Shown piece after piece: positions 1-64,000 of a stretch of 64,000 nt of DNA. Below the pieces are notes generated by a model. It saw only the letters and a program-made list of their open reading frames with translations, had not been told where the DNA came from and did no database searches. The stretch is from Parcubacteria group bacterium. Its GTDB lineage: Bacteria; Patescibacteriota; Patescibacteriia; UBA2169. Location: contig JACOYR010000006.1 in the NCBI GenBank assembly GCA_016181765.1, positions 31,664 through 95,663 of the forward strand, written 5' to 3'. The position numbers and the translations under genes were made by a program. Within the stretch, counting starts at the first letter, position 1, and the number at the start of each line of letters is the position of its first letter.

Positions 1-466
1 TGATCTGGACCTTGGTGACATTCACGCCCTGGGATGCCAAAAGACGCGCAAATGACATGCCAAGCACGTTGTTTCGCACGTGCCCCAAGTGCAGAGGCTT
101 ATTGGTGTTGGGGGATGAATACTCAAGCAGCAGCTTGTGCGCGCTCCCGCGTGATTCGCCGTAGCGCTTGTCTTGTTTGATAACCTCTGACACTGCCTCC
201 TGCGCGAGCACCTTGCCCGCAACCGTGATGTTCAAATATCCGGCCACTGCTTCCGCCTTGGTGATTGCCTGGTGTTTGATTGCGGCCGCGAGCTGGGCCG
301 CAACATCCTGCGGAGATTTCTTCAGTTCCTTTGCATACCCATGGCACGCAACGCTAAAATCCCCGAACCCTGGATCTGGGTTCGCCAAAATAATCTCATC
401 CGGCTCCCAGATGAAAACAGCCTTGAACGCTCTCCGAATTTCTTGAGTAATGGCGCCTGTAATCAT
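1..466 (-). CDS. argS: arginyl-tRNA synthetase, N-terminal part (gene continues beyond window start)
   Basis: Reverse-strand translation from ATG at 464-466 reads MITGAITQEIRRAFKAVFIWEPDEIILANPDPGFGDFSVACHGYAKELKK...PLHLGHVRNNVLG with no stops to position 1; ArgS N-domain pattern and class I HIGH-type motif (HLGH). Confidence 0.85.
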   Translation of the reverse strand, partial: MITGAITQEIRRAFKAVFIWEPDEIILANPDPGFGDFSVACHGYAKELKKSPQDVAAQLAAAIKHQAITKAEAVAGYLNITVAGKVLAQEAVSEVIKQDKRYGESRGSAHKLLLEYSSPNTNKPLHLGHVRNNVLGMSFARLLASQGVNVTKVQI

Positions 467-526
467 ACCGAAAAACTACCACAAAATCGGAAAAAACGCG
501 AGAGTATGGTATACTGGTACGCGGAT

Positions 527-1780
527 ATGGCCAAACCCAACACAACCTATGCAACAATCCTGGGAGCGGCGCTTCTTGCGGCGTGCCTGCCGCTTGCTGC
601 GCGCGCGCAATCCGAAACCATTCTCTCACAGTACGTGCCAAAGCAGGCGCTCGCGCAGGGCTTCGCCATGCAAACGCCTGCGGGCGATGCCCGCGCCGCA
701 GTTGCGCCCGACACCATCACGCACGGCGCGTTCGCGGAGCTCATCGCACCGGAGTACTACCCCGCCCTGCCGCTTGATAAATCCCTCGTCTCGCGGGTCT
801 ACCACTACGCGCTCCTTCCGGCAAGCGGAAACAAGCTCTCTGCCGGCATTACGCTTGAGTTCTCCTACCCGGAAACCGAGGCGCGGTTCAAAGAAATCTA
901 CCTCTACAACCAGGAGCTTGGAAAGTGGCGGCACCTCGCCGGCACGATTGACCCGTTGATGCGCACCGTGGCCGCATCCACGGACTGGGCAAGCGGATTT
1001 ATTGCGGTGTTCGCGGACCACCTGGACCAGGGCGAGTACCTCAAGGAAAAGCTGGGAGCGCCAAGCATACTGGTGGCGGACGCCAAAACCGGAGAAGTGC
1101 TCCTGGAGCGCGCAAGTGGCGTAAAGCGGCCCATCGCGAGCCTCACCAAGCTCATGACTGCGACTGAATTTTTGGAACACAATCCGGGCTGGGACTCCCG
1201 CGTGGCAATGGTTGCTTCGGACGACACCATCCCCGCAAAAATTTACGCTCGGGCCGGAGACGTGTTTACGGCGCGCGATTTGTTCTATGCCACGCTCCTT
1301 AAAAGCGCAAACAACGCGGCGCGGGCGCTCGCGCGCTCAACCGGGCTTTCAAGCGGCGAATTCGTGGCAGGCATGAACGAGAAAGCCAAAGCCTTGGACA
1401 TGCAGGATACGTCGTTTTCGGAGCCAACCGGGCTCTCTGCTGAAAACGTCTCTACGGCGCAGGACCTCTACGCGCTCTCGCGGCACGTTTTCTCGGACAT
1501 ACTGTTCCTCAAGGCAACCACCCCTAAAGCGCTCACCATCGCAGCAGTAAACTCCGGCAAGCGGCACGTGCTGGAAAACACCAATAAAGCCATTGACGTT
1601 CCATACGTGGTCATCGGCTCCAAAACCGGCTACACCGTGGAAGCCGGGCGCAACGTGATCATGAAAGCGAGGAACAAGGCCGGGCGCGAGGTGATTGCCA
1701 TCACCCTGGGCGGAGCATCGCCGGGCGGCCAGTGGGACGACATGCGATTACTCTTGGATGCCGCGCTCGGCAACTTGTGA
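527..1780 (+). CDS. serine-type D-Ala-D-Ala carboxypeptidase (peptidase S11, PBP5-like); alternative start 506
   Basis: Signal peptide MAKPNTTYATILGAALLAACLPLAARA; SxxK (ASLTKLMT), SxN (KSANNAA) and KTG (GSKTGYT) active-site motifs; TATACT box at 511-516. Confidence 0.8.
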   Translation: MAKPNTTYATILGAALLAACLPLAARAQSETILSQYVPKQALAQGFAMQTPAGDARAAVAPDTITHGAFAELIAPEYYPALPLDKSLVSRVYHYALLPASGNKLSAGITLEFSYPETEARFKEIYLYNQELGKWRHLAGTIDPLMRTVAASTDWASGFIAVFADHLDQGEYLKEKLGAPSILVADAKTGEVLLERASGVKRPIASLTKLMTATEFLEHNPGWDSRVAMVASDDTIPAKIYARAGDVFTARDLFYATLLKSANNAARALARSTGLSSGEFVAGMNEKAKALDMQDTSFSEPTGLSAENVSTAQDLYALSRHVFSDILFLKATTPKALTIAAVNSGKRHVLENTNKAIDVPYVVIGSKTGYTVEAGRNVIMKARNKAGREVIAITLGGASPGGQWDDMRLLLDAALGNL

Positions 1781-1801
1781 TATACTGACAAAAAAGGGGG
1801 T

Positions 1802-2875
1802 ATGCCGACAGATATAAAAATACAAACAACCAGCTCGTTGGATGCGCTGTTCAAAACAGCGGTGGAGCAAAAAGCTTCTGATTTGCATTTGGTGGTGGGT
1901 CGCCCGCCCATCATCCGCGTGGACGGCGCGCTCAAAACCATAGGAGGGCAGCCAACGCTCGCCCAAGAACGCATGCAGGCGCTCCTGTTCGCCATTGTGA
2001 GCGAGCCGCAAAAACAAAAACTCCTGACCCAGCGCGATTTGGACATGTCGTATGAGATAGAGGGCCTGGCGCGCTTCCGCGTGAACATGCATTGGGAAAA
2101 GGGGAACCTCGGGCTTGTTGCGCGCGTGGTCACGCGCAGGATTCCTACCATGGAGGAGATTACCATGCCCAAGGCAGCCTACCAGCTCGCACGATTGAAT
2201 GACGGATTGATCCTCGTGACCGGGCCGACCGGCTGCGGCAAGTCAACCACTTTGGCGGCAATGATCAACTTGATCAATGCGGAGCGCAACGCGCATATCG
2301 TGACCTTGGAGGACCCCATTGAGTTCATTTTTGAGCCGACCGACTCCATCATCAAGCAACGCGAGCTCGGCAGCGATGTGCTCACGTTCGCCTCGGGCCT
2401 CAAGCACACCCTGCGCCAGGACCCGGACGTTATCATGGTGGGCGAGATGCGGGATTTGGAAACCATTGCCGCCACCATGACATTGGCGGAAACCGGGCAT
2501 TTGGTGCTCGCCACCCTGCACACCATCAACGCGGCCCAGACCGTGGACCGCATCATAGACGTGTTCCCGCCGTACCAGCAGGACCAGATCCGGGTGCAGC
2601 TCTCCATGTCTTTGCGCGGGGTCATCTCCCAGCGGCTCCTCGCCAAGCAAGGCGGCGGCCGCACCGCGTCCCGCGAAATTCTCATTAATAATTCGGCCGT
2701 TGCAAACCTGATCCGCGAGAACAAAATCGCGCAGATCAAAACTGTCATCCAAACCTCCGCGGAGCTCGGCATGGTCACCATGGACCAGGACATCAAACGG
2801 CTCTATAAGGCAGGAGCTATCTCCAAAGAAACTGCAACGAGCAACATGCTTGACCCGCGGACTCTTTCTACGTAA
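1802..2875 (+). CDS. pilT: twitching motility ATPase PilT (type IV pilus retraction)
   Basis: 357 aa; Walker A GPTGCGKSTT; PilT/GspE-like ATPase core; good SD aaggggg before ATG. Confidence 0.85.
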   Translation: MPTDIKIQTTSSLDALFKTAVEQKASDLHLVVGRPPIIRVDGALKTIGGQPTLAQERMQALLFAIVSEPQKQKLLTQRDLDMSYEIEGLARFRVNMHWEKGNLGLVARVVTRRIPTMEEITMPKAAYQLARLNDGLILVTGPTGCGKSTTLAAMINLINAERNAHIVTLEDPIEFIFEPTDSIIKQRELGSDVLTFASGLKHTLRQDPDVIMVGEMRDLETIAATMTLAETGHLVLATLHTINAAQTVDRIIDVFPPYQQDQIRVQLSMSLRGVISQRLLAKQGGGRTASREILINNSAVANLIRENKIAQIKTVIQTSAELGMVTMDQDIKRLYKAGAISKETATSNMLDPRTLST

Positions 2876-3828
2876 TGGAAACCGCCGCCCTACAATCCAT
2901 CCCCCTGTTTGCTGGCGTCTCCCCCGAGGAACTCGCGGCCGTGCAGGCGCTGTGTGAGCGCCGAGAGTACTCCCTGGGCCAAAGCATGTACCGCGCCGGA
3001 GAACTGAGCGAGCGCCTGTATGTGGTGGCTTCGGGCAGCGTGGTGGTCACCCACCAGCTGGATGGAGGCATAGTAACCCTGGCGCGATTAGGCGAGGGGT
3101 ACTTTTTCGGGGAGGCCGGGCTCCTCAAGGCAAGCCAGACCCACCAGAGCGAGGCGCGGGCCGAAACCGACAACACGGAAATCCTTTCTTTGAGTAGAAA
3201 AAACTTTTTGGCGCTTGAACAAGAACACCCGAAAGCCGCGCTTGGCATTGTCCAAAAAATCGCATCCGTGCTCTCGGAGCGCCTCACCGAAGACACCACG
3301 CGCATTGCCATCATCTCGGCCATCAGTGATTTAATTACCGACCCCAAGCATCTCAATAACATCAAGCTGCTGGCGAGCGAAATACTTGCCATAACCATAC
3401 GCGCCATTCCCAGCCACACCGCATTCCTCGGGCTGTACAAGCGCGAGGACCGGGAGCTTGTGGACATCGTTGCCGGCATCAACGTCACCCCAAAGCATTT
3501 GCCCATGACCCTGCCCATTGACAGCGACGCGTACCTGCACAAACTGCACACCGAGGACGGGGAACTGGCGGTCCCCTCGGGCCGATACGAAAAACAGAAA
3601 AAAGTCTTTTACGCAAAAAAGAACCTGCTCGGCCGCTCCATCAGCATTGAGGGCGAAAACATCGGCCTGCTCGTGCTCGCGGATAAGGCCCGCGGCGAAT
3701 TTTCCAACCAGAACCGCTTGATGCTCGCCATCATTGCGGGCCAGATCGCGTTTGCGCTGGAAGAAGCGCGCACCCGGCAGGAGAAGCGGGCGCAGGAAGA
3801 GCTCAAGCGCGAGTACGTGGGCATGTAG
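2875..3828 (+). CDS. cyclic-nucleotide-binding domain protein with C-terminal GAF-like domain
   Basis: N-terminal cNMP-binding signature (IPLFAGVSPEELAAV...GEGYFFGEAGLL); start ATG overlaps pilT stop (TAATG), translational coupling. Confidence 0.6.
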   Translation: METAALQSIPLFAGVSPEELAAVQALCERREYSLGQSMYRAGELSERLYVVASGSVVVTHQLDGGIVTLARLGEGYFFGEAGLLKASQTHQSEARAETDNTEILSLSRKNFLALEQEHPKAALGIVQKIASVLSERLTEDTTRIAIISAISDLITDPKHLNNIKLLASEILAITIRAIPSHTAFLGLYKREDRELVDIVAGINVTPKHLPMTLPIDSDAYLHKLHTEDGELAVPSGRYEKQKKVFYAKKNLLGRSISIEGENIGLLVLADKARGEFSNQNRLMLAIIAGQIAFALEEARTRQEKRAQEELKREYVGM

Positions 3829-3900
3829 CGGTTGATTTTTCTATTATGGTATGATACGGTATGATGTACTTTTGATGCGCGTACCCCTCTCCCCCGGCAC

Positions 3901-3977
3901 GCACCCTTAGCTCAGCGGATTAGAGCGACTGGCTTCGGACCAGTAGGTCGGGGGTTCGAATCCCTCAGGGTGCACCA
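3901..3977 (+). tRNA. tRNA-Arg (anticodon TCG)
   Basis: Cloverleaf: acceptor gcaccct/agggtgc, anticodon stem actgg/ccagt, loop cttcgga, T-loop ttcgaat, 3' CCA encoded. Confidence 0.85.
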
Positions 3978-3978
3978 C

Positions 3979-4053
3979 GCCCCCATAACTTAGTTGGTAA
4001 AGTAGCCGGCTCTTAACCGGAAGTCCTAGGTTCGAGTCCTAGTGGGGGCACCA
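3979..4053 (+). tRNA. tRNA-Lys (anticodon CTT)
   Basis: Acceptor gccccca/tgggggc, D-stem actt/aagt, anticodon loop ctcttaa, T-arm ctagg-ttcgagt-cctag, CCA encoded; 27:43 is a G.A mismatch. Confidence 0.75.
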
Positions 4054-4055
4054 AA

Positions 4056-4087
4056 AAACACCCGCCTTACCGGCGGGTGTTTTTTGA
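4056..4087. terminator. bidirectional rho-independent terminator
   Basis: aaaaaacacccgcc-ttac-cggcgggtgttttttg; A-run and T-run flank a 10-bp GC stem; serves tRNA pair (+) and HU gene (-). Confidence 0.6.
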
Positions 4088-4094
4088 TTTCAAA

Positions 4095-4460
4095 TTATTG
4101 GGCCGCGGGCGGGTTCTGCGGCTGTGAGGATGGCGCAGCAACAAGCGGCGAGCTCGCGCGGGGCGCCCCTTTGAGCGCGTCTTTCAGCGTCTTGCCTGCC
4201 TTGAACTTAGGGACAATGACCGTAGGAATTTTAATGCGCTCGCTCGGCTTCTGCGGGTTCACGCCCATGCGGCTCCCGCGCGTGCGCGAAATAAACGAAC
4301 CAAAGCCCGTAAGCACGGCTTCCTTGCCCGCGCGCATGGCGTCTATGACCACATGCACAAAAGCATCCATCACGTCTTCGGCCTCTTTCCGCGAAACATT
4401 GGCGCGGGACGCGATTTTCTCCAGCAGCTGATCTTTGTTGATTTTGTTTGGGTTAGCCAT
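4095..4460 (-). CDS. hup: HU family nucleoid protein with Pro/Ala-rich C-terminal extension
   Basis: MANPNKINKDQLLEKIASRANVSRKEAEDVMDAFVHVV...GFGSF...KIPTVIVPKFKAGKTLKDAL; ggag SD before ATG at 4460. Confidence 0.8.
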   Translation of the reverse strand: MANPNKINKDQLLEKIASRANVSRKEAEDVMDAFVHVVIDAMRAGKEAVLTGFGSFISRTRGSRMGVNPQKPSERIKIPTVIVPKFKAGKTLKDALKGAPRASSPLVAAPSSQPQNPPAAQ

Positions 4461-4511
4461 AATTCTAACTCCATTGTATACCAACCGGCCGCGCCTGGCA
4501 ACACGGGCGGC

Positions 4512-5309
4512 CTAGACCTCAACCTCCGCGTCCAAACGGACGATGGAGGAGGCTGTGCCGGTCTTTGCGTCCACCTCAAGCACCACGGCATTCACTTGCC
4601 CAACGCCGTGCTCGTCTATCTCGTGCTTGGCGGGCATCTGGTCCAGAAACTGCCGCACGCGGCTCTCCCGAGAATCGCCGATTACCGAATCCCGCATGCC
4701 GCACATGCCTGCGTCCGTGACGTATGCAGTGCCCTGCAAAAGGAGCCGCGCGTCTGCGGTCGGCACGTGCGAGTGCGTGCCAATGACCGCGGAGACCCTG
4801 CCATCCGCGTGCCAGCCGAATGCCTGCTTTTCGCTCGTTGCCTCGGCGTGAAAGTCAACGACCACGACCTTTACCTTGGATCCGATCTCGCCAAGAATCC
4901 TGTCCAGCGCCTCAAACGGAGAATTGCTCTGCGTGCGCACGAACACCTGCCCGATGAGGTTTATGATTGCGACTTTGGTGGTTCCAACCTCAATGGTGCG
5001 CCACCCCTGGCCCGGGGTGCGGCCGAGCCAATTGGCGGGACGGATGACGGGGTGTGTTTTGCCGGAGAACAGAATCATTCCATCGTCTTGGTCGGGCCAG
5101 TGGTTGCCGCTCGTAAAAAAATCAACCCCGGCCTTTTGCATCTCCTCAAATCCGGACATGCTAAAGCCTTTGCCGTGCGCCATGTTCTCGCCGTTTGCTA
5201 TCACCAAATCAAAATCATGCGCTACTTTCCACGCGGGCAATACTCGGGCCACGGCCCTGCGGCCGGGCTTGCCGTCTATGTCGCCTAAAAACAGTATTTT
5301 CATGCGCAT
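4512..5309 (-). CDS. ymdB: YmdB-like metallophosphoesterase (2',3'-cyclic-nucleotide phosphodiesterase family)
   Basis: MKILFLGDIDGKPGRRAV...VIANGENMAHGKG...GNHWPDQ...VDFHAEATSEK...GTHSHVPTADARLL typical of YmdB/TIGR00282. Confidence 0.8.
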   Translation of the reverse strand: MRMKILFLGDIDGKPGRRAVARVLPAWKVAHDFDLVIANGENMAHGKGFSMSGFEEMQKAGVDFFTSGNHWPDQDDGMILFSGKTHPVIRPANWLGRTPGQGWRTIEVGTTKVAIINLIGQVFVRTQSNSPFEALDRILGEIGSKVKVVVVDFHAEATSEKQAFGWHADGRVSAVIGTHSHVPTADARLLLQGTAYVTDAGMCGMRDSVIGDSRESRVRQFLDQMPAKHEIDEHGVGQVNAVVLEVDAKTGTASSIVRLDAEVEV

Positions 5310-5334
5310 GGAGTATACCAGATGAGCCGCAATT

Positions 5335-6981
5335 ATGCTAGACTCACCCTATGAAACACGCGCCCGCGCTCGCACTCGCCGCATTCCTGCTGGCGCTCTA
5401 GAGGACAGCGGAGAGTTTGTGGCGGCGAGCCACACGCTCTCCATCCCGCACCCGTCCGGGTATCCGACCTATCTTCTGACCGCAAAACTCGCCTCACTGG
5501 TTCCGTTTTTGCCTACGGTTGTTGAACGCGTCAATTTCGTGTCCGCCATCTGGACCATCGCGGCCGCGGTGCTCTTGTACTATGCCCTGGCAGGGCTGTT
5601 TGCGAGCCGCCTCATCGCCTCTTCGCTTGCGCTCCTCTTCGCCACAAGCCCAATGGTCTGGCAACAGGCAACCTATGCGGAAGTGTATTCATTGAACACG
5701 TTTTTTTTCGTCTTGTTGCTCTGGTCAGGGCTCTGCTACGTTAAACGTAAGACCAACAAACGGCTGTGCCTGTTTTTCTTTGTGTACGGATTAAGCCTCA
5801 CCAACCACTTTTTGCCGCTTGTTCTCTCGCCGCTCATTATCATCTGGCTCCTCAAGGAGCGTCCTTTGACCAAAAGCATAGTACTCTACCTCAAAGCATT
5901 CAGCGCATGGCTTCTCGGGCTTGTCCCTTATCTCTACATTCCCATCCGGAACCAGATGGACCCCGCATTCTCCTGGTTCGGCGGCAACGCGGAAAAAATC
6001 CTCACTTACAATATCGCCTACGGCTGGCGCCTGAACGAACACACGCTCTCGTACCTCGCTGACGTTGCGCACCAGATGAACATAAGTTTCGGGATGCTCG
6101 GCATTGCCGCATTTGTTGCCGGGATCGGAGTGATGGTGCGCTACCGGCATCCGGCGCGCTTCTGGCTCCTCGCGGTACTCGCCCTGCTCTCCATTGGATT
6201 GGTGATTGTTTTGACAAACGGCAGGCCCTACGCCGAGTTTGAGAGCCAGTTCTACCAGACGCTCTATGTCCCCTTTCTCCTTATGTCGCTCCTGCCTATT
6301 GGATGGCTCCTGCAACAATTAGCACAGAGCACGTATAGGCTCATCATCTTCTACACTACTCTGCTTGCGATTATGGCGTGGCCCGCAATTGACCTCGGCA
6401 ATCGGTTCCTAAAAAATGACCGTTCGGACTACGTGCTCATGGAAAATTACACGCGGGGACTGCTTGAATCACTCCCCGCAGACGGGACGCTGTACAGCCA
6501 CCATGACCACATTCTAAATGACACGCTGGTGTTTGGCCTGGCGTACCAGCAGTATGTGGCCGGAGTGCGGGATGATGTTGCCATTTATTCTCTGACGCCG
6601 GTATTCCCTCCGCCGGACGATTTTCCGCTTGGTGAAAATCGGAAACAAAACTATGAGCCAATACTCAAGCAGTACCTTGATGAGCGCTACGCCCCAGAAG
6701 ACGTCAGCGCCACGTTTCCGCAACCACGGGACGGCATCCCTGCCACGGCCCCGGAAAACTATGCCGCAGACAACTTGTACTTGCCGAGCGTGAATGACAG
6801 CCTCTACCACCGCTCCCTTGTGGCCAAGTACTACTATGACCTCGCCGCGTATACGTACTCCCGAAACAACCTCCCGAGCGGCCAGCGCTTCTTGGTGCAG
6901 GCCATTGAATATGATCCGGACCAGTTCAGCGATTACTACTACCAAACCTTAGCCATGCGCAGCTACTATTTTGACAATTGA
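5335..6981 (+). CDS. polytopic membrane protein, DUF2723/TMEM260-like (putative GT-C type glycosyltransferase)
   Basis: SHTLSIPHPSGYPTYLL motif near N-terminus followed by multiple hydrophobic segments; N-terminus may be incomplete. Confidence 0.55.
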   Translation: MLDSPYETRARARTRRIPAGALEDSGEFVAASHTLSIPHPSGYPTYLLTAKLASLVPFLPTVVERVNFVSAIWTIAAAVLLYYALAGLFASRLIASSLALLFATSPMVWQQATYAEVYSLNTFFFVLLLWSGLCYVKRKTNKRLCLFFFVYGLSLTNHFLPLVLSPLIIIWLLKERPLTKSIVLYLKAFSAWLLGLVPYLYIPIRNQMDPAFSWFGGNAEKILTYNIAYGWRLNEHTLSYLADVAHQMNISFGMLGIAAFVAGIGVMVRYRHPARFWLLAVLALLSIGLVIVLTNGRPYAEFESQFYQTLYVPFLLMSLLPIGWLLQQLAQSTYRLIIFYTTLLAIMAWPAIDLGNRFLKNDRSDYVLMENYTRGLLESLPADGTLYSHHDHILNDTLVFGLAYQQYVAGVRDDVAIYSLTPVFPPPDDFPLGENRKQNYEPILKQYLDERYAPEDVSATFPQPRDGIPATAPENYAADNLYLPSVNDSLYHRSLVAKYYYDLAAYTYSRNNLPSGQRFLVQAIEYDPDQFSDYYYQTLAMRSYYFDN

Positions 6982-7020
6982 CGGGATGGTAAGATGATAC
7001 TAAAATGGTTTTGTCTTTGC

Positions 7021-7147
7021 GGTTTCTCGCTTGGGCCCGAGCGTAGCGAGGGTTAAGCGAGAAACCGAGAGGAGTAGGCGGATGAAGGGTGGAGCGGGCG
7101 AGCGCAAGCTCGCACGCGCAACCCGCAATCCGACTACGACGAGACGA
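7021..7147 (+). ncRNA. candidate structured RNA element (copy A) immediately 5' of tRNA-Gly; unassigned family
   Basis: 10-bp hairpin ggtttctcgc/gcgagaaacc enclosing conserved loop ttgggc...gttaa; conserved gagaggagtaggcg and ccgactacgacga motifs; internal GCAA-tetraloop hairpin; family of 4 with covarying stems. Confidence 0.45.
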
Positions 7148-7221
7148 GCGGGTATCGTATAGTGGCAATACCACAGCTTTCCAAGCTGTTGCCGGGGGTT
7201 CGATTCCCCCTACCCGCTCCA
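7148..7221 (+). tRNA. tRNA-Gly (anticodon TCC)
   Basis: Acceptor gcgggta/tacccgc, anticodon stem acagc/gctgt, loop tttccaa, T-arm ggggg-ttcgatt-ccccc, CCA encoded. Confidence 0.9.
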
Positions 7222-7267
7222 GGATTCCATTGATTTCATCACTGATCTGTGATACATTTACCGCGTT

Positions 7268-7534
7268 ATGCAAACTGCAGTGCAAACATCCCCAACAGTG
7301 GCGGTGCCAAAAAAAATCCGTGAAAAAGGATTTGTAGTGTTGGGTTTGGACGAGTACGAGGCGCTGAAGAGCGCGGCAATCCCCACCTACCATCTTACCG
7401 GAGCCGCTGCGGAAGAATTGGACCGCGAGGTGGAACAGGCCCTCAAGGAAGACCGGGAAGGCAAGACAATAGAGGCTTCTTCAATACGTGAAGCAATGTC
7501 AGTCTATGATGCACAAGGAGGTATCAAGGATTAA
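7268..7534 (+). CDS. Phd/YefM-type antitoxin (putative)
   Basis: GFVVLGLDEYEALKSAAIP pattern; directly upstream of and overlapping a RelE-like toxin gene; imperfect palindrome atcactgatctgtgata at 7237-7253 as possible operator. Confidence 0.5.
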   Translation: MQTAVQTSPTVAVPKKIREKGFVVLGLDEYEALKSAAIPTYHLTGAAAEELDREVEQALKEDREGKTIEASSIREAMSVYDAQGGIKD

Positions 7535-7781
7535 ATACAGTCCGCAATTTTTACGATCAGCCAAAAAACTCCCCCGCCATATTCAGACAAAGCTGGAGGC
7601 GCGGGAGTTGATTTTTAAGAATAACGCTTTTGACACCCGTCTTGAAACGCATAAATTGCACGGCAAAAACCGCGAGGCCTGGGCATACTCCATAGATCAT
7701 AGTTATCGGGTTAAATTTTTATTCAACGACAACGGAAGTGTGTTGTACATCAAGGCCGGCACGCACGATGAGGTGTATTAA
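7509..7781 (+). CDS. RelE/ParE family toxin
   Basis: ...KLPRHIQTKLEARELIF...HKLHGKNREAWAYSIDHSYRVKFLFNDNGSVLYIKAGTHDEVY matches RelE/ParE fold signature; low GC. Confidence 0.7.
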   Translation: MHKEVSRIKYSPQFLRSAKKLPRHIQTKLEARELIFKNNAFDTRLETHKLHGKNREAWAYSIDHSYRVKFLFNDNGSVLYIKAGTHDEVY

Positions 7782-7850
7782 TTAAACGCACCCGCTCCAC
7801 AATAAAACTTTTTTTAAATTTGCCGACCATTTCGGTGACGGCGCGCCAAA

Positions 7851-8627
7851 ATGAAAACATCTTTTAATGAAAAACAGTTAGAAATTTTGACAGAGCTTGG
7901 ACTTAGTAAAATCCAGGCGATTTTGTATTTAACCTCGCTAAAACACGGAATATTATCTGTTTTGGAATTATCTAAAATCACCAAGATAAATAGACAACAA
8001 ATTTACTCAGAAGCAGAAAAATTAGTTGATCTTGGAATTTACGAGCTGACGCGGAAGCAAGGAAGAAAATATATCCCCGCAAATCCAGCGAAATTAGTAA
8101 AAGTTGGAAAGAAAAAAATTGATGAGACCGAAAAAATTTTAACAAAGTTGTCGGTAATCTTGCCTGAATTTGAGGCTTTTTCAGAACCAAAGAAAAATAA
8201 AGTTGTTGTGAAATATTTTCAGGGTTTGCCAAAAATTAAAGAAACGTATGAAGAAGAATTGGCGGCTTCTAAAAATACAGAAGTTTTATCTCTTGCCGGT
8301 TCAATTGACAATATTTTTGAATTTTTCACTGAATCATACTGGGATAAGTGGAATAAAAAATTTATAAAACATGACTCAAGAAGTCGGATGCTAGTCCACA
8401 ATTCTGATATTGCTCGCAAGACCGCCGAGGATGACAAACGATACAAACGAGAAACTCGGTGGCTTCAGGATTTTCCTCTTAAAGTAAATATTGATGTTTT
8501 CAATAATACTGTTCTTATTGTCTCTTTTCACGACGAAATTGCTATTTGGATTGAAAGCCATATGTTGGCACAATCCTATCGCATAATGTTTAATACTCTT
8601 TGGGAAGTCGCAAAACCCTTCAAATAA
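7851..8627 (+). CDS. TrmB-like HTH transcriptional regulator (low-GC)
   Basis: N-terminal winged-helix pattern LTELGLSKIQAILYLTSLKHGILSVLELSKITKINRQQIYSEAEKLVDLGIYE; about 33% GC versus about 60% flanks. Confidence 0.5.
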   Translation: MKTSFNEKQLEILTELGLSKIQAILYLTSLKHGILSVLELSKITKINRQQIYSEAEKLVDLGIYELTRKQGRKYIPANPAKLVKVGKKKIDETEKILTKLSVILPEFEAFSEPKKNKVVVKYFQGLPKIKETYEEELAASKNTEVLSLAGSIDNIFEFFTESYWDKWNKKFIKHDSRSRMLVHNSDIARKTAEDDKRYKRETRWLQDFPLKVNIDVFNNTVLIVSFHDEIAIWIESHMLAQSYRIMFNTLWEVAKPFK

Positions 8628-8791
8628 TAAAAATGTTGTAAAGAAACTTACAACTTTTATACCTTAAATTTCCTTGTATTTACTGACTTATTTGGCGCCT
8701 TCATGGCGTTTTTTCTTTTTTTATTACGCGAATTGGCTAATCGTGAAAAAATCATAGTGAGCAGTACAAACCGCAAACAAAGGAGATTGTT

Positions 8792-8992
8792 ATGCCGCCA
8801 AGTGGATTCAGTGAGAAAGCCGTGAAGGGCGCCCTTGTCTTCGTGCAAAGTTGTTACGAAGACCTGCTGGAGGAAGTTCGCTCCGGAAAGCACGCAAGCT
8901 ACGAGGAGGGTATCGAGTTCGAGATCACACAGATCGAGAAAGCCCTCATAAAGCTCCACATCGACGCCGAGGGGAACCTCGTCGAGCGATAA
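8792..8992 (+). CDS. small hypothetical protein (66 aa)
   Basis: Strong SD aaaggagattgtt before ATG; terminator-like hairpin plus T-run at about 9010-9045. Confidence 0.4.
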   Translation: MPPSGFSEKAVKGALVFVQSCYEDLLEEVRSGKHASYEEGIEFEITQIEKALIKLHIDAEGNLVER

Positions 8993-9121
8993 ATTCAACA
9001 GACCCGAGCAAGTCTTAAAACTGCTCTTTTTTATTTGTCTAAATTTTCATACGGGTTGGCGAGGTTTTATTGATGGACATGTTTAAGGTATGCTACCATA
9101 CATGCATAATCACAAACTCCT

Positions 9122-9856
9122 ATGAAACAAAAAATGCTGTCAGCCATATTTATCCTGCTCTTCCCGCTCTTCGGCGTTGCGTACTACTACAAGCTGCTGG
9201 GAGAAAGCACGGACATTGATAAGACGTTCCTGACCCTCTCAACATTCCTATTCGCGCTCTTTACCGGATTTTTTATTTCACGCCAAGCCAGCCGGTATGG
9301 TGAGATACGCAGGCTGACCGCTGATTTTGACGGCAACATGTCCGGCATCTACCGCTTGTTCCAGCATCTGGGAAAAGACGCGCAACACGCGTCCGGAGGC
9401 ATCATCAAAGAGTACTACAAAAAAATAACCAAAAACGGCTGGGACTACTCATTCACCCATAAAACAACCACCATCACCGACCTGCATGCTCTGCTTGAAA
9501 AAACCACCGACAAAAACACGGGCGGCAGCATGGCAAGCATGGCCGCATCCCGGATTATAGTAGGCCTGCAGGAACAGCAAAAAACGAGAAAAAATCTGGT
9601 TACCCTGCGCGAAGAAAGGATTCCGGGATTCCAATGGATGCTCATCTGCATCCTTACCGCAATTCTCGTGCTCACGGTTTCCGCGATCCCGTCAGCGGCG
9701 ATTGTGCTCGGCTCCGCCGTAAAGGCCGCGTTCATCGTATCCATCCTGGTGGTGGTGGCCCTGCTGAAACAACTAGACAATCTTACGCTGTTTACGGGCG
9801 CTATCGGCGAACACTCGGCGCGGGATGTGGTTGAAATTATTGAGGGGAAAAAATAA
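9122..9856 (+). CDS. hypothetical membrane protein (DUF4239-like topology)
   Basis: Two N-terminal and two C-terminal hydrophobic helices flanking a soluble middle. Confidence 0.45.
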   Translation: MKQKMLSAIFILLFPLFGVAYYYKLLGESTDIDKTFLTLSTFLFALFTGFFISRQASRYGEIRRLTADFDGNMSGIYRLFQHLGKDAQHASGGIIKEYYKKITKNGWDYSFTHKTTTITDLHALLEKTTDKNTGGSMASMAASRIIVGLQEQQKTRKNLVTLREERIPGFQWMLICILTAILVLTVSAIPSAAIVLGSAVKAAFIVSILVVVALLKQLDNLTLFTGAIGEHSARDVVEIIEGKK

Positions 9857-9866
9857 TCGCAGTCTT

Positions 9867-10619
9867 ATGCTCGCCTACGCAATCATCGCAACACTCGCCG
9901 TAAGCCTCATCTCGCTCACCGGCATCCTGCTCCTCGCAAAGGAGGCGCACGCAAAAACATGGATCAAGAGGCTCATCGGGCTTGCCATCGGAACCCTGCT
10001 CGGAGCCGTGTTTTTTGACCTCCTGCCCGAAGCCATGGAATCGTTTGATGAGCCGCACACCGCATCTCTGATTATTCTTGCGGCAATCGTGGGGTTCTTT
10101 GCCATAGAAAAAGCAATCCACTACCACCACTGCATGTGCGATGACGAGGAAAAAGGGCACCGCAAGACCCACCTCATCATAAACAACCTCATCGGCGACG
10201 GACTGCACAATTTTGTTGACGGCACTATTATCGCGAGCGCGTTCCTGGTGGATGTACGGCTCGGCATCAGCGCCACGATCGCGGTTGCCTTGCATGAAAT
10301 TCCGCAGGAAGTTGCCGACTTCTCCATTCTGGTGTATGCCGGAATGTCGCGGCTCAAAGCAGTGCTCTACAATCTGCTCTTCGGCCTGACGAGCGTGCTC
10401 GGCGCAATCCTGGTGTTCGTCTTTTCCGACTCCGTTGAGAGCCTGGTGCCCATACTCCTTGCGGTTGCAACCGGAAACTTCCTGTACCTTGCCATGGCAG
10501 ATCTGGTTCCTGAACTGCACCACGAGCAGAACCCCCGTAAAGTCTGGATGCAGCTGGTGTGGGTTGGTTTGGGAATTCTGATCTTGTATGCCATCGGCCA
10601 AGTGGCGGGGAACGAGTAA
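9867..10619 (+). CDS. zupT: ZIP family zinc transporter (ZupT-like)
   Basis: HNFVDG and HEIPQE metal-binding motifs; 8 predicted TM segments. Confidence 0.8.
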   Translation: MLAYAIIATLAVSLISLTGILLLAKEAHAKTWIKRLIGLAIGTLLGAVFFDLLPEAMESFDEPHTASLIILAAIVGFFAIEKAIHYHHCMCDDEEKGHRKTHLIINNLIGDGLHNFVDGTIIASAFLVDVRLGISATIAVALHEIPQEVADFSILVYAGMSRLKAVLYNLLFGLTSVLGAILVFVFSDSVESLVPILLAVATGNFLYLAMADLVPELHHEQNPRKVWMQLVWVGLGILILYAIGQVAGNE

Positions 10620-10624
10620 AAAGG

Positions 10625-10632
10625 TGTATACT
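10625..10632 (+). promoter_or_regulatory. extended -10 like box TGTATACT 6 nt upstream of start codon (leaderless-type promoter)
   Basis: tgtatact then ATG at 10639; same TGnTATACT arrangement recurs at 12305, 20201, 24777, 34563, 41497, 53877. Confidence 0.4.
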
Positions 10633-10638
10633 GAATGC

Positions 10639-11714
10639 ATGCGCAAAAATATAGCACTGCTCACCTTGTCCATACTCGCGGCAGCCACGCTCGCGGCTGA
10701 TGCTGCGGCCGCGCAGGAAACCGTACCCGGATACGAAGACAAAATCTTCAAAGCCCGGGTGATTGAAATTCTTGACGAACAGACAATCACCGATGAGTAC
10801 ACGGGCACGAACGCAATGCAGCAGAACCTCCGCGTGAGAGGCCTTGAGGGCGAGTGGAAAGATGCGGAGTACGAGACTGAAGGCATCTCGGACGTGATTA
10901 TCTCCGAGAGCAAGACGCACGACGTTGGAGAAACCGTGTACGTCAACCAGAGCATACGGCCGAACCAGGAAGATCGGTTCTTTGTGATGGACCACGTGCG
11001 CACCAAGTCCTTGTGGTGGATGGCCGCGCTCTTTGCGGGAGCAGTGCTGGTTGTCGCGCGATGGAAGGGCCTGCGCGCGCTCGTGGTGCTCGCAGCCACG
11101 TTCGCCATTATCATCAAACTTATTATTCCCCAGATTATTGCGGGCCAAAGCCCGCTTGCGGTAAGCATCTTCGGATCAATCAGCATCCTCTTTCTCGCCA
11201 TCTTCGTCACCGAGGGCATCAGCAAAAAAAGCTGGGTCGCGTTCGGAGCTATTTTGATCGCGCTGCTCGCGGTCATCGGCCTCTCGGAGTGGTTTACCGC
11301 TCTTGCCAAACTCTCCGGCGTTGCGACCGAAGAGGCAATGTACCTCATGAGCGTCGGGGAGTACGCGTTCAACCTGCGCGGGCTTTTGCTTGCGGGCATG
11401 GTCATTGGAGCCCTGGGTGTTCTGGATGACACGGTGGTGAGCCAGGTCTCGCTCGTCAAGGAACTCGTCAAAGCAAAGCCGGACATGCGGCGCGCGGCTG
11501 TGTTTAAGACAGCCATGCGGGTGGGCACGGACCATATCAACGCCATCATCAATACCCTGTTCCTCGCGTACGCGGGCGTCTCGCTCCCGCTCCTGGTGCT
11601 CTTCGTGATTTACGACCAATGCGCACGCTCGCCGGCTCAATCGCGCTCGTGCTCTCCGTGCCCATTGCCACAGTACTCGCGGTTGCCGCGTTCTGCCGCG
11701 GCCGAGCATCTTAA
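10639..11714 (+). CDS. YibE/F family membrane protein, interrupted by -1 frameshift at about 11617
   Basis: MRKNIALLTLSILAAATLAADAAAAQE signal peptide then YibE/F-like TM region; after ...LFVIYDQ the family-consistent C-terminus (MRTLAGSIALVLSVPIATVLAVAAF) continues in another frame; gaccaatgcg would be restored by one extra A. Confidence 0.55.
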
Positions 11715-11734
11715 AAGTAGTGTAGAGCGAACCC

Positions 11735-12270
11735 ATGAACACGCGATCCATCGGAATCAAGTACTACCTGCTCAAGGAGATCAACCCCCTCATCCGGCTC
11801 ATCATTGTGTCGGACATTTTGATCGTTGGCGGCACGGCCATGCTCGCCCCGATTTTCGCGCTCTTCATTGAGGGGTACATCCGCGGGGGCAACGAGCAGG
11901 TGGCTGGCGTTGCAGTGGCCCTCTTCCTCATCACCAAGAGCCTGTTCCAGATCCCGGTTGCAACCATGATTGACCGCATCCGGGGGGAAAAAGACGATTT
12001 TGTGATCCTGGTGCTGTTCTCTCTGTTAATGTCCTTGACCCCGCTTCTGTACCTCGCGATCAGCGAACCCTGGCACCTCTACGTGGTGCAGGTGGTGCTC
12101 GGATTCTTTACGGCCATGACCTTCCCCTCGTTCATGGCAATCTTTACGCGGCACATTGACCGCGCCGTACACCATTGGATTCCACGCGCTCATCGTGGCT
12201 GTGGTGTCCATCTCAACGGTGGGCTCGCTCATGCTCGTCTCCATAAAGCCCTACCTGCAAAAGCGCTAAG
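11735..12270 (+). pseudogene. MFS transporter remnant (C-terminal half only, frameshift/deletion near 12160)
   Basis: Only about 6 TM helices with LFQIPVATMIDRIRGEKD loop motif; ORF breaks after TRHIDR and family-like end ...TIGFHALIVAVVSISTVGSLMLVSIKPYLQKR is in another frame. Confidence 0.5.
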
Positions 12271-12304
12271 CGCATCCGCGCAATTCACTACATCACGCCA
12301 TGTG

Positions 12305-12313
12305 TGGTATACT
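12305..12313 (+). promoter_or_regulatory. TGGTATACT box 10 nt upstream of ATG 12324
   Basis: seen in sequence; member of recurrent pattern. Confidence 0.35.
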
Positions 12314-12323
12314 ATATGGTACC

Positions 12324-13802
12324 ATGGCAATTTTTGACGCGGTGCTAACGTTTGTCCTTGATGTGTACCGAGAGCTCCAGCTCGCGGGCGACCCTTTTTA
12401 CGCTGCTCTGATTCTTGTAGTGAACGGGCTCTGGATTCCGATTGTGTTCATCATGTTCGCGAACGCGAAAATCGCGTGGCAGGAATGGCGAATGGGCGTA
12501 TACCACGATGCCAGGCGGCGCTTCATCCTGCTCGCCATTGACGTGCCCCGCCTGAACGAGCAATCCCCCAAAGCCGTGGAAAACATATTCACGCAGCTGC
12601 ACGGCGCGCTCCCGGGCCACAACACCAAGTACCAAGAGTGGTGGCTCGGAAAAACTCCGGATTACTTCAGCGTTGAGCTGGTGTCCATTGAGGGCTATGT
12701 CCAGTTTTTGGTGTACACGCAGGAAGAGTACCGCGACATGGTGGAGAGCGCGTTCTACTCCCAGTACCCGGACGCCGAAATCACGCAGGTGGAAGACTAC
12801 GTGTACGGCCAAAACGGGGAGTTCCGAAACATTGTCTTCCCGAGCAAGGAGTACGATCTGCTCGGCTGTGAATTCGTGTCTACCCGGCCAAGTGTGTACC
12901 CTATCCGCTTGCACATAGACTTTGAACATTCACTCTCCCAGGAATTCAAAGACCCCATGGCCGCACTGCTTGAGAGCATGAACAAGATCGGCCCCGGGGA
13001 GCAATTCTGGTTCCAGTGGGTCATTACCCCGGAGTACGACGAAAACTGGCAGGTCGCATCAAACCGGGAGGCTATGAAAATCGCCGGAAAAAAAATAGAG
13101 GCTTCGGAAAATGTGGTTGATAAAGCAGTGGGCGCCCTCGTCAGCCTCATTGACGCAATCGGCACTGCGGCGTTCCCGTTCTACAACCAGAGCGAGGAAT
13201 CGCGAGAGCTGGATCGGGAACTGCCGAGCTTAATGCTCCACCTGACCCCGGCCGAGCAGCGCCGGATTGAAGCAATCCAGATGAAAGCGGACAAGCACGG
13301 CTTCTGGACAAAATTCAGGTACATCTACATCGCAAAAAAGGGCATTGCCTCCAAGGCGCGGGGTTTGGCGCCTATTACCGGCGCCATGAAGCAATTCAGC
13401 GCGCTCAATCTGAACACGCTCAAGCCGCACAGGTATACCAAAACATGGGGGTTATATTATATGATGGTGGAAAAGCGCGTGGCGCGCCGACAGAACAACC
13501 TCATCCGCGCGTACCAGGAGCGGGCCCGCAGCGCCGGCTCAAACGGCATTGTGCTGAACACCGAGGAGCTGGCAACGCTTTACCACTTCCCGACCGAGGT
13601 GGTAAAGGCTCCGCTCGTTTCCCGCACCCTGTCCAAGCGCGGGTCAGCTCCTGTCTCCTTGCCCGTGGAAGGGGGGCCCCGGACATTGCGCACGTCCCTG
13701 GACGCACAGCCCGCGCAAGGCGCGCATTCCCGCCCCGCCACAGTCCAGGAGGCGCCAGCATCGCACCACGGGCAAGCCCCGAGCAACCTGCCGTTTGTAT
13801 AA
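12324..13802 (+). CDS. hypothetical membrane-anchored protein (2-3 N-terminal TM helices plus about 400-aa soluble domain)
   Basis: Long ORF with consistent codon usage; no recognisable catalytic motif, no Walker A. Confidence 0.5.
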   Translation: MAIFDAVLTFVLDVYRELQLAGDPFYAALILVVNGLWIPIVFIMFANAKIAWQEWRMGVYHDARRRFILLAIDVPRLNEQSPKAVENIFTQLHGALPGHNTKYQEWWLGKTPDYFSVELVSIEGYVQFLVYTQEEYRDMVESAFYSQYPDAEITQVEDYVYGQNGEFRNIVFPSKEYDLLGCEFVSTRPSVYPIRLHIDFEHSLSQEFKDPMAALLESMNKIGPGEQFWFQWVITPEYDENWQVASNREAMKIAGKKIEASENVVDKAVGALVSLIDAIGTAAFPFYNQSEESRELDRELPSLMLHLTPAEQRRIEAIQMKADKHGFWTKFRYIYIAKKGIASKARGLAPITGAMKQFSALNLNTLKPHRYTKTWGLYYMMVEKRVARRQNNLIRAYQERARSAGSNGIVLNTEELATLYHFPTEVVKAPLVSRTLSKRGSAPVSLPVEGGPRTLRTSLDAQPAQGAHSRPATVQEAPASHHGQAPSNLPFV

Positions 13803-13848
13803 ACAAAAAACATACGCTCCCCCTGCTGGGGAGCGTATGTTGGTATAC
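13803..13848. terminator. rho-independent terminator
   Basis: catacgctcccc-ctgc-tggggagcgtatg followed by ttggtatactcttctcttttt. Confidence 0.5.
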
Positions 13849-14211
13849 TCTTCTCTTTTTCTATGACGTATTATTTCGTAATAACATAGCATAAGGTCTA
13901 CGTGCTTGATGAGAGCAAGACTGCCTCGCATCTTTCTCCAGAGGCAGTCTTGTTTGTTTTCCGTTGGTTTTTGAAAGAACACAATTCTGTCCCGGCGCAG
14001 ATGCCGCCGGGCATTATAATCATCCTATTTGTTTTGATTTTTGGCCATAATTGGCGCGTAGATGATTGGCGTTTGCTACCTATGCTCATCTCTAGAATAT
14101 GAGCATACGAAAAGGCACTTCACGGGTTGCGAAGTGCCTGGTAGGAAACATACCTAAAGGAAGTATAGCACACCTTTAGACAAAAGTCAAGAATTTAGGT
14201 ATGGTGTAGCC

Positions 14212-15630
14212 ATGCTGACTGAACAGCGCATCGCAAAAAACACCCTGTACCTGGCCACAGGAAAGGTGCTCTCAACCGGCCTCGGCGTATTGACCGTGGC
14301 ATTGCTCTTGCGGTATCTGTCGGTTGATGACTACGGCAGGTACACCACAGTGCTTGCATTTATCCTGCTCTTCGGCACGTTTGTTGATTTTGGGCTGAAC
14401 CTTACCACCACCCAGGACATCTCACTGCCCGGCACTGATGTTGAGAGGACCATTTCCGCGATATTCACCTTGCGCCTCTTGGTGAACATTGTTTTGGCGC
14501 TCTTGCTGCCGGTTATTCTGCTTGCGTTCCCGTATGAACAAACCGTCAAGAACGCGATTTTGATTTCATCGGTGCTGTTTTTTACGTCTTCCTTGTTCCA
14601 GGTGCTTGCGAGTTATTTCCAGAAAGAACTGCAGGCAGGTAAAGTCGCGTTCGCGGAACTTGTGGGGCGGGTTGCGCTGCTTATGACAACTATGACAGCG
14701 ATTTACTTTGGGTTCTCATTTATTGAAATCATGCTCACCATTGTTGCCAGCTCTTTAACCCAATTCTGGGTGTTGGTGCGGTTTACGGCCCGCGCCATCA
14801 AACTGGAACTGGTTGTTGACCGAGCTATCTGGGCGCGCATCATATCAAAAACCTGGCCAATCGCTTTGTCTGTGATTTTCACGACCATTTACTTTAAGGG
14901 TGATGCTATCATCCTCTCGTTGACCAGGCCGTACCAGGATGTGGGCATCTACGGGGCAGCGTACAAAATCCTGGAAGTGCTGATAACCGTTCCCATCCTG
15001 TTCATGGGCTTGGTATTACCCCTGCTCTCGCGGCAGTTCAGCCAGAATGATACAAAAGGATTCAACAGCACCATCCAAAAGGCATGGGACGCGCTGGTGT
15101 TAGTGACCGTCCCCCTGGTGGTGGGAACCCTTATCCTTGCTGAACCCATAATGACACTCATCGCGGGCAGCGGATACGAGCCTTCAGCCGGCGTTCTTCG
15201 CATCCTTATTGTGGCTGCGGGGTTCATCTTTTTGGGCAGCCTGTTTGCTCACGCCGTGGTTGCCATTGGAAAACAGAAGCAGATGATTAAGTACTACGCG
15301 CTCGCGGCCGCTCTGGCTGTGATCTTGTACATCATCTACATTCCGGCCTACACCTACTATGCCGCGGCAGGCGTAACCGTGCTCTCGGAGTTTTTGATTG
15401 CCCTGGCAGCAGGAATCATGGTGTGGCGCGCATCCTGGTTCAAGCTTTCTCTAAGAGGATTGTTAGCATCACTCGGTGCGAGTACTGTGATGGGAGCAGT
15501 CCTGTACGCGCTCGCGGGCCAGAATGTGCTGGCGGCACTGCTCGCGGGTACTGCCGTGTACGGCCTTGGGGTGTGGGTAATGCGGTCGCAATTCTCATTT
15601 GTCGGGTATGAGCATGCGGACCATCGGTAA
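14212..15630 (+). CDS. polysaccharide/oligosaccharide flippase (Wzx-like, MOP superfamily)
   Basis: 472 aa, about 12-14 TM helices; N-terminal LYLATGKVLSTGLGVLTVALLLRYLSVDDYGRYTTV typical of polysaccharide biosynthesis (PST) proteins. Confidence 0.75.
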   Translation: MLTEQRIAKNTLYLATGKVLSTGLGVLTVALLLRYLSVDDYGRYTTVLAFILLFGTFVDFGLNLTTTQDISLPGTDVERTISAIFTLRLLVNIVLALLLPVILLAFPYEQTVKNAILISSVLFFTSSLFQVLASYFQKELQAGKVAFAELVGRVALLMTTMTAIYFGFSFIEIMLTIVASSLTQFWVLVRFTARAIKLELVVDRAIWARIISKTWPIALSVIFTTIYFKGDAIILSLTRPYQDVGIYGAAYKILEVLITVPILFMGLVLPLLSRQFSQNDTKGFNSTIQKAWDALVLVTVPLVVGTLILAEPIMTLIAGSGYEPSAGVLRILIVAAGFIFLGSLFAHAVVAIGKQKQMIKYYALAAALAVILYIIYIPAYTYYAAAGVTVLSEFLIALAAGIMVWRASWFKLSLRGLLASLGASTVMGAVLYALAGQNVLAALLAGTAVYGLGVWVMRSQFSFVGYEHADHR

Positions 15631-16570
15631 AACGCGCGACCCGTGGGCGCAGGCCGTACAGGCGAGTATTCCGGGCGCGGCCAAAACAAAAACGGTCCTG
15701 CTTGTCGGAAGCGCGGCGCAAATTTTTGCTACGCTGTTTTTCTGGATTGCCGGTTACCGGATTCTCTGGCTGGGGAGCCACAACGCACCTGCCGGCATAA
15801 AGGGTATTAAACCCTGTGTTAGCTCCTCGGCTCGGAAATGGAAAAGATTACTTTTCCATTTCACTCGCCCTACGTCGCTAATAACAAAACAGCTCATGCG
15901 CATTACAAGCCACGCAGCGCATGCAATCCTCGCCCCGAACCAGGCAATTGAAGCCCAGTATCTGAAAGCCGGGATTTCTGACAAAAAACTCTCACTCATC
16001 TATCCCCCGTGCGAAACTGAAACGCTTGATGCGCACAAGGACGGTAACGCATTTACCATTGTTTGCGACGGCGAAACCGGCATAGAGTATGGTTTGGGCA
16101 TGATTATGCGCGCTGTCCGGGACGCCCAAGACATCCTCGGAAATATACGGCTCGTCATCGGCGGCACCATCACTGACCGCGGCCGCATTGAGTGGCTTGC
16201 CAAGGAACTTGGGCTCTCGGACTCGCTCAAGCTCGTGCCCGCGCGGGGGTATGATTGGATTGCGCAGGGTGACGTATTTTTGTTCATGCGGAATGGCAGT
16301 GGCCAGATTCCGCTTTCCTTGGCGCACGCCCTGGCATATGGCAAGCCCATCATCACTAATGACGCGCTCAATCACCGCGAATTTGTGGTTCACCGCAAAA
16401 ACGGCATCCTGCTTAAGGATGCTAATAGCGATATGCTCTCCCAGGCCCTCATCAACTTTGGCCGCAAGCCGGAATGGTTGGCTGAATTGGGGCGCGAATC
16501 CGCGCAATTCGCTGCGGAGCGGTTTAGTCCGGATGCCGTGCGGAAAAAAATTGAGGCGCTGATCCCGTAG
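15599..16570 (+). CDS. GT4-family glycosyltransferase, N-domain largely deleted; hairpin repeat R1 lies in-frame inside the ORF
   Basis: C-terminal half has GT4 patterns (AILAPNQAIEAQYLKAGISDKKLSLIYPP...; E-x7-E region ...GKPIITNDALNHREFVVHRKNGILL); only about 75 aa precede R1 instead of the ~170-aa N-domain; ATG at 15896 right after R1. Confidence 0.55.
   Translation: MSGMSMRTIGKTRDPWAQAVQASIPGAAKTKTVLLVGSAAQIFATLFFWIAGYRILWLGSHNAPAGIKGIKPCVSSSARKWKRLLFHFTRPTSLITKQLMRITSHAAHAILAPNQAIEAQYLKAGISDKKLSLIYPPCETETLDAHKDGNAFTIVCDGETGIEYGLGMIMRAVRDAQDILGNIRLVIGGTITDRGRIEWLAKELGLSDSLKLVPARGYDWIAQGDVFLFMRNGSGQIPLSLAHALAYGKPIITNDALNHREFVVHRKNGILLKDANSDMLSQALINFGRKPEWLAELGRESAQFAAERFSPDAVRKKIEALIP
15821..15890. 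repeat. hairpin repeat R1 (agctcctcggctcgg + 12-bp stem-loop + cactcgccctacgtcgctaataacaaaaca)
   Basis: Second copy at 25737-25804 with 3 compensatory base changes keeping a perfect 12-bp stem (gaaatggaaaag/cttttccatttc vs gatatgaaaaag/ctttttcatatc). Confidence 0.7.
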
Positions 16571-16603
16571 GACCAGCGCCTGTTCTCCAAACGACAGTGC
16601 CGC

Positions 16604-17983
16604 TTACTCCGCGGCCACACCGAGCCGAGCGAGCGCCCGGTGCCCGATGTCGGGCCGATGATACTCGCCTGCAAACGAAACGCGGGCTACTCCCTCGTAC
16701 GCGCGCTGGACTGCGGAGGGAATGGAATCAGCCAGAGCCGTGATGCCGAGCACCCGGCCGCCATCCGTTACCCACGTCTCATCGCGTAAAGACGTGCCCG
16801 CGTGGAACGCCATGAGGTCGCCCCACGTGCCAAACTCCCCCAAACCGGAGATGGGCTTGCCTTTCTGGTACGCGCCCGGATACCCGCCGGATGCCATGAC
16901 CACGCACGCGGCCGCACGATCCAGATCCAGCTCAAGGGGACCAAACTCACACAGCCAGCCGCGTGCCGCTGCCAGGCACAGCCCCGCGAGATCAGACTCA
17001 AGCAGCGGGAGCACTACCTGGGCCTCGGGGTCTCCGAACCGGCAGTTGAACTCAACCACCTTGGGCCCGTCTTGCGTAATCATGAGCCCGACATACAGCA
17101 CCCCGCGGTACGGCGTGCCGCGCCGCCGCATTTCCGCCAGCACCGGATGAATGATCAGCTCCCCGACCTCGGCAACCAAGGCCGGAGTCATCACTGGAGC
17201 TGGCGCATATGCACCCATGCCCCCGGTGTTCAGGCCAGTATCGCCCTCGCCGACTGCCTTGTGGTCCTGTGCCGGTATGAGGGTCGCAAACTCCTCCCCG
17301 TCGCAGATGGCGAACAAGGATGCTTCCTCGCCGGACATGAACTTCTCCACGACGATTGAATGAACCGCCTCACCGCCGTGGACGCGCTCAAGCAGCAGTT
17401 TGGTGATGGCGTGCTCAAGCGCCTCATCGGTGGCCGCGGGAAAAACGCCTTTTCCGCCAGTCAAACCAGATGGCTTTACCACGGCCACCAAACCCGCGTC
17501 CCAGAACCGACGCACAACCCGGCGGACAGCTGCCGGGTTGGGATTCTCGACGAGCTCGTACGGAGCAGTGGGAACGCCAATCTCACGCATGAGGCCTTTG
17601 GCAAACCCCTTGTCAGTCTCAAGCCTGGCCGCAGCCATGGTGGGACCAAACACCAGAAGCCCGACCGCCTGGAACGAATCCACAATACCTGCGGCCAACG
17701 GATCTTCGGGCCCCACGATGACGAGGTCAATCTCCTGCCGAAGCGCCCAGTCCCGCAACTTGCCGATCTCAACCCAAAGTTCCGTGAGCCGGGAGAACGG
17801 GATGTCTAGCCTGAACTGCGGCAGCACTCTCGCCACTTGAGAAATGCCATCACTGCCCGGCGCGCAGTAGAGGTCGCACTCCGGGCGCTGCTTTTGAATC
17901 AGCCAGCAGATGGCGTGCTCTCGGGCGCCCTTGCCAATAACGAGAATCCTCAAAACCCTCTTGAGAGCCCCGCGAATGCTCAT
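16604..17983 (-). CDS. purD: phosphoribosylamine--glycine ligase
   Basis: RILVIGKGAREHAICWLI N-terminus, ATP-grasp core; ggagg SD before ATG at 17983 (ORF-track start 17995 is a TTG). Confidence 0.85.
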   Translation of the reverse strand: MSIRGALKRVLRILVIGKGAREHAICWLIQKQRPECDLYCAPGSDGISQVARVLPQFRLDIPFSRLTELWVEIGKLRDWALRQEIDLVIVGPEDPLAAGIVDSFQAVGLLVFGPTMAAARLETDKGFAKGLMREIGVPTAPYELVENPNPAAVRRVVRRFWDAGLVAVVKPSGLTGGKGVFPAATDEALEHAITKLLLERVHGGEAVHSIVVEKFMSGEEASLFAICDGEEFATLIPAQDHKAVGEGDTGLNTGGMGAYAPAPVMTPALVAEVGELIIHPVLAEMRRRGTPYRGVLYVGLMITQDGPKVVEFNCRFGDPEAQVVLPLLESDLAGLCLAAARGWLCEFGPLELDLDRAAACVVMASGGYPGAYQKGKPISGLGEFGTWGDLMAFHAGTSLRDETWVTDGGRVLGITALADSIPSAVQRAYEGVARVSFAGEYHRPDIGHRALARLGVAAE

Positions 17984-18006
17984 GTCGTCCTCCAAGAGAT
18001 GATGAG

Positions 18007-18723
18007 TCAGGGATTGATCTTGAGCGCGGGCGCGTTGGCCTGCCCTACGAGGCCCTCTTCGCCCGGGCGCACGAACGGCTCAGCGTAGTACCGCTCTGAT
18101 CTCCACAAGCGGCAGCGCAGGGAAAGAATCTGGAGCGTCTCAATTTGCACCTCCCACTCAATGGGCAGTGCGCGCGCTTGTAGCGTCTCGGGCGTGTCGC
18201 CGTCGTGGATGGGAACCATGCCGCACCTGATGACCTCGCCCCGGTCAAACTTCTCGTGCACGCGCTGGGATATCACCAGGGTGTGGTTAACCATCCTGCC
18301 CCCGCGCTCCGCGAGCAGCCGCCTGAACTCAAGGACTGCCGCGTGCGGCCGCTTGCCGTACATGCCCTTGCCGCCGAACCAGTGCGGAGCCGGGTGCTGG
18401 TTGTTGCCCGAATACAGGCGTACCACATCCGGCGGAGTCAATTGGAGCCAGCCGTACTGGCCATACCACGCAATGTCGCGCGCGTGGAAGGACTCGATGA
18501 TGGCCTCGCCGTACGCCCTGTGGCTCGGGTAGTCCTTGCGCCGGAGCATCACGATGTCCTGCGCCGCCATACCTAGTTCGCGCGCTTTGTCGCACGCTCC
18601 ACAAGGCCGGTCCACCAACAGCAGACGGGGCTCAATGTTGACAATCCTGCCGCTCGCGATCGCCTGCATGATAGCCTGAAACGTGGTTCCGCCGCCGGAA
18701 GCGCAAAACGCCATGGGTATCAT
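18007..18723 (-). CDS. purN: phosphoribosylglycinamide formyltransferase
   Basis: AFCASGGGTTFQAIMQAI N-terminal formyltransferase pattern; 24 nt upstream of purD. Confidence 0.75.
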   Translation of the reverse strand: MIPMAFCASGGGTTFQAIMQAIASGRIVNIEPRLLLVDRPCGACDKARELGMAAQDIVMLRRKDYPSHRAYGEAIIESFHARDIAWYGQYGWLQLTPPDVVRLYSGNNQHPAPHWFGGKGMYGKRPHAAVLEFRRLLAERGGRMVNHTLVISQRVHEKFDRGEVIRCGMVPIHDGDTPETLQARALPIEWEVQIETLQILSLRCRLWRSERYYAEPFVRPGEEGLVGQANAPALKINP

Positions 18724-18847
18724 CTGGGATTTCTCCCGCGTAAAAAGTGAATGAACTTTCCATGCCTATCGGACAATTACCATACCATATTTTTAAATTT
18801 CCGCAACCACAAAAAGCCCGAACGCACGGGTCTGTTATAGTATACGC

Positions 18848-19906
18848 TTACTCCGCGATAATCGGCTCTAACTCCAAGGTGATGCCGAACTTCTGGCGGA
18901 CCGCAGTGCGGATAACCCCGGCAAACTCCAGAAGCTCTTCTGTAGTGCCGTTGCGATTCACCAAAGCCAGGGTGTGGTTTTCGGAAATCCCGACCGCTCC
19001 GTGCGCATGCCCCCTCTGGAAGCCCGCATGCTCTATGAGCCAGGCAGCCGGAACCTTGATGCGGTGCTCGCTGGTTTCAAAAAACGGGATTTCTTCGGCA
19101 ACCTGCTTGCGGCTTGCGTGCCACCGCGCCGAGAGCGCGGCAAATTCTTTCTGCGAGAGTACAGGATTGGTGAAGAACGACCCGCAGGAACGCGAGTTCG
19201 GGTCGCGCGAATCCAGCACCATTGATTTTGACTTGCGCAGCGCCAACACCGCTTTGCGGATCTGTTTCAGGCTGACATCCAATGTGCCAAACAGGCCCGT
19301 GAGCTTGTCTGAAAGCTGGGCGTAGTGGACAACCGGCTTTGCCCCATTGAATAGGCGGTACGTGACTTCGGTGATGATGTACCTGTCCTTGCTGTACCCC
19401 TTGAACCGGCTCATCCGGTACCCGAACTCGCACTGCCCGTTGGTGAAGCTCGCCTCTTTGAGCGTCCTGCGGTCCAAGGCTTTGACGTGGAAAATGACGT
19501 CAGAAACTTCCTGGCCGTACGCACCCACGTTCTGGATGGGAGTTCCGCCTACCGAACCCGGAATGCCGGAAAGTGCCTCAATGCCCACAAGATTTTTGGC
19601 AATTGCCTTCTTCACGACATCATCCCAGATCTCGCCCGCTGCCGCGGCAACAAACGTGTACCCGTCACTGGCTTTGAATTTGACGCCTTTCAAATCAACT
19701 TTGACGACCAGGCCGTTAAACCCCTCGTCCTTGAAGACGGTGTTGCTGCCGCCGGAGAGGATCCACACCGGCATATTCTTCTTGTCCGCATACTGCAAAG
19801 CCTTCTTTAGTTCATCAATCGTTTCAACCGCAACAAATTCCTCGGCAATTCCGCCGAGTTTTATAGTGGTTAAATCAGCTAGCTTGATGTTCTTCTTTGG
19901 CTTCAT
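18848..19906 (-). CDS. murB: UDP-N-acetylenolpyruvoylglucosamine reductase
   Basis: LTTIKLGGIAEEFVAV...PVWILSGGSNTVF FAD-binding pattern; start placed at MKPKK to avoid overlapping tRNA-Ser. Confidence 0.85.
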   Translation of the reverse strand: MKPKKNIKLADLTTIKLGGIAEEFVAVETIDELKKALQYADKKNMPVWILSGGSNTVFKDEGFNGLVVKVDLKGVKFKASDGYTFVAAAAGEIWDDVVKKAIAKNLVGIEALSGIPGSVGGTPIQNVGAYGQEVSDVIFHVKALDRRTLKEASFTNGQCEFGYRMSRFKGYSKDRYIITEVTYRLFNGAKPVVHYAQLSDKLTGLFGTLDVSLKQIRKAVLALRKSKSMVLDSRDPNSRSCGSFFTNPVLSQKEFAALSARWHASRKQVAEEIPFFETSEHRIKVPAAWLIEHAGFQRGHAHGAVGISENHTLALVNRNGTTEELLEFAGVIRTAVRQKFGITLELEPIIAE

Positions 19907-19914
19907 GGATGTAG

Positions 19915-20004
19915 TGGCGGAGAGGGTGGGATTTGAACCCACGAGGACTTTGCAGCCCTACCGCTTTTCGAGAGCGGCGCTTTCAACCACTCAGCCACCT
20001 CTCC
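19915..20004 (-). tRNA. tRNA-Ser (anticodon CGA), class II with long variable arm
   Basis: Reverse complement ggagaggtggctgagtggttgaaagcg-ccgct-ctcgaaa-agcgg-tagggctgcaaagtcctc-gtggg-ttcaaat-cccac-cctctcc-g-cca. Confidence 0.85.
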
Positions 20005-20122
20005 TCGTCACAGTCGGACTCTAGCTTCCGTGTCCGAGTGAAACTCGGCCACTTCAGCTGTCGTCCGCCTTTTCCTCACAGTTTTGCGCTTAACCGACCT
20101 GCGGTCGGCCCAAGCGCAAAAC
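20005..20122 (-). ncRNA. candidate structured RNA element (copy D) immediately 5' of tRNA-Ser on minus strand
   Basis: Reverse complement reads ttttgcgc-ttgggccgaccgcaggtcggttaa-gcgcaaaa-ctgtgaggaaaaggcggacga...gctagagtccgactgtgacga then tRNA; same architecture as copies A-C. Confidence 0.45.
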
Positions 20123-20200
20123 TGAAAAAGACTACTGCAAGAATACTTAAAAAACCAAAAAAAAGCAACCCAAAACATGGACAAAAGAGCCGGATTATCA

Positions 20201-20206
20201 TATACT
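20201..20206 (+). promoter_or_regulatory. TATACT box 6 nt upstream of galU ATG (leaderless-type)
   Basis: catatactgcacttATG. Confidence 0.35.
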
Positions 20207-20212
20207 GCACTT

Positions 20213-21094
20213 ATGAAAAAACAGCAGACCATACGGAAAGCGATTATCCCGGTGGCAGGGTTTGGCACGCGATTTTTGCCCGCAACCAAGGCCCAGCCAA
20301 AGGAAATGCTCACATTGGTTGATAAGCCGGTCATCCAATACATTGTTGAGGAAGCGGTTGCCTCGGGCATCACGGACATCATCCTCGTCACCGGCCAGAA
20401 CAAACGCGCCATTGAGGACCACTTTGACCGCAACTTTGAACTGGAGTACCGCTTAAAGCAGAAAGGGAAGTTTGAAGCCCTGGATGAGCTGGAGGCAATC
20501 ACCAACCTCGCGAACTTCTACTACGTGCGCCAAAAGACCCCGCTCGGAGACGGGCACGCCGTTCTGCAGGCAAAAGACCTGGTTGCCCCGGATGAGCCGG
20601 TTGCCGTGCTCTTCGGAGACGACATCGTGGTGGGAAAAACTCCTGCCTTAAAACAACTCATTGATGTATACGAAAGATACCAAGACGTGGTCCTGGCCGT
20701 TGACCGCGTGCCAAAGAGCGAGGTGGAAAGCTATGGCATTATTGATGTTGCGTCAAGCAACGGAAAAACGCATGAGATACAAGGCTTTGTGGAAAAACCG
20801 AGCCCCAAAAACGCCCCCTCCAACCTCGCGTGGATCGGAAAGTGCATCATCACGCACGAAATCTTTGGCATCCTCTCCAACATGAAGCGCGGCAAGAGCG
20901 GGGAAATCAGGCTTGCGGACGCGTTCGCTCTCCTGCTCAAAAAACGCACGCTCTACGCCTGCGAACTGGAAGGCCAACGTTTTGACTGCGGCTCTAAACT
21001 CGGATTCCTCAAAGCAACGGTCGCGTTCGGCCTCGCGCACCCGGAGCTCAAGCGTGACTTCGCAAAATACCTAAAAAGTATTAGAATAAAGTAG
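20213..21094 (+). CDS. galU: UTP--glucose-1-phosphate uridylyltransferase
   Basis: AIIPVAGFGTRFLPATKAQPKEML...VDKP nucleotidyltransferase signature. Confidence 0.85.
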   Translation: MKKQQTIRKAIIPVAGFGTRFLPATKAQPKEMLTLVDKPVIQYIVEEAVASGITDIILVTGQNKRAIEDHFDRNFELEYRLKQKGKFEALDELEAITNLANFYYVRQKTPLGDGHAVLQAKDLVAPDEPVAVLFGDDIVVGKTPALKQLIDVYERYQDVVLAVDRVPKSEVESYGIIDVASSNGKTHEIQGFVEKPSPKNAPSNLAWIGKCIITHEIFGILSNMKRGKSGEIRLADAFALLLKKRTLYACELEGQRFDCGSKLGFLKATVAFGLAHPELKRDFAKYLKSIRIK

Positions 21095-21097
21095 AGC

Positions 21098-22456
21098 ATG
21101 GCAAAAATAAAAACAACCAAACTCCTCGCCTTTCTCCTGGTGCTCCCGCTCTTGGGCCTCGGGTGCAAAGGGTCGGGAACCGTATCCAAAGACGCGCTTG
21201 CGCCCGTAACGTTAAAGTACTGGCGCGTGTTTGATGAACCGAGCGACTTTACGGACGTGATCGCCGCGTTCAAACAGACCTACCCCCACATCAACGTAAG
21301 CGTGCGCAAACTGCGGATTGAGGAGTACGAAGATGCCATCATCCGCGCCCTGGCAGAGGGCAACGGGCCGGACATCATCTCTGTGCACGCGGCCCAGCTC
21401 AAGCAGTACCAGAATCTGCTCTCCCCTATGCCGCAAAGCGCCACCCTGCCCGCAACCATCATTGAGAACAACAACAAGAGGTCTGTAATGCTCCAAACCG
21501 TCAAACTGCCGAGCAGCCAAGACCTGCGGACCGCATTCATTGATACCGTCGCAACCGACGTCATGTTGGGCGGGCAAATCTACGGCCTGCCGCTCTCGGT
21601 TGACACTATGGTGCTCTACTACAACCGCCAGCTCTTAAACCAGGCAAACGTCCCCGCAGCTCCCCGCACATGGGAGGAGTTTAAGGAAGCGGTCAAGGTT
21701 CTCACCACCCAGGACCAGAACGGCAACATCATCCAGTCAGGCGCAGCCCTGGGAGGGGCGCGCAACATCAACCGCAGCCCGGACATCCTCGCGGCGCTTA
21801 TGATGCAGAACGGCACGGAGATGACCCGGTCGGGCCGCGTCGCCTTTAACGAAGTTCCGGCGAGCCTCTCAAGTTCGTCCGTGGCGCCCGGGCGGGACGC
21901 GCTGCGCTTTTACACGGACTTCGCGTCCCCAGCCAAGGAAGTGTACGCCTGGAACGAGAACCTGCCCGAGTCTTTGGACGCATTCGCAAACAGCCAGCTC
22001 GCGCTCTTCTTTGGGTATGCCTACCACTTGCCGCTCATCCGTTCCCTGGCTCCGGGCATTGACCTTGGCATCACCAAACTCCCCCAGATAGCAGCCGCCG
22101 GCCGCCAGGTGAACATTGCCAATTACTGGTTTGAGGGCGTCACCAAGCAGTCCGAACATAAGGACGAGGCATGGGGCTTTATCCAGTTCGCCGCATCAGA
22201 ACAAGGCGCGGCTCTGTTCCTCGCAAAATCCGGCAAGCCGACCGCCCTGCGCAGCCTCATTGCCAGCCAGCGGGCCAATCCGGAACTGGCCCCGTTTGCG
22301 GACCAGCTCTTAACGGCCCAAAACTGGTACCACGGCGGAAACGCCGCTGCCATGGAAGAAGCGCTCCGCACCGCCATTAGCCAGGTGGTCGCGGGGAGCC
22401 TGGAGCCTGACGCCGCCATTGACCAGGCCGCCCAAAATGTCGGCTTAACGTACTGA
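21098..22456 (+). CDS. extracellular solute-binding lipoprotein (ABC transporter SBP family 1, sugar-type); no permease or ATPase nearby
   Basis: Lipobox LLGLGC; 452 aa; stop overlaps start region of next gene. Confidence 0.7.
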   Translation: MAKIKTTKLLAFLLVLPLLGLGCKGSGTVSKDALAPVTLKYWRVFDEPSDFTDVIAAFKQTYPHINVSVRKLRIEEYEDAIIRALAEGNGPDIISVHAAQLKQYQNLLSPMPQSATLPATIIENNNKRSVMLQTVKLPSSQDLRTAFIDTVATDVMLGGQIYGLPLSVDTMVLYYNRQLLNQANVPAAPRTWEEFKEAVKVLTTQDQNGNIIQSGAALGGARNINRSPDILAALMMQNGTEMTRSGRVAFNEVPASLSSSSVAPGRDALRFYTDFASPAKEVYAWNENLPESLDAFANSQLALFFGYAYHLPLIRSLAPGIDLGITKLPQIAAAGRQVNIANYWFEGVTKQSEHKDEAWGFIQFAASEQGAALFLAKSGKPTALRSLIASQRANPELAPFADQLLTAQNWYHGGNAAAMEEALRTAISQVVAGSLEPDAAIDQAAQNVGLTY

Positions 22457-22457
22457 C

Positions 22458-23720
22458 ATGCCGTACCTCCTGCCCATCGTAGCGCTGCTCGCACTGCTGG
22501 TTCCCGAACCCGCAGCAGCAGACTCCCTGCTCCGAATCTGCACCGCAACCGGCAACTGCGGGGTGTGCGATGTGGTGGCAACCGCAGTCACGCTCGGCAA
22601 GTGGCTCATTACCGGATCAGCCGGACTAGCCTTGGTGGTGATTGTGTGGGCATCAGTCGGGCTCGCAACGAGCGCCGGAAACCCGGAAAAAATAGGGGAA
22701 GCCAAAAAACAGGTCGTGTGGTCCGTGCTCGGAGTGGGATTGGTGTTCGCGGCGTTCTATTTGGTGATGTGGATTGTCATTGCGTTCGCAAACCCCTCCA
22801 ACCAGTTCAAGTACGCAAAAAATCCGTCCGATGCCGCGGTTGCCGAAACCGGAGGCTTGGCCGGTTTTCTGGGCGGGACCGCATGGTGGAACCTGTGCAG
22901 CGAGGCTGATTTGCGCGCAAACGGCGACCGAGCAAGGTCCGCGGACAATATAACCGCGGACTGCAAGTACTGGGGAGACGGCACGCCCTGCAAGACAAAC
23001 CGCAAGAGCATCTGCTTGAGCGGAACGTGCACGCCAGTCGGAGACAGCAAAGTTCAGGCGAGCATAACCGCGCTCGGCGGATACCCCCTTCCAACAGACC
23101 CGTCCGCGTGCGACTATGTGGCCGCGGTTGACCGCGTGTTTGAAAACTACTCGTGCCAGCCGAATGCCGCATGCAATCCGGAAAAAATAGAAAAGGGGTT
23201 CTGCCCTCCCGGAGGCACAGTGTGCTGCGAGCCGTCCACCTTCACCCCGCGGGTGCGGCCAACCGCGGCCCCAGAGGTTTTGGTTCCAACGGCGCCCGGA
23301 GTACCCGGAGCTGGAGGTGATGAAATGGCAATCCGCACGACACTCGGAAATGCGGGCATAGAAGTCAATAAAGCCCCTTGTCCGGACATCCTTACCTCAA
23401 CCGACTGCACGTCAGTCGCCGGACTGTCGCAGAGCACGGTTAATAAACTGATTGAAGCCCACACCACATACAACGGGCGCATCTACATTACCGGAGGGAC
23501 CGAGCGAGGCCCCCATGCCCAAAACACCACGCACGGCAATCAGAACGTGGTTGATATCCGCAACAAGCAAGAGGCGCGAGATGCCCTGGATCAGATGGGG
23601 CTCGTGCGCATGACCTCGTTTTCAAACGGCTATGCGAGGGGCTCCAACTGGTACATCTGCGACACCAACGGCCAGGCTGTAAGCTGTGGTACTGCAAGCC
23701 ACTTACACGTAGAATTTTAA
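22458..23720 (+). CDS. pilin-like (TrbC/VirB2-type) N-terminal domain fused to Cys-rich linker and C-terminal M15/VanY-like zinc peptidase-like domain
   Basis: N-terminus ...VTLGKWLITGSAGLALVVIVWASVGLATSAGNPEKIGEAKKQVVWSVLGVGLVFAAFYLV resembles the downstream pilin paralogs; C-terminus has ...ITGGTERGPHAQNTTHGNQNVVDI and terminal ASHLHVEF (SxHxxGxAxD-like and HxH motifs). Confidence 0.5.
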   Translation: MPYLLPIVALLALLVPEPAAADSLLRICTATGNCGVCDVVATAVTLGKWLITGSAGLALVVIVWASVGLATSAGNPEKIGEAKKQVVWSVLGVGLVFAAFYLVMWIVIAFANPSNQFKYAKNPSDAAVAETGGLAGFLGGTAWWNLCSEADLRANGDRARSADNITADCKYWGDGTPCKTNRKSICLSGTCTPVGDSKVQASITALGGYPLPTDPSACDYVAAVDRVFENYSCQPNAACNPEKIEKGFCPPGGTVCCEPSTFTPRVRPTAAPEVLVPTAPGVPGAGGDEMAIRTTLGNAGIEVNKAPCPDILTSTDCTSVAGLSQSTVNKLIEAHTTYNGRIYITGGTERGPHAQNTTHGNQNVVDIRNKQEARDALDQMGLVRMTSFSNGYARGSNWYICDTNGQAVSCGTASHLHVEF

Positions 23721-23737
23721 CCAACCCTAGAGAGCCT

Positions 23738-24088
23738 ATGATCACAAAACTATTCTTCACCAGCCTCGCTATCCTGCTCCCCGCGGCACAAGCCCTGGCA
23801 CAGAACAGCTACGGCAGTGCCGATCTCAATCCGCTCGGAAGAATTGAGGGCCCGCAGGAGCTCTATGGCCGCTTTTTGCAATTTTTCCTCGGGTTCGTTG
23901 GGGTCGGCGCGCTCGGGTACTTCATCATCGGCGGCATTATACTCTTGATGTCCCAAGGGAACCCTGAAAAGGTAAAAATGGGCAAGGACACGCTGGTCTG
24001 GGCAATCATCGGCATGTTCGTGGCGTTCGCAAGCTACATCATCCTGCGGTTCGTGCTGGAGATCATCATCACCCCGACCGGCGCGTAG
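23738..24088 (+). CDS. pilin-like small membrane protein P1 (TrbC/VirB2-type architecture)
   Basis: Signal peptide, short variable region, then two-TM core ...GGIILLMSQGNPEKVKMGKDTLVWAIIGMFVAFASYII. Confidence 0.6.
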   Translation: MITKLFFTSLAILLPAAQALAQNSYGSADLNPLGRIEGPQELYGRFLQFFLGFVGVGALGYFIIGGIILLMSQGNPEKVKMGKDTLVWAIIGMFVAFASYIILRFVLEIIITPTGA

Positions 24089-24174
24089 TTATCAACAGAG
24101 TGATTTTGCAAAAAATGCCGCAGTGTTGTATAATTCATGCATCATAAACCAATTATTTATTAAACTTTGATACT

Positions 24175-24696
24175 ATGATTACGCGAACAACAAAACTGGC
24201 ATGGAAAATGATTTTGAGCGGGTTGTTTTCCGCAAGCTTCCTGGCGCTCGCGCTTGTTCCGGCTACAACGTCTGCCGCCGTAGGTGACGACTGCACGGAC
24301 ACCAAATCGTGCCCCACCGGGGGAGAAGTGTGCATCCGCAACGCTAATGACGGAACTCCCGGAGATGCAACTGATGCCTTTTCTTTCGTCTGCACCACCC
24401 CGCAGGCCACCCAGTATGGTTTAGGCGAGTTTACTGATGTCGGTCTCGGCCAGACCCAGGACCTCAAGGGCTCTATCGCGAACATCATCAACATCATCCT
24501 CGGATTCCTCGGGATTGTGGCGGTCATCATCATCCTGGCCGGCGGATTCAAGTGGATGACAGCCGGAGGCAACGAGGACAAGGTCGGCGAATCGCGGCAG
24601 ATGATCATCCAGGGCATCATCGGATTGGTGGTGGTGTTTGCGGCCTGGGCAATCGCGAGCTTCGTGGTTTCCAACCTCCAATCAGCAACCACCTAG
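24175..24696 (+). CDS. pilin-like protein P2 with Cys-rich N-terminal ectodomain
   Basis: Conserved core IINIILGFLGIVAVIIILAGGFKWMTAGGNEDKVGESRQMIIQGIIGLVVVFAAWAIASFVV. Confidence 0.65.
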   Translation: MITRTTKLAWKMILSGLFSASFLALALVPATTSAAVGDDCTDTKSCPTGGEVCIRNANDGTPGDATDAFSFVCTTPQATQYGLGEFTDVGLGQTQDLKGSIANIINIILGFLGIVAVIIILAGGFKWMTAGGNEDKVGESRQMIIQGIIGLVVVFAAWAIASFVVSNLQSATT

Positions 24697-24727
24697 CCGC
24701 CTCCCCCCTCTCTCCTGCCTATGCACA

Positions 24728-24763
24728 ACCCCCGCCAAATCAGCGGGGGTTGTTTGTTGCGTC
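24728..24763 (+). terminator. rho-independent terminator after P2
   Basis: caacccccgc-caaatca-gcgggggttg + tttgttg; followed by TGGTATACT box at 24777-24785 before P3. Confidence 0.5.
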
Positions 24764-24814
24764 CAAATCCTGTTTTTGGTATACTATACACACTGTTATT
24801 ATCCACAAAGGTCT

Positions 24815-25528
24815 ATGATGAAAACTATAAGCATTTTGGCGTCTGGGGCCGCATTTTCAATCCTGCTCCTCCTTGCGCCATCGGCAACAAATGCCGCTCC
24901 TGTTGATGAAGATGGGGTCTGTCAGCTTTTTCCGGTTACCGCAGACGAAGCATGCGGGCCGGGTTTGGTATGCGAACAAACGCCGACAAGCGCCGCGGGC
25001 CAAGGAGTGTGTTGTGCGCCGGGGTCAGACAACTGCCGTTTCGGGTTGGGAGAACAATCCACGTTCACAACCCTGGGTTTGGGCAAAAATGATGACCTTA
25101 AGGGGACTCTGGCGACCATTATCAATATAGCGCTCGGGTTCCTTGGCATTATTGCCGTGATTATCGTGATGTTCGGGGGGTTCAAGTGGATGACTGCGGC
25201 TGGAAACGAGGAGCAGGTGGGAGAGGCGCGGAAGCTGATCGTGGGGGGCGTGGTCGGACTGCTGGTGATATTCATGGCATGGGCAATCGCGAGCTTTGTG
25301 GTATTATTACGCCTCGCTATACAACCATATGCACCACACCATGACGCCACGCGCCGTTCAAGCCGCAAAATGCATGCTTGCCACGAGCATGCTGGTTCTG
25401 CTCGCTGTTGCAATCGCGGCACCTTCGTCAACTGGCGCGCAAGTTGCGGATCCCCGGGCTGCGGACCAGCAGTATGGCCTGGGAAGCGCCAGCAGCTTCA
25501 CAAATGTCGGCCTGGGCAAAGAGGATGA
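24815..25528 (+). CDS. pilin-like protein P3; conserved end is at about 25303 but no stop codon follows, so the ORF reads into the next gene in +1 frame
   Basis: Core ...IINIALGFLGIIAVIIVMFGGFKWMTAAGNEEQVGEARKLIVGGVVGLLVIFMAWAIASFVV then non-pilin-like tail; 3' 210 nt nearly identical to P4. Confidence 0.55.
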   Translation: MMKTISILASGAAFSILLLLAPSATNAAPVDEDGVCQLFPVTADEACGPGLVCEQTPTSAAGQGVCCAPGSDNCRFGLGEQSTFTTLGLGKNDDLKGTLATIINIALGFLGIIAVIIVMFGGFKWMTAAGNEEQVGEARKLIVGGVVGLLVIFMAWAIASFVVLLRLAIQPYAPHHDATRRSSRKMHACHEHAGSARCCNRGTFVNWRASCGSPGCGPAVWPGKRQQLHKCRPGQRG

Positions 25529-25757
25529 CCTTAAGGGGACTCTAGCGACCGTCATCAACATAGCGCTCGGGTTCCTTGGCATCATTGCCGTGATTATCGT
25601 GATGTTCGGAGGGTTCAAGTGGATGACTGCGGCAGGCAACGAGGAGCAGGTGGGAGAGGCGCGGAAGCTGATCGTGGGGGGCGTGGTCGGACTGCTGGTG
25701 ATATTCATGGCATGGGCAATCGCGAGCTTTGTGGTAAGCTCCTCGGCTCGGATATGA
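25341..25757 (+). CDS. pilin-like protein P4
   Basis: Signal peptide MTPRAVQAAKCMLATSMLVLLAVAIAAPSSTGA; same core as P3; stop codon TGA lies inside repeat R2. Confidence 0.65.
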   Translation: MTPRAVQAAKCMLATSMLVLLAVAIAAPSSTGAQVADPRAADQQYGLGSASSFTNVGLGKEDDLKGTLATVINIALGFLGIIAVIIVMFGGFKWMTAAGNEEQVGEARKLIVGGVVGLLVIFMAWAIASFVVSSSARI

Positions 25758-25804
25758 AAAAGAATACTTTTTCATATCACTCGCTCTACGTCGCTAATAA
25801 AACA
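25737..25804. repeat. hairpin repeat R2 (copy of R1) between P4 and P5
   Basis: agctcctcggctcgg-gatatgaaaaag-aata-ctttttcatatc-actcgctctacgtcgctaataaaaca; supplies P4 stop and ends 5 nt before P5 ATG. Confidence 0.7.
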
Positions 25805-25809
25805 ATGCT

Positions 25810-26208
25810 ATGCCGATAGTTAAATCGTTTTCCTTAAGAATCAACCTGATCGTCGCGGCGGGCATGCTCGCATTCGCGATTCTCGCGCCGGTTCCGGCGC
25901 TCGCCCAAACCGACCCGTTCGGCGTGGAAGATGCGGCCAGGATCAACGTGGGCGAAGAGCGGGACCTTAAATTTGCCATTGCGAACATCGTGAACGTAGT
26001 ACTCGGATTTTTGGGAATCCTTGCGGTCATCATCATCATGTATGCGGGATTCAAATGGATGACCGCGTCCGGAAACGAAGAGCAGGTGGGCGAAGCCCGA
26101 AAAATGCTCTTGCAGGCGGTCATCGGCTTAATCATCATCATGGGAGCCTGGGTCATTATAAACTTCGTCACCGGAGAATTCGGCAGAGCGGTCCAGCTTG
26201 AAAACTAA
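25810..26208 (+). CDS. pilin-like protein P5
   Basis: Core NIVNVVLGFLGILAVIIIMYAGFKWMTASGNEEQVGEARKMLLQAVIGLIIIMGAWVIINFV. Confidence 0.65.
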   Translation: MPIVKSFSLRINLIVAAGMLAFAILAPVPALAQTDPFGVEDAARINVGEERDLKFAIANIVNVVLGFLGILAVIIIMYAGFKWMTASGNEEQVGEARKMLLQAVIGLIIIMGAWVIINFVTGEFGRAVQLEN

Positions 26209-26236
26209 CCGGCCCCGGGCCGCTTACGCAACACGT

Positions 26237-26905
26237 ATGACCGCACGCCGCACTCTCATCGTAGCACTCCTCGTTTCCGGATTGGCGGGATTCGCGGCAA
26301 GCCCGCACCCGGCATTTGCCCAGCGCAGCGCCGCCGGGGAAAACGCGCTCAATTTTTTGGATGCGACCGCGGAAAAGGGCGGGCTCTCAAGCGGCATCAA
26401 AAACGCGGGATTCAGCAGTGAGGACGCGGTGCTCGGCATTGTGGGCAACATCATCAACGTCATCCTTGGATTCGTGGGAATCATCTTCTTTGTCCAGATG
26501 TTCTACGCGGGCTTCAGGTGGATGTCGTCCGGCGGCAACGAGGAGGTCGTAACCGAAGCCAGGCAGACCATCAAGAGCGCAGTCATCGGCATTGCGGTGG
26601 TGTTTGCCGCGTTCGTGGTTACGAACTTTACCTTGAATCAAATCGCAAGCATCACTGGGCCCACGCGGCCATCCGGGTTGCCCCCTGAAGATGAGAGCTA
26701 TGACCCAAGTTTAGATGCCCCGGGCGGAGACTTAAATTTCGGCGAACTACCTCCGCCGCTTGGGACATGCATCTATCCAAAAAGCGGCGAATGTGATGCC
26801 GGAAACACCGGGTGGACTGACCTGCAAAGTGATGTATCTGAAAATGCTTGCATGACTCTCGCTGCTTCGGCTTGTGGCGACCCTGATTTGCACGACTGGT
26901 ATTAA
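26237..26905 (+). CDS. pilin-like protein P6 with C-terminal Cys-rich tail (alternative start 26198)
   Basis: Signal peptide MTARRTLIVALLVSGLAGFAASPHPAFA; core GFVGIIFFVQMFYAGFRWMSSGGNEEVVTEARQTIKSAVIGIAVVFAAFVV; tail with 5 Cys. Confidence 0.6.
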   Translation: MTARRTLIVALLVSGLAGFAASPHPAFAQRSAAGENALNFLDATAEKGGLSSGIKNAGFSSEDAVLGIVGNIINVILGFVGIIFFVQMFYAGFRWMSSGGNEEVVTEARQTIKSAVIGIAVVFAAFVVTNFTLNQIASITGPTRPSGLPPEDESYDPSLDAPGGDLNFGELPPPLGTCIYPKSGECDAGNTGWTDLQSDVSENACMTLAASACGDPDLHDWY

Positions 26906-26911
26906 TATACT

Positions 26912-27340
26912 ATGAAATACGCCGCTCTAATATCACTATTCTTGGCAACCCTGTCTATAACTCTGTTTTCTTTTCAAGTCGTGGCTCATGCCCAAAATAC
27001 TGATACCAAACTCGCGAGCGCGGTTGGCGATGCCCGTGGAAAACTCAATGCCATTGGCTCAATCACAGGCTTGGGACGGGTTGACGTTTCAACTGACGCT
27101 GGTCTGTACGAAAAAATCGCGGCAGTCATCAATATCCTGCTCGGGTTTGCGGGCGTAATTGCGACCATCTATATAATTGTTGCGGGAATCCAGTGGATTA
27201 CGGCAAGCGGCAATGAGGAACAGGTTACCGAAGCGCGCGGAAACATAAGGAACGCGGTCATCGGCTTGGTGGTTATATTCCTCGCGTTTGTCATCACCAA
27301 TTTCGTCACCAAATCACTCATTGACGTAATCGGCGGCTGA
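26912..27340 (+). CDS. pilin-like protein P7
   Basis: Core INILLGFAGVIATIYIIVAGIQWITASGNEEQVTEARGNIRNAVIGLVVIFLAFVITNFV. Confidence 0.65.
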   Translation: MKYAALISLFLATLSITLFSFQVVAHAQNTDTKLASAVGDARGKLNAIGSITGLGRVDVSTDAGLYEKIAAVINILLGFAGVIATIYIIVAGIQWITASGNEEQVTEARGNIRNAVIGLVVIFLAFVITNFVTKSLIDVIGG

Positions 27341-27356
27341 CGCTAAAAACTTCCCT

Positions 27357-27989
27357 ATGAAAATCTTTCTCACAGCCATTGCCTTAACAGGCCTCCTCGC
27401 AGCCGCGGCTCCGGCGCACGCGGTATCCGGCGTCAACCAGCTCAAGAACAACCTCGGCATCATCGGAACCGAAACCGGGCTCGGCACCCAAGGGGACTCA
27501 AGTCTTCCGGAAAAAATCGCGGCAATTGTGAACATAGCGCTCGGGTTTGTAGCGCTCATCGGGGTGATCATGATCATCTACGCGGGCTTTAAGTGGATGA
27601 CAGCCGGCGGCAACGAGGAGCAAATAAAAGAAGCCAAAGGCCATATCCGCAATGCGGTCATCGGCATTGTCATTATTATGCTCGCGTTCGTAATTGTCAA
27701 TTTTACCGTGAACAAGCTCTCGGAAACCGTGGGTGTGGGCGAGGGCGGAGGAGGAGGGGGAAACGTCATCAGCGGACTTTGTGAATTTGATGTTGGCGGC
27801 GGGCTTATGTTCTGCGTACCTCGGTCAGAATCAGAGTGCCAAACCCTTGGGGGAACCTATAACGCGCAGTGCGAAAAGCAGACTTACTGCAGGTGCGCAA
27901 GCGGATGCGGGGCAAACAACTGCCTTATTATGACCGAAAATGCATGCGAAAGGAAGAGTGGAGCGCTTAGCGACGCGCCCTGTAATTGA
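27357..27989 (+). CDS. pilin-like protein P8 with Gly-rich linker and 10-Cys C-terminal module
   Basis: Core IVNIALGFVALIGVIMIIYAGFKWMTAGGNEEQIKEAKGHIRNAVIGIVIIMLAFVIVNF; GEGGGGGGN linker; CEFDVGGGLMFCVPRSESECQTLGGTYNAQCEKQTYCRCASGCGANNCLIMTENACE. Confidence 0.65.
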   Translation: MKIFLTAIALTGLLAAAAPAHAVSGVNQLKNNLGIIGTETGLGTQGDSSLPEKIAAIVNIALGFVALIGVIMIIYAGFKWMTAGGNEEQIKEAKGHIRNAVIGIVIIMLAFVIVNFTVNKLSETVGVGEGGGGGGNVISGLCEFDVGGGLMFCVPRSESECQTLGGTYNAQCEKQTYCRCASGCGANNCLIMTENACERKSGALSDAPCN

Positions 27990-27994
27990 GTAGC

Positions 27995-28043
27995 AATGCG
28001 TCAAAAACAGCCCGCCCCCAAGGTGGGCTGTTTTTGAGCGTTT
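27995..28043. terminator. bidirectional rho-independent terminator closing the pilin operon
   Basis: aaaaacagcccgcc-cccaa-ggtgggctgtttttgagcg. Confidence 0.5.
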
Positions 28044-28098
28044 TGACTTTTGTATACACATTGTGTATACTGACCGCATCATCAATCACATCAATCCC

Positions 28099-28431
28099 AT
28101 GATTAAAGACACCACCATCAACATCAGGACAAACGCCAAAATCAAAAAACGAGTAGCCCAAAAAGCGCGCGAGCGAGGCCTTACGCTTTCGGGACTCACG
28201 AATCTGTTCTTCCAGAATTTTGTGCAGAACGAACAAACGCTCATAGACAAGCTTGAGGAGCGCATGTTTGATAACGCCCTGCAGTCAGCGCCCATTAGAG
28301 AGAAGCTTACCCGATCGGATAGCGCGCTGGAAAAAAGACTCGCTGAAGACGCAAAAGATTTGGCGCGGATGCATTTTGATGATCTGCCGTCTGAAGACGA
28401 ATGGGTTGCCATACAGCCATCCATCAATTAA
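28099..28431 (+). CDS. ribbon-helix-helix antitoxin (RelB/DinJ/ParD-like)
   Basis: INIRTNAKIKKRVAQKARERGLTLSGLTNLFFQNFV RHH pattern; upstream of MazF-like gene; ORF-track start 28063 is actually the TGTATACT box. Confidence 0.5.
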   Translation: MIKDTTINIRTNAKIKKRVAQKARERGLTLSGLTNLFFQNFVQNEQTLIDKLEERMFDNALQSAPIREKLTRSDSALEKRLAEDAKDLARMHFDDLPSEDEWVAIQPSIN

Positions 28432-28434
28432 CCT

Positions 28435-28773
28435 ATGGATTTCCACCAAGGCGACATAGCGCTCGCAAACCTCAATCCGACCAGAGGGCACGAGCAAGCG
28501 GGCTTTAGGCCTGTGTTGATCATGCAAGCCAACATCCTCAACAAGCACCTAAGCACGGTCATCATAGCGCCAATCACCACAAATCTTGGTGCCCGAGGAA
28601 AGCTTACCACCTATCTCCTAGCTAAGGATGTATCAGGGCTTGACTATGATTCGGTCGTGCTCGTCCATCAAATACGCGCGCTTGACAAACAGCGATTAGA
28701 GAAAAAAATAACGAGCATATCTCACGATGAATTCCAAAAGATAAGAGAGAAACTGCTGTTTGTGTTCGGTTGA
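28435..28773 (+). CDS. MazF/PemK family endoribonuclease toxin
   Basis: GDIALANLNPTRGHEQAGFRPVLIMQANILNKHLSTVIIAPITTN...VVLVHQIRALDKQRL. Confidence 0.75.
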   Translation: MDFHQGDIALANLNPTRGHEQAGFRPVLIMQANILNKHLSTVIIAPITTNLGARGKLTTYLLAKDVSGLDYDSVVLVHQIRALDKQRLEKKITSISHDEFQKIREKLLFVFG

Positions 28774-28804
28774 TTTTTTTGCGCTTTTCTGATACCATAA
28801 CCCT

Positions 28805-29341
28805 ATGTCAGGCCACTCAAAATGGCACTCAATCAAGCACCAAAAAGCGGCGGCTGACGCCAAAAAGGGCGCTGCTTTTACGCGCGTCTCCCGCAATATC
28901 ACCATTGCGGCGCGCGAGCGCGGAGGAGACCCGGAAACCAACGCCAAGCTGCGGCTGGCCATAGACCAGGCCCGCAACGTGAACATGCCCAAAGACAACA
29001 TCCAGCGCGCCATTGACCGCGGAACCGGCACGGGCAGCGAGTCACAGCTCACCGAAACTCTGTACGAGGGCTATGGCCCTGCCGGGGTCGCGCTCATCGT
29101 CAAGGTGGTTACGGACAACACCAACCGCGCGGTATCTGATTTGCGGCACATTTTGAACAAGCACGGCGGGACGCTTGGAAAATCGGGATCAGTGATGTGG
29201 AACTTTGAGTTCAAAAACGGCGAGTACGTTCCCAGGAGCACGATTGCGCTTGATGCGGAAGCCAAGGAAAAATTTGAGGCGTTCGCTGGCGCGCTCGGAG
29301 AGCTGGAAGACATAAACGACTTCTACGACAATGCGGTATGA
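28805..29341 (+). CDS. yebC: YebC/PmpR family probable transcriptional regulator (short form, 178 aa)
   Basis: MSGHSKWHSIKHQKAAADAKKGAAFTRVSRNITIAARERGGDPETNAKLRLAIDQAR; conserved synteny with ruvC. Confidence 0.75.
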   Translation: MSGHSKWHSIKHQKAAADAKKGAAFTRVSRNITIAARERGGDPETNAKLRLAIDQARNVNMPKDNIQRAIDRGTGTGSESQLTETLYEGYGPAGVALIVKVVTDNTNRAVSDLRHILNKHGGTLGKSGSVMWNFEFKNGEYVPRSTIALDAEAKEKFEAFAGALGELEDINDFYDNAV

Positions 29342-29826
29342 TTATCCTTGGCATAGACCCAGGAATAGCTGACACCGGATTTGGAGTAATCAAAAAAACG
29401 AACGACTCGTTTCGCGCCCAAGCTTTTGGGACTATTGCCACGCGGAAAACAGACGCATTGACGGACCGGCTGAAGGAACTCTTTGATGGGATACAGGGGC
29501 TCATCAAAAAATACAAGCCAGAGCGCATTGCCGTGGAACAGCTTTTTTTTGCCAAGAACGCCAAAACCGCGATTACCGTGGCGCACGGCCGAGGAGTCAT
29601 CCTGCTCGCGGCAAAGAGCGCGGGATGCGAAGTCCGGGAGTACACCCCCCTGCAGGTAAAACAGGCCATCACCGGCTATGGCGCGGCGAGCAAATCGCAA
29701 ATCCAGCGCATGGTAAAAACCATTCTCGCGCTCAAAACAATTCCCCGGCCCGATGATGCGGCAGATGCGCTCGCTATTGCCATTTGCGCGGGGCAAACAA
29801 ACCATTCGTTGTCATTGCGAGCATAA
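29338..29826 (+). CDS. ruvC: crossover junction endodeoxyribonuclease RuvC
   Basis: MIILGIDPGIADTGFGVI...; ATGA overlap with yebC. Confidence 0.85.
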   Translation: MIILGIDPGIADTGFGVIKKTNDSFRAQAFGTIATRKTDALTDRLKELFDGIQGLIKKYKPERIAVEQLFFAKNAKTAITVAHGRGVILLAAKSAGCEVREYTPLQVKQAITGYGAASKSQIQRMVKTILALKTIPRPDDAADALAIAICAGQTNHSLSLRA

Positions 29827-29886
29827 GCGAAGCAATCCCGTGAACGACGAAATTGCCGCGGGAGCTATCGCTCCCTCGCAATGACA

Positions 29887-31074
29887 TTATGAAATTTCCG
29901 CGAACCTGCGCTTGCCCACTTGGATGATGGCGCCCTTGTTGACGTCAATTTTCGCCTTCCAGTCGCTTACCAGCGCATCGTCCACCCGCACGCCGCCCTG
30001 CTCAATGAGGCGCTTTGCTTCTGACCGGGATTGCGCAAGCCCCAGTGCAACAAGCAATTCGTCCGCTTGTTTTTGTTTGCCGGAAACCTTCTTTTTTGGG
30101 ATGTCCGAGGGCAAGGCGCCGGACCGAAACACTGCATTGAATTCTTTCTCCGCAGCCTGTGCCGCTTTGGCGCCATGGTACATCCCAACGATTTCAAGCG
30201 CGAGGCGCGCTTTTGCGTCGCGCGGATTTTCGCCTTTCTTGAGTTCGCGCTCAATCTGCCGAATAGCATCCAAAGGCACATCCGTGCATAATTCAAAATA
30301 GGTGACGATAAGCCCGTCCGAAAGCGACATGATTTTTCCGTACATGTCAGCGGGCTCGTCATCCAAGTAGACGCAGTTATCATACGTCTTGCTCATCAAT
30401 CTTCCGTCTGTGCCTTCGATGAGAGGTGTGGTCAAGACGCATTTGTCGCGCTTGCCGAATGCTTTCTGCATCGTCCGGCCCGCAAGCATGTTAAATTCCT
30501 GATCCGTCCCGCCGATTTCGAAATCGACATCCAATACGACGGAGTCGTAGCCCACCATCATCGGATACAAAAACTCATGGATGCCGAGCGGATTGCCTTT
30601 TTTTATTCTACACTCGAATGCGTCCCGTTGTTCCATCTGCTGCACGGTGAAGAGGCTCGCATGTTTCATGATGTCTTCGTACGTGAGCTTCTCCAGCCAT
30701 TCATGATTATAGCGCACGTCGATTTTTGAAAAATCGAGAACTTTCGCCGCTTGCTTCTTGTATGTCTCAAAGTTCGATTGCACTTGCTCTCTGGTGAGTG
30801 GTTTGCGCATGGCGTCTTTGTCCGACGGGTCCCCGAGCATGGCTGTGAAGCTTCCGATGATCAGAATGGCTTCGTGGCCCGCGTCCGCAAACTGCATCAA
30901 TTTCCGCATTGGAATCGTATGGCCGAGGTGCATGCGCGTTCCCGTGGGATCGATACCCCAATACACGCGAAGCTTCCTGCCGGATGCGAGCTTTTCCTCG
31001 GCAAGATTCTGCGGGATCGCTTTCGCGACGCCTCGGGTGAGGAGTTCGTAAGTTTTTGCTTGCTTTTTTGCCAT
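29887..31074 (-). CDS. tyrS: tyrosyl-tRNA synthetase
   Basis: HIGH-type motif (HLGH in GIDPTGTRMHLGHT), KMSKS-type (RLMSKT), C-terminal S4-like domain. Confidence 0.85.
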   Translation of the reverse strand: MAKKQAKTYELLTRGVAKAIPQNLAEEKLASGRKLRVYWGIDPTGTRMHLGHTIPMRKLMQFADAGHEAILIIGSFTAMLGDPSDKDAMRKPLTREQVQSNFETYKKQAAKVLDFSKIDVRYNHEWLEKLTYEDIMKHASLFTVQQMEQRDAFECRIKKGNPLGIHEFLYPMMVGYDSVVLDVDFEIGGTDQEFNMLAGRTMQKAFGKRDKCVLTTPLIEGTDGRLMSKTYDNCVYLDDEPADMYGKIMSLSDGLIVTYFELCTDVPLDAIRQIERELKKGENPRDAKARLALEIVGMYHGAKAAQAAEKEFNAVFRSGALPSDIPKKKVSGKQKQADELLVALGLAQSRSEAKRLIEQGGVRVDDALVSDWKAKIDVNKGAIIQVGKRRFAEIS

Positions 31075-31137
31075 AAAATAAGTATGGTATAGGTACCACT
31101 GATGGATTCATTTTAGCAAAATAATTGGAATAACACT

Positions 31138-31617
31138 ATGGTCAGAGAGTCAATGCCGCACCATAATCCAGAGACAGAACCAGAGAGCGCTGTGCGGTCT
31201 GAAGTGCTGGAGAGCGTCAAACAAACCCTGCTCAAACAGCTTCCATCCGAACTTCAAGAACACTGGAAAGATGCATCTATCAAACAAATCAGTGAAGTGC
31301 TTGATGCGCGGAAAGAAGAAGGCTACGAGGCATTTCGCGGCTACCATACTTCGGATATTGACCTGAATGTGGGCGACTTTTTACGGCCCGGAAGCGACGG
31401 CACAATCCACTATACCGCCTCGCCGGATACATTATACGGAAAAAAAGCAAAGTACCTATACACCGTTGAAGGGTCAAACACCGACCAAGTCAACGACGAA
31501 GCGCTTGGATGGCATCAATCACACGCCCCTCTCAAAATTATTGCTAAAATAGATTTAACACAGGACACTCCCGAGACAATAGGAGCGTCTTTCGCAGACG
31601 TTGAGTACTCCGGATAA
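31138..31617 (+). CDS. hypothetical protein
   Basis: 159-aa ORF with local codon usage; no recognisable motifs. Confidence 0.4.
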   Translation: MVRESMPHHNPETEPESAVRSEVLESVKQTLLKQLPSELQEHWKDASIKQISEVLDARKEEGYEAFRGYHTSDIDLNVGDFLRPGSDGTIHYTASPDTLYGKKAKYLYTVEGSNTDQVNDEALGWHQSHAPLKIIAKIDLTQDTPETIGASFADVEYSG

Positions 31618-31622
31618 ACCTC

Positions 31623-34550
31623 ATGCCCATTCCGCATTTCAAACACAGCCGCTCCTGGGGCGACCAGAACAGCCGCCCCCGGTATTCCCAGCGACGCATC
31701 CAACAGAACAAGCTCGGAGGTACACCGGCTAGAAGAATGCCCAGCTTTAAGCGCGGCAACGTAAAAGCAATCATCGCATTCCTCATCCCCTATGCCCTCA
31801 TTGCCGCGGCCCTGGGCATCCTTTTTGTGCTGGCACTGTTTGCGTGGTACTCGCGAAACCTGCCCACCCCGGACAAAATTATTGACAGATCAGTCGCCCA
31901 AAGTACTAAAATTTACGATTCTACAGGGGAGCACGTCCTGTTTGAAGCGTTTGACACCCAGCGCCGCACCATCATCCCCCTTGAGCAGATCCCGGAGCAC
32001 GTACGGAAAGGGACTATCCTGATTGAAGACAAAAACTTCTACCTCCACAAAGGGTTTGACACCAAGGGCATCCTGCGCGCGGTCGTTAAAAACCTCGCAT
32101 GCTTGTGCAAGGCAGAGGGCGGCTCAACGCTCACCCAGCAACTCATCAAGAACGCCATCCTGACGAACGAAAAAGCGTTCTCCCGCAAGATCAAGGAGTT
32201 CGTGCTCGCGTACCAGATTGAGCGCAAGTTTGACAAAGACCAGATCCTCCAGCTCTACTTCAACGAAATCCCCTACGGCTCAAGCGCGTACGGCATTGAG
32301 TCCGCGAGCCAGTTCTACCTGGGCAAGAGCGCCAAAGATCTCACAGTCGCGGAAGGCGCGTACCTGGCGGCGCTGCCGCGGGCGCCCACGTACTACTCCC
32401 CGTACGGCTCGCATTTGGAGGATTTGAAAAACCGGAAAAACCACATCATCAGCCTGCTCTTGGATGCCGGGGACCTCGCCGAGGAAGAGGCCCAGGCCGC
32501 GCAAAATGAGGAGGTCGTGTTCGCCGAAAAATCAAACCTCTTAAACCGCGCCCCGCACTTCGTGATCGGGGTGCGCGAAGAGTTGGCCTCCAAGTACGGG
32601 GAGCGGGAGGTTGAGCAGGGAGGCCTCAAGGTGACTACTACCCTTGATTGGGACATGCAGCAGCAAGCCGAAGCCGCGGTCGCGGAATTTGCCGAACGGA
32701 ACGCGGAACAATACAACGCCACGAACGCGTCCCTGGTTGCGCTTGACCCAAAAACCGGGCACATCCTTGCCATGGTCGGCTCCCGCGACTACTTTAACGA
32801 AGAGATTGACGGCAACTTCAACGTGGCAACCCAGGGGGCGCGCCAGCCCGGCTCCTCCTTTAAGCCGTTCGTGTATGCGGCTGGGTTTGAGAAAGGCTAC
32901 ACCGATAAAACCACGCTCTGGGACGTGGTGACCGAATTCGGCAGAGGCGCGGACGGGAGGGAATACGTGCCCCACAACTATGACCTCAAAGAGCACGGCC
33001 CGCTATCCGTAAGAGCCGCGCTCCAGGGCTCCATCAACATTCCGGCAGTCAAAATGCTCTATTTGGTCGGGCCCGGAAACGTGATTAAAAAAGCCGAAGA
33101 AATCGGGTACACCACGTTTGAAGACCCGGATCGCTATGGGCTCTCGTTGGTCTTGGGAGGCGCCGAGGTAAGGCTCATTGAGCACACGCAGGCGTATGCC
33201 ATGCTCGCGAACGGCGGGATCGCAAAACCCGCGGTCTCCATACTCAAAGTGGAAGACGCACGCGGCAAAGTGCTCCAGGAGCACGAGGAAGAAGAGGGAA
33301 CGCGCGTTATGGGCGAACAGGTGGTGCGGCTCTTATCTGACGTGCTCTCGGACAATGATGCGCGCGCGTACGTGTTCGGCGCGAGCAACTACCTCACCCT
33401 CGGAGGGCGCCCGGTTGCCGCAAAAACCGGGACCACCAATGACTACCGGGACGCGTGGACCTTGGGCTACACGCCGAGCCTTGCGGCAGGGGTCTGGGTC
33501 GGCAACAGCGACTTCTCCGAAATGAAGCGCGGGGCGGACGGGTCCGTGGTTGCGGCCCCCATCTGGAACCGGTTCATGCGCGCAGCGCTTGAGGGCAGGC
33601 CCATTGAATACTTCCCCAAGCCGGAGATTGAGTACCCAAACAAGCCGGTGTTGCGTGGGGACCTTGAGGGCGGCACCCCGGTCCGCATTGACCGCGCAAG
33701 CGGCTTGCTCGCAACCGAGATGACTCCTGAATCCTTTATTGAAGAAAAAATATTCCGCACCGGCCACTCCATCCTGTACTACGTTGACCCGGAGGACCCG
33801 CTTGGGCCAACTCCCTCCGAGGGCGACCGGGACCCTGCCTACCCCAAGTGGGAAGTCGCGGTGGAGCGCTGGATGGCGGAGAATGATTGGAAAGCTGATG
33901 AAGGTTCTATTCCGACCGAATATGACAACCTGCACGTGTTTGAAAATAAGCCCTCAATTTCAATTATTGAGCCAAGCGACGGCCAGACCGTAAGCGGGGA
34001 CATCATCTTTTTCCGCGTTGAGGCTTCGGCTCCGCGCGGCATCTCGCGCGTGGAGTTCTATGTTGATAATGAGCTGGTTGCCGAAAGCCGGAGCGCGCCG
34101 TACACCGGGCGCTACATCCCGAACCCTTCAGTTGCGAACGGCTTCCACGCGTTGCGGGCCGTCGCGTATGATGACATTGACAACAGCGAAAGCGTGTCCG
34201 CAAACTTCAACCTGCTCCTGCAAAAGACTGCCTTGTCCGCGAGCTGGACCGCGCCAAAGAGCAATGCCGTATTCAGCGAGTTTGATTTCCCGGTTGCCAT
34301 TGAGCTCACTCTTCCGGGCGCTGACATTGCCCAAGTGGAGCTCTTTGCCGCGCCCAAAGCAAAACCGAGCCAGTACGCGCTCATCAGCACACTCTCCCCG
34401 AACAGCACAACCGTTAAAACCACCTGGGACGCCATACCGCCGCTCGGCGGGGACTACGAAATCTATGCCGTGCTCTGGGACAGCCAAAACACCCCGCACC
34501 GCGTGGCCGGGGTGGATGTTGTGGTTGACGTGCCGGAGGGCGTTGAATAA
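31623..34550 (+). CDS. class A penicillin-binding protein (transglycosylase + transpeptidase) with about 300-aa C-terminal extension; alternative start 31737
   Basis: GT51 motifs (EDKNFYLHKGFD, GGSTLTQQL); TP motifs SSFK, SIN, KTGTT. Confidence 0.85.
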   Translation: MPIPHFKHSRSWGDQNSRPRYSQRRIQQNKLGGTPARRMPSFKRGNVKAIIAFLIPYALIAAALGILFVLALFAWYSRNLPTPDKIIDRSVAQSTKIYDSTGEHVLFEAFDTQRRTIIPLEQIPEHVRKGTILIEDKNFYLHKGFDTKGILRAVVKNLACLCKAEGGSTLTQQLIKNAILTNEKAFSRKIKEFVLAYQIERKFDKDQILQLYFNEIPYGSSAYGIESASQFYLGKSAKDLTVAEGAYLAALPRAPTYYSPYGSHLEDLKNRKNHIISLLLDAGDLAEEEAQAAQNEEVVFAEKSNLLNRAPHFVIGVREELASKYGEREVEQGGLKVTTTLDWDMQQQAEAAVAEFAERNAEQYNATNASLVALDPKTGHILAMVGSRDYFNEEIDGNFNVATQGARQPGSSFKPFVYAAGFEKGYTDKTTLWDVVTEFGRGADGREYVPHNYDLKEHGPLSVRAALQGSINIPAVKMLYLVGPGNVIKKAEEIGYTTFEDPDRYGLSLVLGGAEVRLIEHTQAYAMLANGGIAKPAVSILKVEDARGKVLQEHEEEEGTRVMGEQVVRLLSDVLSDNDARAYVFGASNYLTLGGRPVAAKTGTTNDYRDAWTLGYTPSLAAGVWVGNSDFSEMKRGADGSVVAAPIWNRFMRAALEGRPIEYFPKPEIEYPNKPVLRGDLEGGTPVRIDRASGLLATEMTPESFIEEKIFRTGHSILYYVDPEDPLGPTPSEGDRDPAYPKWEVAVERWMAENDWKADEGSIPTEYDNLHVFENKPSISIIEPSDGQTVSGDIIFFRVEASAPRGISRVEFYVDNELVAESRSAPYTGRYIPNPSVANGFHALRAVAYDDIDNSESVSANFNLLLQKTALSASWTAPKSNAVFSEFDFPVAIELTLPGADIAQVELFAAPKAKPSQYALISTLSPNSTTVKTTWDAIPPLGGDYEIYAVLWDSQNTPHRVAGVDVVVDVPEGVE

Positions 34551-34562
34551 CAATGCCAAACG

Positions 34563-34571
34563 TGATATACT
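34563..34571 (+). promoter_or_regulatory. TGATATACT box 9 nt upstream of ATG 34581
   Basis: seen in sequence. Confidence 0.35.
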
Positions 34572-34580
34572 CTTCTTACT

Positions 34581-34835
34581 ATGCCTCCGGTCACCACAAG
34601 AGCAACCTATAAAGAAAAAGAGGGAATTATCGTGCCCGACACAAAGCCGGACTTTGAGCTCGGAAATGTTACTGTCACCTACTTTCCGAAAAGAGGGGCC
34701 AACAGAGGATTAGCCGAAGCCGCGAAAAGGACATTCGGGGCGTGGGGAAACGAAAAAGAAACCGGCATTGAATACGAAAACAAAATAAGAGAAGAAGCCG
34801 AACAGCATTTCAAAGATGCATGGGGGAATACCTAG
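34581..34835 (+). CDS. putative antitoxin partner of VapC (84 aa)
   Basis: Small ORF overlapping VapC start by 16 nt. Confidence 0.45.
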   Translation: MPPVTTRATYKEKEGIIVPDTKPDFELGNVTVTYFPKRGANRGLAEAAKRTFGAWGNEKETGIEYENKIREEAEQHFKDAWGNT

Positions 34836-35203
34836 CAGACTCAAACATATTCATCGATCACTTGAGGCGCCACGCCTCAATGGAGCCGTTTATGGCGCGG
34901 GCGGAGCAGGAGGGCTATGGTTTGCATATCTCAACCTTAACACTGGCTGAAATTGAATCCGGGCAATCAATGAACAGCCTCACTAACCGGCAAGAGGCGA
35001 ACTTTTTGCTTTCAAAGTTTGAAACTATAGCCGTTAATGATGGCATCGCGCAACGCGCGGGAGAGATGCGCCGAATATACGGAATTGAAATTATTGATGC
35101 TCTCATAGCGGCAACCGCACTCTCGGTCAACGCAACGCTCGTAACAAGAAACATCAAGCACTTTGAGGGAATTCCGGAGCTTGAAATCAAAACCCTCGCC
35201 TGA
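34820..35203 (+). CDS. vapC: PIN-domain toxin VapC
   Basis: LADSNIFIDHL ... IIDALIAATALSVNATLVTRNIKHF. Confidence 0.8.
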   Translation: MGEYLADSNIFIDHLRRHASMEPFMARAEQEGYGLHISTLTLAEIESGQSMNSLTNRQEANFLLSKFETIAVNDGIAQRAGEMRRIYGIEIIDALIAATALSVNATLVTRNIKHFEGIPELEIKTLA

Positions 35204-35325
35204 CGAGACAAAAAGAAGACCCCAGGCTCATGCAGAACCCGGGGTTGTGTTGCAAGTTGAGCCCGTAGCGCTCAACTTGATGAAAGAACTCTTGCGTGGC
35301 TGCGGCACGCAGGCGATGCGGCTGG

Positions 35326-35607
35326 CTAGGCCGCGACGCCGCGAGCGGCCCGGCGGGCGCGATCGGAAGCGCAAATGAGCACACTTCCGAATTCACTGAC
35401 GGTCATGTCCTTGGACACGACCGTCCCCGCGGTGCGCGGGCCGCTCGCATTGTAGACGAGGGCCTCGTCGTACTTGCCCCCGAGGTTTTGTGGGATCTCG
35501 AGGAGAGCTTCTCCCTCGGACGAGCACTCTTCACAGAACTCCCACCCGTCCGACGTATTTGCCGTGTCTGGACCACGGCATACCATGATCCATGTGGCTG
35601 CGGCCAT
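35326..35607 (-). CDS. small Cys-containing hypothetical protein (93 aa)
   Basis: Perfect SD aggagg 5 nt before ATG; inverted repeat caagttgagc/gctcaacttg downstream at 35249-35278. Confidence 0.4.
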   Translation of the reverse strand: MAAATWIMVCRGPDTANTSDGWEFCEECSSEGEALLEIPQNLGGKYDEALVYNASGPRTAGTVVSKDMTVSEFGSVLICASDRARRAARGVAA

Positions 35608-35873
35608 TGCGGCCTCCTGTAGGTTATCTCCGTGGAATTACTGAGACATGCTTTACGCCCTCAAGCGGGCAGAACTGCGGTTGGCCGGAGTTTCCAGCCA
35701 TCATCCTGCAAGCCAGTATTAGACTAGCAAAATGATAGCTGGAATGTAAAGGTAAGGTACTTTTTTGGTGTTTACTATAATATCATTATACCACATCTAA
35801 AAAATCTTGTCAATAGCACAAAAACGCCCTATTTCATAGAGTTGCCATATTTTAACTAATATTAGCAAAACTA

Positions 35874-36164
35874 TCAAACCATAAACCGCAATTCGCTGAC
35901 ACGGCCGCTCCCAAAGCGCTCTTTGAGCGCGGCGATAATATCCTGCTCGCACATTTTGAGCTCGTTTGAGACGGAATTGGAAAGAACCGCAACCCACAGG
36001 CAGCGGTCTTTTACGTAGACAGCACGGCACTTGCTCGCCGCCTCGCCCAGAACGTGCTTGGCAATTGCGTCAAACTCCTCGCACACGAGCGCATCGGAAA
36101 CCGCGCGGGAAATGCCCGCCTTGCGCAATGATTTTGGGACAAGATTGCCGACAGGTTCCCACAT
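35874..36164 (-). CDS. DUF721/DciA-like small protein downstream of dnaN
   Basis: 96 aa; 4 nt after dnaN stop; size and position match DciA-type proteins. Confidence 0.45.
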   Translation of the reverse strand: MWEPVGNLVPKSLRKAGISRAVSDALVCEEFDAIAKHVLGEAASKCRAVYVKDRCLWVAVLSNSVSNELKMCEQDIIAALKERFGSGRVSELRFMV

Positions 36165-36167
36165 GGA

Positions 36168-37265
36168 TTACTGCTTGATGGGCATCACCAGGTACAAATA
36201 CCCCTCGTCATTGTTGGGCGTAAACACTCCCGGGCTTGCGGAGCCCGAAAGCTGGATTGCGACTTCGCTGGTATGGATGGCCGAAAGCCCGTCCAGCACG
36301 TACCGATAATCAAATACAATGTCAACGTCCCCGCCCTCAATCTTGGCGGGCAGCTCAACCGTGTTCTCGCCGAGCGCCGAGGCGGATGCGGACACCATGA
36401 TGCGGTCCGAAGAAAACTGGAAGCTGACGTGGTTTAAGCCCTGCCGGCAGAAGAGGGACGCGGACTTGATGGCCCGCACCAGCGGCTCCTTGTCAATCAC
36501 CACCTTTGTGGTGCTGGCCTTGGGAATGATTTCCCGGTAGTTCGGGAACGTGCCCGAAATCAGGCGGCTCAAGAGCTCCACGTCGCCAATAGAGAACAGC
36601 ACCTGGTTCTCGCTTGCGCTTAAGGTGAGCTCACCTTCCTCGCGGGAGAGGATGCGGCCGAGCTCGCTTGCGGCGCGCGCCGGCACAATAATGCTCTGGG
36701 TCTTCTGGGAAGGAGCCTTGAGCGCTACCGAGCGTTCCGCGAGGCGGTAGGAATCCGTGCCCACTAGAGTCACTTTGTTCCCCTCAAACGAGAGCAGGAC
36801 CCCCGAAAGCTCGGGCCGCGCATCGCTTGCCGAAACCGAGAACAGCACCTGCGAGAGTGCTCCGAAAAAATCGCTCCCGGGCATCACGGCAGTCGGCGTT
36901 CCGTCCAAAACAGGGATCACGGGAAACTCTTCCGCGGGGAGACCGTGAATCTTGGTGCGGGCGTTGCCGGAGCGGATTTCAAGGTGCTCCCCGGAAAGCT
37001 CAAGCGACACCGCAGAGCTCTCAAGCAATCCGACGTAGTCGTTGAACAGCCGCCCTGCCACCGTAAACGTCCCTTCCTGCTCAATTTTGCCGCGGATGGT
37101 TGCGGTGATGCCTATCTCAAGGTTTGTGGCCGAAAGCTTGAGCGCTCCCTCGCGGGCTTCAAGCAGCACGTTTGAGAGTATGGGCAAGGTCCCGCCTTTG
37201 GCCGCAATCGGCGCAACTTTGGCCAAAGCGTGCGCTAAGTTTTCCTGGGTGCATGAGAGCTTCAT
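36168..37265 (-). CDS. dnaN: DNA polymerase III beta sliding clamp
   Basis: MKLSCTQENLAHALAKVAPIAAKGGTLPILSNVLLEAREGALKLSATNLEIGI typical DnaN N-terminus; about 366 aa. Confidence 0.85.
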   Translation of the reverse strand: MKLSCTQENLAHALAKVAPIAAKGGTLPILSNVLLEAREGALKLSATNLEIGITATIRGKIEQEGTFTVAGRLFNDYVGLLESSAVSLELSGEHLEIRSGNARTKIHGLPAEEFPVIPVLDGTPTAVMPGSDFFGALSQVLFSVSASDARPELSGVLLSFEGNKVTLVGTDSYRLAERSVALKAPSQKTQSIIVPARAASELGRILSREEGELTLSASENQVLFSIGDVELLSRLISGTFPNYREIIPKASTTKVVIDKEPLVRAIKSASLFCRQGLNHVSFQFSSDRIMVSASASALGENTVELPAKIEGGDVDIVFDYRYVLDGLSAIHTSEVAIQLSGSASPGVFTPNNDEGYLYLVMPIKQ

Positions 37266-37340
37266 GCAGTAATAGTATCGCATCCATGCCAAAAACGGAA
37301 CGCACATGCGTTCCACAGGCTATCCCCAAGACGTTACCCG

Positions 37341-38315
37341 CTACCGGTACTTTGCGTGCCAGCCCATAATGATGCGCACGATTTTGCTGGTGTGCCGTTC
37401 GCGGCTGATGCGCAAAAACAACTCGGTCCAGGACGCATACTGGAACGTGGCCAGAATGCTCCCCATAACCACCAGGAGCAAAAATCCGACCGCCTGGCCG
37501 AGCGCCAAAAACACACTGCTCCCCACCCCCGCGGCAATGGTGTTGGCAATCATCAAAAATGGAGCAACGAGCGCGAGGATCAGAAAAATGGCGGCCCCGC
37601 CGACTATAATATTGACCGCAAACAGCGTCACCACGAGCTCTGCCGACACCAGCCAGTGGTCAAAAAACAGCGAGAGGGAGCGCACCACCGAGTTTCCAAG
37701 CGTGCGGCGTTCCAGCATGCGGTACGCGATTGCGTACTTGCTGATGATGGACGCTACCATGAGGAGCGGAATACCGAGCGCAAAACTGATGAGCGTGAGG
37801 GACTTAAGGGGGTCCACAAAATACAGAAGGAGCGCCGTGAGCGGCATGCCCACCACTCCGAGCACGAAAAACGCCCCGAGCCGGGTAACAACGAGAATCC
37901 CGAGAATCTGCCAGAATGATTTTCTGCCCGCAGCAAAGTGGGACCCGAGCGTGCCGCTTCCGGGATTTGCCGCGGCGCGGATGAGCGCGCCCTGCGCCGA
38001 AACCACGAGCCAAAACACGAGCACCACCACAAACGAAACTCCGCCCAGAACCGTGGCATTCTCTGCGGCCCGCGCCAGCAAGGAAGCGACCATATTGAGT
38101 ACCGTGCTCCCGCCGGTGCCAAACATGGCGAGGAGGCTCTCCCCGAAGAACACGTCTCCGGTTGAAAACCGGTTGAACTGGGTGATGACAAACTCAAATT
38201 CCCCGCCATTGCCCAAAAGCGCGGCCAAAAACCCGAGCGCCCACACGTGCGGATGCGTGCGCGTGGTGCGCCACGCGCGGCTCAAGGTTTTACGGTACAG
38301 AGAAGTTGGTTCCAT
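37341..38315 (-). CDS. hypothetical polytopic membrane protein
   Basis: ggagg SD before ATG at 38315; about 8 hydrophobic segments. Confidence 0.5.
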   Translation of the reverse strand: MEPTSLYRKTLSRAWRTTRTHPHVWALGFLAALLGNGGEFEFVITQFNRFSTGDVFFGESLLAMFGTGGSTVLNMVASLLARAAENATVLGGVSFVVVLVFWLVVSAQGALIRAAANPGSGTLGSHFAAGRKSFWQILGILVVTRLGAFFVLGVVGMPLTALLLYFVDPLKSLTLISFALGIPLLMVASIISKYAIAYRMLERRTLGNSVVRSLSLFFDHWLVSAELVVTLFAVNIIVGGAAIFLILALVAPFLMIANTIAAGVGSSVFLALGQAVGFLLLVVMGSILATFQYASWTELFLRISRERHTSKIVRIIMGWHAKYR

Positions 38316-38379
38316 AGGTAATTTTGTTTTCCTCCGCTCTATGCTTCCAGTATACCACACCCGAGCTGCGGGTGCACGC

Positions 38380-40203
38380 CTATGCCATAAGCCGCTCAAA
38401 CGCCTCGCGCTCCAGCGTCTCATGCTCAAGCAGGGCGGCCACCACGCGCTCAATGCGGCCCATGTGCTCAACAATAAGCTTTGCGGCGCGCTCATACGCC
38501 TCGCGCAAGAGCCCGGAGACTTCTTCGTCTATGAGCCCCGCATAGGCTTCGCCGTAGTCGCGCTGCTCTCCGAATTCTTTGCCTAAAAATATGAGCTCTT
38601 CTTTGTCCCCGAACGTCCGCGCGCCCAGTTTCTCGCTCATGCCGTACTCCGTAACCATGGCGCGGGCAAGCCCGGTCGCGCGCTTGAGGTCGCTCGCCGC
38701 TCCGGTTGTGACGTCCCCGAACACCTTTGCCTCAATGGCGTGCCCGGCAAGCAGCACCGAGAGGTCCGCGACAAACTCGCTGCGGGAGTGGAACCGCCGG
38801 TCCTCGCTCGGAACCTTCAGGGTGTACCCGCCGGCGCGGCCGCGCGACACAATGGAAACCTTGTGCACGGGATCAGCATCAGGCAGCACGTGCGCAACCA
38901 CGGCATGCCCCGCCTCGTGGTATGCGGTGATCTTCTTTTCTTTTTCCGAAAGCACGTGGGACCTGCGCTCCGGGCCGAGCAGCACCTTTTCTATGCTGAT
39001 AAGGATGTCGTCCTGCGCAAGCTGGGTCCGGTTCTTGCGCGCCGTGAGAATGGCGGCCTCGTTCAGGAGGTTGTACAAATCAGCGCCAGAGAAGCCGGGC
39101 GTGCGCTCGGCGACTGCCCGCAGGTTGGCGTCGCGGGCCAGGGGCTTGTCCTGGGCGTGCAGTTTCAAAATCGCCTCCCGCTCTTTGATGTCCGGCAAAT
39201 CAATGGTTACCCTGCGGTCAAACCTGCCTGGCCGCAAGAGTGCCGGATCCAGCACGTCCGGCCTGTTGGTCGCGGCCATCACAATCACATTGGTGCCGGT
39301 TTCAAAGCCGTCCATTTCAACCAGAATCTGGTTTAAGGTCTGCTCGCGCTCGTCGTGCGAACCGCCAAGCCCGGCACCGCGCTGGCGCCCCACAGCATCC
39401 ATCTCGTCTATGAACACGATTGCCGGGGCGCTCTTCTTTGCTTTGCGGAATAGGTCCCGCACGCGCGAGGCGCCCACTCCAACGAACATCTCAACGAATT
39501 CAGAACCAGACATGTGGAAGAACGGCACCCCGGCTTCTCCGGAAACCGCCTTGGCCAAGAGCGTCTTGCCCGTGCCCGGCGGCCCCACCAAGAGCACGCC
39601 CCGCGGAATGCGGGCCCCAAGCTTCGCAAACTTCTGGGGTTGGCGCAAAAATTCAACCACCTCTTCCAGCTCCTGTTTCGCTTCGGTTGAGCCGGCCACG
39701 TCAGCGAACGTGGTTTTCTTGCCCTGCTGTTTCTTGCGGGCCTCCTGATCCTCGCGCGCCGTGCTGCTCCCGAACATCATGGCGCGGTTGTTCGCGCCCT
39801 GGACCTGGCGCATCATGAACCAAATAAAAAACCCGATGAACAAGAGCGGGATCAAAAACGGGGCAAGCGCCGAAGCCCAGAGCGCTAAGCCGCCCGGCTC
39901 TTTGCTCTCAATGGAAACGCGCGCCATCTCCGCATCGGAGACGCCGTAGATGCCGAGGAGCCCGGCCAGCGTTTCTCCGGTCTCCTTGCGCGACTTCTTC
40001 TCGCTTCCATCCGCGTACGACACATACAGCGTGTCGCCCTCAACCAAAATTTTCTCAACCTCGCCGGCTTTGACGGACCCAACCACAGACGCGAATCCGG
40101 CTTCCTCGTCCGCGCTGAACGGGGACGAGAATGCGCTCAAAAATCCGGCAATCACCAGGAATGCGAGAAAAAAGATCACAAAGTTTTTGAGGAGTGAGCG
40201 CAT
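38380..40203 (-). CDS. ftsH: ATP-dependent zinc metalloprotease FtsH
   Basis: Walker [24 protein letters not shown], zinc motif HEAGHA, N-terminal TM pair. Confidence 0.9.
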
Positions 40204-40205
40204 GG

Positions 40206-41369
40206 TTACCCAAGCCCGAGGCCCAAACGGTGGGCCGCAGGCTCAATGGAAAGGATTTTGAAGTCCCGCTTTTCTCCGACCGAGAGCAGTTTGCTCAAAT
40301 CCTGCTCTCCGCCCTTGGTGAGTTCAGAGACGTGCGCAAGGCCGTGGATGTCCGGATCAAGCTCCACAAATGCGCCGTACGGGTTCAGCTTGAGCACGGT
40401 GCCCGAAACCGTATCTCCGACCTTGTACTTGTCCGCGGCCTGCTTCCAGGGGTCAGGAATGAGTTTTTTGACGGACAAGGAAATTTTTCCGTTATCAATG
40501 GCAATGATTTTCGCGCGGATGGAGTCCCCCACCTTTACCAGATCAGCGGGGTTGTCAATGCGCTGCCACGCGAGCTCGGAAATGTGCACCAACCCCTCCA
40601 GGCCTTCGCCGAATTCAACGAATACCCCGAAATCAACCACCCCGGTAACGCGCCCGGTAACCTCATCCCCGACCTTGAACTTTTCAAGCTGGGCGTGCTG
40701 CTCGCGCTCCCAGGCCGCTTTCTCGGAGACAATCAGCTTTTCCTCACGCTCGCGCACCGTAATCACCTTCACGCGGAATATCTGGTTTACGTATGCGCGC
40801 AAACGGTCAAGAATCCGGTTCTTGTCCCCGCCCTCAACGCGCGGGTAGTGTTCAACCGTAAGCTGGGACACGGGCAAAAACCCTTCCACGTTGCCCACCT
40901 TCACCATGAGTCCCCCTTTGTTCGCATCAATGATTTTCGCGTCAACCACTTCCCCGCTTGAAGCGAGGGCCGCAAGCAAGTCCCATGCCTTGCGGTGCCC
41001 AGCCTGCCGAAACGAAAGCTCAAGCATGCCCTGCTCGTTCTCAATGTCAAGCACTGTAGCCTCCACGGAATCTCCAACAGAAAGTTTTGAGTACACGCCG
41101 GATTCGTCATCCAGTTCTTTCCCACGCACCAGTCCGGTCAGGACGCCGCCAATAGTCACCACAATGCCGTTCTTTGAAATATCAAGCACCTCCCCGGATA
41201 TGAGTTCTCCCACTTTGGGAATGGCAAAATGCGCGCTTTCCGAAAGCACCTGCTTGGTCTCTTCGGACGCGTGCGGAAAGCTCATGATCGCGTTGTGGCT
41301 TTTGGTGTTGGTGTTCGCTTGTTTCGGTGATGCAACGGCACTATCAGCGCCCGCTTGAACGTCAATCAT
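40206..41369 (-). CDS. rpsA: 30S ribosomal protein S1 (4 S1 domains)
   Basis: Repeated S1-domain pattern (VGDEVTGRVTGVVDFGVFVEF..., VGDTVSGTVLKLNPYGAFVEL...). Confidence 0.85.
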   Translation of the reverse strand: MIDVQAGADSAVASPKQANTNTKSHNAIMSFPHASEETKQVLSESAHFAIPKVGELISGEVLDISKNGIVVTIGGVLTGLVRGKELDDESGVYSKLSVGDSVEATVLDIENEQGMLELSFRQAGHRKAWDLLAALASSGEVVDAKIIDANKGGLMVKVGNVEGFLPVSQLTVEHYPRVEGGDKNRILDRLRAYVNQIFRVKVITVREREEKLIVSEKAAWEREQHAQLEKFKVGDEVTGRVTGVVDFGVFVEFGEGLEGLVHISELAWQRIDNPADLVKVGDSIRAKIIAIDNGKISLSVKKLIPDPWKQAADKYKVGDTVSGTVLKLNPYGAFVELDPDIHGLAHVSELTKGGEQDLSKLLSVGEKRDFKILSIEPAAHRLGLGLG

Positions 41370-41496
41370 AGTATGGGTTTAAGTTCCCTGCGTTCCCGGG
41401 GCGCAAGGGTTACTGTTAAAAATTACTAATAAAACCGGGGAAAATTAGAACAGAGCTAATTATATACAAAATCGGCGTTTTTTGCAAGTGTGGCTG

Positions 41497-41505
41497 GTGG
41501 TGGTA
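41497..41505 (+). promoter_or_regulatory. TGGTATACT box 12 nt upstream of ATG 41518
   Basis: seen in sequence. Confidence 0.35.
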
Positions 41506-41517
41506 TACTTAAAGCCT

Positions 41518-41946
41518 ATGCAGCACGACACAACACCAGGGGACCTGCTTCGCGCAGCCCAAGGCGTTCGCACTGGCGGAGCGTCAAAAGATGATGTATA
41601 CAGCCTCTTCCAGGAAGCCGGAGCCGCCTCAAAGCTCAAAAAACAGCTCAACCAAAAACAGCAGAAAAAACTCCTTGATGCGGTGATACAGAAAGCCGGG
41701 CAAGAAGGAATGCAGTTCAAGGGGTACAGTAGGGGCGCCTACGGCCAGCGCCAGGCCATCCTCAAGCGCACGGAAGCCCCAAATAAGAAGCCGGCACCTG
41801 GAATAAAAGGCGAAAACAAAAAAGCCCCGGCTAAAACGCGCCTGGATTTATACAGCCCGGCTACGGAAAGCGGATCAATCAGCATGGCCCAAACCCAGAA
41901 CGCGCGCATAAGCCTCAACATCCCGGAGAGCGGAAATAGAGGCTAA
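41518..41946 (+). CDS. hypothetical Lys-rich protein
   Basis: ORF with local codon usage. Confidence 0.4.
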   Translation: MQHDTTPGDLLRAAQGVRTGGASKDDVYSLFQEAGAASKLKKQLNQKQQKKLLDAVIQKAGQEGMQFKGYSRGAYGQRQAILKRTEAPNKKPAPGIKGENKKAPAKTRLDLYSPATESGSISMAQTQNARISLNIPESGNRG

Positions 41947-42029
41947 AAATCAGCCTTTACTTTTGCCCCTTTTTTGTGTAGTATTACCGTGCCTTGAGGG
42001 CACTTTTTTACTTGCATTATTGATGATGT

Positions 42030-42641
42030 ATGATTATTGAATTGCTCGGTTTGTCGGGCGCAAAAATCCAGGCCGGAGAGAACGTTGTCTTGTTTGCCCC
42101 GCCCTCTGCAAAAAGCGAGCTGCGTGCAAGCCGCATGAAGGCTGACGTAGTGGTGTTCGGCAACCCGTCGGACGAAATCAACGTGGAGCCCCGGGCCGAA
42201 AAGCTCCTGGCCATACAGGCTCCCGGCGAATTTGAGGCAGGGGGAATTTTTGTATATTGTCTCGCCAATCCGCCAAAAGGCGGGCCGCAATCCCTGCTTT
42301 CCCGCGCAACCATTGAGGGCATGGCTGTGGTGCACTTAGGCGGGCTTGGCCGCGATCTCTCGGAGAGTGAGCTTGAATTGTTTGAAGGCGCCGACATCCT
42401 CATGCTCCCGGTTGGCGGCAACGGCGTGCTGAGTGCGGCGGCCGCAAAAACAATCGTTGAAAAGATAGAGCCCCGAATCGTCATTCCCATGCACGCAAAG
42501 CACAAAGCCGTAAAAACGCCGTATGATGACGCATCCAAGTTCTTCAAAGAAATGGGCGCATCCCCCCAACCCCAAGAGCGCGTAAAAATCGCCAAAAAAG
42601 ACCTCCCTATAGATACCCTGGAAGTGCTCTATATCATATGA
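42030..42641 (+). CDS. MBL-fold metallo-hydrolase-like protein
   Basis: Beta-lactamase-fold like sheet-rich pattern; ...VVHLGGLG...ADILMLPVGG...IPMHAKH. Confidence 0.55.
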   Translation: MIIELLGLSGAKIQAGENVVLFAPPSAKSELRASRMKADVVVFGNPSDEINVEPRAEKLLAIQAPGEFEAGGIFVYCLANPPKGGPQSLLSRATIEGMAVVHLGGLGRDLSESELELFEGADILMLPVGGNGVLSAAAAKTIVEKIEPRIVIPMHAKHKAVKTPYDDASKFFKEMGASPQPQERVKIAKKDLPIDTLEVLYII

Positions 42642-42907
42642 AAACAAGCAAACGCACAAAGCACTCCCGTTACATGCTGCTCGTCATCGTCCTTGCCATG
42701 GCAGTCATTGTATCTGCCTGGAGCATCTGGTTTTTTCCGCGCCAAAGTGCCTCGGCTCCGGACGGGGCGTCGTTTAAAAATTTTACGCGCGATATCTTGA
42801 AATCATTTTCCGTATTCGCGCCCGAACCGCAAAAAACCGAAAACAAGGTGAACATTGACGATCTGCGCAGCCGGGTGTTCGGAGACGCCATAGAACGCGC
42901 CGAGTGA
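42638..42907 (+). CDS. small membrane protein, hypothetical
   Basis: Single TM helix; ATGA overlap with upstream gene. Confidence 0.35.
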
Positions 42908-42908
42908 T

Positions 42909-45386
42909 ATGCCTAAAAAGGAAGAACAAGCAAAACCCCAAAACCCCATCGGCACCATAGAGCCGCAACCCATTGTGGACGAAATGCAGCGCGCCTATTT
43001 GGACTACGCCATGAGCGTGATCGTGTCGCGCGCTTTGCCGGACGTGCGGGACGGCTTAAAGCCGGTCCACCGCCGCATCCTCTACGCCATGTGGACGCTC
43101 GGGCTTAAGTCCTCCGCCAAGTTCCGCAAGAGCGCAACCGTCGTGGGAGAAGTATTGGGCAAGTACCACCCGCACGGGGACGTTGCGGTGTACGACGCCT
43201 TGGTGCGCATGGCCCAGGACTTTTCCATGCGCGAGGTTCTGGTGCACGGCCAGGGCAACTTCGGGTCCATGGACGGAGACGGGGCAGCTGCCATGCGCTA
43301 CACCGAAGTAAAACTTTCTAAAATCGCGGAAGAGCTTTTGGCGGATATAGAAAAAGAAACCGTCAGCTTCACGGACAACTACGACGGCACCCAAAAAGAA
43401 CCGCGCGTTTTGCCGGCAAAACTGCCGAACCTGCTCTTAAACGGCACCCTGGGCATTGCCGTGGGCATGGCAACCAACATTCCCCCGCACAACCTTTCCG
43501 AGCTCGCTCTCGGCATTTCCGCGGTGCTGGATGACGCTGACATTGACATCAATGAACTCGCCAAAATCGTAAAAGGTCCGGACTTCCCGACCGGCGGCAT
43601 CATCTACAACAGAGACGACATCAAGCAGGCCTACGCAACTGGAAAGGGCGGCATTGTCATGCGCGGAGTCACGGACATTGTGGAGTCCAAAGGCGGTACG
43701 CACGACATCATCATCACCGAGGTTCCGTTCCAGGTGAACAAGGCTGATTTGATCGCCAAAATCGCGGAACTCGTAAAGGAGAAAAAAATTGAGGGCATCC
43801 GCGACCTGCGGGATGAGTCCGATAAGGACGGAGTGCGCGTGGTGATTGAACTAAAGAAAGACACGTACCCGCAAAAAATCTTAAACCGCCTCTTTAAGCT
43901 CACTGCCCTGCAGGCAACCTTCCACGTAAACATGCTCGCCTTGGTGGACGGCATCCAGCCGCGCGTGCTCACGTTGAAGAGCATCTTTGAAGAGTTCATC
44001 AAGCACCGCAAAACCGTCATCAAGGCTAGGACCGAATTTGATTTGGCGCGCGCCAAAGCGCGGGCCCACATCTTGGAAGGCTTGGTTAAGGCAATCGGCA
44101 TTATTGATAAAGTGATTGCCCTGATCAAAAAATCCAAGGACCGGGACGAGGCGCGGGCGGGATTGATGAAGGCGTTCAAATTCACGGAACTGCAGGCCAA
44201 TGCCATCCTTGACATGCGCCTGTCCCAGCTTGCAAACCTGGAGCGCGCAAAACTGGAAGACGAACTCAAGGAAAAGCGCGCCTGGATTGCGGAGCTTGAG
44301 GCAATCCTCGCAAGCCCCAAGAAAGTTGTTTCCATCATCAAGGGCGAGCTCAAAGAGCTCAAGGAAGCGTACGGCGAAGAGCGTCGCACTAAGATTGTTG
44401 CCGGTGCAGTTGATACGTTTTCGCAGGAAGATTTGATTCCGAATGAGGAAATGGTGGTCATGATCACGCGGGACGGCTACATCAAGCGCATGGCACCGGA
44501 CACCTTTAAGACCCAAGGCCGCGGCGGCAAGGGCGTGGTGGGCCTGACCACCAAGGAGGAGGACGAAGTGTCCATCTTCTTTACGGGCTTAACGCACTCA
44601 GACATCCTCTTCTTTACCACGCGCGGAAGAGTATTTCAGCTCAAGGGCTACGACATTCCGGTAGCAAGCCGCACGGCTAAGGGCTCGTCGCTCGTCAACT
44701 TCCTGCAGATTGCGGGCGAAGAAAAGGTGAATGTGGTGCTGTCGCTGGATGACATGAAAGACGCTAAGTTCCTGGTGATGGTCACGCGCGGGGGCACCAT
44801 CAAGAAAGTTGACGTCAATGACTTTGGCCACGTGCGCCGCAGCGGCCTCATTGCCATCAAGCTCAAAGAGGGCGACTCTCTGCGCTGGGTCAAGCCCTCG
44901 GGCGGGGATGACGAAATCATGCTCGTGTCCCAGGCTGGCCAGGCAATCCGGTTTGAAGAAGCGGACGTGCGCCCCATGGGCCGCGCCGCGGCCGGGGTGC
45001 GCGGCATCCGCCTCAAGAAAGGCGACCACGTGGTTGGCATGGACATTTTTAATCCCAAGGCCCAGAAAGACACCACCCTCCTCGTGGTCATGGCTCAAGG
45101 CTATGGCAAGCAATCCCCGGTTTTGGAATACAAGGTCCAGTCCCGCGGCGGATCCGGCATTAAAACCGCGAACGTCACCGCCAAAACCGGCGAGGTTGTG
45201 GGCGCGCGCTTGCTTGATCCCGCGACCGTGGATGAAAAGACGGATGTGCTCGCCATTTCCGCCAAGGGCCAAACCATCCGGTTGCCCCTAAAGTCCATCA
45301 ACAAGCTCGGACGGGCCACGCAGGGGGTGCGCATCATGCGCTTCAAGCAGCCCGGAGACCGCGTGGCAAATGTGACGCTGGTGTAA
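42909..45386 (+). CDS. gyrA: DNA gyrase subunit A
   Basis: [28 protein letters not shown] active-site region with catalytic Tyr context; 825 aa with C-terminal beta-pinwheel repeats. Confidence 0.9.
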
Positions 45387-45433
45387 AATTATGGAAAAGA
45401 GTGTGCTACAATATATTTAAAATTATAAAATAG

Positions 45434-45853
45434 ATGACACTAAAAGGAAATATCACCGATTACTCAAGTCAAAGAAAACGCAATATGGCAAAAATTGATA
45501 TAAATTGGTCAAAGCTTATCTCTCTTAATACGGGAGAGATAGAAAAGTTAGGAAGTGTTGGGGGAGTTTACCGTATTTCCAAAAAAGCAGATGATGGAAA
45601 ATATTATGTTTTTTTTGTTGGAAGTGCTGAAAACATAAAAAATAAGTTGTTACACCATCAATCCAGTGAAGAAAAAAATATTCGCCTACAAAAATATTTA
45701 TCACAAGGAGGAGATATTGTTTTCAGATATGCCCTAGTGCCGGACAGAAGTATACAACAAGCTATTGAGAAACAGATGTACAGACACTATATTCCAGAAT
45801 ACAACCCCGAAGAGCCAAAAAGTCCTTTGGATGTAGAAGCAAACCTAAATTAA
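45434..45853 (+). CDS. GIY-YIG nuclease-domain protein (low GC)
   Basis: GVYRISKKADDGKYYVFFVGSAENIKNKLLHH matches GIY...YIG...N spacing; about 36% GC. Confidence 0.55.
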   Translation: MTLKGNITDYSSQRKRNMAKIDINWSKLISLNTGEIEKLGSVGGVYRISKKADDGKYYVFFVGSAENIKNKLLHHQSSEEKNIRLQKYLSQGGDIVFRYALVPDRSIQQAIEKQMYRHYIPEYNPEEPKSPLDVEANLN

Positions 45854-45859
45854 TCAAAA

Positions 45860-46561
45860 ATGACTTTAGTAATGGGGTTAAAATCAAAAAACGGGATTGT
45901 TGTTGCCTCTGACAGTAAAGCTAGTTCTGAAATAACTAGCAATAGTACCGTACAAAAAATTTTCAAATTAGGTAACCATAGCGCTGTTGGTATTGCAGGA
46001 GACGGTGGTCTTGCAATGTATTTTCTCGACCAAATAAAAAGTGGGTTAAATCACGGCACAGGAATTTTAGATTTAGCAGAACAAATACGGATCAAGGGAA
46101 AGGAAAAATTCAACGATTTTTTTGAGGGCTCGCCGCTAGAAAAACGTCCTCATCTCGAACTACTTCTAGCTGGGTATACAAATGATCCTACACCAAAAGC
46201 AGAAATTTATAAATTGAATAGTACAGACAACTTTGTACCCAGGAAAGCTGTTACGGGTTTCGAGTGTATAGGCATACCGTATATTGCGGACTACTTGTTA
46301 AACCGCCTTTACGAGCCTGAAATAAAAGTAGACGCAGGGGAAGAGCTGTGTATATTGTGTATTCAAGAAACTGAAGACCAAGATGCGCGCGTAGGAGGCG
46401 CCACCAGAGTTTATACTTTCTCATCAACTCAAACATTTCAAGAAATTTCAGCCACAGATATAGAAAAACTAAAAGAAAAAAACAAACAGTTTCAAATTAG
46501 ACAAAAAAGTAGGTTCTATCCCGAAGACCCAGATTCGGGCACAGACAATCCCACTTCTTAG
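45860..46561 (+). CDS. proteasome beta-subunit/HslV-like Ntn hydrolase (low GC)
   Basis: N-terminus MTLVMGLKSKNGIVVASDSKASSEITSNSTVQKIFKLGNHSAVGIAGDGGLAMYF: Thr right after Met, GxxxD and GAGDG-like pattern of T1 peptidases. Confidence 0.55.
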   Translation: MTLVMGLKSKNGIVVASDSKASSEITSNSTVQKIFKLGNHSAVGIAGDGGLAMYFLDQIKSGLNHGTGILDLAEQIRIKGKEKFNDFFEGSPLEKRPHLELLLAGYTNDPTPKAEIYKLNSTDNFVPRKAVTGFECIGIPYIADYLLNRLYEPEIKVDAGEELCILCIQETEDQDARVGGATRVYTFSSTQTFQEISATDIEKLKEKNKQFQIRQKSRFYPEDPDSGTDNPTS

Positions 46562-46707
46562 CACTTTATAAACACAAATCCTAAGCCAACAATCCACCAA
46601 TCCGATGGGTTGTTTTTGTATAAAAAAGCACCCTCCCCCGCAGACGATGTTGCCATCTGCGAAAGAAGGGTGCGGTCGGCGGAGCCAGAAGGTTATGCCG
46701 ACTTGGG

Positions 46708-47136
46708 CTAGTTGGTCTCAACCCAGATGGCGTCGGACTCCAGCACGTTGCTGTACTGGCCCGAGCCGGGCTTGGTCTCGACGTCGCCGTCCAGCACGAT
46801 GACCACAAAGAGCTGGACGCGCCCGGCCGTGAGGTTCTCGGTGATGGTTCGCGCAGCGAGATCCTTGAGCGTCTTCAGAGCGTCGTGGAACTGCTTTGCT
46901 GTGCGTCCGTTCCGGGAAACGCCAGTGAGCCGCAGCTCCACGCCGAGGTACCCGCCGACCGCGACCATGGGGTCGGGTTCCTGGACGTAGTACTCGGCCG
47001 GACGTTCGGCTGGGTCCTTCACACCGAGACAGCCGCTCACAACGTTCTGGAGGAAGGTCCTGGCAAATGCCGCGCTGCTGAACGCTGCGAACAGCGTCAT
47101 AGGGGCTTCTCTGGAAATCACTGCCTTCACCTTCAT
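46708..47136 (-). CDS. hypothetical protein
   Basis: ORF with high-GC codon usage. Confidence 0.4.
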   Translation of the reverse strand: MKVKAVISREAPMTLFAAFSSAAFARTFLQNVVSGCLGVKDPAERPAEYYVQEPDPMVAVGGYLGVELRLTGVSRNGRTAKQFHDALKTLKDLAARTITENLTAGRVQLFVVIVLDGDVETKPGSGQYSNVLESDAIWVETN

Positions 47137-47311
47137 GGTTTCTAGCCTTTCGCTAGGGGTTGTTGGGAACACTTCGCAATTTTACGCGAAGACTGCATCT
47201 TATCACAAAACTATGCGTCTTGTCAAGCATCTGTATTTCATGATATAGTTCGTGCTTGTATCAACGGTGTTCGCGTGTTACTCTGTATCTGTCACTCATT
47301 TCACAAACACT

Positions 47312-47452
47312 ATGTCAACAAAACGAACCTACCAGCCGAAAAAAAAGAAGCGCGCGCGGGTGCACGGATTCCGGAAGCGCTCCGCCAAACCAGGAGGCCG
47401 CAACGTGCTCCAAAGGCGCAGGGCAAAAGGAAGAAAGCGGCTGACGGTTTAA
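47312..47452 (+). CDS. rpmH: 50S ribosomal protein L34
   Basis: [46 protein letters not shown]. Confidence 0.85.
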
Positions 47453-47456
47453 ACCC

Positions 47457-47798
47457 ATGCTCGCAGCCAGCAACCGCCTTGCCAAACGGTCCGACATTCT
47501 CGCCGTGCACAAACGCGGCAGGTCTTTTTTTGTCGGGAACCTCGGTGTGCGGCTCGCAAAGAACAGCCTCAAGGTTTCGCGCTTCACCATCATCACGTCC
47601 TTAAAAATTTCCAAGCGGTCCACGGAGCGCAACAAGCTCAAGCGCCGCTTGAGGGAAATCCTCCGCAGGGAAATCATGCCCAGGGTTGCCCCGGGTTTTG
47701 ACGGTATTATCCTCACTAGAAAACCGCTCCTGGAAATGGCATTCGCTGAACTGCGGACGCTCACCATCAGCCTGTTCAAAAAAACACGCCTCATATGA
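47457..47798 (+). CDS. rnpA: RNase P protein component
   Basis: LAKRSDILAVHKRGRSFFVGNLGV...KLKRRLREILRRE; conserved rpmH-rnpA order. Confidence 0.8.
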   Translation: MLAASNRLAKRSDILAVHKRGRSFFVGNLGVRLAKNSLKVSRFTIITSLKISKRSTERNKLKRRLREILRREIMPRVAPGFDGIILTRKPLLEMAFAELRTLTISLFKKTRLI

Positions 47799-48028
47799 AA
47801 CGCCTGGCGCTCGCGCTCATCAAGCTCTACCAAAAGACGCTCTCCCCGGACCACGGGCTCGTACAGGGATTTTTCCCGCATGGCGCGTGCAAGTACCGCC
47901 CCACGTGTTCAGAATACGCATATGACGCAATCCAATCATTTGGTATACTGAAGGGGTCTGCTGTGGGGGCAAAACGAATTGTGCGCTGCCACCCCTGGGC
48001 GCAAGGCGGCTATGATCCAGTACAATAA
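47795..48028 (+). CDS. yidD: membrane protein insertion efficiency factor YidD
   Basis: LIKLYQKTLSP...CKYRPTCSEYAYDAIQSFG...GAKRIVRCHPW. Confidence 0.8.
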   Translation: MKRLALALIKLYQKTLSPDHGLVQGFFPHGACKYRPTCSEYAYDAIQSFGILKGSAVGAKRIVRCHPWAQGGYDPVQ

Positions 48029-48031
48029 CCT

Positions 48032-48763
48032 ATGAATCCGTTTGTCATCCTGTTCTACCAACCGATTTTGAACCTCCTGGTCTGGCTGCACAACATTATT
48101 CCGGGCGATGATTTCGGGTGGGCAATCATCGGCCTCACGGTGCTCATAAAAATCATCTTGTTGCCGCTGTCCGCAAAATCCCTGCGCTCGCAAAAATCCC
48201 TGCAGGAGCTCCAGCCCAAAGTTGATGAGCTGCGAAAAAAATACAAAGACGACCGGGAACGCCAGGGCCGGGAGCTCATGGAGCTCTACCGGAAGGAAAA
48301 AGTGAGCCCATTCTCCTCGTGCCTGCCGCTCCTGGTCCAACTGCCGTTCTTGCTCGCCATCTTCCAGGTCCTGCGGGATGAGGTTGCAACCGGCAACCTT
48401 GACCTGCTCTACTCCTTTGTCGCTATTCCCGAAACAATCAACACCGTGTTCCTGGGAATCGTAAACCTAGAATCGCCGAGCATCATAATCGCGCTCGCGG
48501 CCGGCGCACTGCAGTTCTGGCAGACCCGGATGCTCGTGCACAAGCGCCAGCCCTTGGTTCCGGGGGCAGCGGACGAAAGTATGACCAGCATGATGAACAA
48601 GCAGATGATGTACATTGCCCCGGTCATCACAGTCGTCTTCGGCGCAACCCTGCCCGGAGGCTTGACGCTGTACTGGGCCGTTAACACGCTCACCACGCTC
48701 ATCCAGCAGATTGCGGTCTTCCGCAAGCACGCGGGCGCTGTACCCGCGGCACGCGCGGCATAA
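48032..48763 (+). CDS. yidC: membrane protein insertase YidC (short form)
   Basis: YidC/Oxa1 core helices; position after rnpA-yidD. Confidence 0.85.
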   Translation: MNPFVILFYQPILNLLVWLHNIIPGDDFGWAIIGLTVLIKIILLPLSAKSLRSQKSLQELQPKVDELRKKYKDDRERQGRELMELYRKEKVSPFSSCLPLLVQLPFLLAIFQVLRDEVATGNLDLLYSFVAIPETINTVFLGIVNLESPSIIIALAAGALQFWQTRMLVHKRQPLVPGAADESMTSMMNKQMMYIAPVITVVFGATLPGGLTLYWAVNTLTTLIQQIAVFRKHAGAVPAARAA

Positions 48764-48767
48764 CCAT

Positions 48768-49097
48768 ATGCTTATTGATATCAAAGGCATTTTAGGCCTT
48801 CCGGTTGAAACACAAAGTGGCACGCACCTCGGCAAAGTGGAGGCAGTGGTTGTTGAAATTGAAACACAGGCCCTCTACCAGTACCAAGTTAAGCCTGCGG
48901 GCATATCGCACTTATTTGATACGGCGGGACTCCTCATCCACCGCGACCAAGTGATCTCTATCACCAAGGAAAAAATGGTGGTGGAAGACAGCGTCAGAGC
49001 GGCCGTGCAAGCCAGCGAAGCGCTTGCAAAAAATAAGCCACAGCTTGGGGCTGTGGAAGCCATCACGCGACACAGAGCGGAGGGTAGCGTGCGCTAG
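48768..49097 (+). CDS. PRC-barrel-like small protein
   Basis: IKGILGLPVETQSGTHLGKVEAVVVEIET pattern. Confidence 0.4.
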   Translation: MLIDIKGILGLPVETQSGTHLGKVEAVVVEIETQALYQYQVKPAGISHLFDTAGLLIHRDQVISITKEKMVVEDSVRAAVQASEALAKNKPQLGAVEAITRHRAEGSVR

Positions 49098-49873
49098 GAA
49101 TGCACGATCGCGGTGAGTCCGCGGGCTTTGACCTCCACCTCAATGGGGCTCGTGAGCTGTTTTTCGGTGTCCGCGAAAATAGATACGGTCTTGGATGTTC
49201 CTCTTATGGTAATTTTTTTTATGGGGAAAAAACTTTCAGGCACATACTTGGTGTTGGGCTCCCTCCCCCGGATCCGGTCCCAAAACGAGTACCGCGGACG
49301 GTACGCGATCACCGCCTCCAGCACCCCGTCATCTGGGGTGATTTTTTTTGGGCCGGCCGCGCTGCGGTAAATATCCGCATTGCACACGCTGATGTGGTGA
49401 TCCTGGTGCAGGGAGCTCACAGAGTATGATTTGAACCGCAGCGCGCTCTGCTTGGGGAACACGGCGGCAGTTACAAAGTAGTGGCGCTGGTTCAAAACAC
49501 CCAAGTCAAACGCGTGCGTCCGGTGCCCGGCGAGCGCATCCACTGCCTCTGGTATGCTGTTAATGCCAAAAAGGCGGGCGATTTCATTGGATCCGGCAAG
49601 CGGCACTGCGCAAAACTCAAAAGAAAAGGGTTCTTTGGACTGCAGGATGAGCGCGTGGTTTAAAATTCTGCTCGCGGTCGCATCATCCCCCACTGCCACA
49701 AACGTCTTAATGCCGCTCCCCAGACACTCCCTAATGTCCGAGGTTATGTTTGAGAGGCGCGAAAGCCGGACCTTGCGGCCCGAAATGCCCTGCTGGGTGG
49801 AGAGTAAATCAAGCCTGTCTAAGAGCCTGTGGTGCGAATTACTTGCCCAGTCATCAATAAAATACGCATACAT
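49094..49873 (-). CDS. diacylglycerol/lipid kinase catalytic-domain protein (YegS/DagK-like)
   Basis: KTFVAVGDDATASRILNHAL DAGK_cat-like motif. Confidence 0.55.
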   Translation of the reverse strand: MYAYFIDDWASNSHHRLLDRLDLLSTQQGISGRKVRLSRLSNITSDIRECLGSGIKTFVAVGDDATASRILNHALILQSKEPFSFEFCAVPLAGSNEIARLFGINSIPEAVDALAGHRTHAFDLGVLNQRHYFVTAAVFPKQSALRFKSYSVSSLHQDHHISVCNADIYRSAAGPKKITPDDGVLEAVIAYRPRYSFWDRIRGREPNTKYVPESFFPIKKITIRGTSKTVSIFADTEKQLTSPIEVEVKARGLTAIVHS

Positions 49874-49879
49874 AACACG

Positions 49880-50317
49880 TTATGTTTCTTTTTTTGGTTT
49901 TTGGACCGGGGCAGGTTCATTCTCCCCTGCCTCAACCTCGGTCGCGGACACCGAACAATGGCCGTGCAGCACTGCGCCGGGCTCAATGGAGAGTATTTTG
50001 GTAATGATGTCTCCGGTAATTTTTGCGGATCCGCCGAGCTCAAGGCTGTCTTTGACGGTCACATTTCCGGCAATTTCTCCGCGCACAATTGCGCTCGCAG
50101 ACTCCACATTTGCTTTAATCTTAGCCCCTTCTTCCACTTTTAGGTTGCCTTTGGTCTTGAGGCTCCCATTCACAATCCCCTGCACCAGCACATCCCCGTC
50201 GCTCTTAAAATCTCCCTCAACTTTAACGCTCGGCCCAATAATGGTCTCCACCTCCCCCTCTTTCATTTCAAAGCTTTTTTGTTTTTCTCCCTTGTCGCGT
50301 CCGTTAAACATTGCCAT
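49880..50317 (-). CDS. bactofilin
   Basis: Beta-helical repeat pattern ...IIGPSVKVEGDFKSDGDVLVQGIVNGSLKTKGNLKVEEGAKIKANVESASAIVRGEIAGNVTV. Confidence 0.75.
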   Translation of the reverse strand: MAMFNGRDKGEKQKSFEMKEGEVETIIGPSVKVEGDFKSDGDVLVQGIVNGSLKTKGNLKVEEGAKIKANVESASAIVRGEIAGNVTVKDSLELGGSAKITGDIITKILSIEPGAVLHGHCSVSATEVEAGENEPAPVQKPKKET

Positions 50318-50451
50318 AATAGTGCCCCTTTTAATGATTATAGGTTCCTATAGTATACTAAAATGGGCATGCATTGTAAAAATAACGCTATTACGGTATA
50401 ATTCGCCTATATTTTGCTCGGATGCGGAACCCCAAACCCCAACTCTGACGC

Positions 50452-50528
50452 GGGCCCTTAGCTCAGCTGGCTAGAGCGCTTCCATGGCATGGAAGAGGCC
50501 ACCGGTTCAAATCCGGTAGGGTCCACCA
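50452..50528 (+). tRNA. tRNA-Ala (anticodon GGC)
   Basis: G3:U70 pair present; anticodon stem cttcc/ggaag, loop atggcat; CCA encoded; preceded by aactctgacgc. Confidence 0.85.
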
Positions 50529-50609
50529 TAATTTGTCAAAATTGTCAACTTTTTCATGATGGGTTGAACAAAATTTACATGGGTTGAACAAAAATTATGA
50601 ATCTGACGC

Positions 50610-50685
50610 GTCCTTATAGCTCAATTGGATAGAGCAGTGGCGTCCTAAGCCATTGATCCAGGTTCAAGTCCTGGTAAGGACACCA
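50610..50685 (+). tRNA. tRNA-Arg (anticodon CCT)
   Basis: Acceptor gtcctta/taaggac, anticodon loop gtcctaa, T-arm ccagg-ttcaagt-cctgg; preceded by aatctgacgc. Confidence 0.8.
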
Positions 50686-50731
50686 GACAAATTGTTCAGT
50701 GTTAAACTTTAAAAATACCTCTTTCTTACAA

Positions 50732-50847
50732 ATTTTCTCTTGGGCTCACCGCAGGCGAGTTAAGAGAAAATTTGAGAGGAGTAGGCGTGCGGAGGGTGTA
50801 GTCAGTGCTGTAAGGCACAGAAGAAACCCGCAGCGCGACTACGACGA
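50732..50847 (+). ncRNA. candidate structured RNA element (copy B) immediately 5' of tRNA-Ala(CGC)
   Basis: attttctc-ttgggctcaccgcaggcgagttaa-gagaaaat-ttgagaggagtaggcg...gcgactacgacga then tRNA. Confidence 0.45.
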
Positions 50848-50923
50848 GGGCCTGTAGCTCAGTTGGTAGAGCGCCACATTCGCATTGTGGAGGCCAGGAG
50901 TTCAAATCTCCTCAGGTCCACCA
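50848..50923 (+). tRNA. tRNA-Ala (anticodon CGC)
   Basis: G3:U70 pair; anticodon stem ccaca/tgtgg, loop ttcgcat; CCA encoded. Confidence 0.85.
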
Positions 50924-51318
50924 GACAAGTATTGTTTAAAAAATCCTGACAACATTTGTTGTTAATAGTATGTATTTGAGTTATTCACATGTCCTGTGGA
51001 TTTCCTGTGAGAAAGGCTAATATTAGCCAAATTAAATCTATGTGAATAACTTATCACTTATTTGTTTATTTATTGTGCATATACGCTTATCATCACTTGT
51101 CAGGAAAAATCCTGACAATTTTTATACACACATACTCAATAAGATGCGAATAAATAAATAAGAGTTATTAGTGTTATATTTTTATAAATAAACACTAGTG
51201 TTAGCCTTAAATTTTACTTATTCACCTATTCCACAGTATTATAGTTATTAATATTAGACAGTATTCTAAAATGAACATATAATAAATCATGCTTTGTCTT
51301 TAAATAAACACTTAAAAT
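50924..51318. promoter_or_regulatory. about 400-bp AT-rich (about 28% GC) non-coding region with multiple direct and inverted repeats upstream of trxA
   Basis: aaaatcctgacaa twice; palindrome ggctaatattagcc at about 51013 and again at about 51640 between trxA and trxB; inverted gagttattcaca/tgtgaataactt. Confidence 0.4.
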
Positions 51319-51642
51319 ATGCCAGCGCTAGAACTTACGGACCAAAATTTTAATCAAGAGGTTGAGCAAGTTAAGGGAGTGGTCCTTGTAGATTTTTGGG
51401 CGCCGTGGTGCGGGCCGTGCAAAATCCAGGGCCCCATAATTGATGAAATTGCGGATCAGGCCAAAGATGTAAAAATAACAAAACTCAATGTAGATGAAAA
51501 CCAGGAGTCCGGGTCAAAATATGGAGTTATGAGTATTCCAACAATCATTATATTCAAAGACGGCAAACCAATAGAAATATTAGTTGGGTTACATAAAAAA
51601 GACGATATACAGGCAAAGATTGATATAGTAAAAAATAGCTAA
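51319..51642 (+). CDS. trxA: thioredoxin
   Basis: WCGPCK active site. Confidence 0.85.
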   Translation: MPALELTDQNFNQEVEQVKGVVLVDFWAPWCGPCKIQGPIIDEIADQAKDVKITKLNVDENQESGSKYGVMSIPTIIIFKDGKPIEILVGLHKKDDIQAKIDIVKNS

Positions 51643-51660
51643 TATTAGCCAAAATGTAGT

Positions 51661-52587
51661 ATGGCTAATATATCAAAACTCATTATTATTGGTTCGGGAA
51701 ACGCGGGATATACTGCAGCGATTTATGCTTCACGCGCCCAGCTTAAGCCGATTTTGTTTACCGGGTTTGAGCCGGGCGGCCAGCTCTCACTCACCACTGA
51801 TGTGGAAAACTTCCCCGGGTTCCCAGAAGGCATTCAGGGGCCGGAACTAGTTCAAAGGATGCGCAAACAAGCAGAGCGGTTTAGCACTAACATTATTGAT
51901 AAGGCGGTTGATGGGGTTGATTTTAAGAGCCGCCCGTTTTCGGCGTGGGCTGGGGAAGACCAGTACCAATCAGACGCAGTGATTATTGCAACCGGAGCCT
52001 CGGCCAAGTGGCTCGGCCTTCCTTCGGAGCAGCGTTTGCGCGGCAAGGGCGTATCAAGCTGCGCCACGTGCGATGGGTTTTTCTTTAGGGGCAAGGACGT
52101 GGTGGTGGTCGGCGGCGGCGATGTATCTTTGCAGGATAGTATATTTCTCACTAAGTTTGTTGCGGGCATCACAGTGCTGGTGCGCAAAGACTCATTCCGC
52201 GCGAGCACGTACATGAAGGAAAAAGCAGAGAAAAATCCGAAGATAAAATTTTTAATGAATACCGAAGTTGTTGAGGTGCTTGGAGAAAATTCCGTGTCCG
52301 GCGTGAAAGTTAAAAATAACAAGACCAACGAGGAGTCGGAGATCCTATGCCAGGGCGTGTTTGTGGCAATCGGCCACGCGCCGAACACTGATATTTTTAA
52401 GGGCCAGCTTGAGCTTGATATAAAAGGCTATGTGGTGCTCAAAAACGGCATGATGACGAGCGTCCCGGGCGTGTTTGCGGCAGGAGACGTGCATGACCAC
52501 GAATACCGCCAGGCAATAACCGCGGCAGGGGCGGGCTGCGCCGCTGAAATAGACGCAGAGCGCTGGTTGGAAAAACAAGAACCATAA
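51661..52587 (+). CDS. trxB: thioredoxin-disulfide reductase
   Basis: CATCDG redox-active disulfide, FAD/NAD Rossmann motifs GSGNAGYTAAIYA and VVGGGD. Confidence 0.85.
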   Translation: MANISKLIIIGSGNAGYTAAIYASRAQLKPILFTGFEPGGQLSLTTDVENFPGFPEGIQGPELVQRMRKQAERFSTNIIDKAVDGVDFKSRPFSAWAGEDQYQSDAVIIATGASAKWLGLPSEQRLRGKGVSSCATCDGFFFRGKDVVVVGGGDVSLQDSIFLTKFVAGITVLVRKDSFRASTYMKEKAEKNPKIKFLMNTEVVEVLGENSVSGVKVKNNKTNEESEILCQGVFVAIGHAPNTDIFKGQLELDIKGYVVLKNGMMTSVPGVFAAGDVHDHEYRQAITAAGAGCAAEIDAERWLEKQEP

Positions 52588-52602
52588 TAAGAAAACCGCC
52601 CT

Positions 52603-53823
52603 ATGTCCGCATTTGAGAACGCAATGCAGCAGCTGGATGCTGCCGCACAAAAACTTAACCTTGGCCCGGGCGCGGTTGCAAAGCTCAAAGAGCCGAACCA
52701 CATCCACGAGTTTGACATTCCCGTGATGCTGGACAGCGGTTCAGAGAAAAAATTCAAAGGCTATCGCGTGCAGTTCAATAACAGCCGCGGCCCGTACAAG
52801 GGCGGCATCCGTTTCCATCCGCAGGTTGATGTTGACGAGGTGAAGGCCCTGGCGTTCTGGATGGCAATCAAAACCGCGGTCGTAAACATTCCCATGGGAG
52901 GCGGCAAGGGAGGGGTTTCGGTCAACCCCAAAGAGCTATCAAGCGCCGAACTGGAGCGGCTTTCGCGCGCGTGGGTTGCGCACATGGCTCCGCACATTGG
53001 CCCGCACCAGGACGTGCCCGCCCCGGACGTAAACACCAATCCGCAGATTATGGATTGGATGGCAGATGAGTACGAAAAAATTACCGGCGAGAAAACACGC
53101 GCGACATTTACCGGAAAATCACTTGAGGCTGGCGGAAGCGAGGGCCGGGGCACCGCAACCGGCCAGGGTGCTTTTTACGTGCTGGGGGAGCTTATGGCTG
53201 CCCTGGGCATGGAGCTAGCCGGAAAGCGGGTTGTGGTTCAGGGGTTTGGGAATGCGGGCTACCACTTTAGCCAGCTCGCCTCTGCCGCGGGCTGCCGCAT
53301 TGTCGGGGTTTCTGATTCCAAGGGCGGCATCTATAATCCGGATGGCTTGCACATTGAAGCAATCATGAAAACAAAAGAAGAGCGGGGTTCGGTGGTTGCG
53401 AGCGATGCCGGAACCAGCGTTTCAAACCGCGAGCTTTTGGAGCTTGCGTGCGACATCCTGGTGCCTGCTGCCCTTGAAAACCAGATCACCAAAGAGAACG
53501 CAGGCAGGATCCAGGCTAAGGTGGTTCTTGAAATCGCGAACGGCCCCACCACTCCGGAAGCGGACGCGATCCTGTGGGCAAAAAAAACCTACGTGGTCCC
53601 GGACGTGCTTGCAAACGCGGGCGGAGTCACGGTGAGCTACTTTGAGTGGGACCAAAACCTCAAGGGCGAACACTGGAGCGAGAAGGAAGTGTTCGCCAAA
53701 CTTGAGTCAGTGATGAAAGATGCATTCAGGGCAGTGTGGGACGCGCACAAGGAACACAATGTTGATCTGCGCACAGCCGCGTTCATGGTTGCGGTCCGCC
53801 GGATCATTGAGGCGATGCAATAG
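52603..53823 (+). CDS. gdhA: glutamate dehydrogenase (Glu/Leu/Phe/Val dehydrogenase family)
   Basis: KGGIRFHP and GGGKGG motifs; NAD-binding GFGNAG. Confidence 0.85.
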   Translation: MSAFENAMQQLDAAAQKLNLGPGAVAKLKEPNHIHEFDIPVMLDSGSEKKFKGYRVQFNNSRGPYKGGIRFHPQVDVDEVKALAFWMAIKTAVVNIPMGGGKGGVSVNPKELSSAELERLSRAWVAHMAPHIGPHQDVPAPDVNTNPQIMDWMADEYEKITGEKTRATFTGKSLEAGGSEGRGTATGQGAFYVLGELMAALGMELAGKRVVVQGFGNAGYHFSQLASAAGCRIVGVSDSKGGIYNPDGLHIEAIMKTKEERGSVVASDAGTSVSNRELLELACDILVPAALENQITKENAGRIQAKVVLEIANGPTTPEADAILWAKKTYVVPDVLANAGGVTVSYFEWDQNLKGEHWSEKEVFAKLESVMKDAFRAVWDAHKEHNVDLRTAAFMVAVRRIIEAMQ

Positions 53824-53892
53824 CGCCGGTATGCGCGGGATGATTCGTTGTTCTCTGTTTTTTGGCGTTCATTTGTTGTATACTAAATGCGT

Positions 53893-54438
53893 ATGCCAAA
53901 CCAGGATGCGTCATTCTTGAATCCAGACAGCATAGTGAGCCAGCTCAAGCTTGCTCCCGGCTCCCAGGTCGGCGATTTGGGCTGCGGAACCGGCTACATG
54001 TCATTTGCCGCGTCCCGCGCCGTGGGTGCAAAGGGCAGGGTGTATGCGGTTGACGTGCAAAAGGCGGTTCTTGAACAAGTAAAGAAAGAGGTGCGGGTTG
54101 AGGGCATTTCCAATATCACCGCCATTTGGTCAGACCTGGAAGTGCCCGGGGCAACCCAGATTGCGGCCGCATCCCTTGACGCGGTGCTCCTGGTGAATAT
54201 ACTGTTTTTAGTGAAAGACAAGGCCGCGGTGTTTAAGGAAGCGAAACGCCTGCTTAAAAAAGAAGGCACTCTGCTCGTGGTTGACTGGCTGCCTGGCGCA
54301 ACCGGCATTGGCCCTGCCCCGGATGCGCGCGTGGGCGCGGATCAGGCGCTGCAGCTTGCCCAAAGCGCGGGGTTTGAAAAACAGGCGGATATAGACGCAG
54401 GAAAATTTCACTACGGAATAGTATGTAAACAACAATGA
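53893..54438 (+). CDS. class I SAM-dependent methyltransferase
   Basis: Motif I VGDLGCGTGYMSF; TGTTGTATACT box at 53877-53886 implies leaderless start. Confidence 0.7.
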   Translation: MPNQDASFLNPDSIVSQLKLAPGSQVGDLGCGTGYMSFAASRAVGAKGRVYAVDVQKAVLEQVKKEVRVEGISNITAIWSDLEVPGATQIAAASLDAVLLVNILFLVKDKAAVFKEAKRLLKKEGTLLVVDWLPGATGIGPAPDARVGADQALQLAQSAGFEKQADIDAGKFHYGIVCKQQ

Positions 54439-54839
54439 GCATAGACATTCTACTTCATCTCCTTTCCCCGGCATATTTGTTCAACAAGAATCACGGGCCA
54501 TTCACTTCAAACCTCGCGGACGTGTTTTTGTGGTTCAATATCGGGCTCTTGGCGCTTGCCGTCCTGGTTAAAATTTTATCTAAAAAAGGTGATATTTTCG
54601 CCAAAAAAGCAGCATCAAAGTTCAATTCCCTTGCCTGGACCATGGGGCTTATCGGCATTATTTTGTACGGATTCAGACAGATAAATGTGCTGTATCTGTC
54701 TGCCCCTGTTTTTATCCTGATCTGGGGGATTATAGCGGTAATTTGGCTAACCTTGGCGCTTAATTATAGGTTCAATACTGTTCCTATGCGGAGAAAACAG
54801 GTTAGCCGTGAATCAAACAAGCGGGACTATTTTGAGTAA
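54435..54839 (+). CDS. hypothetical membrane protein
   Basis: 3-4 hydrophobic helices. Confidence 0.4.
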   Translation: MSIDILLHLLSPAYLFNKNHGPFTSNLADVFLWFNIGLLALAVLVKILSKKGDIFAKKAASKFNSLAWTMGLIGIILYGFRQINVLYLSAPVFILIWGIIAVIWLTLALNYRFNTVPMRRKQVSRESNKRDYFE

Positions 54840-55210
54840 TGGGCTCCCCAACTCAAAACCTCGGATCGCGCGGGGAAGACATTGCTGCTTGGTATTTGGT
54901 CAAGGCAGGATTTCGGATACTCGCGAGGCGCTTCCAGAACAGGTTCGGCGAGATTGATCTTATTGCCGAGGAAGCTGGGCAGACCGTGTTCGTGGAAGTG
55001 AGGGTGCGTTTAAAAAGTATGCGCGGCTTGCCGGAGCAGACTATTAACTCCGAAAAACAAAAAAAACTCCAAAAGATTATTTCCGCTTACATTAGCCTAA
55101 AAGAAATTGAAGATTTCAGGGTTGATGTGGTGACAATCAGCCCCGGATCAACGCCAAAGACCTTGAATATCAGGCACCACAGGGCGCAGTGCGAGGCGCT
55201 GGATTTTTAA
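54839..55210 (+). CDS. yraN: YraN family endonuclease (UPF0102)
   Basis: GEDIAAWYLVKAGFRILARRFQNRFGEIDLIAEE...VFVEVRVR. Confidence 0.7.
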   Translation: MGSPTQNLGSRGEDIAAWYLVKAGFRILARRFQNRFGEIDLIAEEAGQTVFVEVRVRLKSMRGLPEQTINSEKQKKLQKIISAYISLKEIEDFRVDVVTISPGSTPKTLNIRHHRAQCEALDF

Positions 55211-55417
55211 GGGGACTTTTCCATAGGCTATACACAGAATTACCCACACCCCTTGTTTTAGGATATTTTTTTGATGTTTTGTTTTTTGGTTTTTTGCGCT
55301 ACAATATACTTAAGTTCATTCAATCGGCCATAGCTTGTACGCAGGAGGCAAGCAGCCTAGACCTCATTTCTCTTCATCAATCAGAAACAGGAAGAGGCAT
55401 GAGCATTCGGCCACACT

Positions 55418-57085
55418 ATGGCCACGCCACAACAGCACACACGGTTTTGGGGCTCTACCAACAGGAGCGCAAAACATACTCTAATTGCAGCAGGACTCGC
55501 CATAATCGCAAGCGCGGTTTTTGCGCTGTCCGGATCCCAGGGAGTAGAGGCAGCTTCTGCACCGATTCTGGCAAGCCCGGAGCAGGGGCAGAGCTTCACC
55601 GCCCCGGCGCCGGTTTTGGCGGGAACCGCGCAGGGAGCGAGCGAGGTATTGGTGTTCATAGATAGTGTACTCAATGGCGCCGCAACAGTCACCGACAGCC
55701 GGTTTTTGTATGTCCCGTTTTTGCCGCTTGGGTCAGGCGGGCATGCTATCCAGCTGCAGGCGCGCGATGCGGCAAGCGGAGAGCTTTCAGAGTTGAGCCT
55801 GGTAACACTCATTACAGTTATCCCGAATCCATCTCCCGCGCTTTTGGTCCCTTCAGAAGGAGCCAAGCTCGGAGCTGACCGCGCATGGGTCGGCGGGGTT
55901 GCGGCTAACGGCTCCTTGGTCCGGATTTTGGTTGACGGGGTTGAGCGCGCCCGCACCCAGGCCAAAGACCACGCATCCGGTACCGCAAGCTTCGGGACAG
56001 AGCTCAAGGGCTTAGGGCTCGGGGAGCACGCCATCACTGCCGTTGCCCGCGATTCCCGCGGAAAAGAGAGCTTCGCGTCACATGCGCTCACCATCAACAT
56101 CCTTCCCCCCACCCCGGCGCCGGTCCTGTTCAGGCCCGTTGTAAACGCTGATTCAGGCATTGAGCGGCCGTTTATCACGGGGATCGCAAAGAACGGATTT
56201 GTGGTCTCAATCGTGGTTGACGGAAAAATTTTGCAGCAGATCCCGCTCGGCCAGGATCCATCCGGGGTTATCAGCTTTGCGTACCAGCCGCGGCTTGCTC
56301 TCGGTTTGGGCAGACACACCATTGAAACGTTCGCGTCTGACCGCGGCAAACTCTCCAATAATTCATTGCCGATTTACTGGCAGGTTGGCGATGCGGTGCC
56401 GAGCGCAGGCATAATTGATGATGAGGAGCCTGTGCCAGCCGAGGAGCCTGCGGCAACAGAGAACCAGGGCGAGGAGCCAAAGTCCCCGATTGCGGTTTCC
56501 GAACCCGAGAAACCAACCCCTTTGACGGTGACTGATCTGCTGGCTGAACCCGGAGAGCCCGAACAGCCGGTTGTTCCGGATGCACTGCCCGAGGCGCCAT
56601 TGGTCCCGCAAACGCCCGCGGGCCGCATTATTGCTGATGACGAGGGCTCACTCGGCGCTGCGGATGGGCCTAAAGAGCTTGCGCAGGCGGACGAAGAGGC
56701 TGGGGCCGAAGACGATGAAGTTACGGAGATTGCGCCAGGGGCCGTGGTGCGGCAGACTGACGGCGCGGCAAGTGAATTTACACTCAACACATCCCTGGTT
56801 ATCGGCATTGTGATCCTTGTATTCCTCTTGCTCTCTATTTTGGTGTGGTACATCCAGGAAAAGCGCTCCCAGCTCGGGGAGCGCGTGGTGAGCATTTTTA
56901 AGGAGGATGATGAGTCCGTAAACGTTAATGTGACCCGTTTGCCCGGGGACAAAGAGGAAAAGAAAGAAGGCGAAAAGAGAAAACCGGATAATACCCCGCC
57001 TCCCCCGGAGTTGCCGCGCTATGACATGCCCCCGCGGTTTGACGGGCCCGATGACCTGCCTCCCCCGCCTCCGCCGATGTTTTGA
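55418..57085 (+). CDS. cell-surface protein with 3-4 Ig-like repeats, Pro/Glu-rich stalk and C-terminal TM anchor
   Basis: Signal peptide TLIAAGLAIIASAVFALSGSQGVEAA; repeats of about 90 aa sharing ...VxGxAxNGSxVxIxVDG...GLGxHxI; C-terminal LVIGIVILVFLLLSILVWYI. Confidence 0.6.
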   Translation: MATPQQHTRFWGSTNRSAKHTLIAAGLAIIASAVFALSGSQGVEAASAPILASPEQGQSFTAPAPVLAGTAQGASEVLVFIDSVLNGAATVTDSRFLYVPFLPLGSGGHAIQLQARDAASGELSELSLVTLITVIPNPSPALLVPSEGAKLGADRAWVGGVAANGSLVRILVDGVERARTQAKDHASGTASFGTELKGLGLGEHAITAVARDSRGKESFASHALTINILPPTPAPVLFRPVVNADSGIERPFITGIAKNGFVVSIVVDGKILQQIPLGQDPSGVISFAYQPRLALGLGRHTIETFASDRGKLSNNSLPIYWQVGDAVPSAGIIDDEEPVPAEEPAATENQGEEPKSPIAVSEPEKPTPLTVTDLLAEPGEPEQPVVPDALPEAPLVPQTPAGRIIADDEGSLGAADGPKELAQADEEAGAEDDEVTEIAPGAVVRQTDGAASEFTLNTSLVIGIVILVFLLLSILVWYIQEKRSQLGERVVSIFKEDDESVNVNVTRLPGDKEEKKEGEKRKPDNTPPPPELPRYDMPPRFDGPDDLPPPPPPMF

Positions 57086-57213
57086 TGAATACACGCCCCG
57101 CTCTTGGAGCGGGGCGTGTTGTTGCGCTTGCCATTTCCCAAAAACGTGCTACCATACCAGTAGGCTAGTTATACGAAAGGTAGACTAGCTATTTTTTCTA
57201 CCTACAAAAGCCT

Positions 57214-58539
57214 ATGTCAAAAGAAGTGCTACAAGCCATCAAAGCCATTTGCGACGAAAAGCACATCTCCGTGGAGAGCGTGCTTTCCACTATTGAGCAG
57301 GCGCTGGCCGCCGCTTTCCGCAAAGACTTCGGGAATCGCATGCAGAACCTGAAGGTTGATTTTAATCCGGAAACCATGGCCATCAAGGTCTATGACGTAA
57401 AAACCGTGGTAGAGGATCAGGAACTGGACGAAGAGGGGAACGTGATCGGCGCAGAAGGCGAGACCATTGAAAAGACGGAAGAGAAGCCCGAAGAGAAAAA
57501 AGAGGGCCAAGCTTCTGCGGCAATTGAGGGCGAAGAGGAAGAAGAGCGGTTCAACCCAAAGACGCAGATTATGATTTCGCAAGCCCGCGAGATTAAGCCG
57601 GGCGCTGAACTCGGCGAGGAGCTGGTGCAGGAGCTTGAGGTTCCGGGCGAGTTCGGCCGCATGGCCGCGCAGACCGCGAAGCAGGTCATTATCCAGCGCC
57701 TGCGCGAGGCAGAGCGCGAGGTCGTGTTCAACGAGTACAAGGACAAAGAGGGAACGCTCATCAACGGCACGATCCAGCGCATTGAGGCGGGCAACGTGTT
57801 GGTTGACATTGGCCAGGCAACGGCCATCATGCCGCCTTCCGAGCAGGTGCGGAGCGAACACTACTCTTCCGGATCGCAGCTGCGCTTTTTCATCAAATCA
57901 GTCGCAACCTCAAGCCGCGGGCCCGAGGTGATTGTTTCGCGCAGCGCGCGCGAGCTGGTGCGCCGATTGTTTGAAATGGAAGTTCCGGAAATCGCGGATG
58001 GTGCCGTGCTCATCAAGTCAATCGCCCGCGAGCCGGGGAGCCGCTCAAAGATAGCGGTTACTACCTCCGCAGATAATGTGGATCCGGTGGGTTCGTGCGT
58101 GGGCCAGCGCGGCACGCGCGTGCAGTTCATCATCAACGAGCTGGGCGGAGAAAAAATTGATATTATTGAGTGGGACGCGGACGACATCCAGTTCATTAAG
58201 AACGCGCTTTCCCCTGCAAAGGTGGCTGATGTTGCTCTGCACGAGGAAGCCCGGACCGCGGAAGCGTTCGTGGCCGCTGACCAGTTTTCTTTGGCCATCG
58301 GCAAGCAGGGACAGAACGTCCGGCTCGCGTCCAGCTTGACCGGATGGAGGATTGATATTAAGCCAGCCCAAGGCGTTGCCGCCCCCGAAGCTCCGGCAAA
58401 GGGGCCCCAAGAGCCCGGAGCGCCGGAAGAGGCTGGAAAAAAAGAAGAGGCCGCACGCTCAAACGGGGAAGCCGAACACGTGGAAGTGCCCAAGCCGGAA
58501 GTGCCCAAGCCAAAGGAGGAACCAACGTCAGATACATAA
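57214..58539 (+). CDS. nusA: transcription termination/antitermination factor NusA
   Basis: N-terminal NusA domain, S1 and two KH domains; acidic insertion. Confidence 0.85.
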
Positions 58540-58555
58540 TTAAGGGATACCTACT

Positions 58556-60550
58556 ATGTCTACGTATCTTCTTTTTTCACTCGCGTCCTCGGTGCTCGCC
58601 ATTTTTGCGGGTACCGTGCTTGCGGCATGGGTGCTCGGGCGCAAAGCAGGGGACCAAAAAATGCAGGAGATTGCCGTTGCGATCCAGAAAGGATCAAAGG
58701 CGTACCTCAACCGGCAGTACCGGACCATTGCGGTTGTGGCGTTTCTGGCATTTTTCGCGATTGGCTTTGGGCTGTCCTGGAACATGGCGTGGGGCTTTTT
58801 GGTCGGCTCGGTGTTCAGCGCGGTTGCGGGGTATGCGGGCATGAACGTGGCCGTGCGCGCGAACGTGCGGGTTGCGCACGCGGCAAGCCGCGGGCTTTCC
58901 AAGGCAATGGCAGTCGCGGTGCGCGGCGGGGCAGTAACCGGATTTTTGGTTGCGGGCTTGGCCTTGCTCGGCGTTGCCGGGTTCTACTCTTTGAATAAGG
59001 ATGTGAACGCGCTCATCGGCCTCGGGTTCGGCGGGAGCCTTATTTCCATTTTCGCGCGCCTCGGAGGGGGCATCTACACCAAGGCGGCTGACGTGGGCGC
59101 GGATCTTGTAGGCAAGGTGGAAAAGAACATTCCCGAAGACGACCCCCGCAACCCGGCCGTGATCGCGGACAATGTCGGCGACAATGTCGGCGACACCGCG
59201 GGCATGGCCGCTGATTTGTTTGAAACCTATGCCGTAACCATGGTTGCGGCCATGCTCCTTGGCACGCTCCTGTTTCCTGATTTTGAGAATGCGGTCCTGT
59301 ACCCGCTCGTTTTGGGCGGCATATCCCTTATCGCGTCAATTATCGGGCTCTTGTTCGTGCGCCTCGGAAGCCGCGAAAACATCATGGCAGCCCTGTACAA
59401 GGGGCTGGTTGCGACCGGCGTGCTTGCCTCGGCCGGATTTTACTATGCAACGCTCCGGCTCATGGAGGGAAACGGGCACTTTGTGCCGCTGAACGTGTTC
59501 TACGCGGCTTTGGTCGGGCTTGGGGTGACTGCCGGCTTGGTTGCCATTACTGACTACTACACCTCGGACAAGTACGGCCCGGTCAAAGGGATCGCGGACG
59601 CTTCAACCAAAGGGCACGGCCCCAACATCATTGCGGGCTTGGCGGTGTCCATGCGCGCAACCGCCCTGCCGGTGATTGTGATTGCCCTCGGCATCTGGGG
59701 CTCGTACGCGTTCGCGGAGCTCTACGGCATTGCGGTTGCGGCGGTTTCCATGCTCTCGCTTGCCGGCATGATTGTTGCGGTTGACGCGTTCGGGCCCATC
59801 ACGGACAATGCGGGTGGCATTGCGGAGATGGCGGGCCTTCCCGCTGATGTCCGTGACGTTACAGACAAACTGGATTCGGTTGGCAACACCACCAAGGCAG
59901 TCACCAAAGGGTATGCCATCGGCTCTGCGGGCTTGGCCGCGCTTGTCCTGTTCGCCTCATACTCCCAGGAATTTGTCCTGCACGGCAGAGAGCTCCTGTT
60001 CAGGCTCTCTGACCCGCTCGTCATCATCGGCTTGTTCATCGGCGGCCTCTTGCCCTACTACTTTGGCGCCCTGGTGATGGAAGCGGTGTCAAAGACCGCG
60101 GGCAAAGTGGTGGAAGAGGTGCGCCGGCAGTTTAAGGAAATCAAAGGCATCATGGAAGGCCGCGCCAAGCCTGACTACGGCACGTGCGTTGACATTGTCA
60201 CCAAGGACGCCTTGCGGCAGATGTTTGTGCCGGCGCTCATTCCCGTGCTTTCTCCTGTTATCGTTGCCTGGCTCTTGGGGCCGGTTGCCCTGGGCGGCAT
60301 GCTTGTCGGCTCCATTGTTACGGGCTTGTTCGTGGCCATTTCCATGACCACGGGCGGCGGCGCGTGGGACAACGCCAAGAAGCTCATTGAGGCGGGCGCG
60401 CACGGCGGCAAAGGCTCGGAAGCGCATGCGGCCGCGGTCACCGGGGACACGGTTGGGGACCCGTACAAGGATACGGCAGGCCCAGCCATCAACCCCATGA
60501 TCAAAGTGATCAATATTGTCGCGCTTTTGATTGTTGGATTTTTGGTATAG
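58556..60550 (+). CDS. hppA: membrane-bound proton/sodium-translocating pyrophosphatase
   Basis: 664 aa, about 16 TM; [19 protein letters not shown] and DNVGDNVGD motifs. Confidence 0.9.
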
Positions 60551-60551
60551 T

Positions 60552-61173
60552 ATGGAAAAAACAATCTACCCGTACGTAGCGTGGACATTCCCGGCCACGA
60601 ATGCTTTTTTCCTCAAGTCTGCGCACGGGCTGGATAACATTCCCGCTTGAGTGGGTCTTGGCTGCTCTGGTGTATCGCAAGATCCGCAAGCCCGTGTGGT
60701 ATGTTGCGCGGGATGACTACTGGTGGGGCACATGGTGGACAAAACCTATTAAGAACGCGCTCGCAACGCTCTTGGTTGATTGGCGCAATCCGAGCGCCGT
60801 GCTCAAAGAGGCCGAACGGGTGCTTGAGCAGGGGGGCGTGGTCGGCATGTACCCGGAAGGGACGCGCAACACGGACGCGCGCGCTTTGGCATTGGGCAAG
60901 ACCGGCGTGGCGCGTTTGGCGCTCGCTTCCTCCGCGCCCGTGATACCGGTCGGGTACGCCGGGCCCTCCATTGCAACGGTCTGGGACGTTATCCGGGAGT
61001 TTGCGTTCAAGCGGAATGCCGCCACTCTGTCGTTCGGGCGCGCGGTTGACCTCTCCGCGTGCTACGGCAAGCAGGTCACGCGCGAACTTTTGTACCGCGC
61101 CACGGACGATATCATGGCCGCCATTGGAGCATTGTGCGGAAAGCGGCCCCGCTTGCACGAATACAGCGGGTAG
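60552..61173 (+). pseudogene. PlsC-like lysophospholipid acyltransferase, disrupted (HX4D motif region missing, frame changes at about 60640)
   Basis: ATG at 60552 gives ...LKSAHGLDNIPA then stop at about 60648; downstream frame carries ...KIRKPVWYVARDD... and motif III YPEGTR; no HxxxxD in either frame. Confidence 0.5.
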
Positions 61174-61189
61174 AGTATGCTAGCCATTC

Positions 61190-62473
61190 ATGCAGATTAG
61201 CGAGAACAAACTATCAGCATCGGTTCTTGAATTGGTTTTTGACCTTGAGCGGGGCGACATTGAGCAGGATTTGCAGTGCGCGGCAAAACATATCGCCGAG
61301 CACATTGAGATTCCGGGTTTCCGCAAAGGCACAGCTCCCTATGATGTGCTTGCGCGCCACATCGGCGGGGAAGCAAAGATTTACGAAGAGGCATTGCAGT
61401 CCATTGTAGGCCGCACCCTGGGGGCGGCTGTTCGCGAGCGGAATATGGACGCATCAGGCGAGCCCGACATCAGCATCACCAAGATGGTGCCGCCTTTTGG
61501 TGTTGCCTACAAAGCAGCCATTGTCCTACTGCCGAGCGTTACCTTGGGGGATATTTCAAGCATTACGCTTGAGAAAAAAGAAGTAAAAGCAAGCGATGCC
61601 GAGGTTGAGAAAGTCATCAGTAATTTGCGCGAACTGCACGCCGCAGAAGCCGCAGCGGACCGGCCGGCACAGCACGGCGACCGCGTGGTTTTGGATTTGG
61701 AAGTGAAGCGCGCTAACGCGGCCATTGAGCATGGGGCGTCAAAAGATTTTCCGCTGGTCCTGGGCGAGGGAAGATTCATCCCGGGATTTGAAGAGCAGAT
61801 CATGGGCTTGAAAGCCGGGGACAAGAAAGAATTTGAATTAATGTTTCCGGACGGGTACTACGAGAAGTCTTTGGCAGGCAAGCCTGCGCAGTTTGCGGTT
61901 TCCATCAAACAAGTATTTGAGCGCACTGTACCCGAAATGGATGATGCATTCGCACAAGAGCTTGGCCACAGCCAGACTGCGGATGATTTGCGCACGCAGA
62001 TCCGCGAGAGCCTGCAGTACGAAAAAGAGCGTGAAGAGCGGGAGCGCTTTGAAATGGCGGCCATGGACGAGCTGGTCAGGCGGTCGGAGTTTGGCGAGAT
62101 TCCGGATCAGCTCATTGCACGCGAGGCACGGAAGATGCTCGCCGAGCTTGAGCAGAATGTTGCCCGCCAGGGCATGAAGTTTGAGGATTATCTTGAGAGC
62201 ATCAAAAAGCCAAAAGATGATTTGGCCCGCGAGTTCCGGCCCCAGGCAGAGCATCGGGTCAAAGTCAGCCTGGTGGGCCGCGAGCTCGGCAAGCGGGAAC
62301 AAATCAAGATCAGCGATGATGATGTCGCGCGGGAGCTTGCCATCGCCAAAAAGGCGTATGCATCCCAGCCCGAACTGGCGGCAGAGCTTGAGAGTCCGCG
62401 CTACCGCGACTATGTGCGCAACATGCTGGTGAGCCGGAAAATTTTTAAGGCACTGGCGGAAAAGGTTTCTTAA
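61190..62473 (+). CDS. tig: trigger factor
   Basis: N-terminal ribosome-binding domain, central FKBP-like PPIase segment (...GFEEQIMGLKAGDKKEF...). Confidence 0.85.
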   Translation: MQISENKLSASVLELVFDLERGDIEQDLQCAAKHIAEHIEIPGFRKGTAPYDVLARHIGGEAKIYEEALQSIVGRTLGAAVRERNMDASGEPDISITKMVPPFGVAYKAAIVLLPSVTLGDISSITLEKKEVKASDAEVEKVISNLRELHAAEAAADRPAQHGDRVVLDLEVKRANAAIEHGASKDFPLVLGEGRFIPGFEEQIMGLKAGDKKEFELMFPDGYYEKSLAGKPAQFAVSIKQVFERTVPEMDDAFAQELGHSQTADDLRTQIRESLQYEKEREERERFEMAAMDELVRRSEFGEIPDQLIAREARKMLAELEQNVARQGMKFEDYLESIKKPKDDLAREFRPQAEHRVKVSLVGRELGKREQIKISDDDVARELAIAKKAYASQPELAAELESPRYRDYVRNMLVSRKIFKALAEKVS

Positions 62474-62515
62474 TTATTCCCCCTCCTGTATTGAGGAGGG
62501 GGTTAGGGGGTGGTT

Positions 62516-62770
62516 ATGCCGCAACGCATCACGGTAAAAGTTACGCCACGCTCAAAAGAGAACAAAATTATCGGGCTTAAAGACGGCATCTTGCGCGTGC
62601 GCATTACCGCGCCCCCGGTTGAGGGCAAGGCCAACAGGGCCCTGGTTGAGTTTTTGGCGGACGCGTGGGGAGTTTCCAGGCAAAGCATCCGCATTGTCCG
62701 GGGCGAAACATCGCGTGAGAAAGTTTTGGAAGTTCCGGACAGCATACCTTTACAAAAAGGCATGATTTGA
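62516..62770 (+). CDS. yggU: DUF167/YggU family protein
   Basis: ITVKVTPRSKENKIIGLKDGILRVRITAPPVEGKANRALVEFLAD. Confidence 0.7.
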   Translation: MPQRITVKVTPRSKENKIIGLKDGILRVRITAPPVEGKANRALVEFLADAWGVSRQSIRIVRGETSREKVLEVPDSIPLQKGMI

Positions 62771-62798
62771 TATACTTTTTTTGTCTTAAATATACAAA

Positions 62799-62914
62799 AT
62801 TTCCGTTGGGCTGAGCGAAGCGAAGTTAACGGAAATTTTGAGAGGAAGAGGCGGACGAAAGCCGAAGCAGGCTCGCGCAGTGAGCATGCGGAGGCTGTAG
62901 TCCGACTCTGACGA
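62799..62914 (+). ncRNA. candidate structured RNA element (copy C) 5' of a truncated tRNA-Gly-like sequence
   Basis: atttccg-ttgggctgagcgaagcgaagttaa-cggaaat-tttgagaggaagaggcggacgaaag...ggctgtagtccgactctgacga. Confidence 0.45.
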
Positions 62915-62985
62915 GCGGGTATCGTATAATGGCTATTATGCCACCTTGCCAAGGTGGAGATACGGGTTCAATTCCCGGCTACAGT
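62915..62985 (+). pseudogene. tRNA-Gly(GCC)-like sequence lacking the 3' acceptor strand and CCA (truncated or pseudo-tRNA)
   Basis: First 13 nt identical to tRNA-Gly(TCC) at 7148; anticodon arm ccacc-ttgccaa-ggtgg and T-arm acggg-ttcaatt-cccgg intact; after cccgg comes ctacagtgatgg instead of tacccgc-t-cca. Confidence 0.5.
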
Positions 62986-62995
62986 GATGGTGCGT

Positions 62996-63080
62996 GCCGG
63001 GATGGTGGAATGGTATACACGCGACACTTAAAATGTCGTGCGCTATGCGCATGTGGGTTCGAGTCCCGCTCCCGGCACCA
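62996..63080 (+). tRNA. tRNA-Leu (anticodon TAA), class II
   Basis: Acceptor gccggga/tcccggc, 3-bp D-stem, anticodon stem cgaca/tgtcg loop cttaaaa, variable arm tgcgc-tat-gcgca, T-arm gtggg-ttcgagt-cccgc, CCA encoded. Confidence 0.85.
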
Positions 63081-63087
63081 CATAAAA

Positions 63088-63122
63088 AAAGCAGCCTCGC
63101 ACGGAGCATCGTGCGAGGCTGT
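63088..63122. terminator. bidirectional rho-independent terminator
   Basis: aaaaaaagcagcctcgcac-ggagcatc-gtgcgaggctg. Confidence 0.5.
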
Positions 63123-63144
63123 TCGGCGTACCCGGATACGGGCA

Positions 63145-63915
63145 CTACCATTCGGATGAGCTGAATTCCGTGTGGTGGCCAACACGGAAAAACATGATGA
63201 TGCCGTTGTCGCCCTGTTTCCAGAAGAACCGGTACTCCCTGTTTGAGCGGCTTTCAAAACTTCCTCCCGGAATGCCGGTTATGTCCAGGCCTTGCCGCCG
63301 CTTGGTCTTGAACGAGGAGTATTGCTCCCCATGTGCGGCAAACCGATGTAGCGCTTCAACCACTTCCAGGCGTTCGCGCTCCTGGAGGCCTTGCAGGTCG
63401 CGCAGAAATCGGTCTTCATACTGCATAGCCCTGCCGTCATGTACGGCCTTGGGAAGCCGCGCGCGCAGTTCTTCGCGCTCCTGCGCGCCAGTATCGGTGA
63501 GTTCCAGCTTTTGCGCCAACTCATAGATTCGGCGTCCATCCTCGCCTTGTGTGGCTGTTTGCTCCAGAAGCTCCCAGAGCTTTTTGCCCTCTACCGTGCG
63601 CAGCCTTTCCTTCAGGGTGCGCACTTTTTGTTGGAGGAGCGCTATTTGTTCCTGCGCTTTTTGGAGCGCCCCTGATGCTTGCGCAAGTGTTGCTTCAAGA
63701 GCTCTTTTTTCCCTTTCCACTATCTTTATCCGGCGCATCTGTGCCTCATGGTCGTTTGTTTGTCGGTTGGTTGTTGGATTCAATGTGCGGTACCCATTGG
63801 TATACCAGAATGAATTGGTTGCGTCAACCAATTTGCGCTTTTTGCGTTTTTTAGGTAGGGTTTGATGAGGATTTGCAAAACAACATTCACGCAGTTCATT
63901 GTTAACCGAGGCCAA
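63145..63915 (-). CDS. hypothetical protein: coiled-coil N-part and RelE/ParE-like C-terminal about 90 aa
   Basis: C-terminus ...SFKTKRRQGLDITGIPGGSFESRSNREYRFFWKQGDNGIIMFFRVGHHTEF resembles RelE/ParE core; internal Met (MQYED...) would give a stand-alone toxin-sized product. Confidence 0.35.
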   Translation of the reverse strand: MASVNNELRECCFANPHQTLPKKRKKRKLVDATNSFWYTNGYRTLNPTTNRQTNDHEAQMRRIKIVEREKRALEATLAQASGALQKAQEQIALLQQKVRTLKERLRTVEGKKLWELLEQTATQGEDGRRIYELAQKLELTDTGAQEREELRARLPKAVHDGRAMQYEDRFLRDLQGLQERERLEVVEALHRFAAHGEQYSSFKTKRRQGLDITGIPGGSFESRSNREYRFFWKQGDNGIIMFFRVGHHTEFSSSEW

Positions 63916-63945
63916 GATTTGGCCGGAAAACCGGAGGATTGTGGA

Positions 63946-64000
63946 ATGAACCGAGTAGAGCGGGCGCTCATCAGCGTTTCGGACAAGACCGGCCTCGTGG
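63946..64000 (+). CDS. purH: bifunctional AICAR transformylase/IMP cyclohydrolase, first 18 codons (continues beyond window)
   Basis: MNRVERALISVSDKTGLV matches PurH N-terminus; ggagg SD. Confidence 0.65.
   Translation, partial: MNRVERALISVSDKTGLV

Follow-up and report, generated by a model that had tools for sequence, protein, structure and literature searches.

Within the window, by which we mean the whole 64-kb stretch of Parcubacteria DNA analysed here, a structured element of about 120 nt occurs four times, in each case at or close to the 5' end of a tRNA sequence. Three of the tRNAs that follow are intact, and the fourth is a truncated tRNA-Gly fused to a tRNA-Leu. The same stretch carries the gene order rpmH-rnpA-yidD-yidC and thus encodes RnpA, the protein subunit of RNase P, which is not part of the element but is presumed to belong to its partner enzyme. 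The relevant features, in window coordinates, are as follows.

6978..7006, plus strand: sigma-70-like promoter TTGACG-N17-TAAAAT upstream of copy 1 (consensus match only)
7018..7142, plus strand: element copy 1 (121 bits; MFE -72.7 kcal/mol, z -8.5), with stem P1 (7020-7030 pairing with 7057-7067), internal loop (UUGGG 7031-7035; GUUAA 7052-7056), A-G-A linker (7068-7070) and rod P2 (7071 to 7140), followed by the tail G-A (7141-7142)
7143..7147, plus strand: 5-nt duplicate of the GACGA tail of copy 1, between copy 1 and tRNA-Gly-TCC
7148..7221, plus strand: tRNA-Gly-TCC, CCA encoded (ARAGORN, Rfam)
19915..20004, minus strand: tRNA-Ser-CGA, 0 nt after copy 4 (ARAGORN, Rfam)
20005..20126, minus strand: element copy 4 (125 bits, z -6.3), P1 starting at C20124
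47457..47798, plus strand: rnpA, RNase P protein subunit (PF00825, 64 bits, full length)
50443..50451, plus strand: element-tail remnant CTCTGACGC, adjoining tRNA-Ala-GGC
50603..50609, plus strand: element-tail remnant CTGACGC, adjoining tRNA-Arg-CCT
50727..50847, plus strand: element copy 2 (119 bits, z -6.6), with P1 (50729-50739 pairing with 50764-50774), linker (50775-50777) and rod P2 (50778 to 50845)
50848..50923, plus strand: tRNA-Ala-CGC, 0 nt after copy 2 (ARAGORN, Rfam)
62749..62776, plus strand: sigma-70-like promoter TTTACA-N16-(TG)TATACT upstream of copy 3 (consensus match only)
62793..62914, plus strand: element copy 3 (129 bits, z -6.3), P1 starting at C62795
62915..62986, plus strand: truncated tRNA-Gly-GCC adjoining copy 3, 3' acceptor strand lost (32 bits)
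62996..63080, plus strand: tRNA-Leu-TAA (ARAGORN)

The four copies had been noticed in an initial annotation made from the letters alone, which suggested that a covariance model be built from them; that model (R1), run without filters over the whole 64 kb, recovers exactly these four and no others, with sense-strand scores of 119-129 bits, whereas the antisense strand of the window reaches no more than 27 bits. The claim that element and tRNA join without a spacer holds at tRNA-Ala-CGC and tRNA-Ser-CGA, both at 0 nt, but copy 1 was drawn too long, since it ends at 7142 and the next five nucleotides repeat its GACGA tail. Such tail duplications are also seen in the related loci L118, L053 and L128, and they keep a GACGN-type tail beside tRNA position +1. 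The tRNA-Gly-GCC-like sequence described after copy 3 is indeed derived from that gene, although it is no longer intact: eight acceptor positions are non-paired, and what remains is fused 9 nt before tRNA-Leu-TAA. At the same position the relatives L051 and L118 have an intact tRNA-Gly-GCC gene, and tRNA-Leu-TAA in relatives has an element of its own; in the window, tRNA-Leu-TAA is now served by the transcription unit of copy 3. The short tails before tRNA-Ala-GGC and tRNA-Arg-CCT are leftovers of deleted elements, the orthologues of these two tRNAs having a full element in L062 and L101, respectively.

The element is built of three parts: hairpin 1, a linker of the form A-N-A, and a long rod with many G.A mismatches. 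A conserved U-A precedes P1, an 11-bp A/U-rich stem with a C-G pair at its base. The outer stem had been recognised as differing between copies while always pairing, which is so, but it is longer than was described and starts 1-3 nt further upstream (C7020, C50729, C62795 and C20124). Likewise, the sequence it encloses is conserved but is no simple loop; it forms an internal loop, UUGGG opposite GUUAA, below a capped inner hairpin. Here four invariant pairs (U-A, U-A, G.U, G.U, formed by UUGG and UUAA) and one bulged G lie above P1, and the top of hairpin 1 is a short capped stem, usually with tandem G.A/A.G pairs. The purine-rich stretch and the conserved 3' tail are not single-stranded but make up the two strands of one helix, namely the rod. 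Counted from the linker, the rod comprises a G-C pair, tandem G.A/A.G, 4 bp, an invariant G.A, 5 bp, two 3x3 GNA/GNA loops that are 4 bp apart, 3 bp, a further G.A, and a variable capped stem; its 3' strand ends C-G-N and is then followed by the tRNA, so reaching tRNA position -1.

That the element is maintained as an RNA fold, and not as a coding sequence or a simple DNA repeat, was already proposed from the four copies, and the proposal is borne out. RNAalifold on the window copies alone gives 38 pairs, 21 of which show compensatory changes, and the minimum free energy fold of each copy is the consensus fold (z from -6.3 to -8.5). Across the wider family, 96.3% of the cells in the model-fitted alignment pair, with double-sided changes in 30 of 38 pairs; none of 500 shuffles reaches this value, and slid controls are 34-49% paired. 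An independent MAFFT alignment of 64 copies, scored against a hand-drawn structure, gives much the same picture, with 96.5% of cells pairing and 29 of 39 pairs showing double changes. The strand, too, is marked by the two invariant G.U pairs and by a preponderance of G.U/U.G over A.C/C.A cells (24 vs 13). The fold is therefore strand-specific and under strong selection, well beyond chance. About 45 positions, in loops and junctions, are invariant or nearly so. Identity between copies of the same genome is mostly 35-79%, with maxima of 60-79% and means of 48-68%, the fold being kept throughout, and in one homogenised genome pairs reach 95%.

The end of the element deserves separate attention. 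Helix P2a, which shows covariation, runs from position -3 to about -16 relative to the tRNA, and the last nucleotide of the element, which in abutting copies is tRNA position -1, covaries with the middle base of the linker (N66): the combinations are G/A in 31 copies, A/C in 13 and A/U in 12, with 6 exceptions (Fisher p = 2.6e-11). This relation, which the initial annotation did not foresee, holds inside single genomes and is the top covarying pair among distant, non-adjacent columns outside the helices. Among the 62 copies whose tail is canonical, A, C and U occur at the last position but G never does. Together, the covariation and the exclusion of G suggest that the helix probably continues to the cleavage site, with positions -2 and -1 probably forming non-canonical pairs with the linker; as judged from these sequence patterns, the nucleotide at the presumed RNase P cleavage site would then be built into the fold. 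Pairing of position -1 with the discriminator base was considered and dropped, as 21 of 45 combinations could pair, which is neither avoidance nor preference. Apart from the linker/-1 contact, the covariation scan gave no sign of a pseudoknot or loop-loop interaction, nor was an alternative conserved pairing, or a ligand- or protein-dependent alternative fold, noticed in it. Kissing of the two apical loops was rejected, their sequences (GUAC, GNRA, GCGNAGC) not being conserved between copies.

A first pattern scan of species-representative genomes returned mostly chance matches, from which R1 kept true copies in a few metagenome-assembled genomes (MAGs), and a tighter pattern applied to metagenome contigs gave 67 matches at 48 loci. 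In total, pattern scans of public genomes and metagenomes combined with the covariance model yielded 83 distinct copies, confined to few MAGs among those scanned. The labels of these MAGs conflict, reading 'Gammaproteobacteria', 'Parcubacteria group' or 'bacterium CG10_46_32'. With two of the element-bearing MAGs the window shares synteny, the nucleotide identity being 70-80%. For the ribosomal protein S15 of one locus, the nearest named relatives are in CG10_46_32, Parcubacteria, Ca. Komeilibacteria and Ca. Buchananbacteria, and a close relative also lies on a 433-kb contig labelled 'Gammaproteobacteria'; a 23S fragment from that genome is only about 70% identical to that of E. coli. The 'Gammaproteobacteria' label carried by six MAGs is contradicted by both lines of evidence, and from the S15 relatives and the 23S divergence we conclude that the element-bearing clade belongs to the CPR/Patescibacteria (Parcubacteria), apparently near Ca. 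Komeilibacteria. No copies were found among the 2.9 million viral contigs of IMG/VR, and a phage origin of the element was rejected on this ground.

The element matches no family in Rfam 15, in line with the initial annotation, which could not match it to a known family: at gathering thresholds only the tRNAs are matched, at E up to 0.1 over the whole window there is no element match, and for two copies searched at E up to 10 the best match over the element scores 14 bits against thresholds of 43-50. A full-text search of the literature returned no description of such an element, and two motif surveys of the Breaker laboratory make no mention of one. That it represents a new RNA family is well supported, and the family would be suitable for inclusion in Rfam.

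The association with tRNA genes is strong without being absolute. Inside the window every copy ends at a tRNA, as originally stated, but in the wider family this applies to some 70-76% of copies. Specifically, a sense tRNA starts 0-6 nt after the end of 58 of the 83 copies, 29 anticodons being covered; 43 of these 58 lie at exactly 0 nt and 15 at -1 or 2-5 nt, with a spacer of 2-5 nt in 13 (the 5-nt spacers are duplicated tails). About five further copies are followed by tRNA sequence that is truncated where the contig ends or went uncalled. Conversely, 55 of 92 tRNA genes have the element when loci with at least one copy are counted, the window included, and 4 of 9 have it in the window alone, which was not selected for the element. 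About 40% of the tRNA genes of the clade do without it, and these have unrelated leaders apart from a few deletion remnants, for which reason the GACGN tail was rejected as a general leader motif of the clade. At orthologous tRNAs the element may be present in one genome and represented by a tail remnant only in another, another aspect not anticipated in the initial annotation; no individual tRNA therefore needs it in order to mature. Sigma-70-like promoters are predicted by consensus matches upstream of many copies at a variable distance of about 5-40 nt; that at 6978..7006, likewise a consensus match only, would place the transcription start about 5-7 nt before copy 1.

Roughly 10% of the intact copies, also unforeseen at the outset, are not tRNA leaders. 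Five of them converge on a tRNA gene and stop at the complement of its CCA, and one, which shares no more than 60% identity with its paralogues, is found between lexA and the lexA terminator, that is, in the 3' UTR. Two copies abut start codons with the identical junction GACGA-U-AUG and no Shine-Dalgarno sequence, one before rpsO and the other before a small ORF inside a pilus operon. At the rpsO site L109 alone has the full element; in L169 there is a hairpin-1 module, and nothing is present in L171, L172 and L173. Hairpin-1-only modules also exist, and in tandem arrays several upstream members have truncated or decayed tails. Such intact copies, situated elsewhere than at tRNA 5' ends, are easier to explain if the module is itself what selection favours, a point to which we return below.

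Any account of the element has to begin from what is expected of a tRNA precursor. Pre-tRNA leaders are normally short, unconserved and unstructured, and bacterial RNase P normally wants single-stranded RNA at the leader positions near the cleavage site. CPR bacteria are not culturable alone, and their RNase P RNAs show unusual reduction. Every published circular CPR genome has such an RNA, albeit in diverged form, and two thirds of these RNAs are without the CCA-binding UGG (PMC8172020). To detect RNase P RNAs, Lui et al. needed search thresholds lower than usual. The presence of rnpA in the window implies that this organism, too, almost certainly uses an RNA-based RNase P; no RNase P RNA was found in about 430 kb of clade DNA, a sample too small to be informative. 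In designed constructs, a leader sequestered in a hairpin before +1 blocks RNase P until it is opened (Ender et al. 2022, PMC8925977), and the element, on our structural model, would have just this feature, the leader next to +1 being sequestered in a helix.

With about an even chance of being right, the reading that we favour is that the element is a structured pre-tRNA leader module that is removed by RNase P and acts in cis at the cleavage site. An ordinary sigma-70-type promoter some 5-40 nt upstream would transcribe it as the 5' leader of a single pre-tRNA. The module would then fold into hairpin 1, the A-N-A linker and a rod of about 95 nt that invariant G.A-type loops interrupt. On its 3' strand the rod would reach the tRNA, with the last element nucleotide (-1) contacting the middle nucleotide of the linker, such that leader positions -1 to about -13 would be held in a helix. 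Cleavage by RNase P at tRNA +1 would release the mature tRNA 5' end and a leader RNA with its 3' end tucked into the junction. Since the helix covers the place where RNase P wants single-stranded RNA, about half of the tRNA genes would rely for their 5' maturation on the module being opened or recognised, probably with a protein reading the conserved loops. We favour a role in controlling or presenting the cleavage site because the leader adjacent to the site is helical and about 45 positions are invariant or nearly so. Of the three roles originally put forward, the processing leader is thus the best reading that we can infer; an attenuator is unlikely, since element and tRNA are too close for an expression platform and no terminator separates them, and self-cleavage is without positive support, as the element has no known ribozyme core and the window encodes RnpA.

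It is instructive to compare the element with known systems, of which the nearest share neither its sequence nor its architecture; it is a member of no known family. At the MALAT1/mascRNA and MEN-beta loci a non-coding RNA adjoins a cloverleaf, and, as would be the case here, one RNase P cut defines both ends and leaves the 3' end of the upstream RNA structurally protected. The element shares the abutment of an upstream RNA on a cloverleaf, in 58 copies with a sense tRNA and in five with an antisense tRNA. However, those systems are eukaryotic, single-copy and long, with a tRNA mimic downstream, whereas the element is bacterial and occurs in dozens of copies of about 120 nt before genuine tRNAs; there is no homology, and cleavage in the present case is presumed. 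Designed RNase P riboswitches resemble it in holding the leader beside the cleavage site in a helix, but they are synthetic and ligand-switched and have a defined alternative fold, none of which is evident in the element; we know of no natural counterpart to them. The 3' external transcribed spacer of E. coli leuZ is a regulatory RNA cut from a tRNA precursor, and it illustrates that material left over from tRNA processing may be functional in its own right; such spacers, unlike the element, are short and confined to a single locus, without an elaborate conserved fold or a multi-copy family.

Other families that come to mind fare less well. T-boxes are also long structured leaders tied to tRNA, and the UGG-containing bulge of the element could pair with a CCA end, but T-boxes precede mRNAs, bind the tRNA in trans and end in a terminator or antiterminator, and in comparison the domain order of the element is reversed and an expression platform is absent, the 0-nt gap between element and tRNA leaving no place for one. 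The flank of the UGG, moreover, shows no covariation with the discriminator base, UUGGG being invariant while N73 varies between A, G and U, and there is no Rfam match, on which grounds a T-box was rejected. Bacterial RNase P RNA, which is recognised by its P4 pseudoknot with CR-I and CR-V and by a length of about 200 nt or more, was rejected as well, the element being about 120 nt long, with no pseudoknot covariation and no Rfam match. With the type I hammerhead the element has in common that two hairpins precede a site leading into a third helix, that the nucleotide before the site is not G and that some copies carry CUGACGA; the CUGANGA and GAAA cores are, however, unconserved or misplaced, and the acceptor stem never returns to the element. 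In fact the tail YGACGN is the 3' strand of P2a and the linker is A-N-A, and a non-G at -1 is not diagnostic by itself, so that the hammerhead was discarded. A box C/D-like reading was dropped too, the defining cores being absent.

The most serious competitor to a cis-acting leader, though we consider it rather unlikely, takes the functional product to be the module, as a stable and abundant protein-binding RNA of about 120 nt. It would hitch-hike on tRNA genes solely for their strong promoters and for the exact and protected 3' end that RNase P would create by cutting at a tRNA or an antisense cloverleaf. The intact copies that are not leaders speak for this, lying convergent on tRNA 3' ends, where the antisense tRNA can still fold as a cloverleaf, or in a 3' UTR before a terminator. 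The copy of L041 is old, with no more than 60% identity to its paralogues, and still scores 113 bits. A last nucleotide tied into the junction would resist 3' exonucleases, the many invariant G.A-type loops suggest a protein partner, and the element is dispensable for any individual tRNA. Yet a trans-acting RNA has no obvious need of 10-20 or more diverged copies per genome, ordinary intrinsic terminators in the window organism make RNase P unnecessary for forming 3' ends, the variable 5' extension leaves the 5' end of the module undefined, and the two ORF-linked copies have no RNase P site. A selfish or domesticated repeat that targets the ends of tRNA genes, its fold serving its own propagation as RNA or single-stranded DNA, seems improbable to us. 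It would account for the number of copies and their gain and loss at orthologous tRNAs, for tandem arrays in which upstream members are truncated, for hairpin-1 modules standing alone, for copies located within an operon and in both 5' and 3' UTRs, for the same element end facing either end of a tRNA gene, and for the one genome in which copies up to 95% identical precede different tRNAs. In these respects the element recalls REP/BIME, ERIC, Correia and other MITE families, which are multi-copy, intergenic and foldable, present or absent at orthologous sites and sometimes co-transcribed. The signatures of a classical MITE, terminal repeats and target duplications, are nevertheless missing: the first 16 nt and the reverse complement of the last 16 nt agree at 2.8 of 16 positions, compared with 4.2 in shuffles, and target-site duplications occur in 1 of 76 cases at k = 3 and in none at k >= 4. 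Neither is the element a recently active MITE, because copies within a genome are usually only 35-79% identical; in most genomes they are old, and the fold has been kept by compensatory change. A fixed orientation, a 0-nt junction with tRNA +1 and about 45 invariant loop positions further set it apart from such repeats, no transposase, integrase or reverse transcriptase is consistently nearby at the inspected loci, IMG/VR with its 2.9 million viral contigs holds no copies, and the genomes, to judge from CPR biology in general, are probably streamlined.

Two further proposals dispense with RNase P or with RNA processing altogether. The element might be a boundary-making leader, with self-cleavage or a dedicated endonuclease acting at the 3' end of the module without RNase P, which would yield mature tRNA 5' ends as well as near-leaderless mRNAs; we regard this as very unlikely. 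Position -1 is built into the fold, the last nucleotide is never G, as in some ribozyme sites, two independent ORF-linked copies share GACGA-U-AUG with no Shine-Dalgarno sequence, and about 45 near-invariant positions are a level typical of catalytic or ligand-binding RNAs. Weighing more heavily in our view, no Rfam ribozyme is matched at E up to 10, the hammerhead-like CUGACGA is in the wrong place and is not conserved (CGACGA and UGACGA variants occur), pseudoknots or long-range covariation other than linker/-1 are lacking, rnpA is present, and the 13 of 58 tRNA-linked copies with a 2-5 nt spacer would still need RNase P. No small ribozyme is known to cleave at its very 3' terminus whatever the nucleotide at +1. 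Least credible of all is a site acting at the DNA level, such as a folded single-stranded recombination site like the integron attC or a REP, or else an operator for S15. GTTAAGY does fit the attC R' consensus GTTRRRY, G.T pairs also form in same-strand DNA hairpins, and one copy lies directly before rpsO. But the R' partner is CTTGG with G.U pairs in place of RYYYAAC, there is no integron integrase, no integron context was seen in the loci inspected, and the element lies 5' of tRNA genes, always in the orientation of the tRNA and behind promoters; attC was rejected accordingly. As for an S15 operator, it is unlikely because the link to rpsO is not conserved in four relatives, three of which have no element at that site and one a hairpin-1 module only.

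To return to the module as a cis-acting leader processed by RNase P, a bolder version of it would make the leader an active part of tRNA 5'-end formation, as a switch for RNase P, an aid to recognition in cis, or a catalyst. We think this improbable. In the version in which it aids recognition, the invariant UGG of the element, for example, would bind the encoded CCA end and so replace the recognition lost from a reduced RNase P RNA. If any of the three were true, then, RNase P itself aside, the element would be the first RNA module in nature devoted to the maturation of pre-tRNAs.

The novelty of the family lies in a putatively processed leader RNA that here takes an unprecedented conserved, structured and tRNA-fused form. 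Should the module control or assist cleavage, it would provide the first natural case of regulated or assisted RNase P processing by way of the leader, and if cleavage is indeed what it controls, a view into the RNA processing of CPR bacteria. If it is instead a stable RNA set free by the cut, bacteria would have their own equivalent of the RNase P-dependent biogenesis of non-coding RNA. Either way the system is a clean one for testing, with one RNA, one tRNA and one enzyme, and many tRNA precursors in this clade are apparently handled in a previously undescribed way.

Losses around tRNA genes are suggested at several places in the window. A tRNA-Gly-GCC that lacks its 3' acceptor strand is joined 9 nt 5' of tRNA-Leu-TAA (window 62915-63080). 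Because two relatives (loci L051 and L118 from public genomes and metagenomes) keep an intact Gly-GCC and a second element 5' of Leu-TAA, the arrangement points to a deletion in the lineage of the window, which may have been left without this Gly-GCC gene. Short motifs before two further tRNA genes look like tails (3' ends) kept from deleted elements. A direct repeat upstream of tRNA-Arg-CCT occurs in two copies in the window and in three in the relative CG10_46_32, where there is also an inverted TTTGTTCAA; a 39-nt part of the repeat matches at 100% although the genomes share only ~70% identity elsewhere, and the repeat is a candidate protein-binding site.

Window 50443-50451, (CT)CTGACGC immediately 5' of tRNA-Ala-GGC
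Window 50603-50609, CTGACGC immediately 5' of tRNA-Arg-CCT
Window 50553-50600 and L101 1-110, direct repeat CATG(AT)GGGTTGAACAAAA upstream of tRNA-Arg-CCT

Elsewhere, tRNA genes lie between two inward-facing elements. The convergent copies make up a subfamily, whose tail is AUGACYC and whose 3' end is paired throughout. Intron-containing tRNA genes have been reported for CPR bacteria, and two irregular tRNA matches may be of this kind.

L046 2288-2617, L047 4059-4383 and L141 6156-6551, tRNA genes between inward-facing elements
L092 6238-6349, 112-nt tRNA match
L148 823-860, tRNA-Met-like 5' half after an element, without a complete tRNA call

The 5' UTR of rpsO contains a conserved motif, CTTGG..GATCG..CTCGG..CGCTTATTAT, that is separate from the tRNA-leader element and is a candidate S15 autoregulatory leader of the clade. 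Between rpsO and pnp, CG10_46_32 has a gene for a predicted nuclease that is absent at this position in three relatives.

L109 7250-7330 (minus strand), L169 1570-1640, L171 1930-1990 and L172 1935-1990, rpsO 5' UTR motif
L169 2241-2741, NYN-domain (PF01936) gene, 166 aa

The order rpmH-rnpA-yidD-yidC is conserved in the window (47312-48763), where RnpA has the RNR motif; since dnaN, ftsH, an S1-domain protein gene and gyrA lie near, this region is consistent with proximity to the replication origin.

The name 'uncultured Gammaproteobacteria bacterium', under which six MAGs were deposited (loci L024, L051, L053, L062, L063, L068, L069, L079, L081, L092, L095, L099, L100, L113 and L114), appears to be wrong, as S15 and 23S place these MAGs with Parcubacteria/Komeilibacteria-like CPR bacteria. 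The window itself encodes three ORFs with type IV secretion pilin domains, and pilT-like and TMEM260-like genes at other places; together they are a cell-surface set typical of CPR episymbionts.

Window 22458-27989, three ORFs with PF18895 domains

Follow-up and report, generated by a model that had tools for sequence, protein, structure and literature searches.

What kind of sequence would occur twice within one 64-kb stretch of DNA, once inside a glycosyltransferase gene and once at the end of a pilin gene? In this stretch of a Parcubacteria-group MAG (the whole of the DNA analysed, called the window below), the sequence-only reading had described two copies of a 12-bp hairpin with shared flanks on the + strand, and the sequences and folds bore this out. 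The two copies, A and B, were 9.9 kb apart, both on the + strand, with near-identical flanks around the hairpin, and aligned as a repeat pair over 72 nt with 88% identity. The sequence AGCTCCTCGGCTCGG was found only at window positions 15821 and 25737 (0.07 expected by chance), and CACTCGCYCTACGTCGCTAATAA only at 15862 and 25778 (0 expected by chance). A covariance model scored copy A (15797-15884 including the 3' ATAA; the insertion proper is 15797..15880) at 99.7 bits and copy B (25737..25800) at 93.4 bits, both on the + strand. The start of copy A had been placed at 15821, which was too short, because the element reaches 24 nt further 5', to 15797, with ATAAAGGGTATTAAACCCTGTGTT including a second small hairpin. 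The 12-bp stem of copy A (15835-15846/15851-15862, + strand, with the 4-nt loop ATTA) is the variable structural core, and that of copy B (25751-25762/25767-25778, + strand, with the 4-nt loop AATA) contains the TGA stop codon of the pilin gene P4 at 25755-25757, as had been read from the letters. Three compensated differences between the stems had been counted. Two of them, A-U to U-A and G-C to A-U, are indeed matched on the opposite arm, whereas the third, T to A, sits in the loop and has no partner. The RNA fold z-score on the + strand was -4.9 for copy A and -2.9 for copy B; the corresponding - strand values were -4.7 and -4.2.

Copy A is located in a glycosyltransferase coding sequence of 320 aa (15608..16570, + strand, Pfam Glycos_transf_1). 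Seven orthologous glycosyltransferases of 289-292 aa, with 68-76% identity to the window protein, could be aligned from their first residues, and in the protein alignment (P0002-P0009) the window protein had 28 extra residues. DNA alignment with the empty sites in two relatives, L129 and L130, showed copy A to be a precise 84-nt in-frame insertion at 15797-15880, which adds the residues I-K-G-I-K-P-C-V-S-S-S-A-R-K-W-K-R-L-L-F-H-F-T-R-P-T-S-L to the protein, as its residues 64-91. The inserted sequence, ATAAAGGG...GTCGCTA on the + strand, is the full short form of the element and was absent from the orthologous genes. The insertion point was GCCGG(C/T)|AT(A/G)ACAAAACAG, with GCCGGC[84 nt]ATAACAAAACAG in the window and GCCGGT|ATGACAAAACAG in L129, the only empty site in the family at base resolution. 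ATAA flanked copy A on both sides, at 15797-15800 and again directly 3' of the insertion at 15881..15884, where the - strand shows it as TTAT on the 5' side of the element; the empty site held ATGA once. ATAA is constant family-wide and may belong to the element or to the target, and the ATAA at 15881..15884 is either a target-site duplication or retained target. The L129 gene overlapped the flippase gene by 23 nt, as in the window. The covariance model found no copy of the element in 467 kb of syntenic relatives, and none in L129-L132. Close relatives occur in the Hainich and Ga0210050/57 groundwater metagenome samples.

The reading frame stayed open through copy A, as the sequence-only reading had recognised: TGG stands where most family members have TGA, with a compensating change on the other arm. 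The ATG at 15896, which had been taken for a start codon following copy A, turned out to be an internal Met of the glycosyltransferase ORF that starts at 15608, so the apparent symmetry of two copies lying 5 nt before an ATG is coincidental. The deposited annotation (NCBI protein P0001) contains only the 224-aa C-terminal part, from this same ATG. A partial Pfam match had prompted the idea that the gene was 5'-truncated at the element, but this was rejected since the orthologues aligned over the whole N-terminus. AlphaFold modelled the inserted residues as coil at low confidence (mean pLDDT 58, and 25-31 over the insertion).

Copy B is truncated at its 5' end. It was without the ATAAAGGGTATT... 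small hairpin, its nhmmer match was restricted to profile positions 133-199, and it was fused to the last conserved codons of P4 (25296..25757, + strand, likely start ATG 25329, T4SS_pilin in Pfam). The six C-terminal codons of P4 (SSSARI) and its stop codon derive from copy B, and the 3' end of the copy, GCTAATAA, lies 9 nt before the ATG of pilin P5 (25810), in the 5' leader of that gene. Over their C-terminal halves, P4 and P3 were 93% identical as far as the last base preceding the element. Both P3 and P4 are missing from the syntenic loci L077 and L130, and P4 is a lineage-specific, recently expanded pilin paralogue. The odd 3' tail of P3 (25300-25345, GGTATTATTACGCCTCGCT...) was considered as a degenerate fragment of the element and rejected, as nhmmer and blastn-short gave only the two known copies.

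To collect the family, genome assemblies were scanned for the exact 20-nt flank motif CACTCGCNCTACGTCGCTAA. It was found at 73 loci in about 44 genome assemblies, mostly labelled Patescibacteria, where our own arithmetic gave about 4 chance matches. The sequence-only reading had allowed that only two copies might exist, through a segmental duplication; the wide, multi-copy family, together with the insertion of copy A that the orthologues lack, instead upheld its suggestion of a miniature mobile element copied between loci. In total, 79 copies were present at the 73 loci. The labels of the carrier assemblies covered several candidate phyla of the CPR, the richest genome for the exact motif, one of Yonathbacteria, held 8 copies, and clustered copies in L013, L019, and L033 were arranged head-to-tail in tandem. 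A Logan contig broke at the element. Rfam 15 at the gathering threshold gave only tRNAs on either strand of the window and of 16 loci with long forms, an E-value Rfam scan of a long form gave nothing relevant, and the element was not found in viral contigs scanned with both flanks. A literature search for such a repeat in CPR bacteria found no description in the papers covered, and the family is apparently an undescribed small mobile DNA element.

The elements were non-coding and about 65 to 270 nt in length. On the + strand, the short form consists of ATAA, a small hairpin, an outer stem TTAGC/GCTAA, a big internal loop, and the 12-bp hairpin, with another ATAA just outside the 3' end. In copy A, DNA folds and family comparison placed the small hairpin AGGGT-ATTAA-ACCCT at 15801..15815 on the + strand. 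In the outer stem, the 5' half is TTAGC, next to which runs the unpaired and conserved strand TCCTCGGCTCG (15819..15834 with TTAGC, + strand); in DNA and RNA folds TTAGC pairs with GCTAA at 15877-15881, which closes a conserved 3' strand, ACTCGCCCTACGTC (15863..15881 with GCTAA, + strand), the source of the motif used in the collection scan. The internal loop was large and conserved in sequence, with TCCTCGGCTCG on one side and ACTCGCYCTACGTC on the other, whereas the variable 12-bp hairpin kept its pairing and not its sequence. Over 25 copies, compensatory changes were found at 10 of the 12 pairs, and 96.7% of cells were paired; the length of the hairpin in the family ranged from 15 to 67 nt. 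The 5' flank of the hairpin was nearly invariant in the 25 aligned copies although the search had not selected for it, whereas the 3' flank, being itself the search motif, looks invariant partly for that reason. Family-wide, the element begins with ATAAAGG... and ends with ...GCTAATAA; on the - strand one end is TTAT-TAGCGACGTAG...hairpin and the opposite end is ...GGGTTNAATACCCTTTAT. In one subfamily the end tetranucleotides were unequal (ATAT 5' vs ATAA 3'). Direct reading of the ends, ATAAAGGGTATT... against the reverse complement TTATTAGCGACG..., gave no terminal inverted repeats. The heptamer GCTTCGC (GCGAAGC on the - strand), which is more familiar as a stable mini-hairpin of DNA than as a motif of RNA, was about 14 times enriched in the elements. 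In the long-form relatives, the stem of the small hairpin encloses extra hairpin modules (examples of the stem are GGGC...GCCC in L003 and AGGTT...AACCT, which surrounds a CCTCGGGG-CAAG-CCCCGAGG hairpin), and these forms, with several hairpins, end at a fixed boundary.

The orientation of the elements relative to the flanking genes was random (++14, --19, +-11, -+10; n=54), and 10 of the 54 copies lay between divergent genes. When the 501 neighbouring ORFs were clustered, no family occurred in more than five loci, and the neighbours were all unrelated housekeeping genes. The 8-kb flanks of the 73 loci (79 copies) contained no transposase or recombinase gene, and neither did the 64-kb window. 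Judged by N-terminal residues without Pfam, none of the ORFs abutting the presumed left end was transposase-like, and ten unassigned ORFs of the window gave no transposase against Pfam. In 28 of 78 copies, a long ORF had its end at the element or within it, and in 11 of 78 the stop codon of a long sense ORF was precisely the TAA of the 5' ATAAAGG; read-through was seen in 1-2 of 79 copies. Among 64 cores, two of the three - strand frames were shut in all, and the other four frames in 56-86%. A consensus closing all six frames was rejected because it held for only 17 of the 64. No promoter-like conserved sequence was present outside the element.

The two strands of the element were not equivalent. 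Of 45 whole elements, 38 folded better as the - strand and 3 as the + strand (Wilcoxon p = 3e-7), and 35 G.U pairs were counted on the - strand vs 15 on the + strand. For both genes that carry a copy in the window, the glycosyltransferase and P4, the better-folding strand is antisense to the host gene. The GC skew of the 8-kb flanks, taken as a local gauge of orientation relative to replication, was negative on the element + strand in 46 of 70 cases (p = 0.012), a modest bias (2:1) that is confounded by gene orientation and by the non-independence of the copies; the strand that folds better is thus more often the G-rich one. Read on the - strand, the element comes immediately after TTAT, which lies on the 5' side of the large hairpin at a distance of 18-19 nt from its foot.

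These observations are best explained if both copies belong to a family of small, non-coding, non-autonomous mobile elements scattered in Patescibacteria (CPR), probably moving as folded single-stranded DNA, a reading to which we give a probability of about 0.72. The part of it that makes the element a mobile interspersed one is very likely correct, while movement specifically by a single-strand HUH route is a tentative proposal, with the odds somewhat against it. In the mechanism that we suggest, the element would move as a folded single strand, the active strand being the - strand (the reverse complement), and would insert beside TTAT, which is ATAA on the + strand, in many cases at the TAA stop codon of a gene. 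Mobilisation would take place in trans by an enzyme encoded elsewhere, for which an HUH/Y1 single-strand transposase of the IS200/IS605 or RAYT type is the leading candidate; alternatively, a structure-specific site-specific recombinase might use ATAA as its crossover core. A target duplication of 3-4 bp (ATA/ATAA) made by another type of transposase fits the empty site equally well, and transcription of the - strand into an RNA would account just as well for its better folding. In a bolder and improbable version, the family would be the non-autonomous partner of an undescribed CPR-wide single-strand or RNA-guided mobility system, in which a conserved enzyme, with a new HUH, IS110-like, or TnpB-associated activity, would recognise the invariant internal loop framed by hairpins, horizontal exchange would have spread the near-identical recognition sequences between distant ultra-small bacteria, and the long forms would contain a guide-RNA-like scaffold with its end exactly at the element boundary.

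The strand asymmetry might also mean that the element is first of all a gene or module for a structured non-coding RNA expressed from the - strand, such as a TnpB omega-RNA-like guide scaffold or a protein-binding RNA, and that its spread is secondary. The strong covariation of the hairpin, the variable-length stems inserted at fixed places, the conserved internal-loop sequences, the surplus of G.U pairs on the better-folding - strand, and the multi-hairpin long forms with their fixed boundary are consistent with such an RNA. We consider it unlikely because neither strand matched Rfam even when long forms were included, no nuclease or transposase gene adjoins any copy, conservation of a promoter-like kind is missing outside the element, truncated, tandem, and in-CDS copies are tolerated, and the enriched GCGAAGC is more familiar in DNA than in RNA. 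Slightly less probable still is an ordinary MITE, derived by deletion from an insertion sequence whose DDE transposase duplicates a favoured target (TA, ATA, or ATAA). An element that is small, non-coding, multi-copy, and highly structured, with ATAA at both ends and AT(A/G)A once in the empty site, would suit this origin, but the missing terminal inverted repeats and the ATAT/ATAA mismatch of one subfamily argue against it, and a strand asymmetry in folding is unexpected for double-strand cut-and-paste.

The sequence-only reading had leaned towards a portable module of stop codon, hairpin, and start, in which an mRNA-stabilising or processing hairpin and a start context would be selected at gene junctions. 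Copy B, which supplies a stop codon shortly before the next ATG, invites this view, as do the long ORFs that end at or inside the element and the closure of two - strand frames in every core and of the other four in most. It is nevertheless improbable, and neither the module nor the stabilising hairpin agreed with the random gene orientation, the copies between divergent genes, or a better-folding strand that is antisense to both genes. Copy A, moreover, lies within a CDS and is followed by an internal Met, and the element is absent from syntenic relatives. A recombination site, another of the roles proposed in that reading, is a conceivable function. The hairpins are not terminator-like either: an intrinsic terminator was rejected because the terminator scan reported neither hairpin, and CACTCGC, not a U-tract, comes after the A/T-rich stems. 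An origin of one copy from the other, through local segmental duplication or through gene conversion between their loci, which the shared strand, the short distance, and the P3/P4 gene-conversion tract abutting copy B might suggest, is refuted: the flanking sequences of copies A and B are unrelated to each other, the element occurs in about 44 other genome assemblies, and the core of copy A shares 97% identity with a copy from L019, which is another genome, and only 89% with copy B.

The genomes of CPR bacteria (Patescibacteria) are about 1 Mb in size, streamlined, and thought to be repeat-poor. An element that moves among them could serve as a marker of gene flow between uncultivated organisms, and it causes assembly breaks and mis-annotation, as with the 320-aa glycosyltransferase, of which only a 224-aa fragment is deposited. 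With the covariance model and an empty site known to the base, the mobilising enzyme can be sought directly.

Among known systems, an integron attC site was rejected, since the element reads GTTAGC...GCTAATAAC, opposite to the order R''(RYYYAAC)...R'(GTTRRRY), and its conserved flanks are not mutually complementary. The BOX (pneumococcal), ERIC (enterobacterial), and Correia (neisserial) elements resemble it in their variable hairpin modules, high structure, and occasional fusion to ORFs, but each is confined to one genus or family, whereas the CPR element is spread across several candidate phyla. Terminal inverted repeats and duplication of a TA target are features of Correia and ERIC elements. 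The REP/BIME/REPIN sequences served by RAYT are likewise interspersed imperfect palindromes with covarying stems, form clusters or mosaics, and often lie at gene ends, and GTAG also occurs 5' of the hairpin on the structured (-) strand of the CPR element (GACGTAGAGCGAGTG-hairpin). This GTAG is 8 nt from the stem, however, whereas in REP it directly precedes a palindrome of 20-40 nt; REP sequences number hundreds of copies against at most 8 exact-motif copies per genome; and they form inverted doublets, while the CPR element is longer, has two hairpins, clusters head-to-tail, and has no RAYT gene identified.

Closer in architecture are the IS200/IS605-derived elements (PATE-type MITEs moved by a Y1 HUH TnpA), which also have no terminal inverted repeats, carry sub-terminal hairpins at both ends, and fold strand-asymmetrically; the tendency of the structured strand to be the G-rich one may be a further likeness. 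In IS608, TTAC lies 19 nt 5' of the left hairpin, and insertion takes place without gain or loss of DNA (PMC3201880). The CPR element may similarly be inserted beside a fixed tetranucleotide, which precedes the left hairpin foot by about 19 nt. In IS608, four nucleotides on the 5' side of the hairpin foot act as a guide by pairing with the tetranucleotide that is cleaved; no such complementarity was evident at the presumed left end of the CPR element (GAGT/AGTG vs TTAT), and at the right end a possible AATA was 2 nt off register and present in the family consensus only. The spacing of the right-end hairpin also differs (4-5 nt vs 10 nt in IS608), as do the large conserved internal loop and the outer stem enclosing the left hairpin, and no tnpA or tnpB gene was found in the 8-kb flanks of the CPR element or in the window.

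In its effect on genes, the element recalls the Rickettsia palindromic elements (RPEs), which are also small palindromic selfish repeats in the reduced genomes of host-dependent bacteria; no sequence relationship between the two is expected. RPEs can be inserted in frame into genes and be translated as an extra peptide (review PMC10969869). Copy A, with 84 nt, 28 residues, and an ORF kept open, is like them by functional analogy only: in-frame insertion is the rule for RPEs and the exception for the CPR element, with so few copies read through. RPEs have hosts of another phylum and are restricted to Rickettsia, whereas the CPR element spans many CPR lineages, in which selfish DNA would be written into proteins and gene ends as it is by RPEs in Rickettsia.

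The repeat was present at 15821 and 25737 of the window, as the sequence-only reading had stated. The 15-nt left flank was found only at 15821 and 25737 in the window (0.07 matches expected by chance), and the 23-nt right flank only at 15862 and 25778 (0 expected). With the filters off, covariance model R1 matched only copy A (15797-15884, + strand), which lies in a glycosyltransferase gene, and copy B (25737-25800, + strand), which lies in an array of pilin genes; nhmmer with a long-form profile agreed on the same two copies. The copies were 88% identical over 72 nt, each contained a 12-bp stem with a 4-nt loop, and their fold z-scores on both strands ranged from -2.9 to -4.9. Three compensated stem positions had been proposed; two were recovered (A-U to U-A and G-C to A-U), but the third difference was situated in the loop, so the compensated positions number two. 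The extent first given for copy A was too short at the 5' side, where the copy ran 24 nt further, from 15797 (ATAAAGGGTATTAAACCCTGTGTT), and these extra nucleotides folded into a second small hairpin. Over 66 core positions, copy A showed 97% identity to a copy from another locus (L019), 95.5% to a Yonathbacteria copy (L021) and 89% to copy B; by sequence, the two window copies are not each other's nearest relatives.

A scan with the substrate-binding protein encoded nearby, aimed at its relatives, yielded syntenic metagenome loci. The ORF running through copy A (15599-16570) had seven orthologues of 289-292 aa with 68-76% identity to the window protein, all of which aligned from their first residues and lacked 28 residues exactly at copy A. 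At the DNA junctions, the window read GCCGGC, the insert ATAAAGGG...GTCGCTA and then ATAACAAAACAG, versus GCCGGT directly followed by ATGACAAAACAG in the orthologue of syntenic locus L129, and the orthologous site in L130 was likewise empty. No element copy was found in L129-L132, and the covariance model detected none in 467 kb of syntenic metagenome loci. The empty orthologous sites and the 28 missing residues show that copy A was inserted precisely and in frame, as 84 nt (15797-15880), into a glycosyltransferase gene starting at 15608. This start gave a 23-nt overlap with the flippase gene, the same as in L129. The deposited annotation (P0001) held 224 residues only and began at the ATG at 15896, which had also been read as a start codon following the hairpin; this ATG proved to be internal to the gene. 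According to the orthologues, the glycosyltransferase (15608-16570, + strand) was a 320-aa ORF interrupted solely by the in-frame repeat, and such elements may systematically produce truncated gene calls in CPR MAGs. Inside the hairpin, this frame contained TGA in most family members; copy A carried TGG with a compensating C on the opposite arm, a variant also found in a few intergenic copies elsewhere. Read-through of the whole element was rare, being seen in copy A and possibly at L065. In an AlphaFold model of low confidence, built on a shallow alignment, the inserted residues were placed in coil, with a strand on one side and a helix on the other. A public unitig with the flippase gene terminated inside copy A, as expected of a repeat.

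The repeat is a large family rather than a two-copy event. The 3' flank CACTCGCNCTACGTCGCTAA was used to scan a collection with a single genome for each prokaryotic species; this gave 73 loci in about 44 genome assemblies, compared with about 4 matches expected by chance on our own arithmetic (19 fixed bases, 596 Gb). The assembly labels were mostly Patescibacteria/CPR (Yonath-, Vogel-, Lloyd-, Kaiser-, Zambryski-, Doudna- and Komeilibacteria, Parcubacteria group, and MAGs labelled Saccharibacteria) with a few others; the match in a Deltaproteobacteria MAG (L022) had the flank without the remaining element and was probably due to chance. One Yonathbacteria genome contained 8 exact-motif copies, and head-to-tail tandems occurred on contigs L013, L019, L030 and L033. 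The 5' flank was nearly invariant too, although the query did not select for it. Neither the window copies nor the long forms matched a family in Rfam 15 on either strand, neither flank was found in a viral contig collection, and no description of the repeat was found in Rfam or the searchable literature, an absence that holds within those sources only. Positions 1-420 of L030 (CAYJVZ010000004.1) held a dense cluster of copies in both orientations, including diverged variants with different loop sequences in which the outer stem ATAATTGC/GCAATTAT replaced TATTAGC/GCTAATA; these variants suggest outer-stem covariation and the existence of sister subfamilies.

Similarity among copies of the same genome began at ATAAA(A/G)G and stopped at GCTAATA(A). 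The short form, represented by copy A (88 nt when the flanking ATAA is counted), consisted of ATAA, the small hairpin, an outer stem (TTAGC/GCTAA) enclosing a conserved asymmetric internal loop of 11 and 14 nt, and the variable hairpin. In long forms, which reached about 270 nt, additional covarying hairpins were nested within the small hairpin and, in some cases, within the loop. Between the flanks, the hairpin varied in sequence and was 15-67 nt long across the family. In 25 copies of equal length, 10 of the 12 stem pairs had undergone compensatory double changes, and pairing held in 96.7% of cells; no shuffle or register slide came near these values. No terminal inverted repeats were found in the element.

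Copy B lacked everything 5' of AGCTCC. It lay in a tandem array of nine T4SS_pilin/TrbC-like genes (22458-27989, + strand), of which the first encoded a protein of 420 aa that combined a pilin N-terminus with a long, Cys-rich extension; the copy number of the array differed among close relatives. The successive pilin genes P3 and P4 had no counterpart in L077 or L130; in these two syntenic loci, the orthologue of P2, with its terminator and promoter-like region, was followed directly by the P5 orthologue. In their C-terminal halves (the last 240 nt of P3), P3 and P4 were 93% identical as far as GTGGTA, which looks like gene conversion. P4 then entered the element at AGCTCC and ended at the TGA in the stem, while P3 (24809-25528, + strand) had no stop after its conserved C-terminus (...WAIASFVV) and read on for about 75 codons of unrelated sequence, crossing the P4 start in another frame. 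Copy B ended in GCTAATAA, 9 nt upstream of the P5 ATG; the corresponding site of L077, ...TATATATAA followed by CGCTATG, contained ATAA. The best reading of copy B is therefore a truncated element that sits at the junction of a pilin expansion specific to this lineage. Two small neighbouring ORFs of 122 and 112 aa lay at 28063-28773 (+ strand), the second with a start that, on our own reading, presumably resembles a MazF/PemK-type toxin; L130 carried a HigB/HTH pair elsewhere in the syntenic block.

Other features of the window were also observed. Some 125 nt of conserved sequence lay directly upstream of tRNA-Gly (7148), tRNA-Ala (50848) and an Rfam-only tRNA match (62915), at 7020-7147, 50727-50847 and 62793-62914, all on the + strand. 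It contained a long-range stem with compensatory changes (CTCGCTT/AAGCGAG, TCTCTT/AAGAGA and TCCGTT/AACGGA), ended in CCGACTACGACGAG in all three cases and matched no Rfam family. The sequence might represent a structured leader of the tRNAs, a promoter module or a relative of the tRNA introns that have been reported for Patescibacteria. The match at 62915-62986 (+ strand) scored 32 bits, just above threshold, without an ARAGORN call, and possibly represents a tRNA of atypical or degenerate form beside tRNA-Leu at 62996. G+C dipped at 8001-10000 (0.44) and 50001-52000 (0.42) versus about 0.55 elsewhere, and the cumulative GC skew stopped falling and began to rise near 50-52 kb, at a tRNA cluster, which could mark a replication origin, a terminus or foreign DNA.

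The element is interspersed: its flanking genes were unrelated housekeeping genes, and no gene family recurred. By a crude ORF-based gene call, all four arrangements of flanking genes were common (++ 14, -- 19, +- 11, -+ 10), which argues against a cis-acting RNA role on the sense strand, such as the mRNA-stabilising or processing hairpin suggested earlier. The hairpins were not terminator-like, and a terminator identity was rejected. For 11 of 78 copies, the TAA within the 5' ATAAAGG was itself the stop codon of a long sense ORF; for 28 of 78, a long ORF ended at or inside the element. Among 64 cores, two - strand frames were always closed, the remaining four were closed in 56-86%, and all six were closed in 17. 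Since insertion at ATAA/TAA regenerates the stop codon, this preference would leave many insertions without harm.

The loop motif GCTTCGC, which reads GCGAAGC on the - strand, was about 14-fold enriched in the elements; as DNA, GCGAAGC forms a mini-hairpin of very high stability. Among 45 whole elements, the - strand folded better in 38 and the + strand in 3 (mean difference 5.5 kcal/mol, p = 3e-7), and stems contained 35 G.U pairs on the - strand versus 15 on the + strand. In 46 of 70 cases (p = 0.012), the better-folding strand was the G-rich one as judged by local GC skew, the direction expected of elements using the lagging-strand template, although this signal was weak and confounded. On the - strand, TTAT preceded the element and stood 18-19 nt 5' of the large hairpin's foot; the end of the element read ...CCCTTTAT. 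For IS608, the insertion point is 3' of a TTAC situated 19 nt 5' of the left hairpin, and cleavage takes place 10 nt 3' of the right hairpin, with DNA neither gained nor lost (PMC3201880). The element may move by an IS608-type mechanism. Evidence against this is that the left end gave no sign of the guide/cleavage pairing rule, that the spacing at the right end differed from that of IS608, and that no transposase gene was found near any copy or in the 64-kb window. A duplicated ATAA or a recombination core would fit the single resolved empty site equally well.

A classical MITE was rejected because the inverted-repeat test failed. The repeat is filed among the small non-autonomous palindromic mobile elements, where its host range and modular structure are notable. 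Its anatomy was closest to that of IS200/IS605-derived hairpin elements and more loosely resembled REP/BIME, and copy A behaved like the Rickettsia palindromic elements, as in-frame selfish DNA (PMC10969869).

Follow-up and report, generated by a model that had tools for sequence, protein, structure and literature searches.

The 118 nt directly 5' of a tRNA-Ser(CGA) gene in this Parcubacteria genome raise two questions: whether they are a copy of a recurrent structured RNA, and what such an RNA would do at the start of a tRNA. The original prediction described this segment as a minus-strand copy of an element with nested hairpins, transcribed together with the tRNA and distinct from a strand-fixed DNA site. 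In the following, the window is the whole stretch of 64,000 nucleotides that was analysed.

The element and its copies in the window

The segment at 20005-20122 (minus strand, 118 nt) is a real copy of the element, with the boundaries originally assigned to it exact. This follows from covariance model searches and from alignment to the other window copies: the copy scores 127.6 bits (E 1.4e-28) with a model built from the four window copies and 114.9 bits with a 102-copy model. Both conserved blocks, GAGGAAAAGGCGGACGA and GCTAGAGTCCGACTGTGACGA, are found in it, and the minus-strand reading of 20122-20005 is GTTTTGCGCTTGGGCCGACCGCAGGTCGGTTAAGCGCAAAACTGTGAGGAAAAGGCGGACGACAGCTGAAGTGGCCGAGTTTCACTCGGACACGGAAGCTAGAGTCCGACTGTGACGA, with tRNA-Ser(CGA) directly 3'. 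The final A of the copy (20005) adjoins G+1 of this tRNA (19915-20004, minus strand; ARAGORN, 63 bits with the Rfam tRNA model). Next comes murB (18848-19906, minus strand; Pfam FAD_binding_4 and MurB_C), and since its ATG lies 8 nt 3' of the tRNA CCA end, tRNA-Ser and murB probably form one transcription unit. Promoter-like sequence 5' of the flagged copy is weak. Upstream of a galU-like gene there is a -10-like box TATACT, followed after 6 nt by the ATG at 20213; in both this gene and murB the layout visible in the window appears to be of the leaderless type. The 20 window proteins that were scanned are ordinary housekeeping proteins and gave no RNase clue.

In reverse complement, the segment can be aligned with three plus-strand copies column for column, as had been claimed. 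The second full copy (7022-7142) ends 5 nt before tRNA-Gly(UCC) (7148-7221), and the spacer is a repeat of GACGA. The third (50731-50847) adjoins tRNA-Ala(CGC) (50848-50923). The fourth (62797-62914) adjoins a degenerate tRNA-Gly(GCC) (62915-62986), and 3' of the latter lies tRNA-Leu(UAA) (62996-63080); all of these are on the plus strand. A remnant of a fifth copy, consisting of the last 36 nt only, is found in the leader of tRNA-Ala(GGC) (50416-50451, plus strand), with a local alignment score of 46 against a shuffle maximum of 30.

A covariance model search had been named as one way to check the prediction. With the four-copy model it returned exactly four window matches (119-130 bits, E 1e-26 to 1e-29), the 102-copy model returned the same four, and neither model found further full copies in the window. 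Four occurrences of the signature GAGGANNAGGCGNNNG...ANNNCGACTNNGACGA lie in the window, where 100 shuffles give an expectation of 0.00, so the copies are not a product of chance. The window copies are 62-70% identical to one another. Four of the nine window tRNAs carry the full element; the remaining five have ordinary leaders or are placed 3' of another tRNA. The tRNA-Arg and tRNA-Lys genes of the window are separated by 1 nt.

Fold, covariation and strand

The element (~118 nt) consists of two domains, the sequential unbranched rods P1 and P2-P4. The P1 stem has a fixed length of 9 bp and a variable sequence. It carries the motif CUUGG-G-CC / GG-UUAAG (two U-A pairs, two G.U pairs and one bulged G), which is invariant in 54-56 of 56 scored sequences, and it is tipped by a variable apical stem, often with a GNA triloop. 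In the flagged copy the P1 hairpin spans 20081-20122 (minus strand, as are all parts of this copy), with the 9-bp variable stem, the invariant motif and an apical stem with a GCA triloop. It is followed by the junction strand UGUGAGGA (20073-20080), a conserved block with the family consensus UGARAGGA and non-canonical pairing to the tail. The domain 2 rod, P2-P3-P4 (20010-20072), contains a G.A mismatch and two 3x3 internal loops. Its consensus base is nnAG-G-CGnnn / nnnCG-A-CUnn with one G.A mismatch, followed upward by a 3x3 GNA/GNA loop, the 4-bp P3, a second GNA/GNA loop, and P4 with a further G.A mismatch and a variable tip. The first 3x3 loop of the flagged copy is GAC/AGA, against the family consensus GNA/GNA. 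The internal hairpin ccgagt-ttc-actcgg (20034-20048), which had been singled out as different in sequence from the other copies and still paired, is the apical hairpin P4b; its sequence differs in every copy, the pairing is kept and the pairs covary. The 3' tail GACGA (20005-20009; consensus GACGN) ends in the base that is tRNA position -1. Folded together, the flagged element and tRNA have a z-score of -5.3.

Pairing statistics were obtained from an alignment (A4) of 58 distinct sequences from the metagenome search. Standard pairs fill 95.1% of the pair cells, compared with 71.6% in shuffles, and sliding the pairing register leaves 30-42% paired. Changes on both sides are seen in 33 of 40 pairs. 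None of 500 shuffles reached the observed pairing or covariation values, and the top mutual-information pairs are nearly all pairs of the model. Mutual information also couples the bases CA 5' of P1 (20123-20124 in the flagged copy) with UG 3' of P1, which lengthens P1 by 2 bp; in the 5' flank, position -2 is C in 60 of 74 copies and position -1 is A in 66 of 74. Outside the two rods no pseudoknot or long-range covariation was detected.

The end of the fold coincides with the start of the tRNA. The base preceding AGGA in the junction strand changes together with the final base of the element in a non-Watson-Crick manner: G is combined with A in 35 copies, and A with C or U in 26. Three intact copies deviate, seven other combinations come from truncated or degenerate copies, and both states are present inside single genomes. 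Together with the invariant G-C and the tandem GA/AG, this covariation implies that RAGGA and GACGN pair as R.N, A.G, G-C, G.A and A.G, so that the rod extends to tRNA position -1 and the boundary itself is part of the fold. By this comparison of copies, the junction strand and tail would form a non-canonical helix ending at tRNA -1. In the flagged copy the tail GACGA faces the junction-strand AGGA and the base before it with the pairs A.G, G.A, G-C, A.G and G.A; numbered within its 118 nt, the contacts include G46.A118 and G48-C116. With this pairing all bases of the junction strand are partnered, first with 5'-flank positions -1, -2 and -3 and then with the tail. A conserved U|ACA lies about 3 nt 5' of P1. 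If the RNA starts there, at a putative 5' end ~3 nt before P1, it would make a closed 'nicked dumbbell' of ~121 nt. Hexamers resembling a -10 box have no sharp placement relative to P1.

The fold is made by the sense strand, that is, the strand of the downstream gene. This is indicated by the invariant G.U wobbles, whose counterparts on the opposite strand would be C.A mismatches, and by the folding energies: in 74 of 74 copies the sense strand gives the more stable fold (mean -54.6 kcal/mol, against -43.5 for the complement; Wilcoxon p = 8e-14). A same-strand tRNA adjoins 71 of 104 model matches, counted before duplicate removal. Sequence comparison therefore supports an RNA that would be transcribed in the tRNA sense, and the original prediction holds on this point. 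A promoter or other DNA site was rejected as a reading, given the covariation of four helices, the strand asymmetry of the fold and a tail in which nothing resembles a -10 box. The stronger claim that the element always stands in the tRNA's own sense is true of four out of four window copies; across the family it fails, as some copies converge on tRNAs and others precede protein genes.

Mean pairwise identity across the family is 63%. With 95% of pairs kept and invariant loops at this level of identity, selection on the RNA fold is indicated, not recent copying, and this purifying selection is strong.

Distribution, genomic context and turnover

Copies were collected by pattern scans of species-representative genomes and metagenome contigs, each filtered with the covariance model; together with the window this gave 102 matches and 77 distinct sequences. 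All credible matches are in Patescibacteria/CPR assemblies, a host group of Parcubacteria-like bacteria described as tiny groundwater organisms. Hosts include 'Parcubacteria group bacterium' and 'bacterium CG10_46_32'; the window genome itself is present in runs SRR12113430 and SRR12113431. Several host MAGs are titled 'uncultured Gammaproteobacteria', and NCBI names their S7 protein as Parcubacteria group. A Saccharibacteria MAG contains one weaker, simplified copy. In other phyla the pattern matches failed the covariance model. Loose pattern scans of viral contigs, a weak test, gave no full element by regular expression among the 240 loci listed. When Rfam 15 was run over the whole window at gathering thresholds, only tRNAs were matched; at E<=10 three copies gave unrelated low scores (e.g. 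miRNA hairpins) and no family common to the copies. A full-text literature search found no description of the element. These results strongly support an uncatalogued, lineage-restricted structured RNA family of Parcubacteria-like CPR bacteria.

Genomic contexts were counted over 104 model matches before duplicate removal. Of 109 distinct tRNA genes on the contigs gathered, 63 have the element 0-5 nt upstream, a proportion biased by the selection of contigs for carrying it. The element touches the tRNA directly (gap 0 nt) in 48 cases, lies 2 nt away in 10 and 3-5 nt away in 4, and overlaps it by 1 nt in one. At least 20 anticodon species are represented. Some matches at contig ends plainly run into tRNAs, and one copy adjoins a tmRNA at +1. 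In about 95% of copies a cloverleaf or acceptor stem comes next, be it that of a tRNA, a tmRNA or an antisense tRNA. Sequence 5' of the element is usually A/T-rich and promoter-like, and the element is also found 8-21 nt 3' of another tRNA.

The exceptions fall into three types. Five matches (four distinct) precede Y-ATG of real protein genes, namely ribosomal protein S7 (after rpsL), FtsK, a PrgI-like protein and a small membrane protein. In all four cases the ATG is exactly 1 nt 3' of GACGA, and folding of the 5' regions revealed no tRNA-like or acceptor-stem-like fold after the ATG. Eight matches are upstream members of tandem arrays, with degenerate 3' ends and no tail. Ten matches (five distinct) converge on the 3' end of an oppositely oriented tRNA gene and stop 1-4 nt short of the CCA; among the distinct copies, three are a variant type with the tail GCAUGACCC or GCAUGACUC, and two are canonical.

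Several simple roles were rejected. One is a specifier-like match between the variable parts and the identity of the tRNA, as nearest-neighbour copies share their tRNA type in only 5 of 40 cases. Another is a small ORF hidden in the rod, for which a conserved start codon is lacking. A main role of AGGA as a Shine-Dalgarno sequence, placed next to the ATG by the rod, was dismissed since Shine-Dalgarno-like motifs occur at ~5 of 40 gene starts in this clade, AGGA is paired to the tail and most copies precede tRNAs.

Single genomes contain near-identical copies at unrelated genes (94% between tRNA-Lys and tRNA-Gly, 98% between tRNA-Ala and tRNA-Cys, 95% between tmRNA and rpsG). Two relatives have an rpsL-rpsG spacer of 3-8 nt and a third has one of 29 nt; in the contig with the S7 copy the spacer is 137 nt and is occupied by the element. 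One relative has the spacer ...TTTATATTGACGAC-ATG, which looks like a deletion between two TTGAC repeats. In one tRNA-Pro leader P1 and the junction strand are kept and domain 2 is lost. By these sequences, the element is copied, converted and lost, and is dispensable for any given tRNA.

Candidate functions and their weight

The reading favoured here, with a probability of about one half, is that the element serves as a leader transcribed together with the downstream RNA, whose 5' end it sets in a form of 'punctuation', and is released as a compact RNA of ~120 nt. It would be transcribed as the 5' leader of a tRNA, tmRNA or protein gene and would fold into the rods P1 and P2-P4, UGARAGGA zipping up with the two bases 5' of P1 and with the tail GACGN. 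In the resulting nicked dumbbell (~121 nt) the last base would be tRNA position -1, and the acceptor stem would branch off at the nick. A cut exactly at the 3' boundary of the element would then give the mature 5' end of the downstream RNA and a compact leader RNA with both ends paired; at protein genes it would give translatable mRNAs. The sequences show that the element exists, how it folds, on which strand and where it lies, and that relatives gain and lose it; transcription, the cut, its agent and the role of the released RNA are what we infer from these regularities.

RNase P would act where a tRNA or tmRNA is downstream, and probably makes the cut at tRNAs: with ~95% of copies preceding a cloverleaf or acceptor-stem structure, this is the simplest reading. 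The element is unlikely to replace RNase P, because tRNAs without it have ordinary leaders and some copies end 2-5 nt from +1, so that the host needs a general 5'-processing activity anyway. At the protein genes RNase P cannot be the explanation, since no tRNA-like fold follows their ATGs. A very stable structure touching the ATG would there need removal. The strict gap of 1 nt at protein genes and the gaps of 0-5 nt at tRNAs are expected if the cut is made at the element's own 3' edge and only tRNAs are trimmed further.

Several observations speak against the punctuation reading. RNase P normally prefers an unpaired -1 base, and the -1 base of the element is paired. Five distinct copies aim into a tRNA antisense, where no useful 5' end would be made. 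The element is dispensable for individual tRNAs, as seen from remnants, deletions and the four of nine window tRNAs that carry it. The adjacency could partly reflect genome compaction (1 nt between tRNA-Arg and tRNA-Lys, 3-29 nt between rpsL and rpsG). The strong conservation of the internal loops is also left unaccounted for.

By analogy, the element would work most like a pre-tRNA leader combined with tRNA punctuation. Ordinary bacterial pre-tRNA leaders are seen as short, unstructured and disposable, and are not conserved between tRNAs. Like a leader removed by RNase P, the element stands directly 5' of tRNA +1, in the same orientation, and is presumably removed at +1; it also precedes tmRNA, another RNase P substrate. 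Unlike an ordinary leader it is 118 nt long and folded, recurs before at least 20 tRNA species and engages its own -1 base in pairing. In mitochondria and in MALAT1/mascRNA, tRNAs or tRNA-like structures serve as end-processing signals. The succession of element, tRNA-Ser and murB with gaps of 0 and 8 nt resembles such punctuation, but those systems have no conserved structured partner 5' of the tRNA. The put antitermination RNA of HK022 is promoter-proximal and cis-acting, with two stem-loops split by one unpaired base. The element is like it by description (two stem-loops, cis-acting, promoter-proximal) and differs in that it also occurs inside tRNA operons and would be cut at the tRNA from the transcript tethered to the polymerase. 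RNase P RNA itself was also considered. It is defined by the P4 helix with the conserved regions GAGGAAAGUCC...ACAGAA..GGCUUA and by its catalytic-domain architecture; the resemblance of the element is only superficial (GAGGAAAAGG), no RNase P model matches at E<=10, and a motif scan for RNase P RNA in 495 kb of related contigs gave coding-looking matches only.

The invariant 1-nt gap at protein genes, where no other enzyme could trim, alongside gaps of 0-5 nt at tRNAs trimmable by RNase P, could also be produced by a new self-cleaving ribozyme. It would cut at its own 3' boundary with no need for downstream sequence, making the 5' ends of tRNAs and tmRNA as well as leaderless mRNAs, a mirror image of HDV-like and hatchet ribozymes. 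One mechanism would then cover the tRNA, tmRNA, protein-gene (ATG at +2) and antisense-tRNA contexts. Small ribozymes typically show what is seen here, namely invariant loops, variable stems of fixed length, multiple and tandem copies and a patchy pattern of gain and loss, and the -1 base belongs to a conserved non-canonical core. Tandem G.U pairs and G.A motifs, both present in the element, often serve for metal binding and docking. Self-cleavage is nevertheless unlikely. No natural ribozyme is known to cut its 3' edge without downstream pairing; no known ribozyme family in Rfam 15 matches, and beyond the two rods no pseudoknot or extra covariation was detected. Self-cleaving ribozymes perform a protein-free, site-specific scission into a 2',3'-cyclic phosphate and a 5'-OH, and the tRNA would be left with the 5'-OH. 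Copies 2-5 nt from +1 would need RNase P anyway, and the upstream tandem copies have no tail. Were cleavage to occur, the released nicked dumbbell might be sealed into a small circular RNA.

Known ribozyme classes offer likenesses without a match. The hammerhead has three helices around the core CUGANGA...GAAA...NUH. The element shares with it a tandem sheared G.A motif beside a helix (5'-GA[helix]GA-3') and UGA in the strand joining two hairpins; it was rejected because the strands are UGARAGGA and GACGN instead of CUGANGA and GAAA, there is no third closed helix with NUH, and no Rfam match appears at E<=10. HDV-like ribozymes, including the theta class, form a nested double pseudoknot (P1, P1.1, P2, P3, P4) and cleave at their 5' edge. 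This class was rejected on the two sequential hairpins, the lack of long-range covariation and the lack of an HDV-family match at E<=10. Theta ribozymes are minimal HDV-like ribozymes of gut phages that lie within ~5 nt of the 3' ends of phage tRNAs of many types, in many copies; they have the HDV double pseudoknot, cut at their own 5' edge and have been proposed to act in tRNA processing (PMC10879173). The element is similarly small, structured, close to a tRNA end and multi-copy, with many tRNA types. It differs in its place at the tRNA 5' end, in its two unbranched rods without a pseudoknot and in being chromosomal in CPR bacteria. Theta ribozymes would still be its closest ribozyme analogue.

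Alternatively, the function may lie in the ~120-nt RNA itself, which would then be abundant and would bind a protein or serve as a decoy; the neighbouring tRNA, in sense or antisense, would be an RNase P signal for its 3' end and nothing more, as tRNA-like end-processing signals do in MALAT1/mascRNA and mitochondrial punctuation. This is a minority possibility that deserves some weight. It best explains the copies converging on antisense tRNAs, which make sense only if the element is the product, and it is consistent with upstream tandem copies that occur without a tRNA, with loops that resemble binding sites and with ends paired side by side into a closed dumbbell shielded from exonucleases. 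The four protein-gene contexts, which have no tRNA-like signal, do not fit, and no partner protein or target has been identified. Copies within a genome differ by 30-40% in their stems, so any trans-acting function must sit in the loops alone.

The design of invariant loops, fixed helix lengths and two side-by-side domains is aptamer-like, and a weak non-canonical helix that could open and close hides the putative cleavage site or the start codon. A ligand or protein stabilising this junction helix could gate RNase P or access to the start codon and so adjust how much the translation apparatus puts out; most targets (tRNAs, tmRNA, S7) belong to translation, and the element has tandem copies, as some riboswitches do. 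Such a regulatory leader is rather unlikely, given that no terminator or other classical expression platform and no riboswitch family match was found, that FtsK, the PrgI-like protein and the membrane protein misfit a translation regulon, and that the element sits only on some tRNAs and is easily lost. T-box leaders have a stem I specifier loop, a T-box sequence with a UGGN bulge and a terminator/antiterminator or sequestrator, and belong to aminoacyl-tRNA-related genes. They were rejected on the absence of a T-box match or a terminator-like site, and on a downstream gene that is a tRNA, not a synthetase.

The turnover described above invites comparison with REP and MITE repeats (Correia, RPE), which are likewise ~120 nt, multi-copy, intergenic, hairpin-rich and gained or lost between relatives. 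Mobile repeats of this type are recognised by near-identical copies, terminal inverted repeats, target-site duplications and an absence of selection on RNA pairing. A selfish repeat without host function, its structure kept for its own propagation, would account for the 94-98% identical copies at unrelated genes within single genomes, the lineage-specific rpsL-rpsG insertion with an apparent excision scar in a relative, and the truncated and tandem copies. It is very unlikely all the same. Strong covariation at 63% identity, invariant single-stranded motifs and 95% of pairs kept are unlike such repeats, as are the strict orientation and distance relative to the downstream 5' end. The near-identical copies and the one insertion polymorphism stand against compensatory change in 33 of 40 pairs. 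Inspected by eye, the copy alignment showed no target-site duplications and, apart from the hairpins, no terminal inverted repeats, and the full element was not seen among the viral loci listed in a limited screen.

A structured leader of 118 nt under strong structural selection, common to most tRNA species of a lineage and with a fold that ends at tRNA -1, has no described counterpart. If the element directs or gates 5'-end formation, as the punctuation reading holds, it would add a new layer of tRNA maturation in the poorly understood CPR bacteria and would connect the processing of tRNAs with the production of leaderless mRNAs. A self-cleaving element would be the first natural ribozyme to leave no scar on the downstream RNA, usable as a genetic insulator, and one portable cassette would make tRNA and tmRNA 5' ends and leaderless mRNAs in bacteria without Shine-Dalgarno signals. 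If the released RNA is the product, it would be an abundant new small RNA. In any case, the element is a well-supported new RNA family that deserves a model and annotation.

Decayed and truncated copies of the element

Remnants of the tRNA-linked structured RNA element were found upstream of further tRNA genes. In the window, the leader of tRNA-Ala(GGC) (50416-50451) consists of the final 36 nt of a decayed element, with an alignment score of 46, whereas shuffled sequences reached at most 30. Upstream of tRNA-Arg(CCU), AATCTGACGC (50600-50609) matches the element tail motif only. The tRNA-Pro(GGG) leader of the relative L431 (5816-5880, minus strand) retained the P1 hairpin and the junction strand, and the domain-2 rod was entirely deleted, apparently between short CGG repeats. 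One tRNA pair in the window, tRNA-Arg(UCG) and tRNA-Lys(CUU) (3901-4053; 1 nt apart), has no element; in the relatives L081 and L069 a separate copy accompanies at least one member of the pair.

Among the four rpsL-rpsG spacers compared, the element fills only that of L055 (4376-4495, minus strand). The corresponding regions of the other relatives are L430:1251-1279, L431:9993-10000, and L432:9998-10000. The 29-nt spacer of one relative ends in TTGACGAC-ATG, and its sequence looks like the product of a deletion that removed the element between two copies of a TTGAC repeat.

The tRNA-Gly(GCC)-like sequence at 62915-62986 scored 32 bits with the Rfam tRNA model and was not called by ARAGORN. Apart from a few substitutions it agrees with the intact tRNA-Gly(GCC) of the relative L074 as far as the T-loop, but relative to that tRNA its 3' acceptor strand has been replaced, and it is therefore probably a pseudogene. 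tRNA-Leu(UAA) begins 9 nt past it. The highest-scoring copy of the element still sits 5' of this degenerate tRNA.

Tandem and converging copies

Tandem arrays are present at L132:309-696(-), L136:6839-7084(+), L110:6011-6255(-), and L166:141-403(-), each with two or three elements 5' of one tRNA. In these arrays the GACGN tail is missing from the upstream elements, some of which terminate in A/T-rich, promoter-like sequence. Other copies are aimed at a tRNA gene on the opposite strand, towards its 3' end: L029:2287-2413(+), L031:4266-4384(-), L136:6439-6552(-), L102:1275-1397(-), and L169:628-746(-). These converging copies include a variant type which terminates in GCAUGACCC or GCAUGACUC. In the one example examined, L031, promoter-like sequence was detected 5' of the converging copy.

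Taxonomic labels and translation starts

The CPR-specific element was also found in MAGs titled "uncultured Gammaproteobacteria bacterium" (L014, L016, L020, L036, L054, L055, L074, L078, L081, and L090). These titles look mislabelled: the S7 protein encoded by at least one of these MAGs, that of L055, is assigned to "Parcubacteria group bacterium" in NCBI naming.

The murB ATG lies 8 nt beyond the CCA end of tRNA-Ser (window 19904-19914), and the region 5' of the galU-like gene contains TGGACA-17-TATACT, then 6 nt, then the ATG at 20213 (20178-20215). Each of these two arrangements suggests an mRNA with little or no leader. At 40 gene starts in the relatives L431 and L432 the upstream sequence is A/T-rich, and Shine-Dalgarno-like motifs precede just ~5 of the 40 genes. 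Translation initiation in this clade appears to proceed without Shine-Dalgarno signals.
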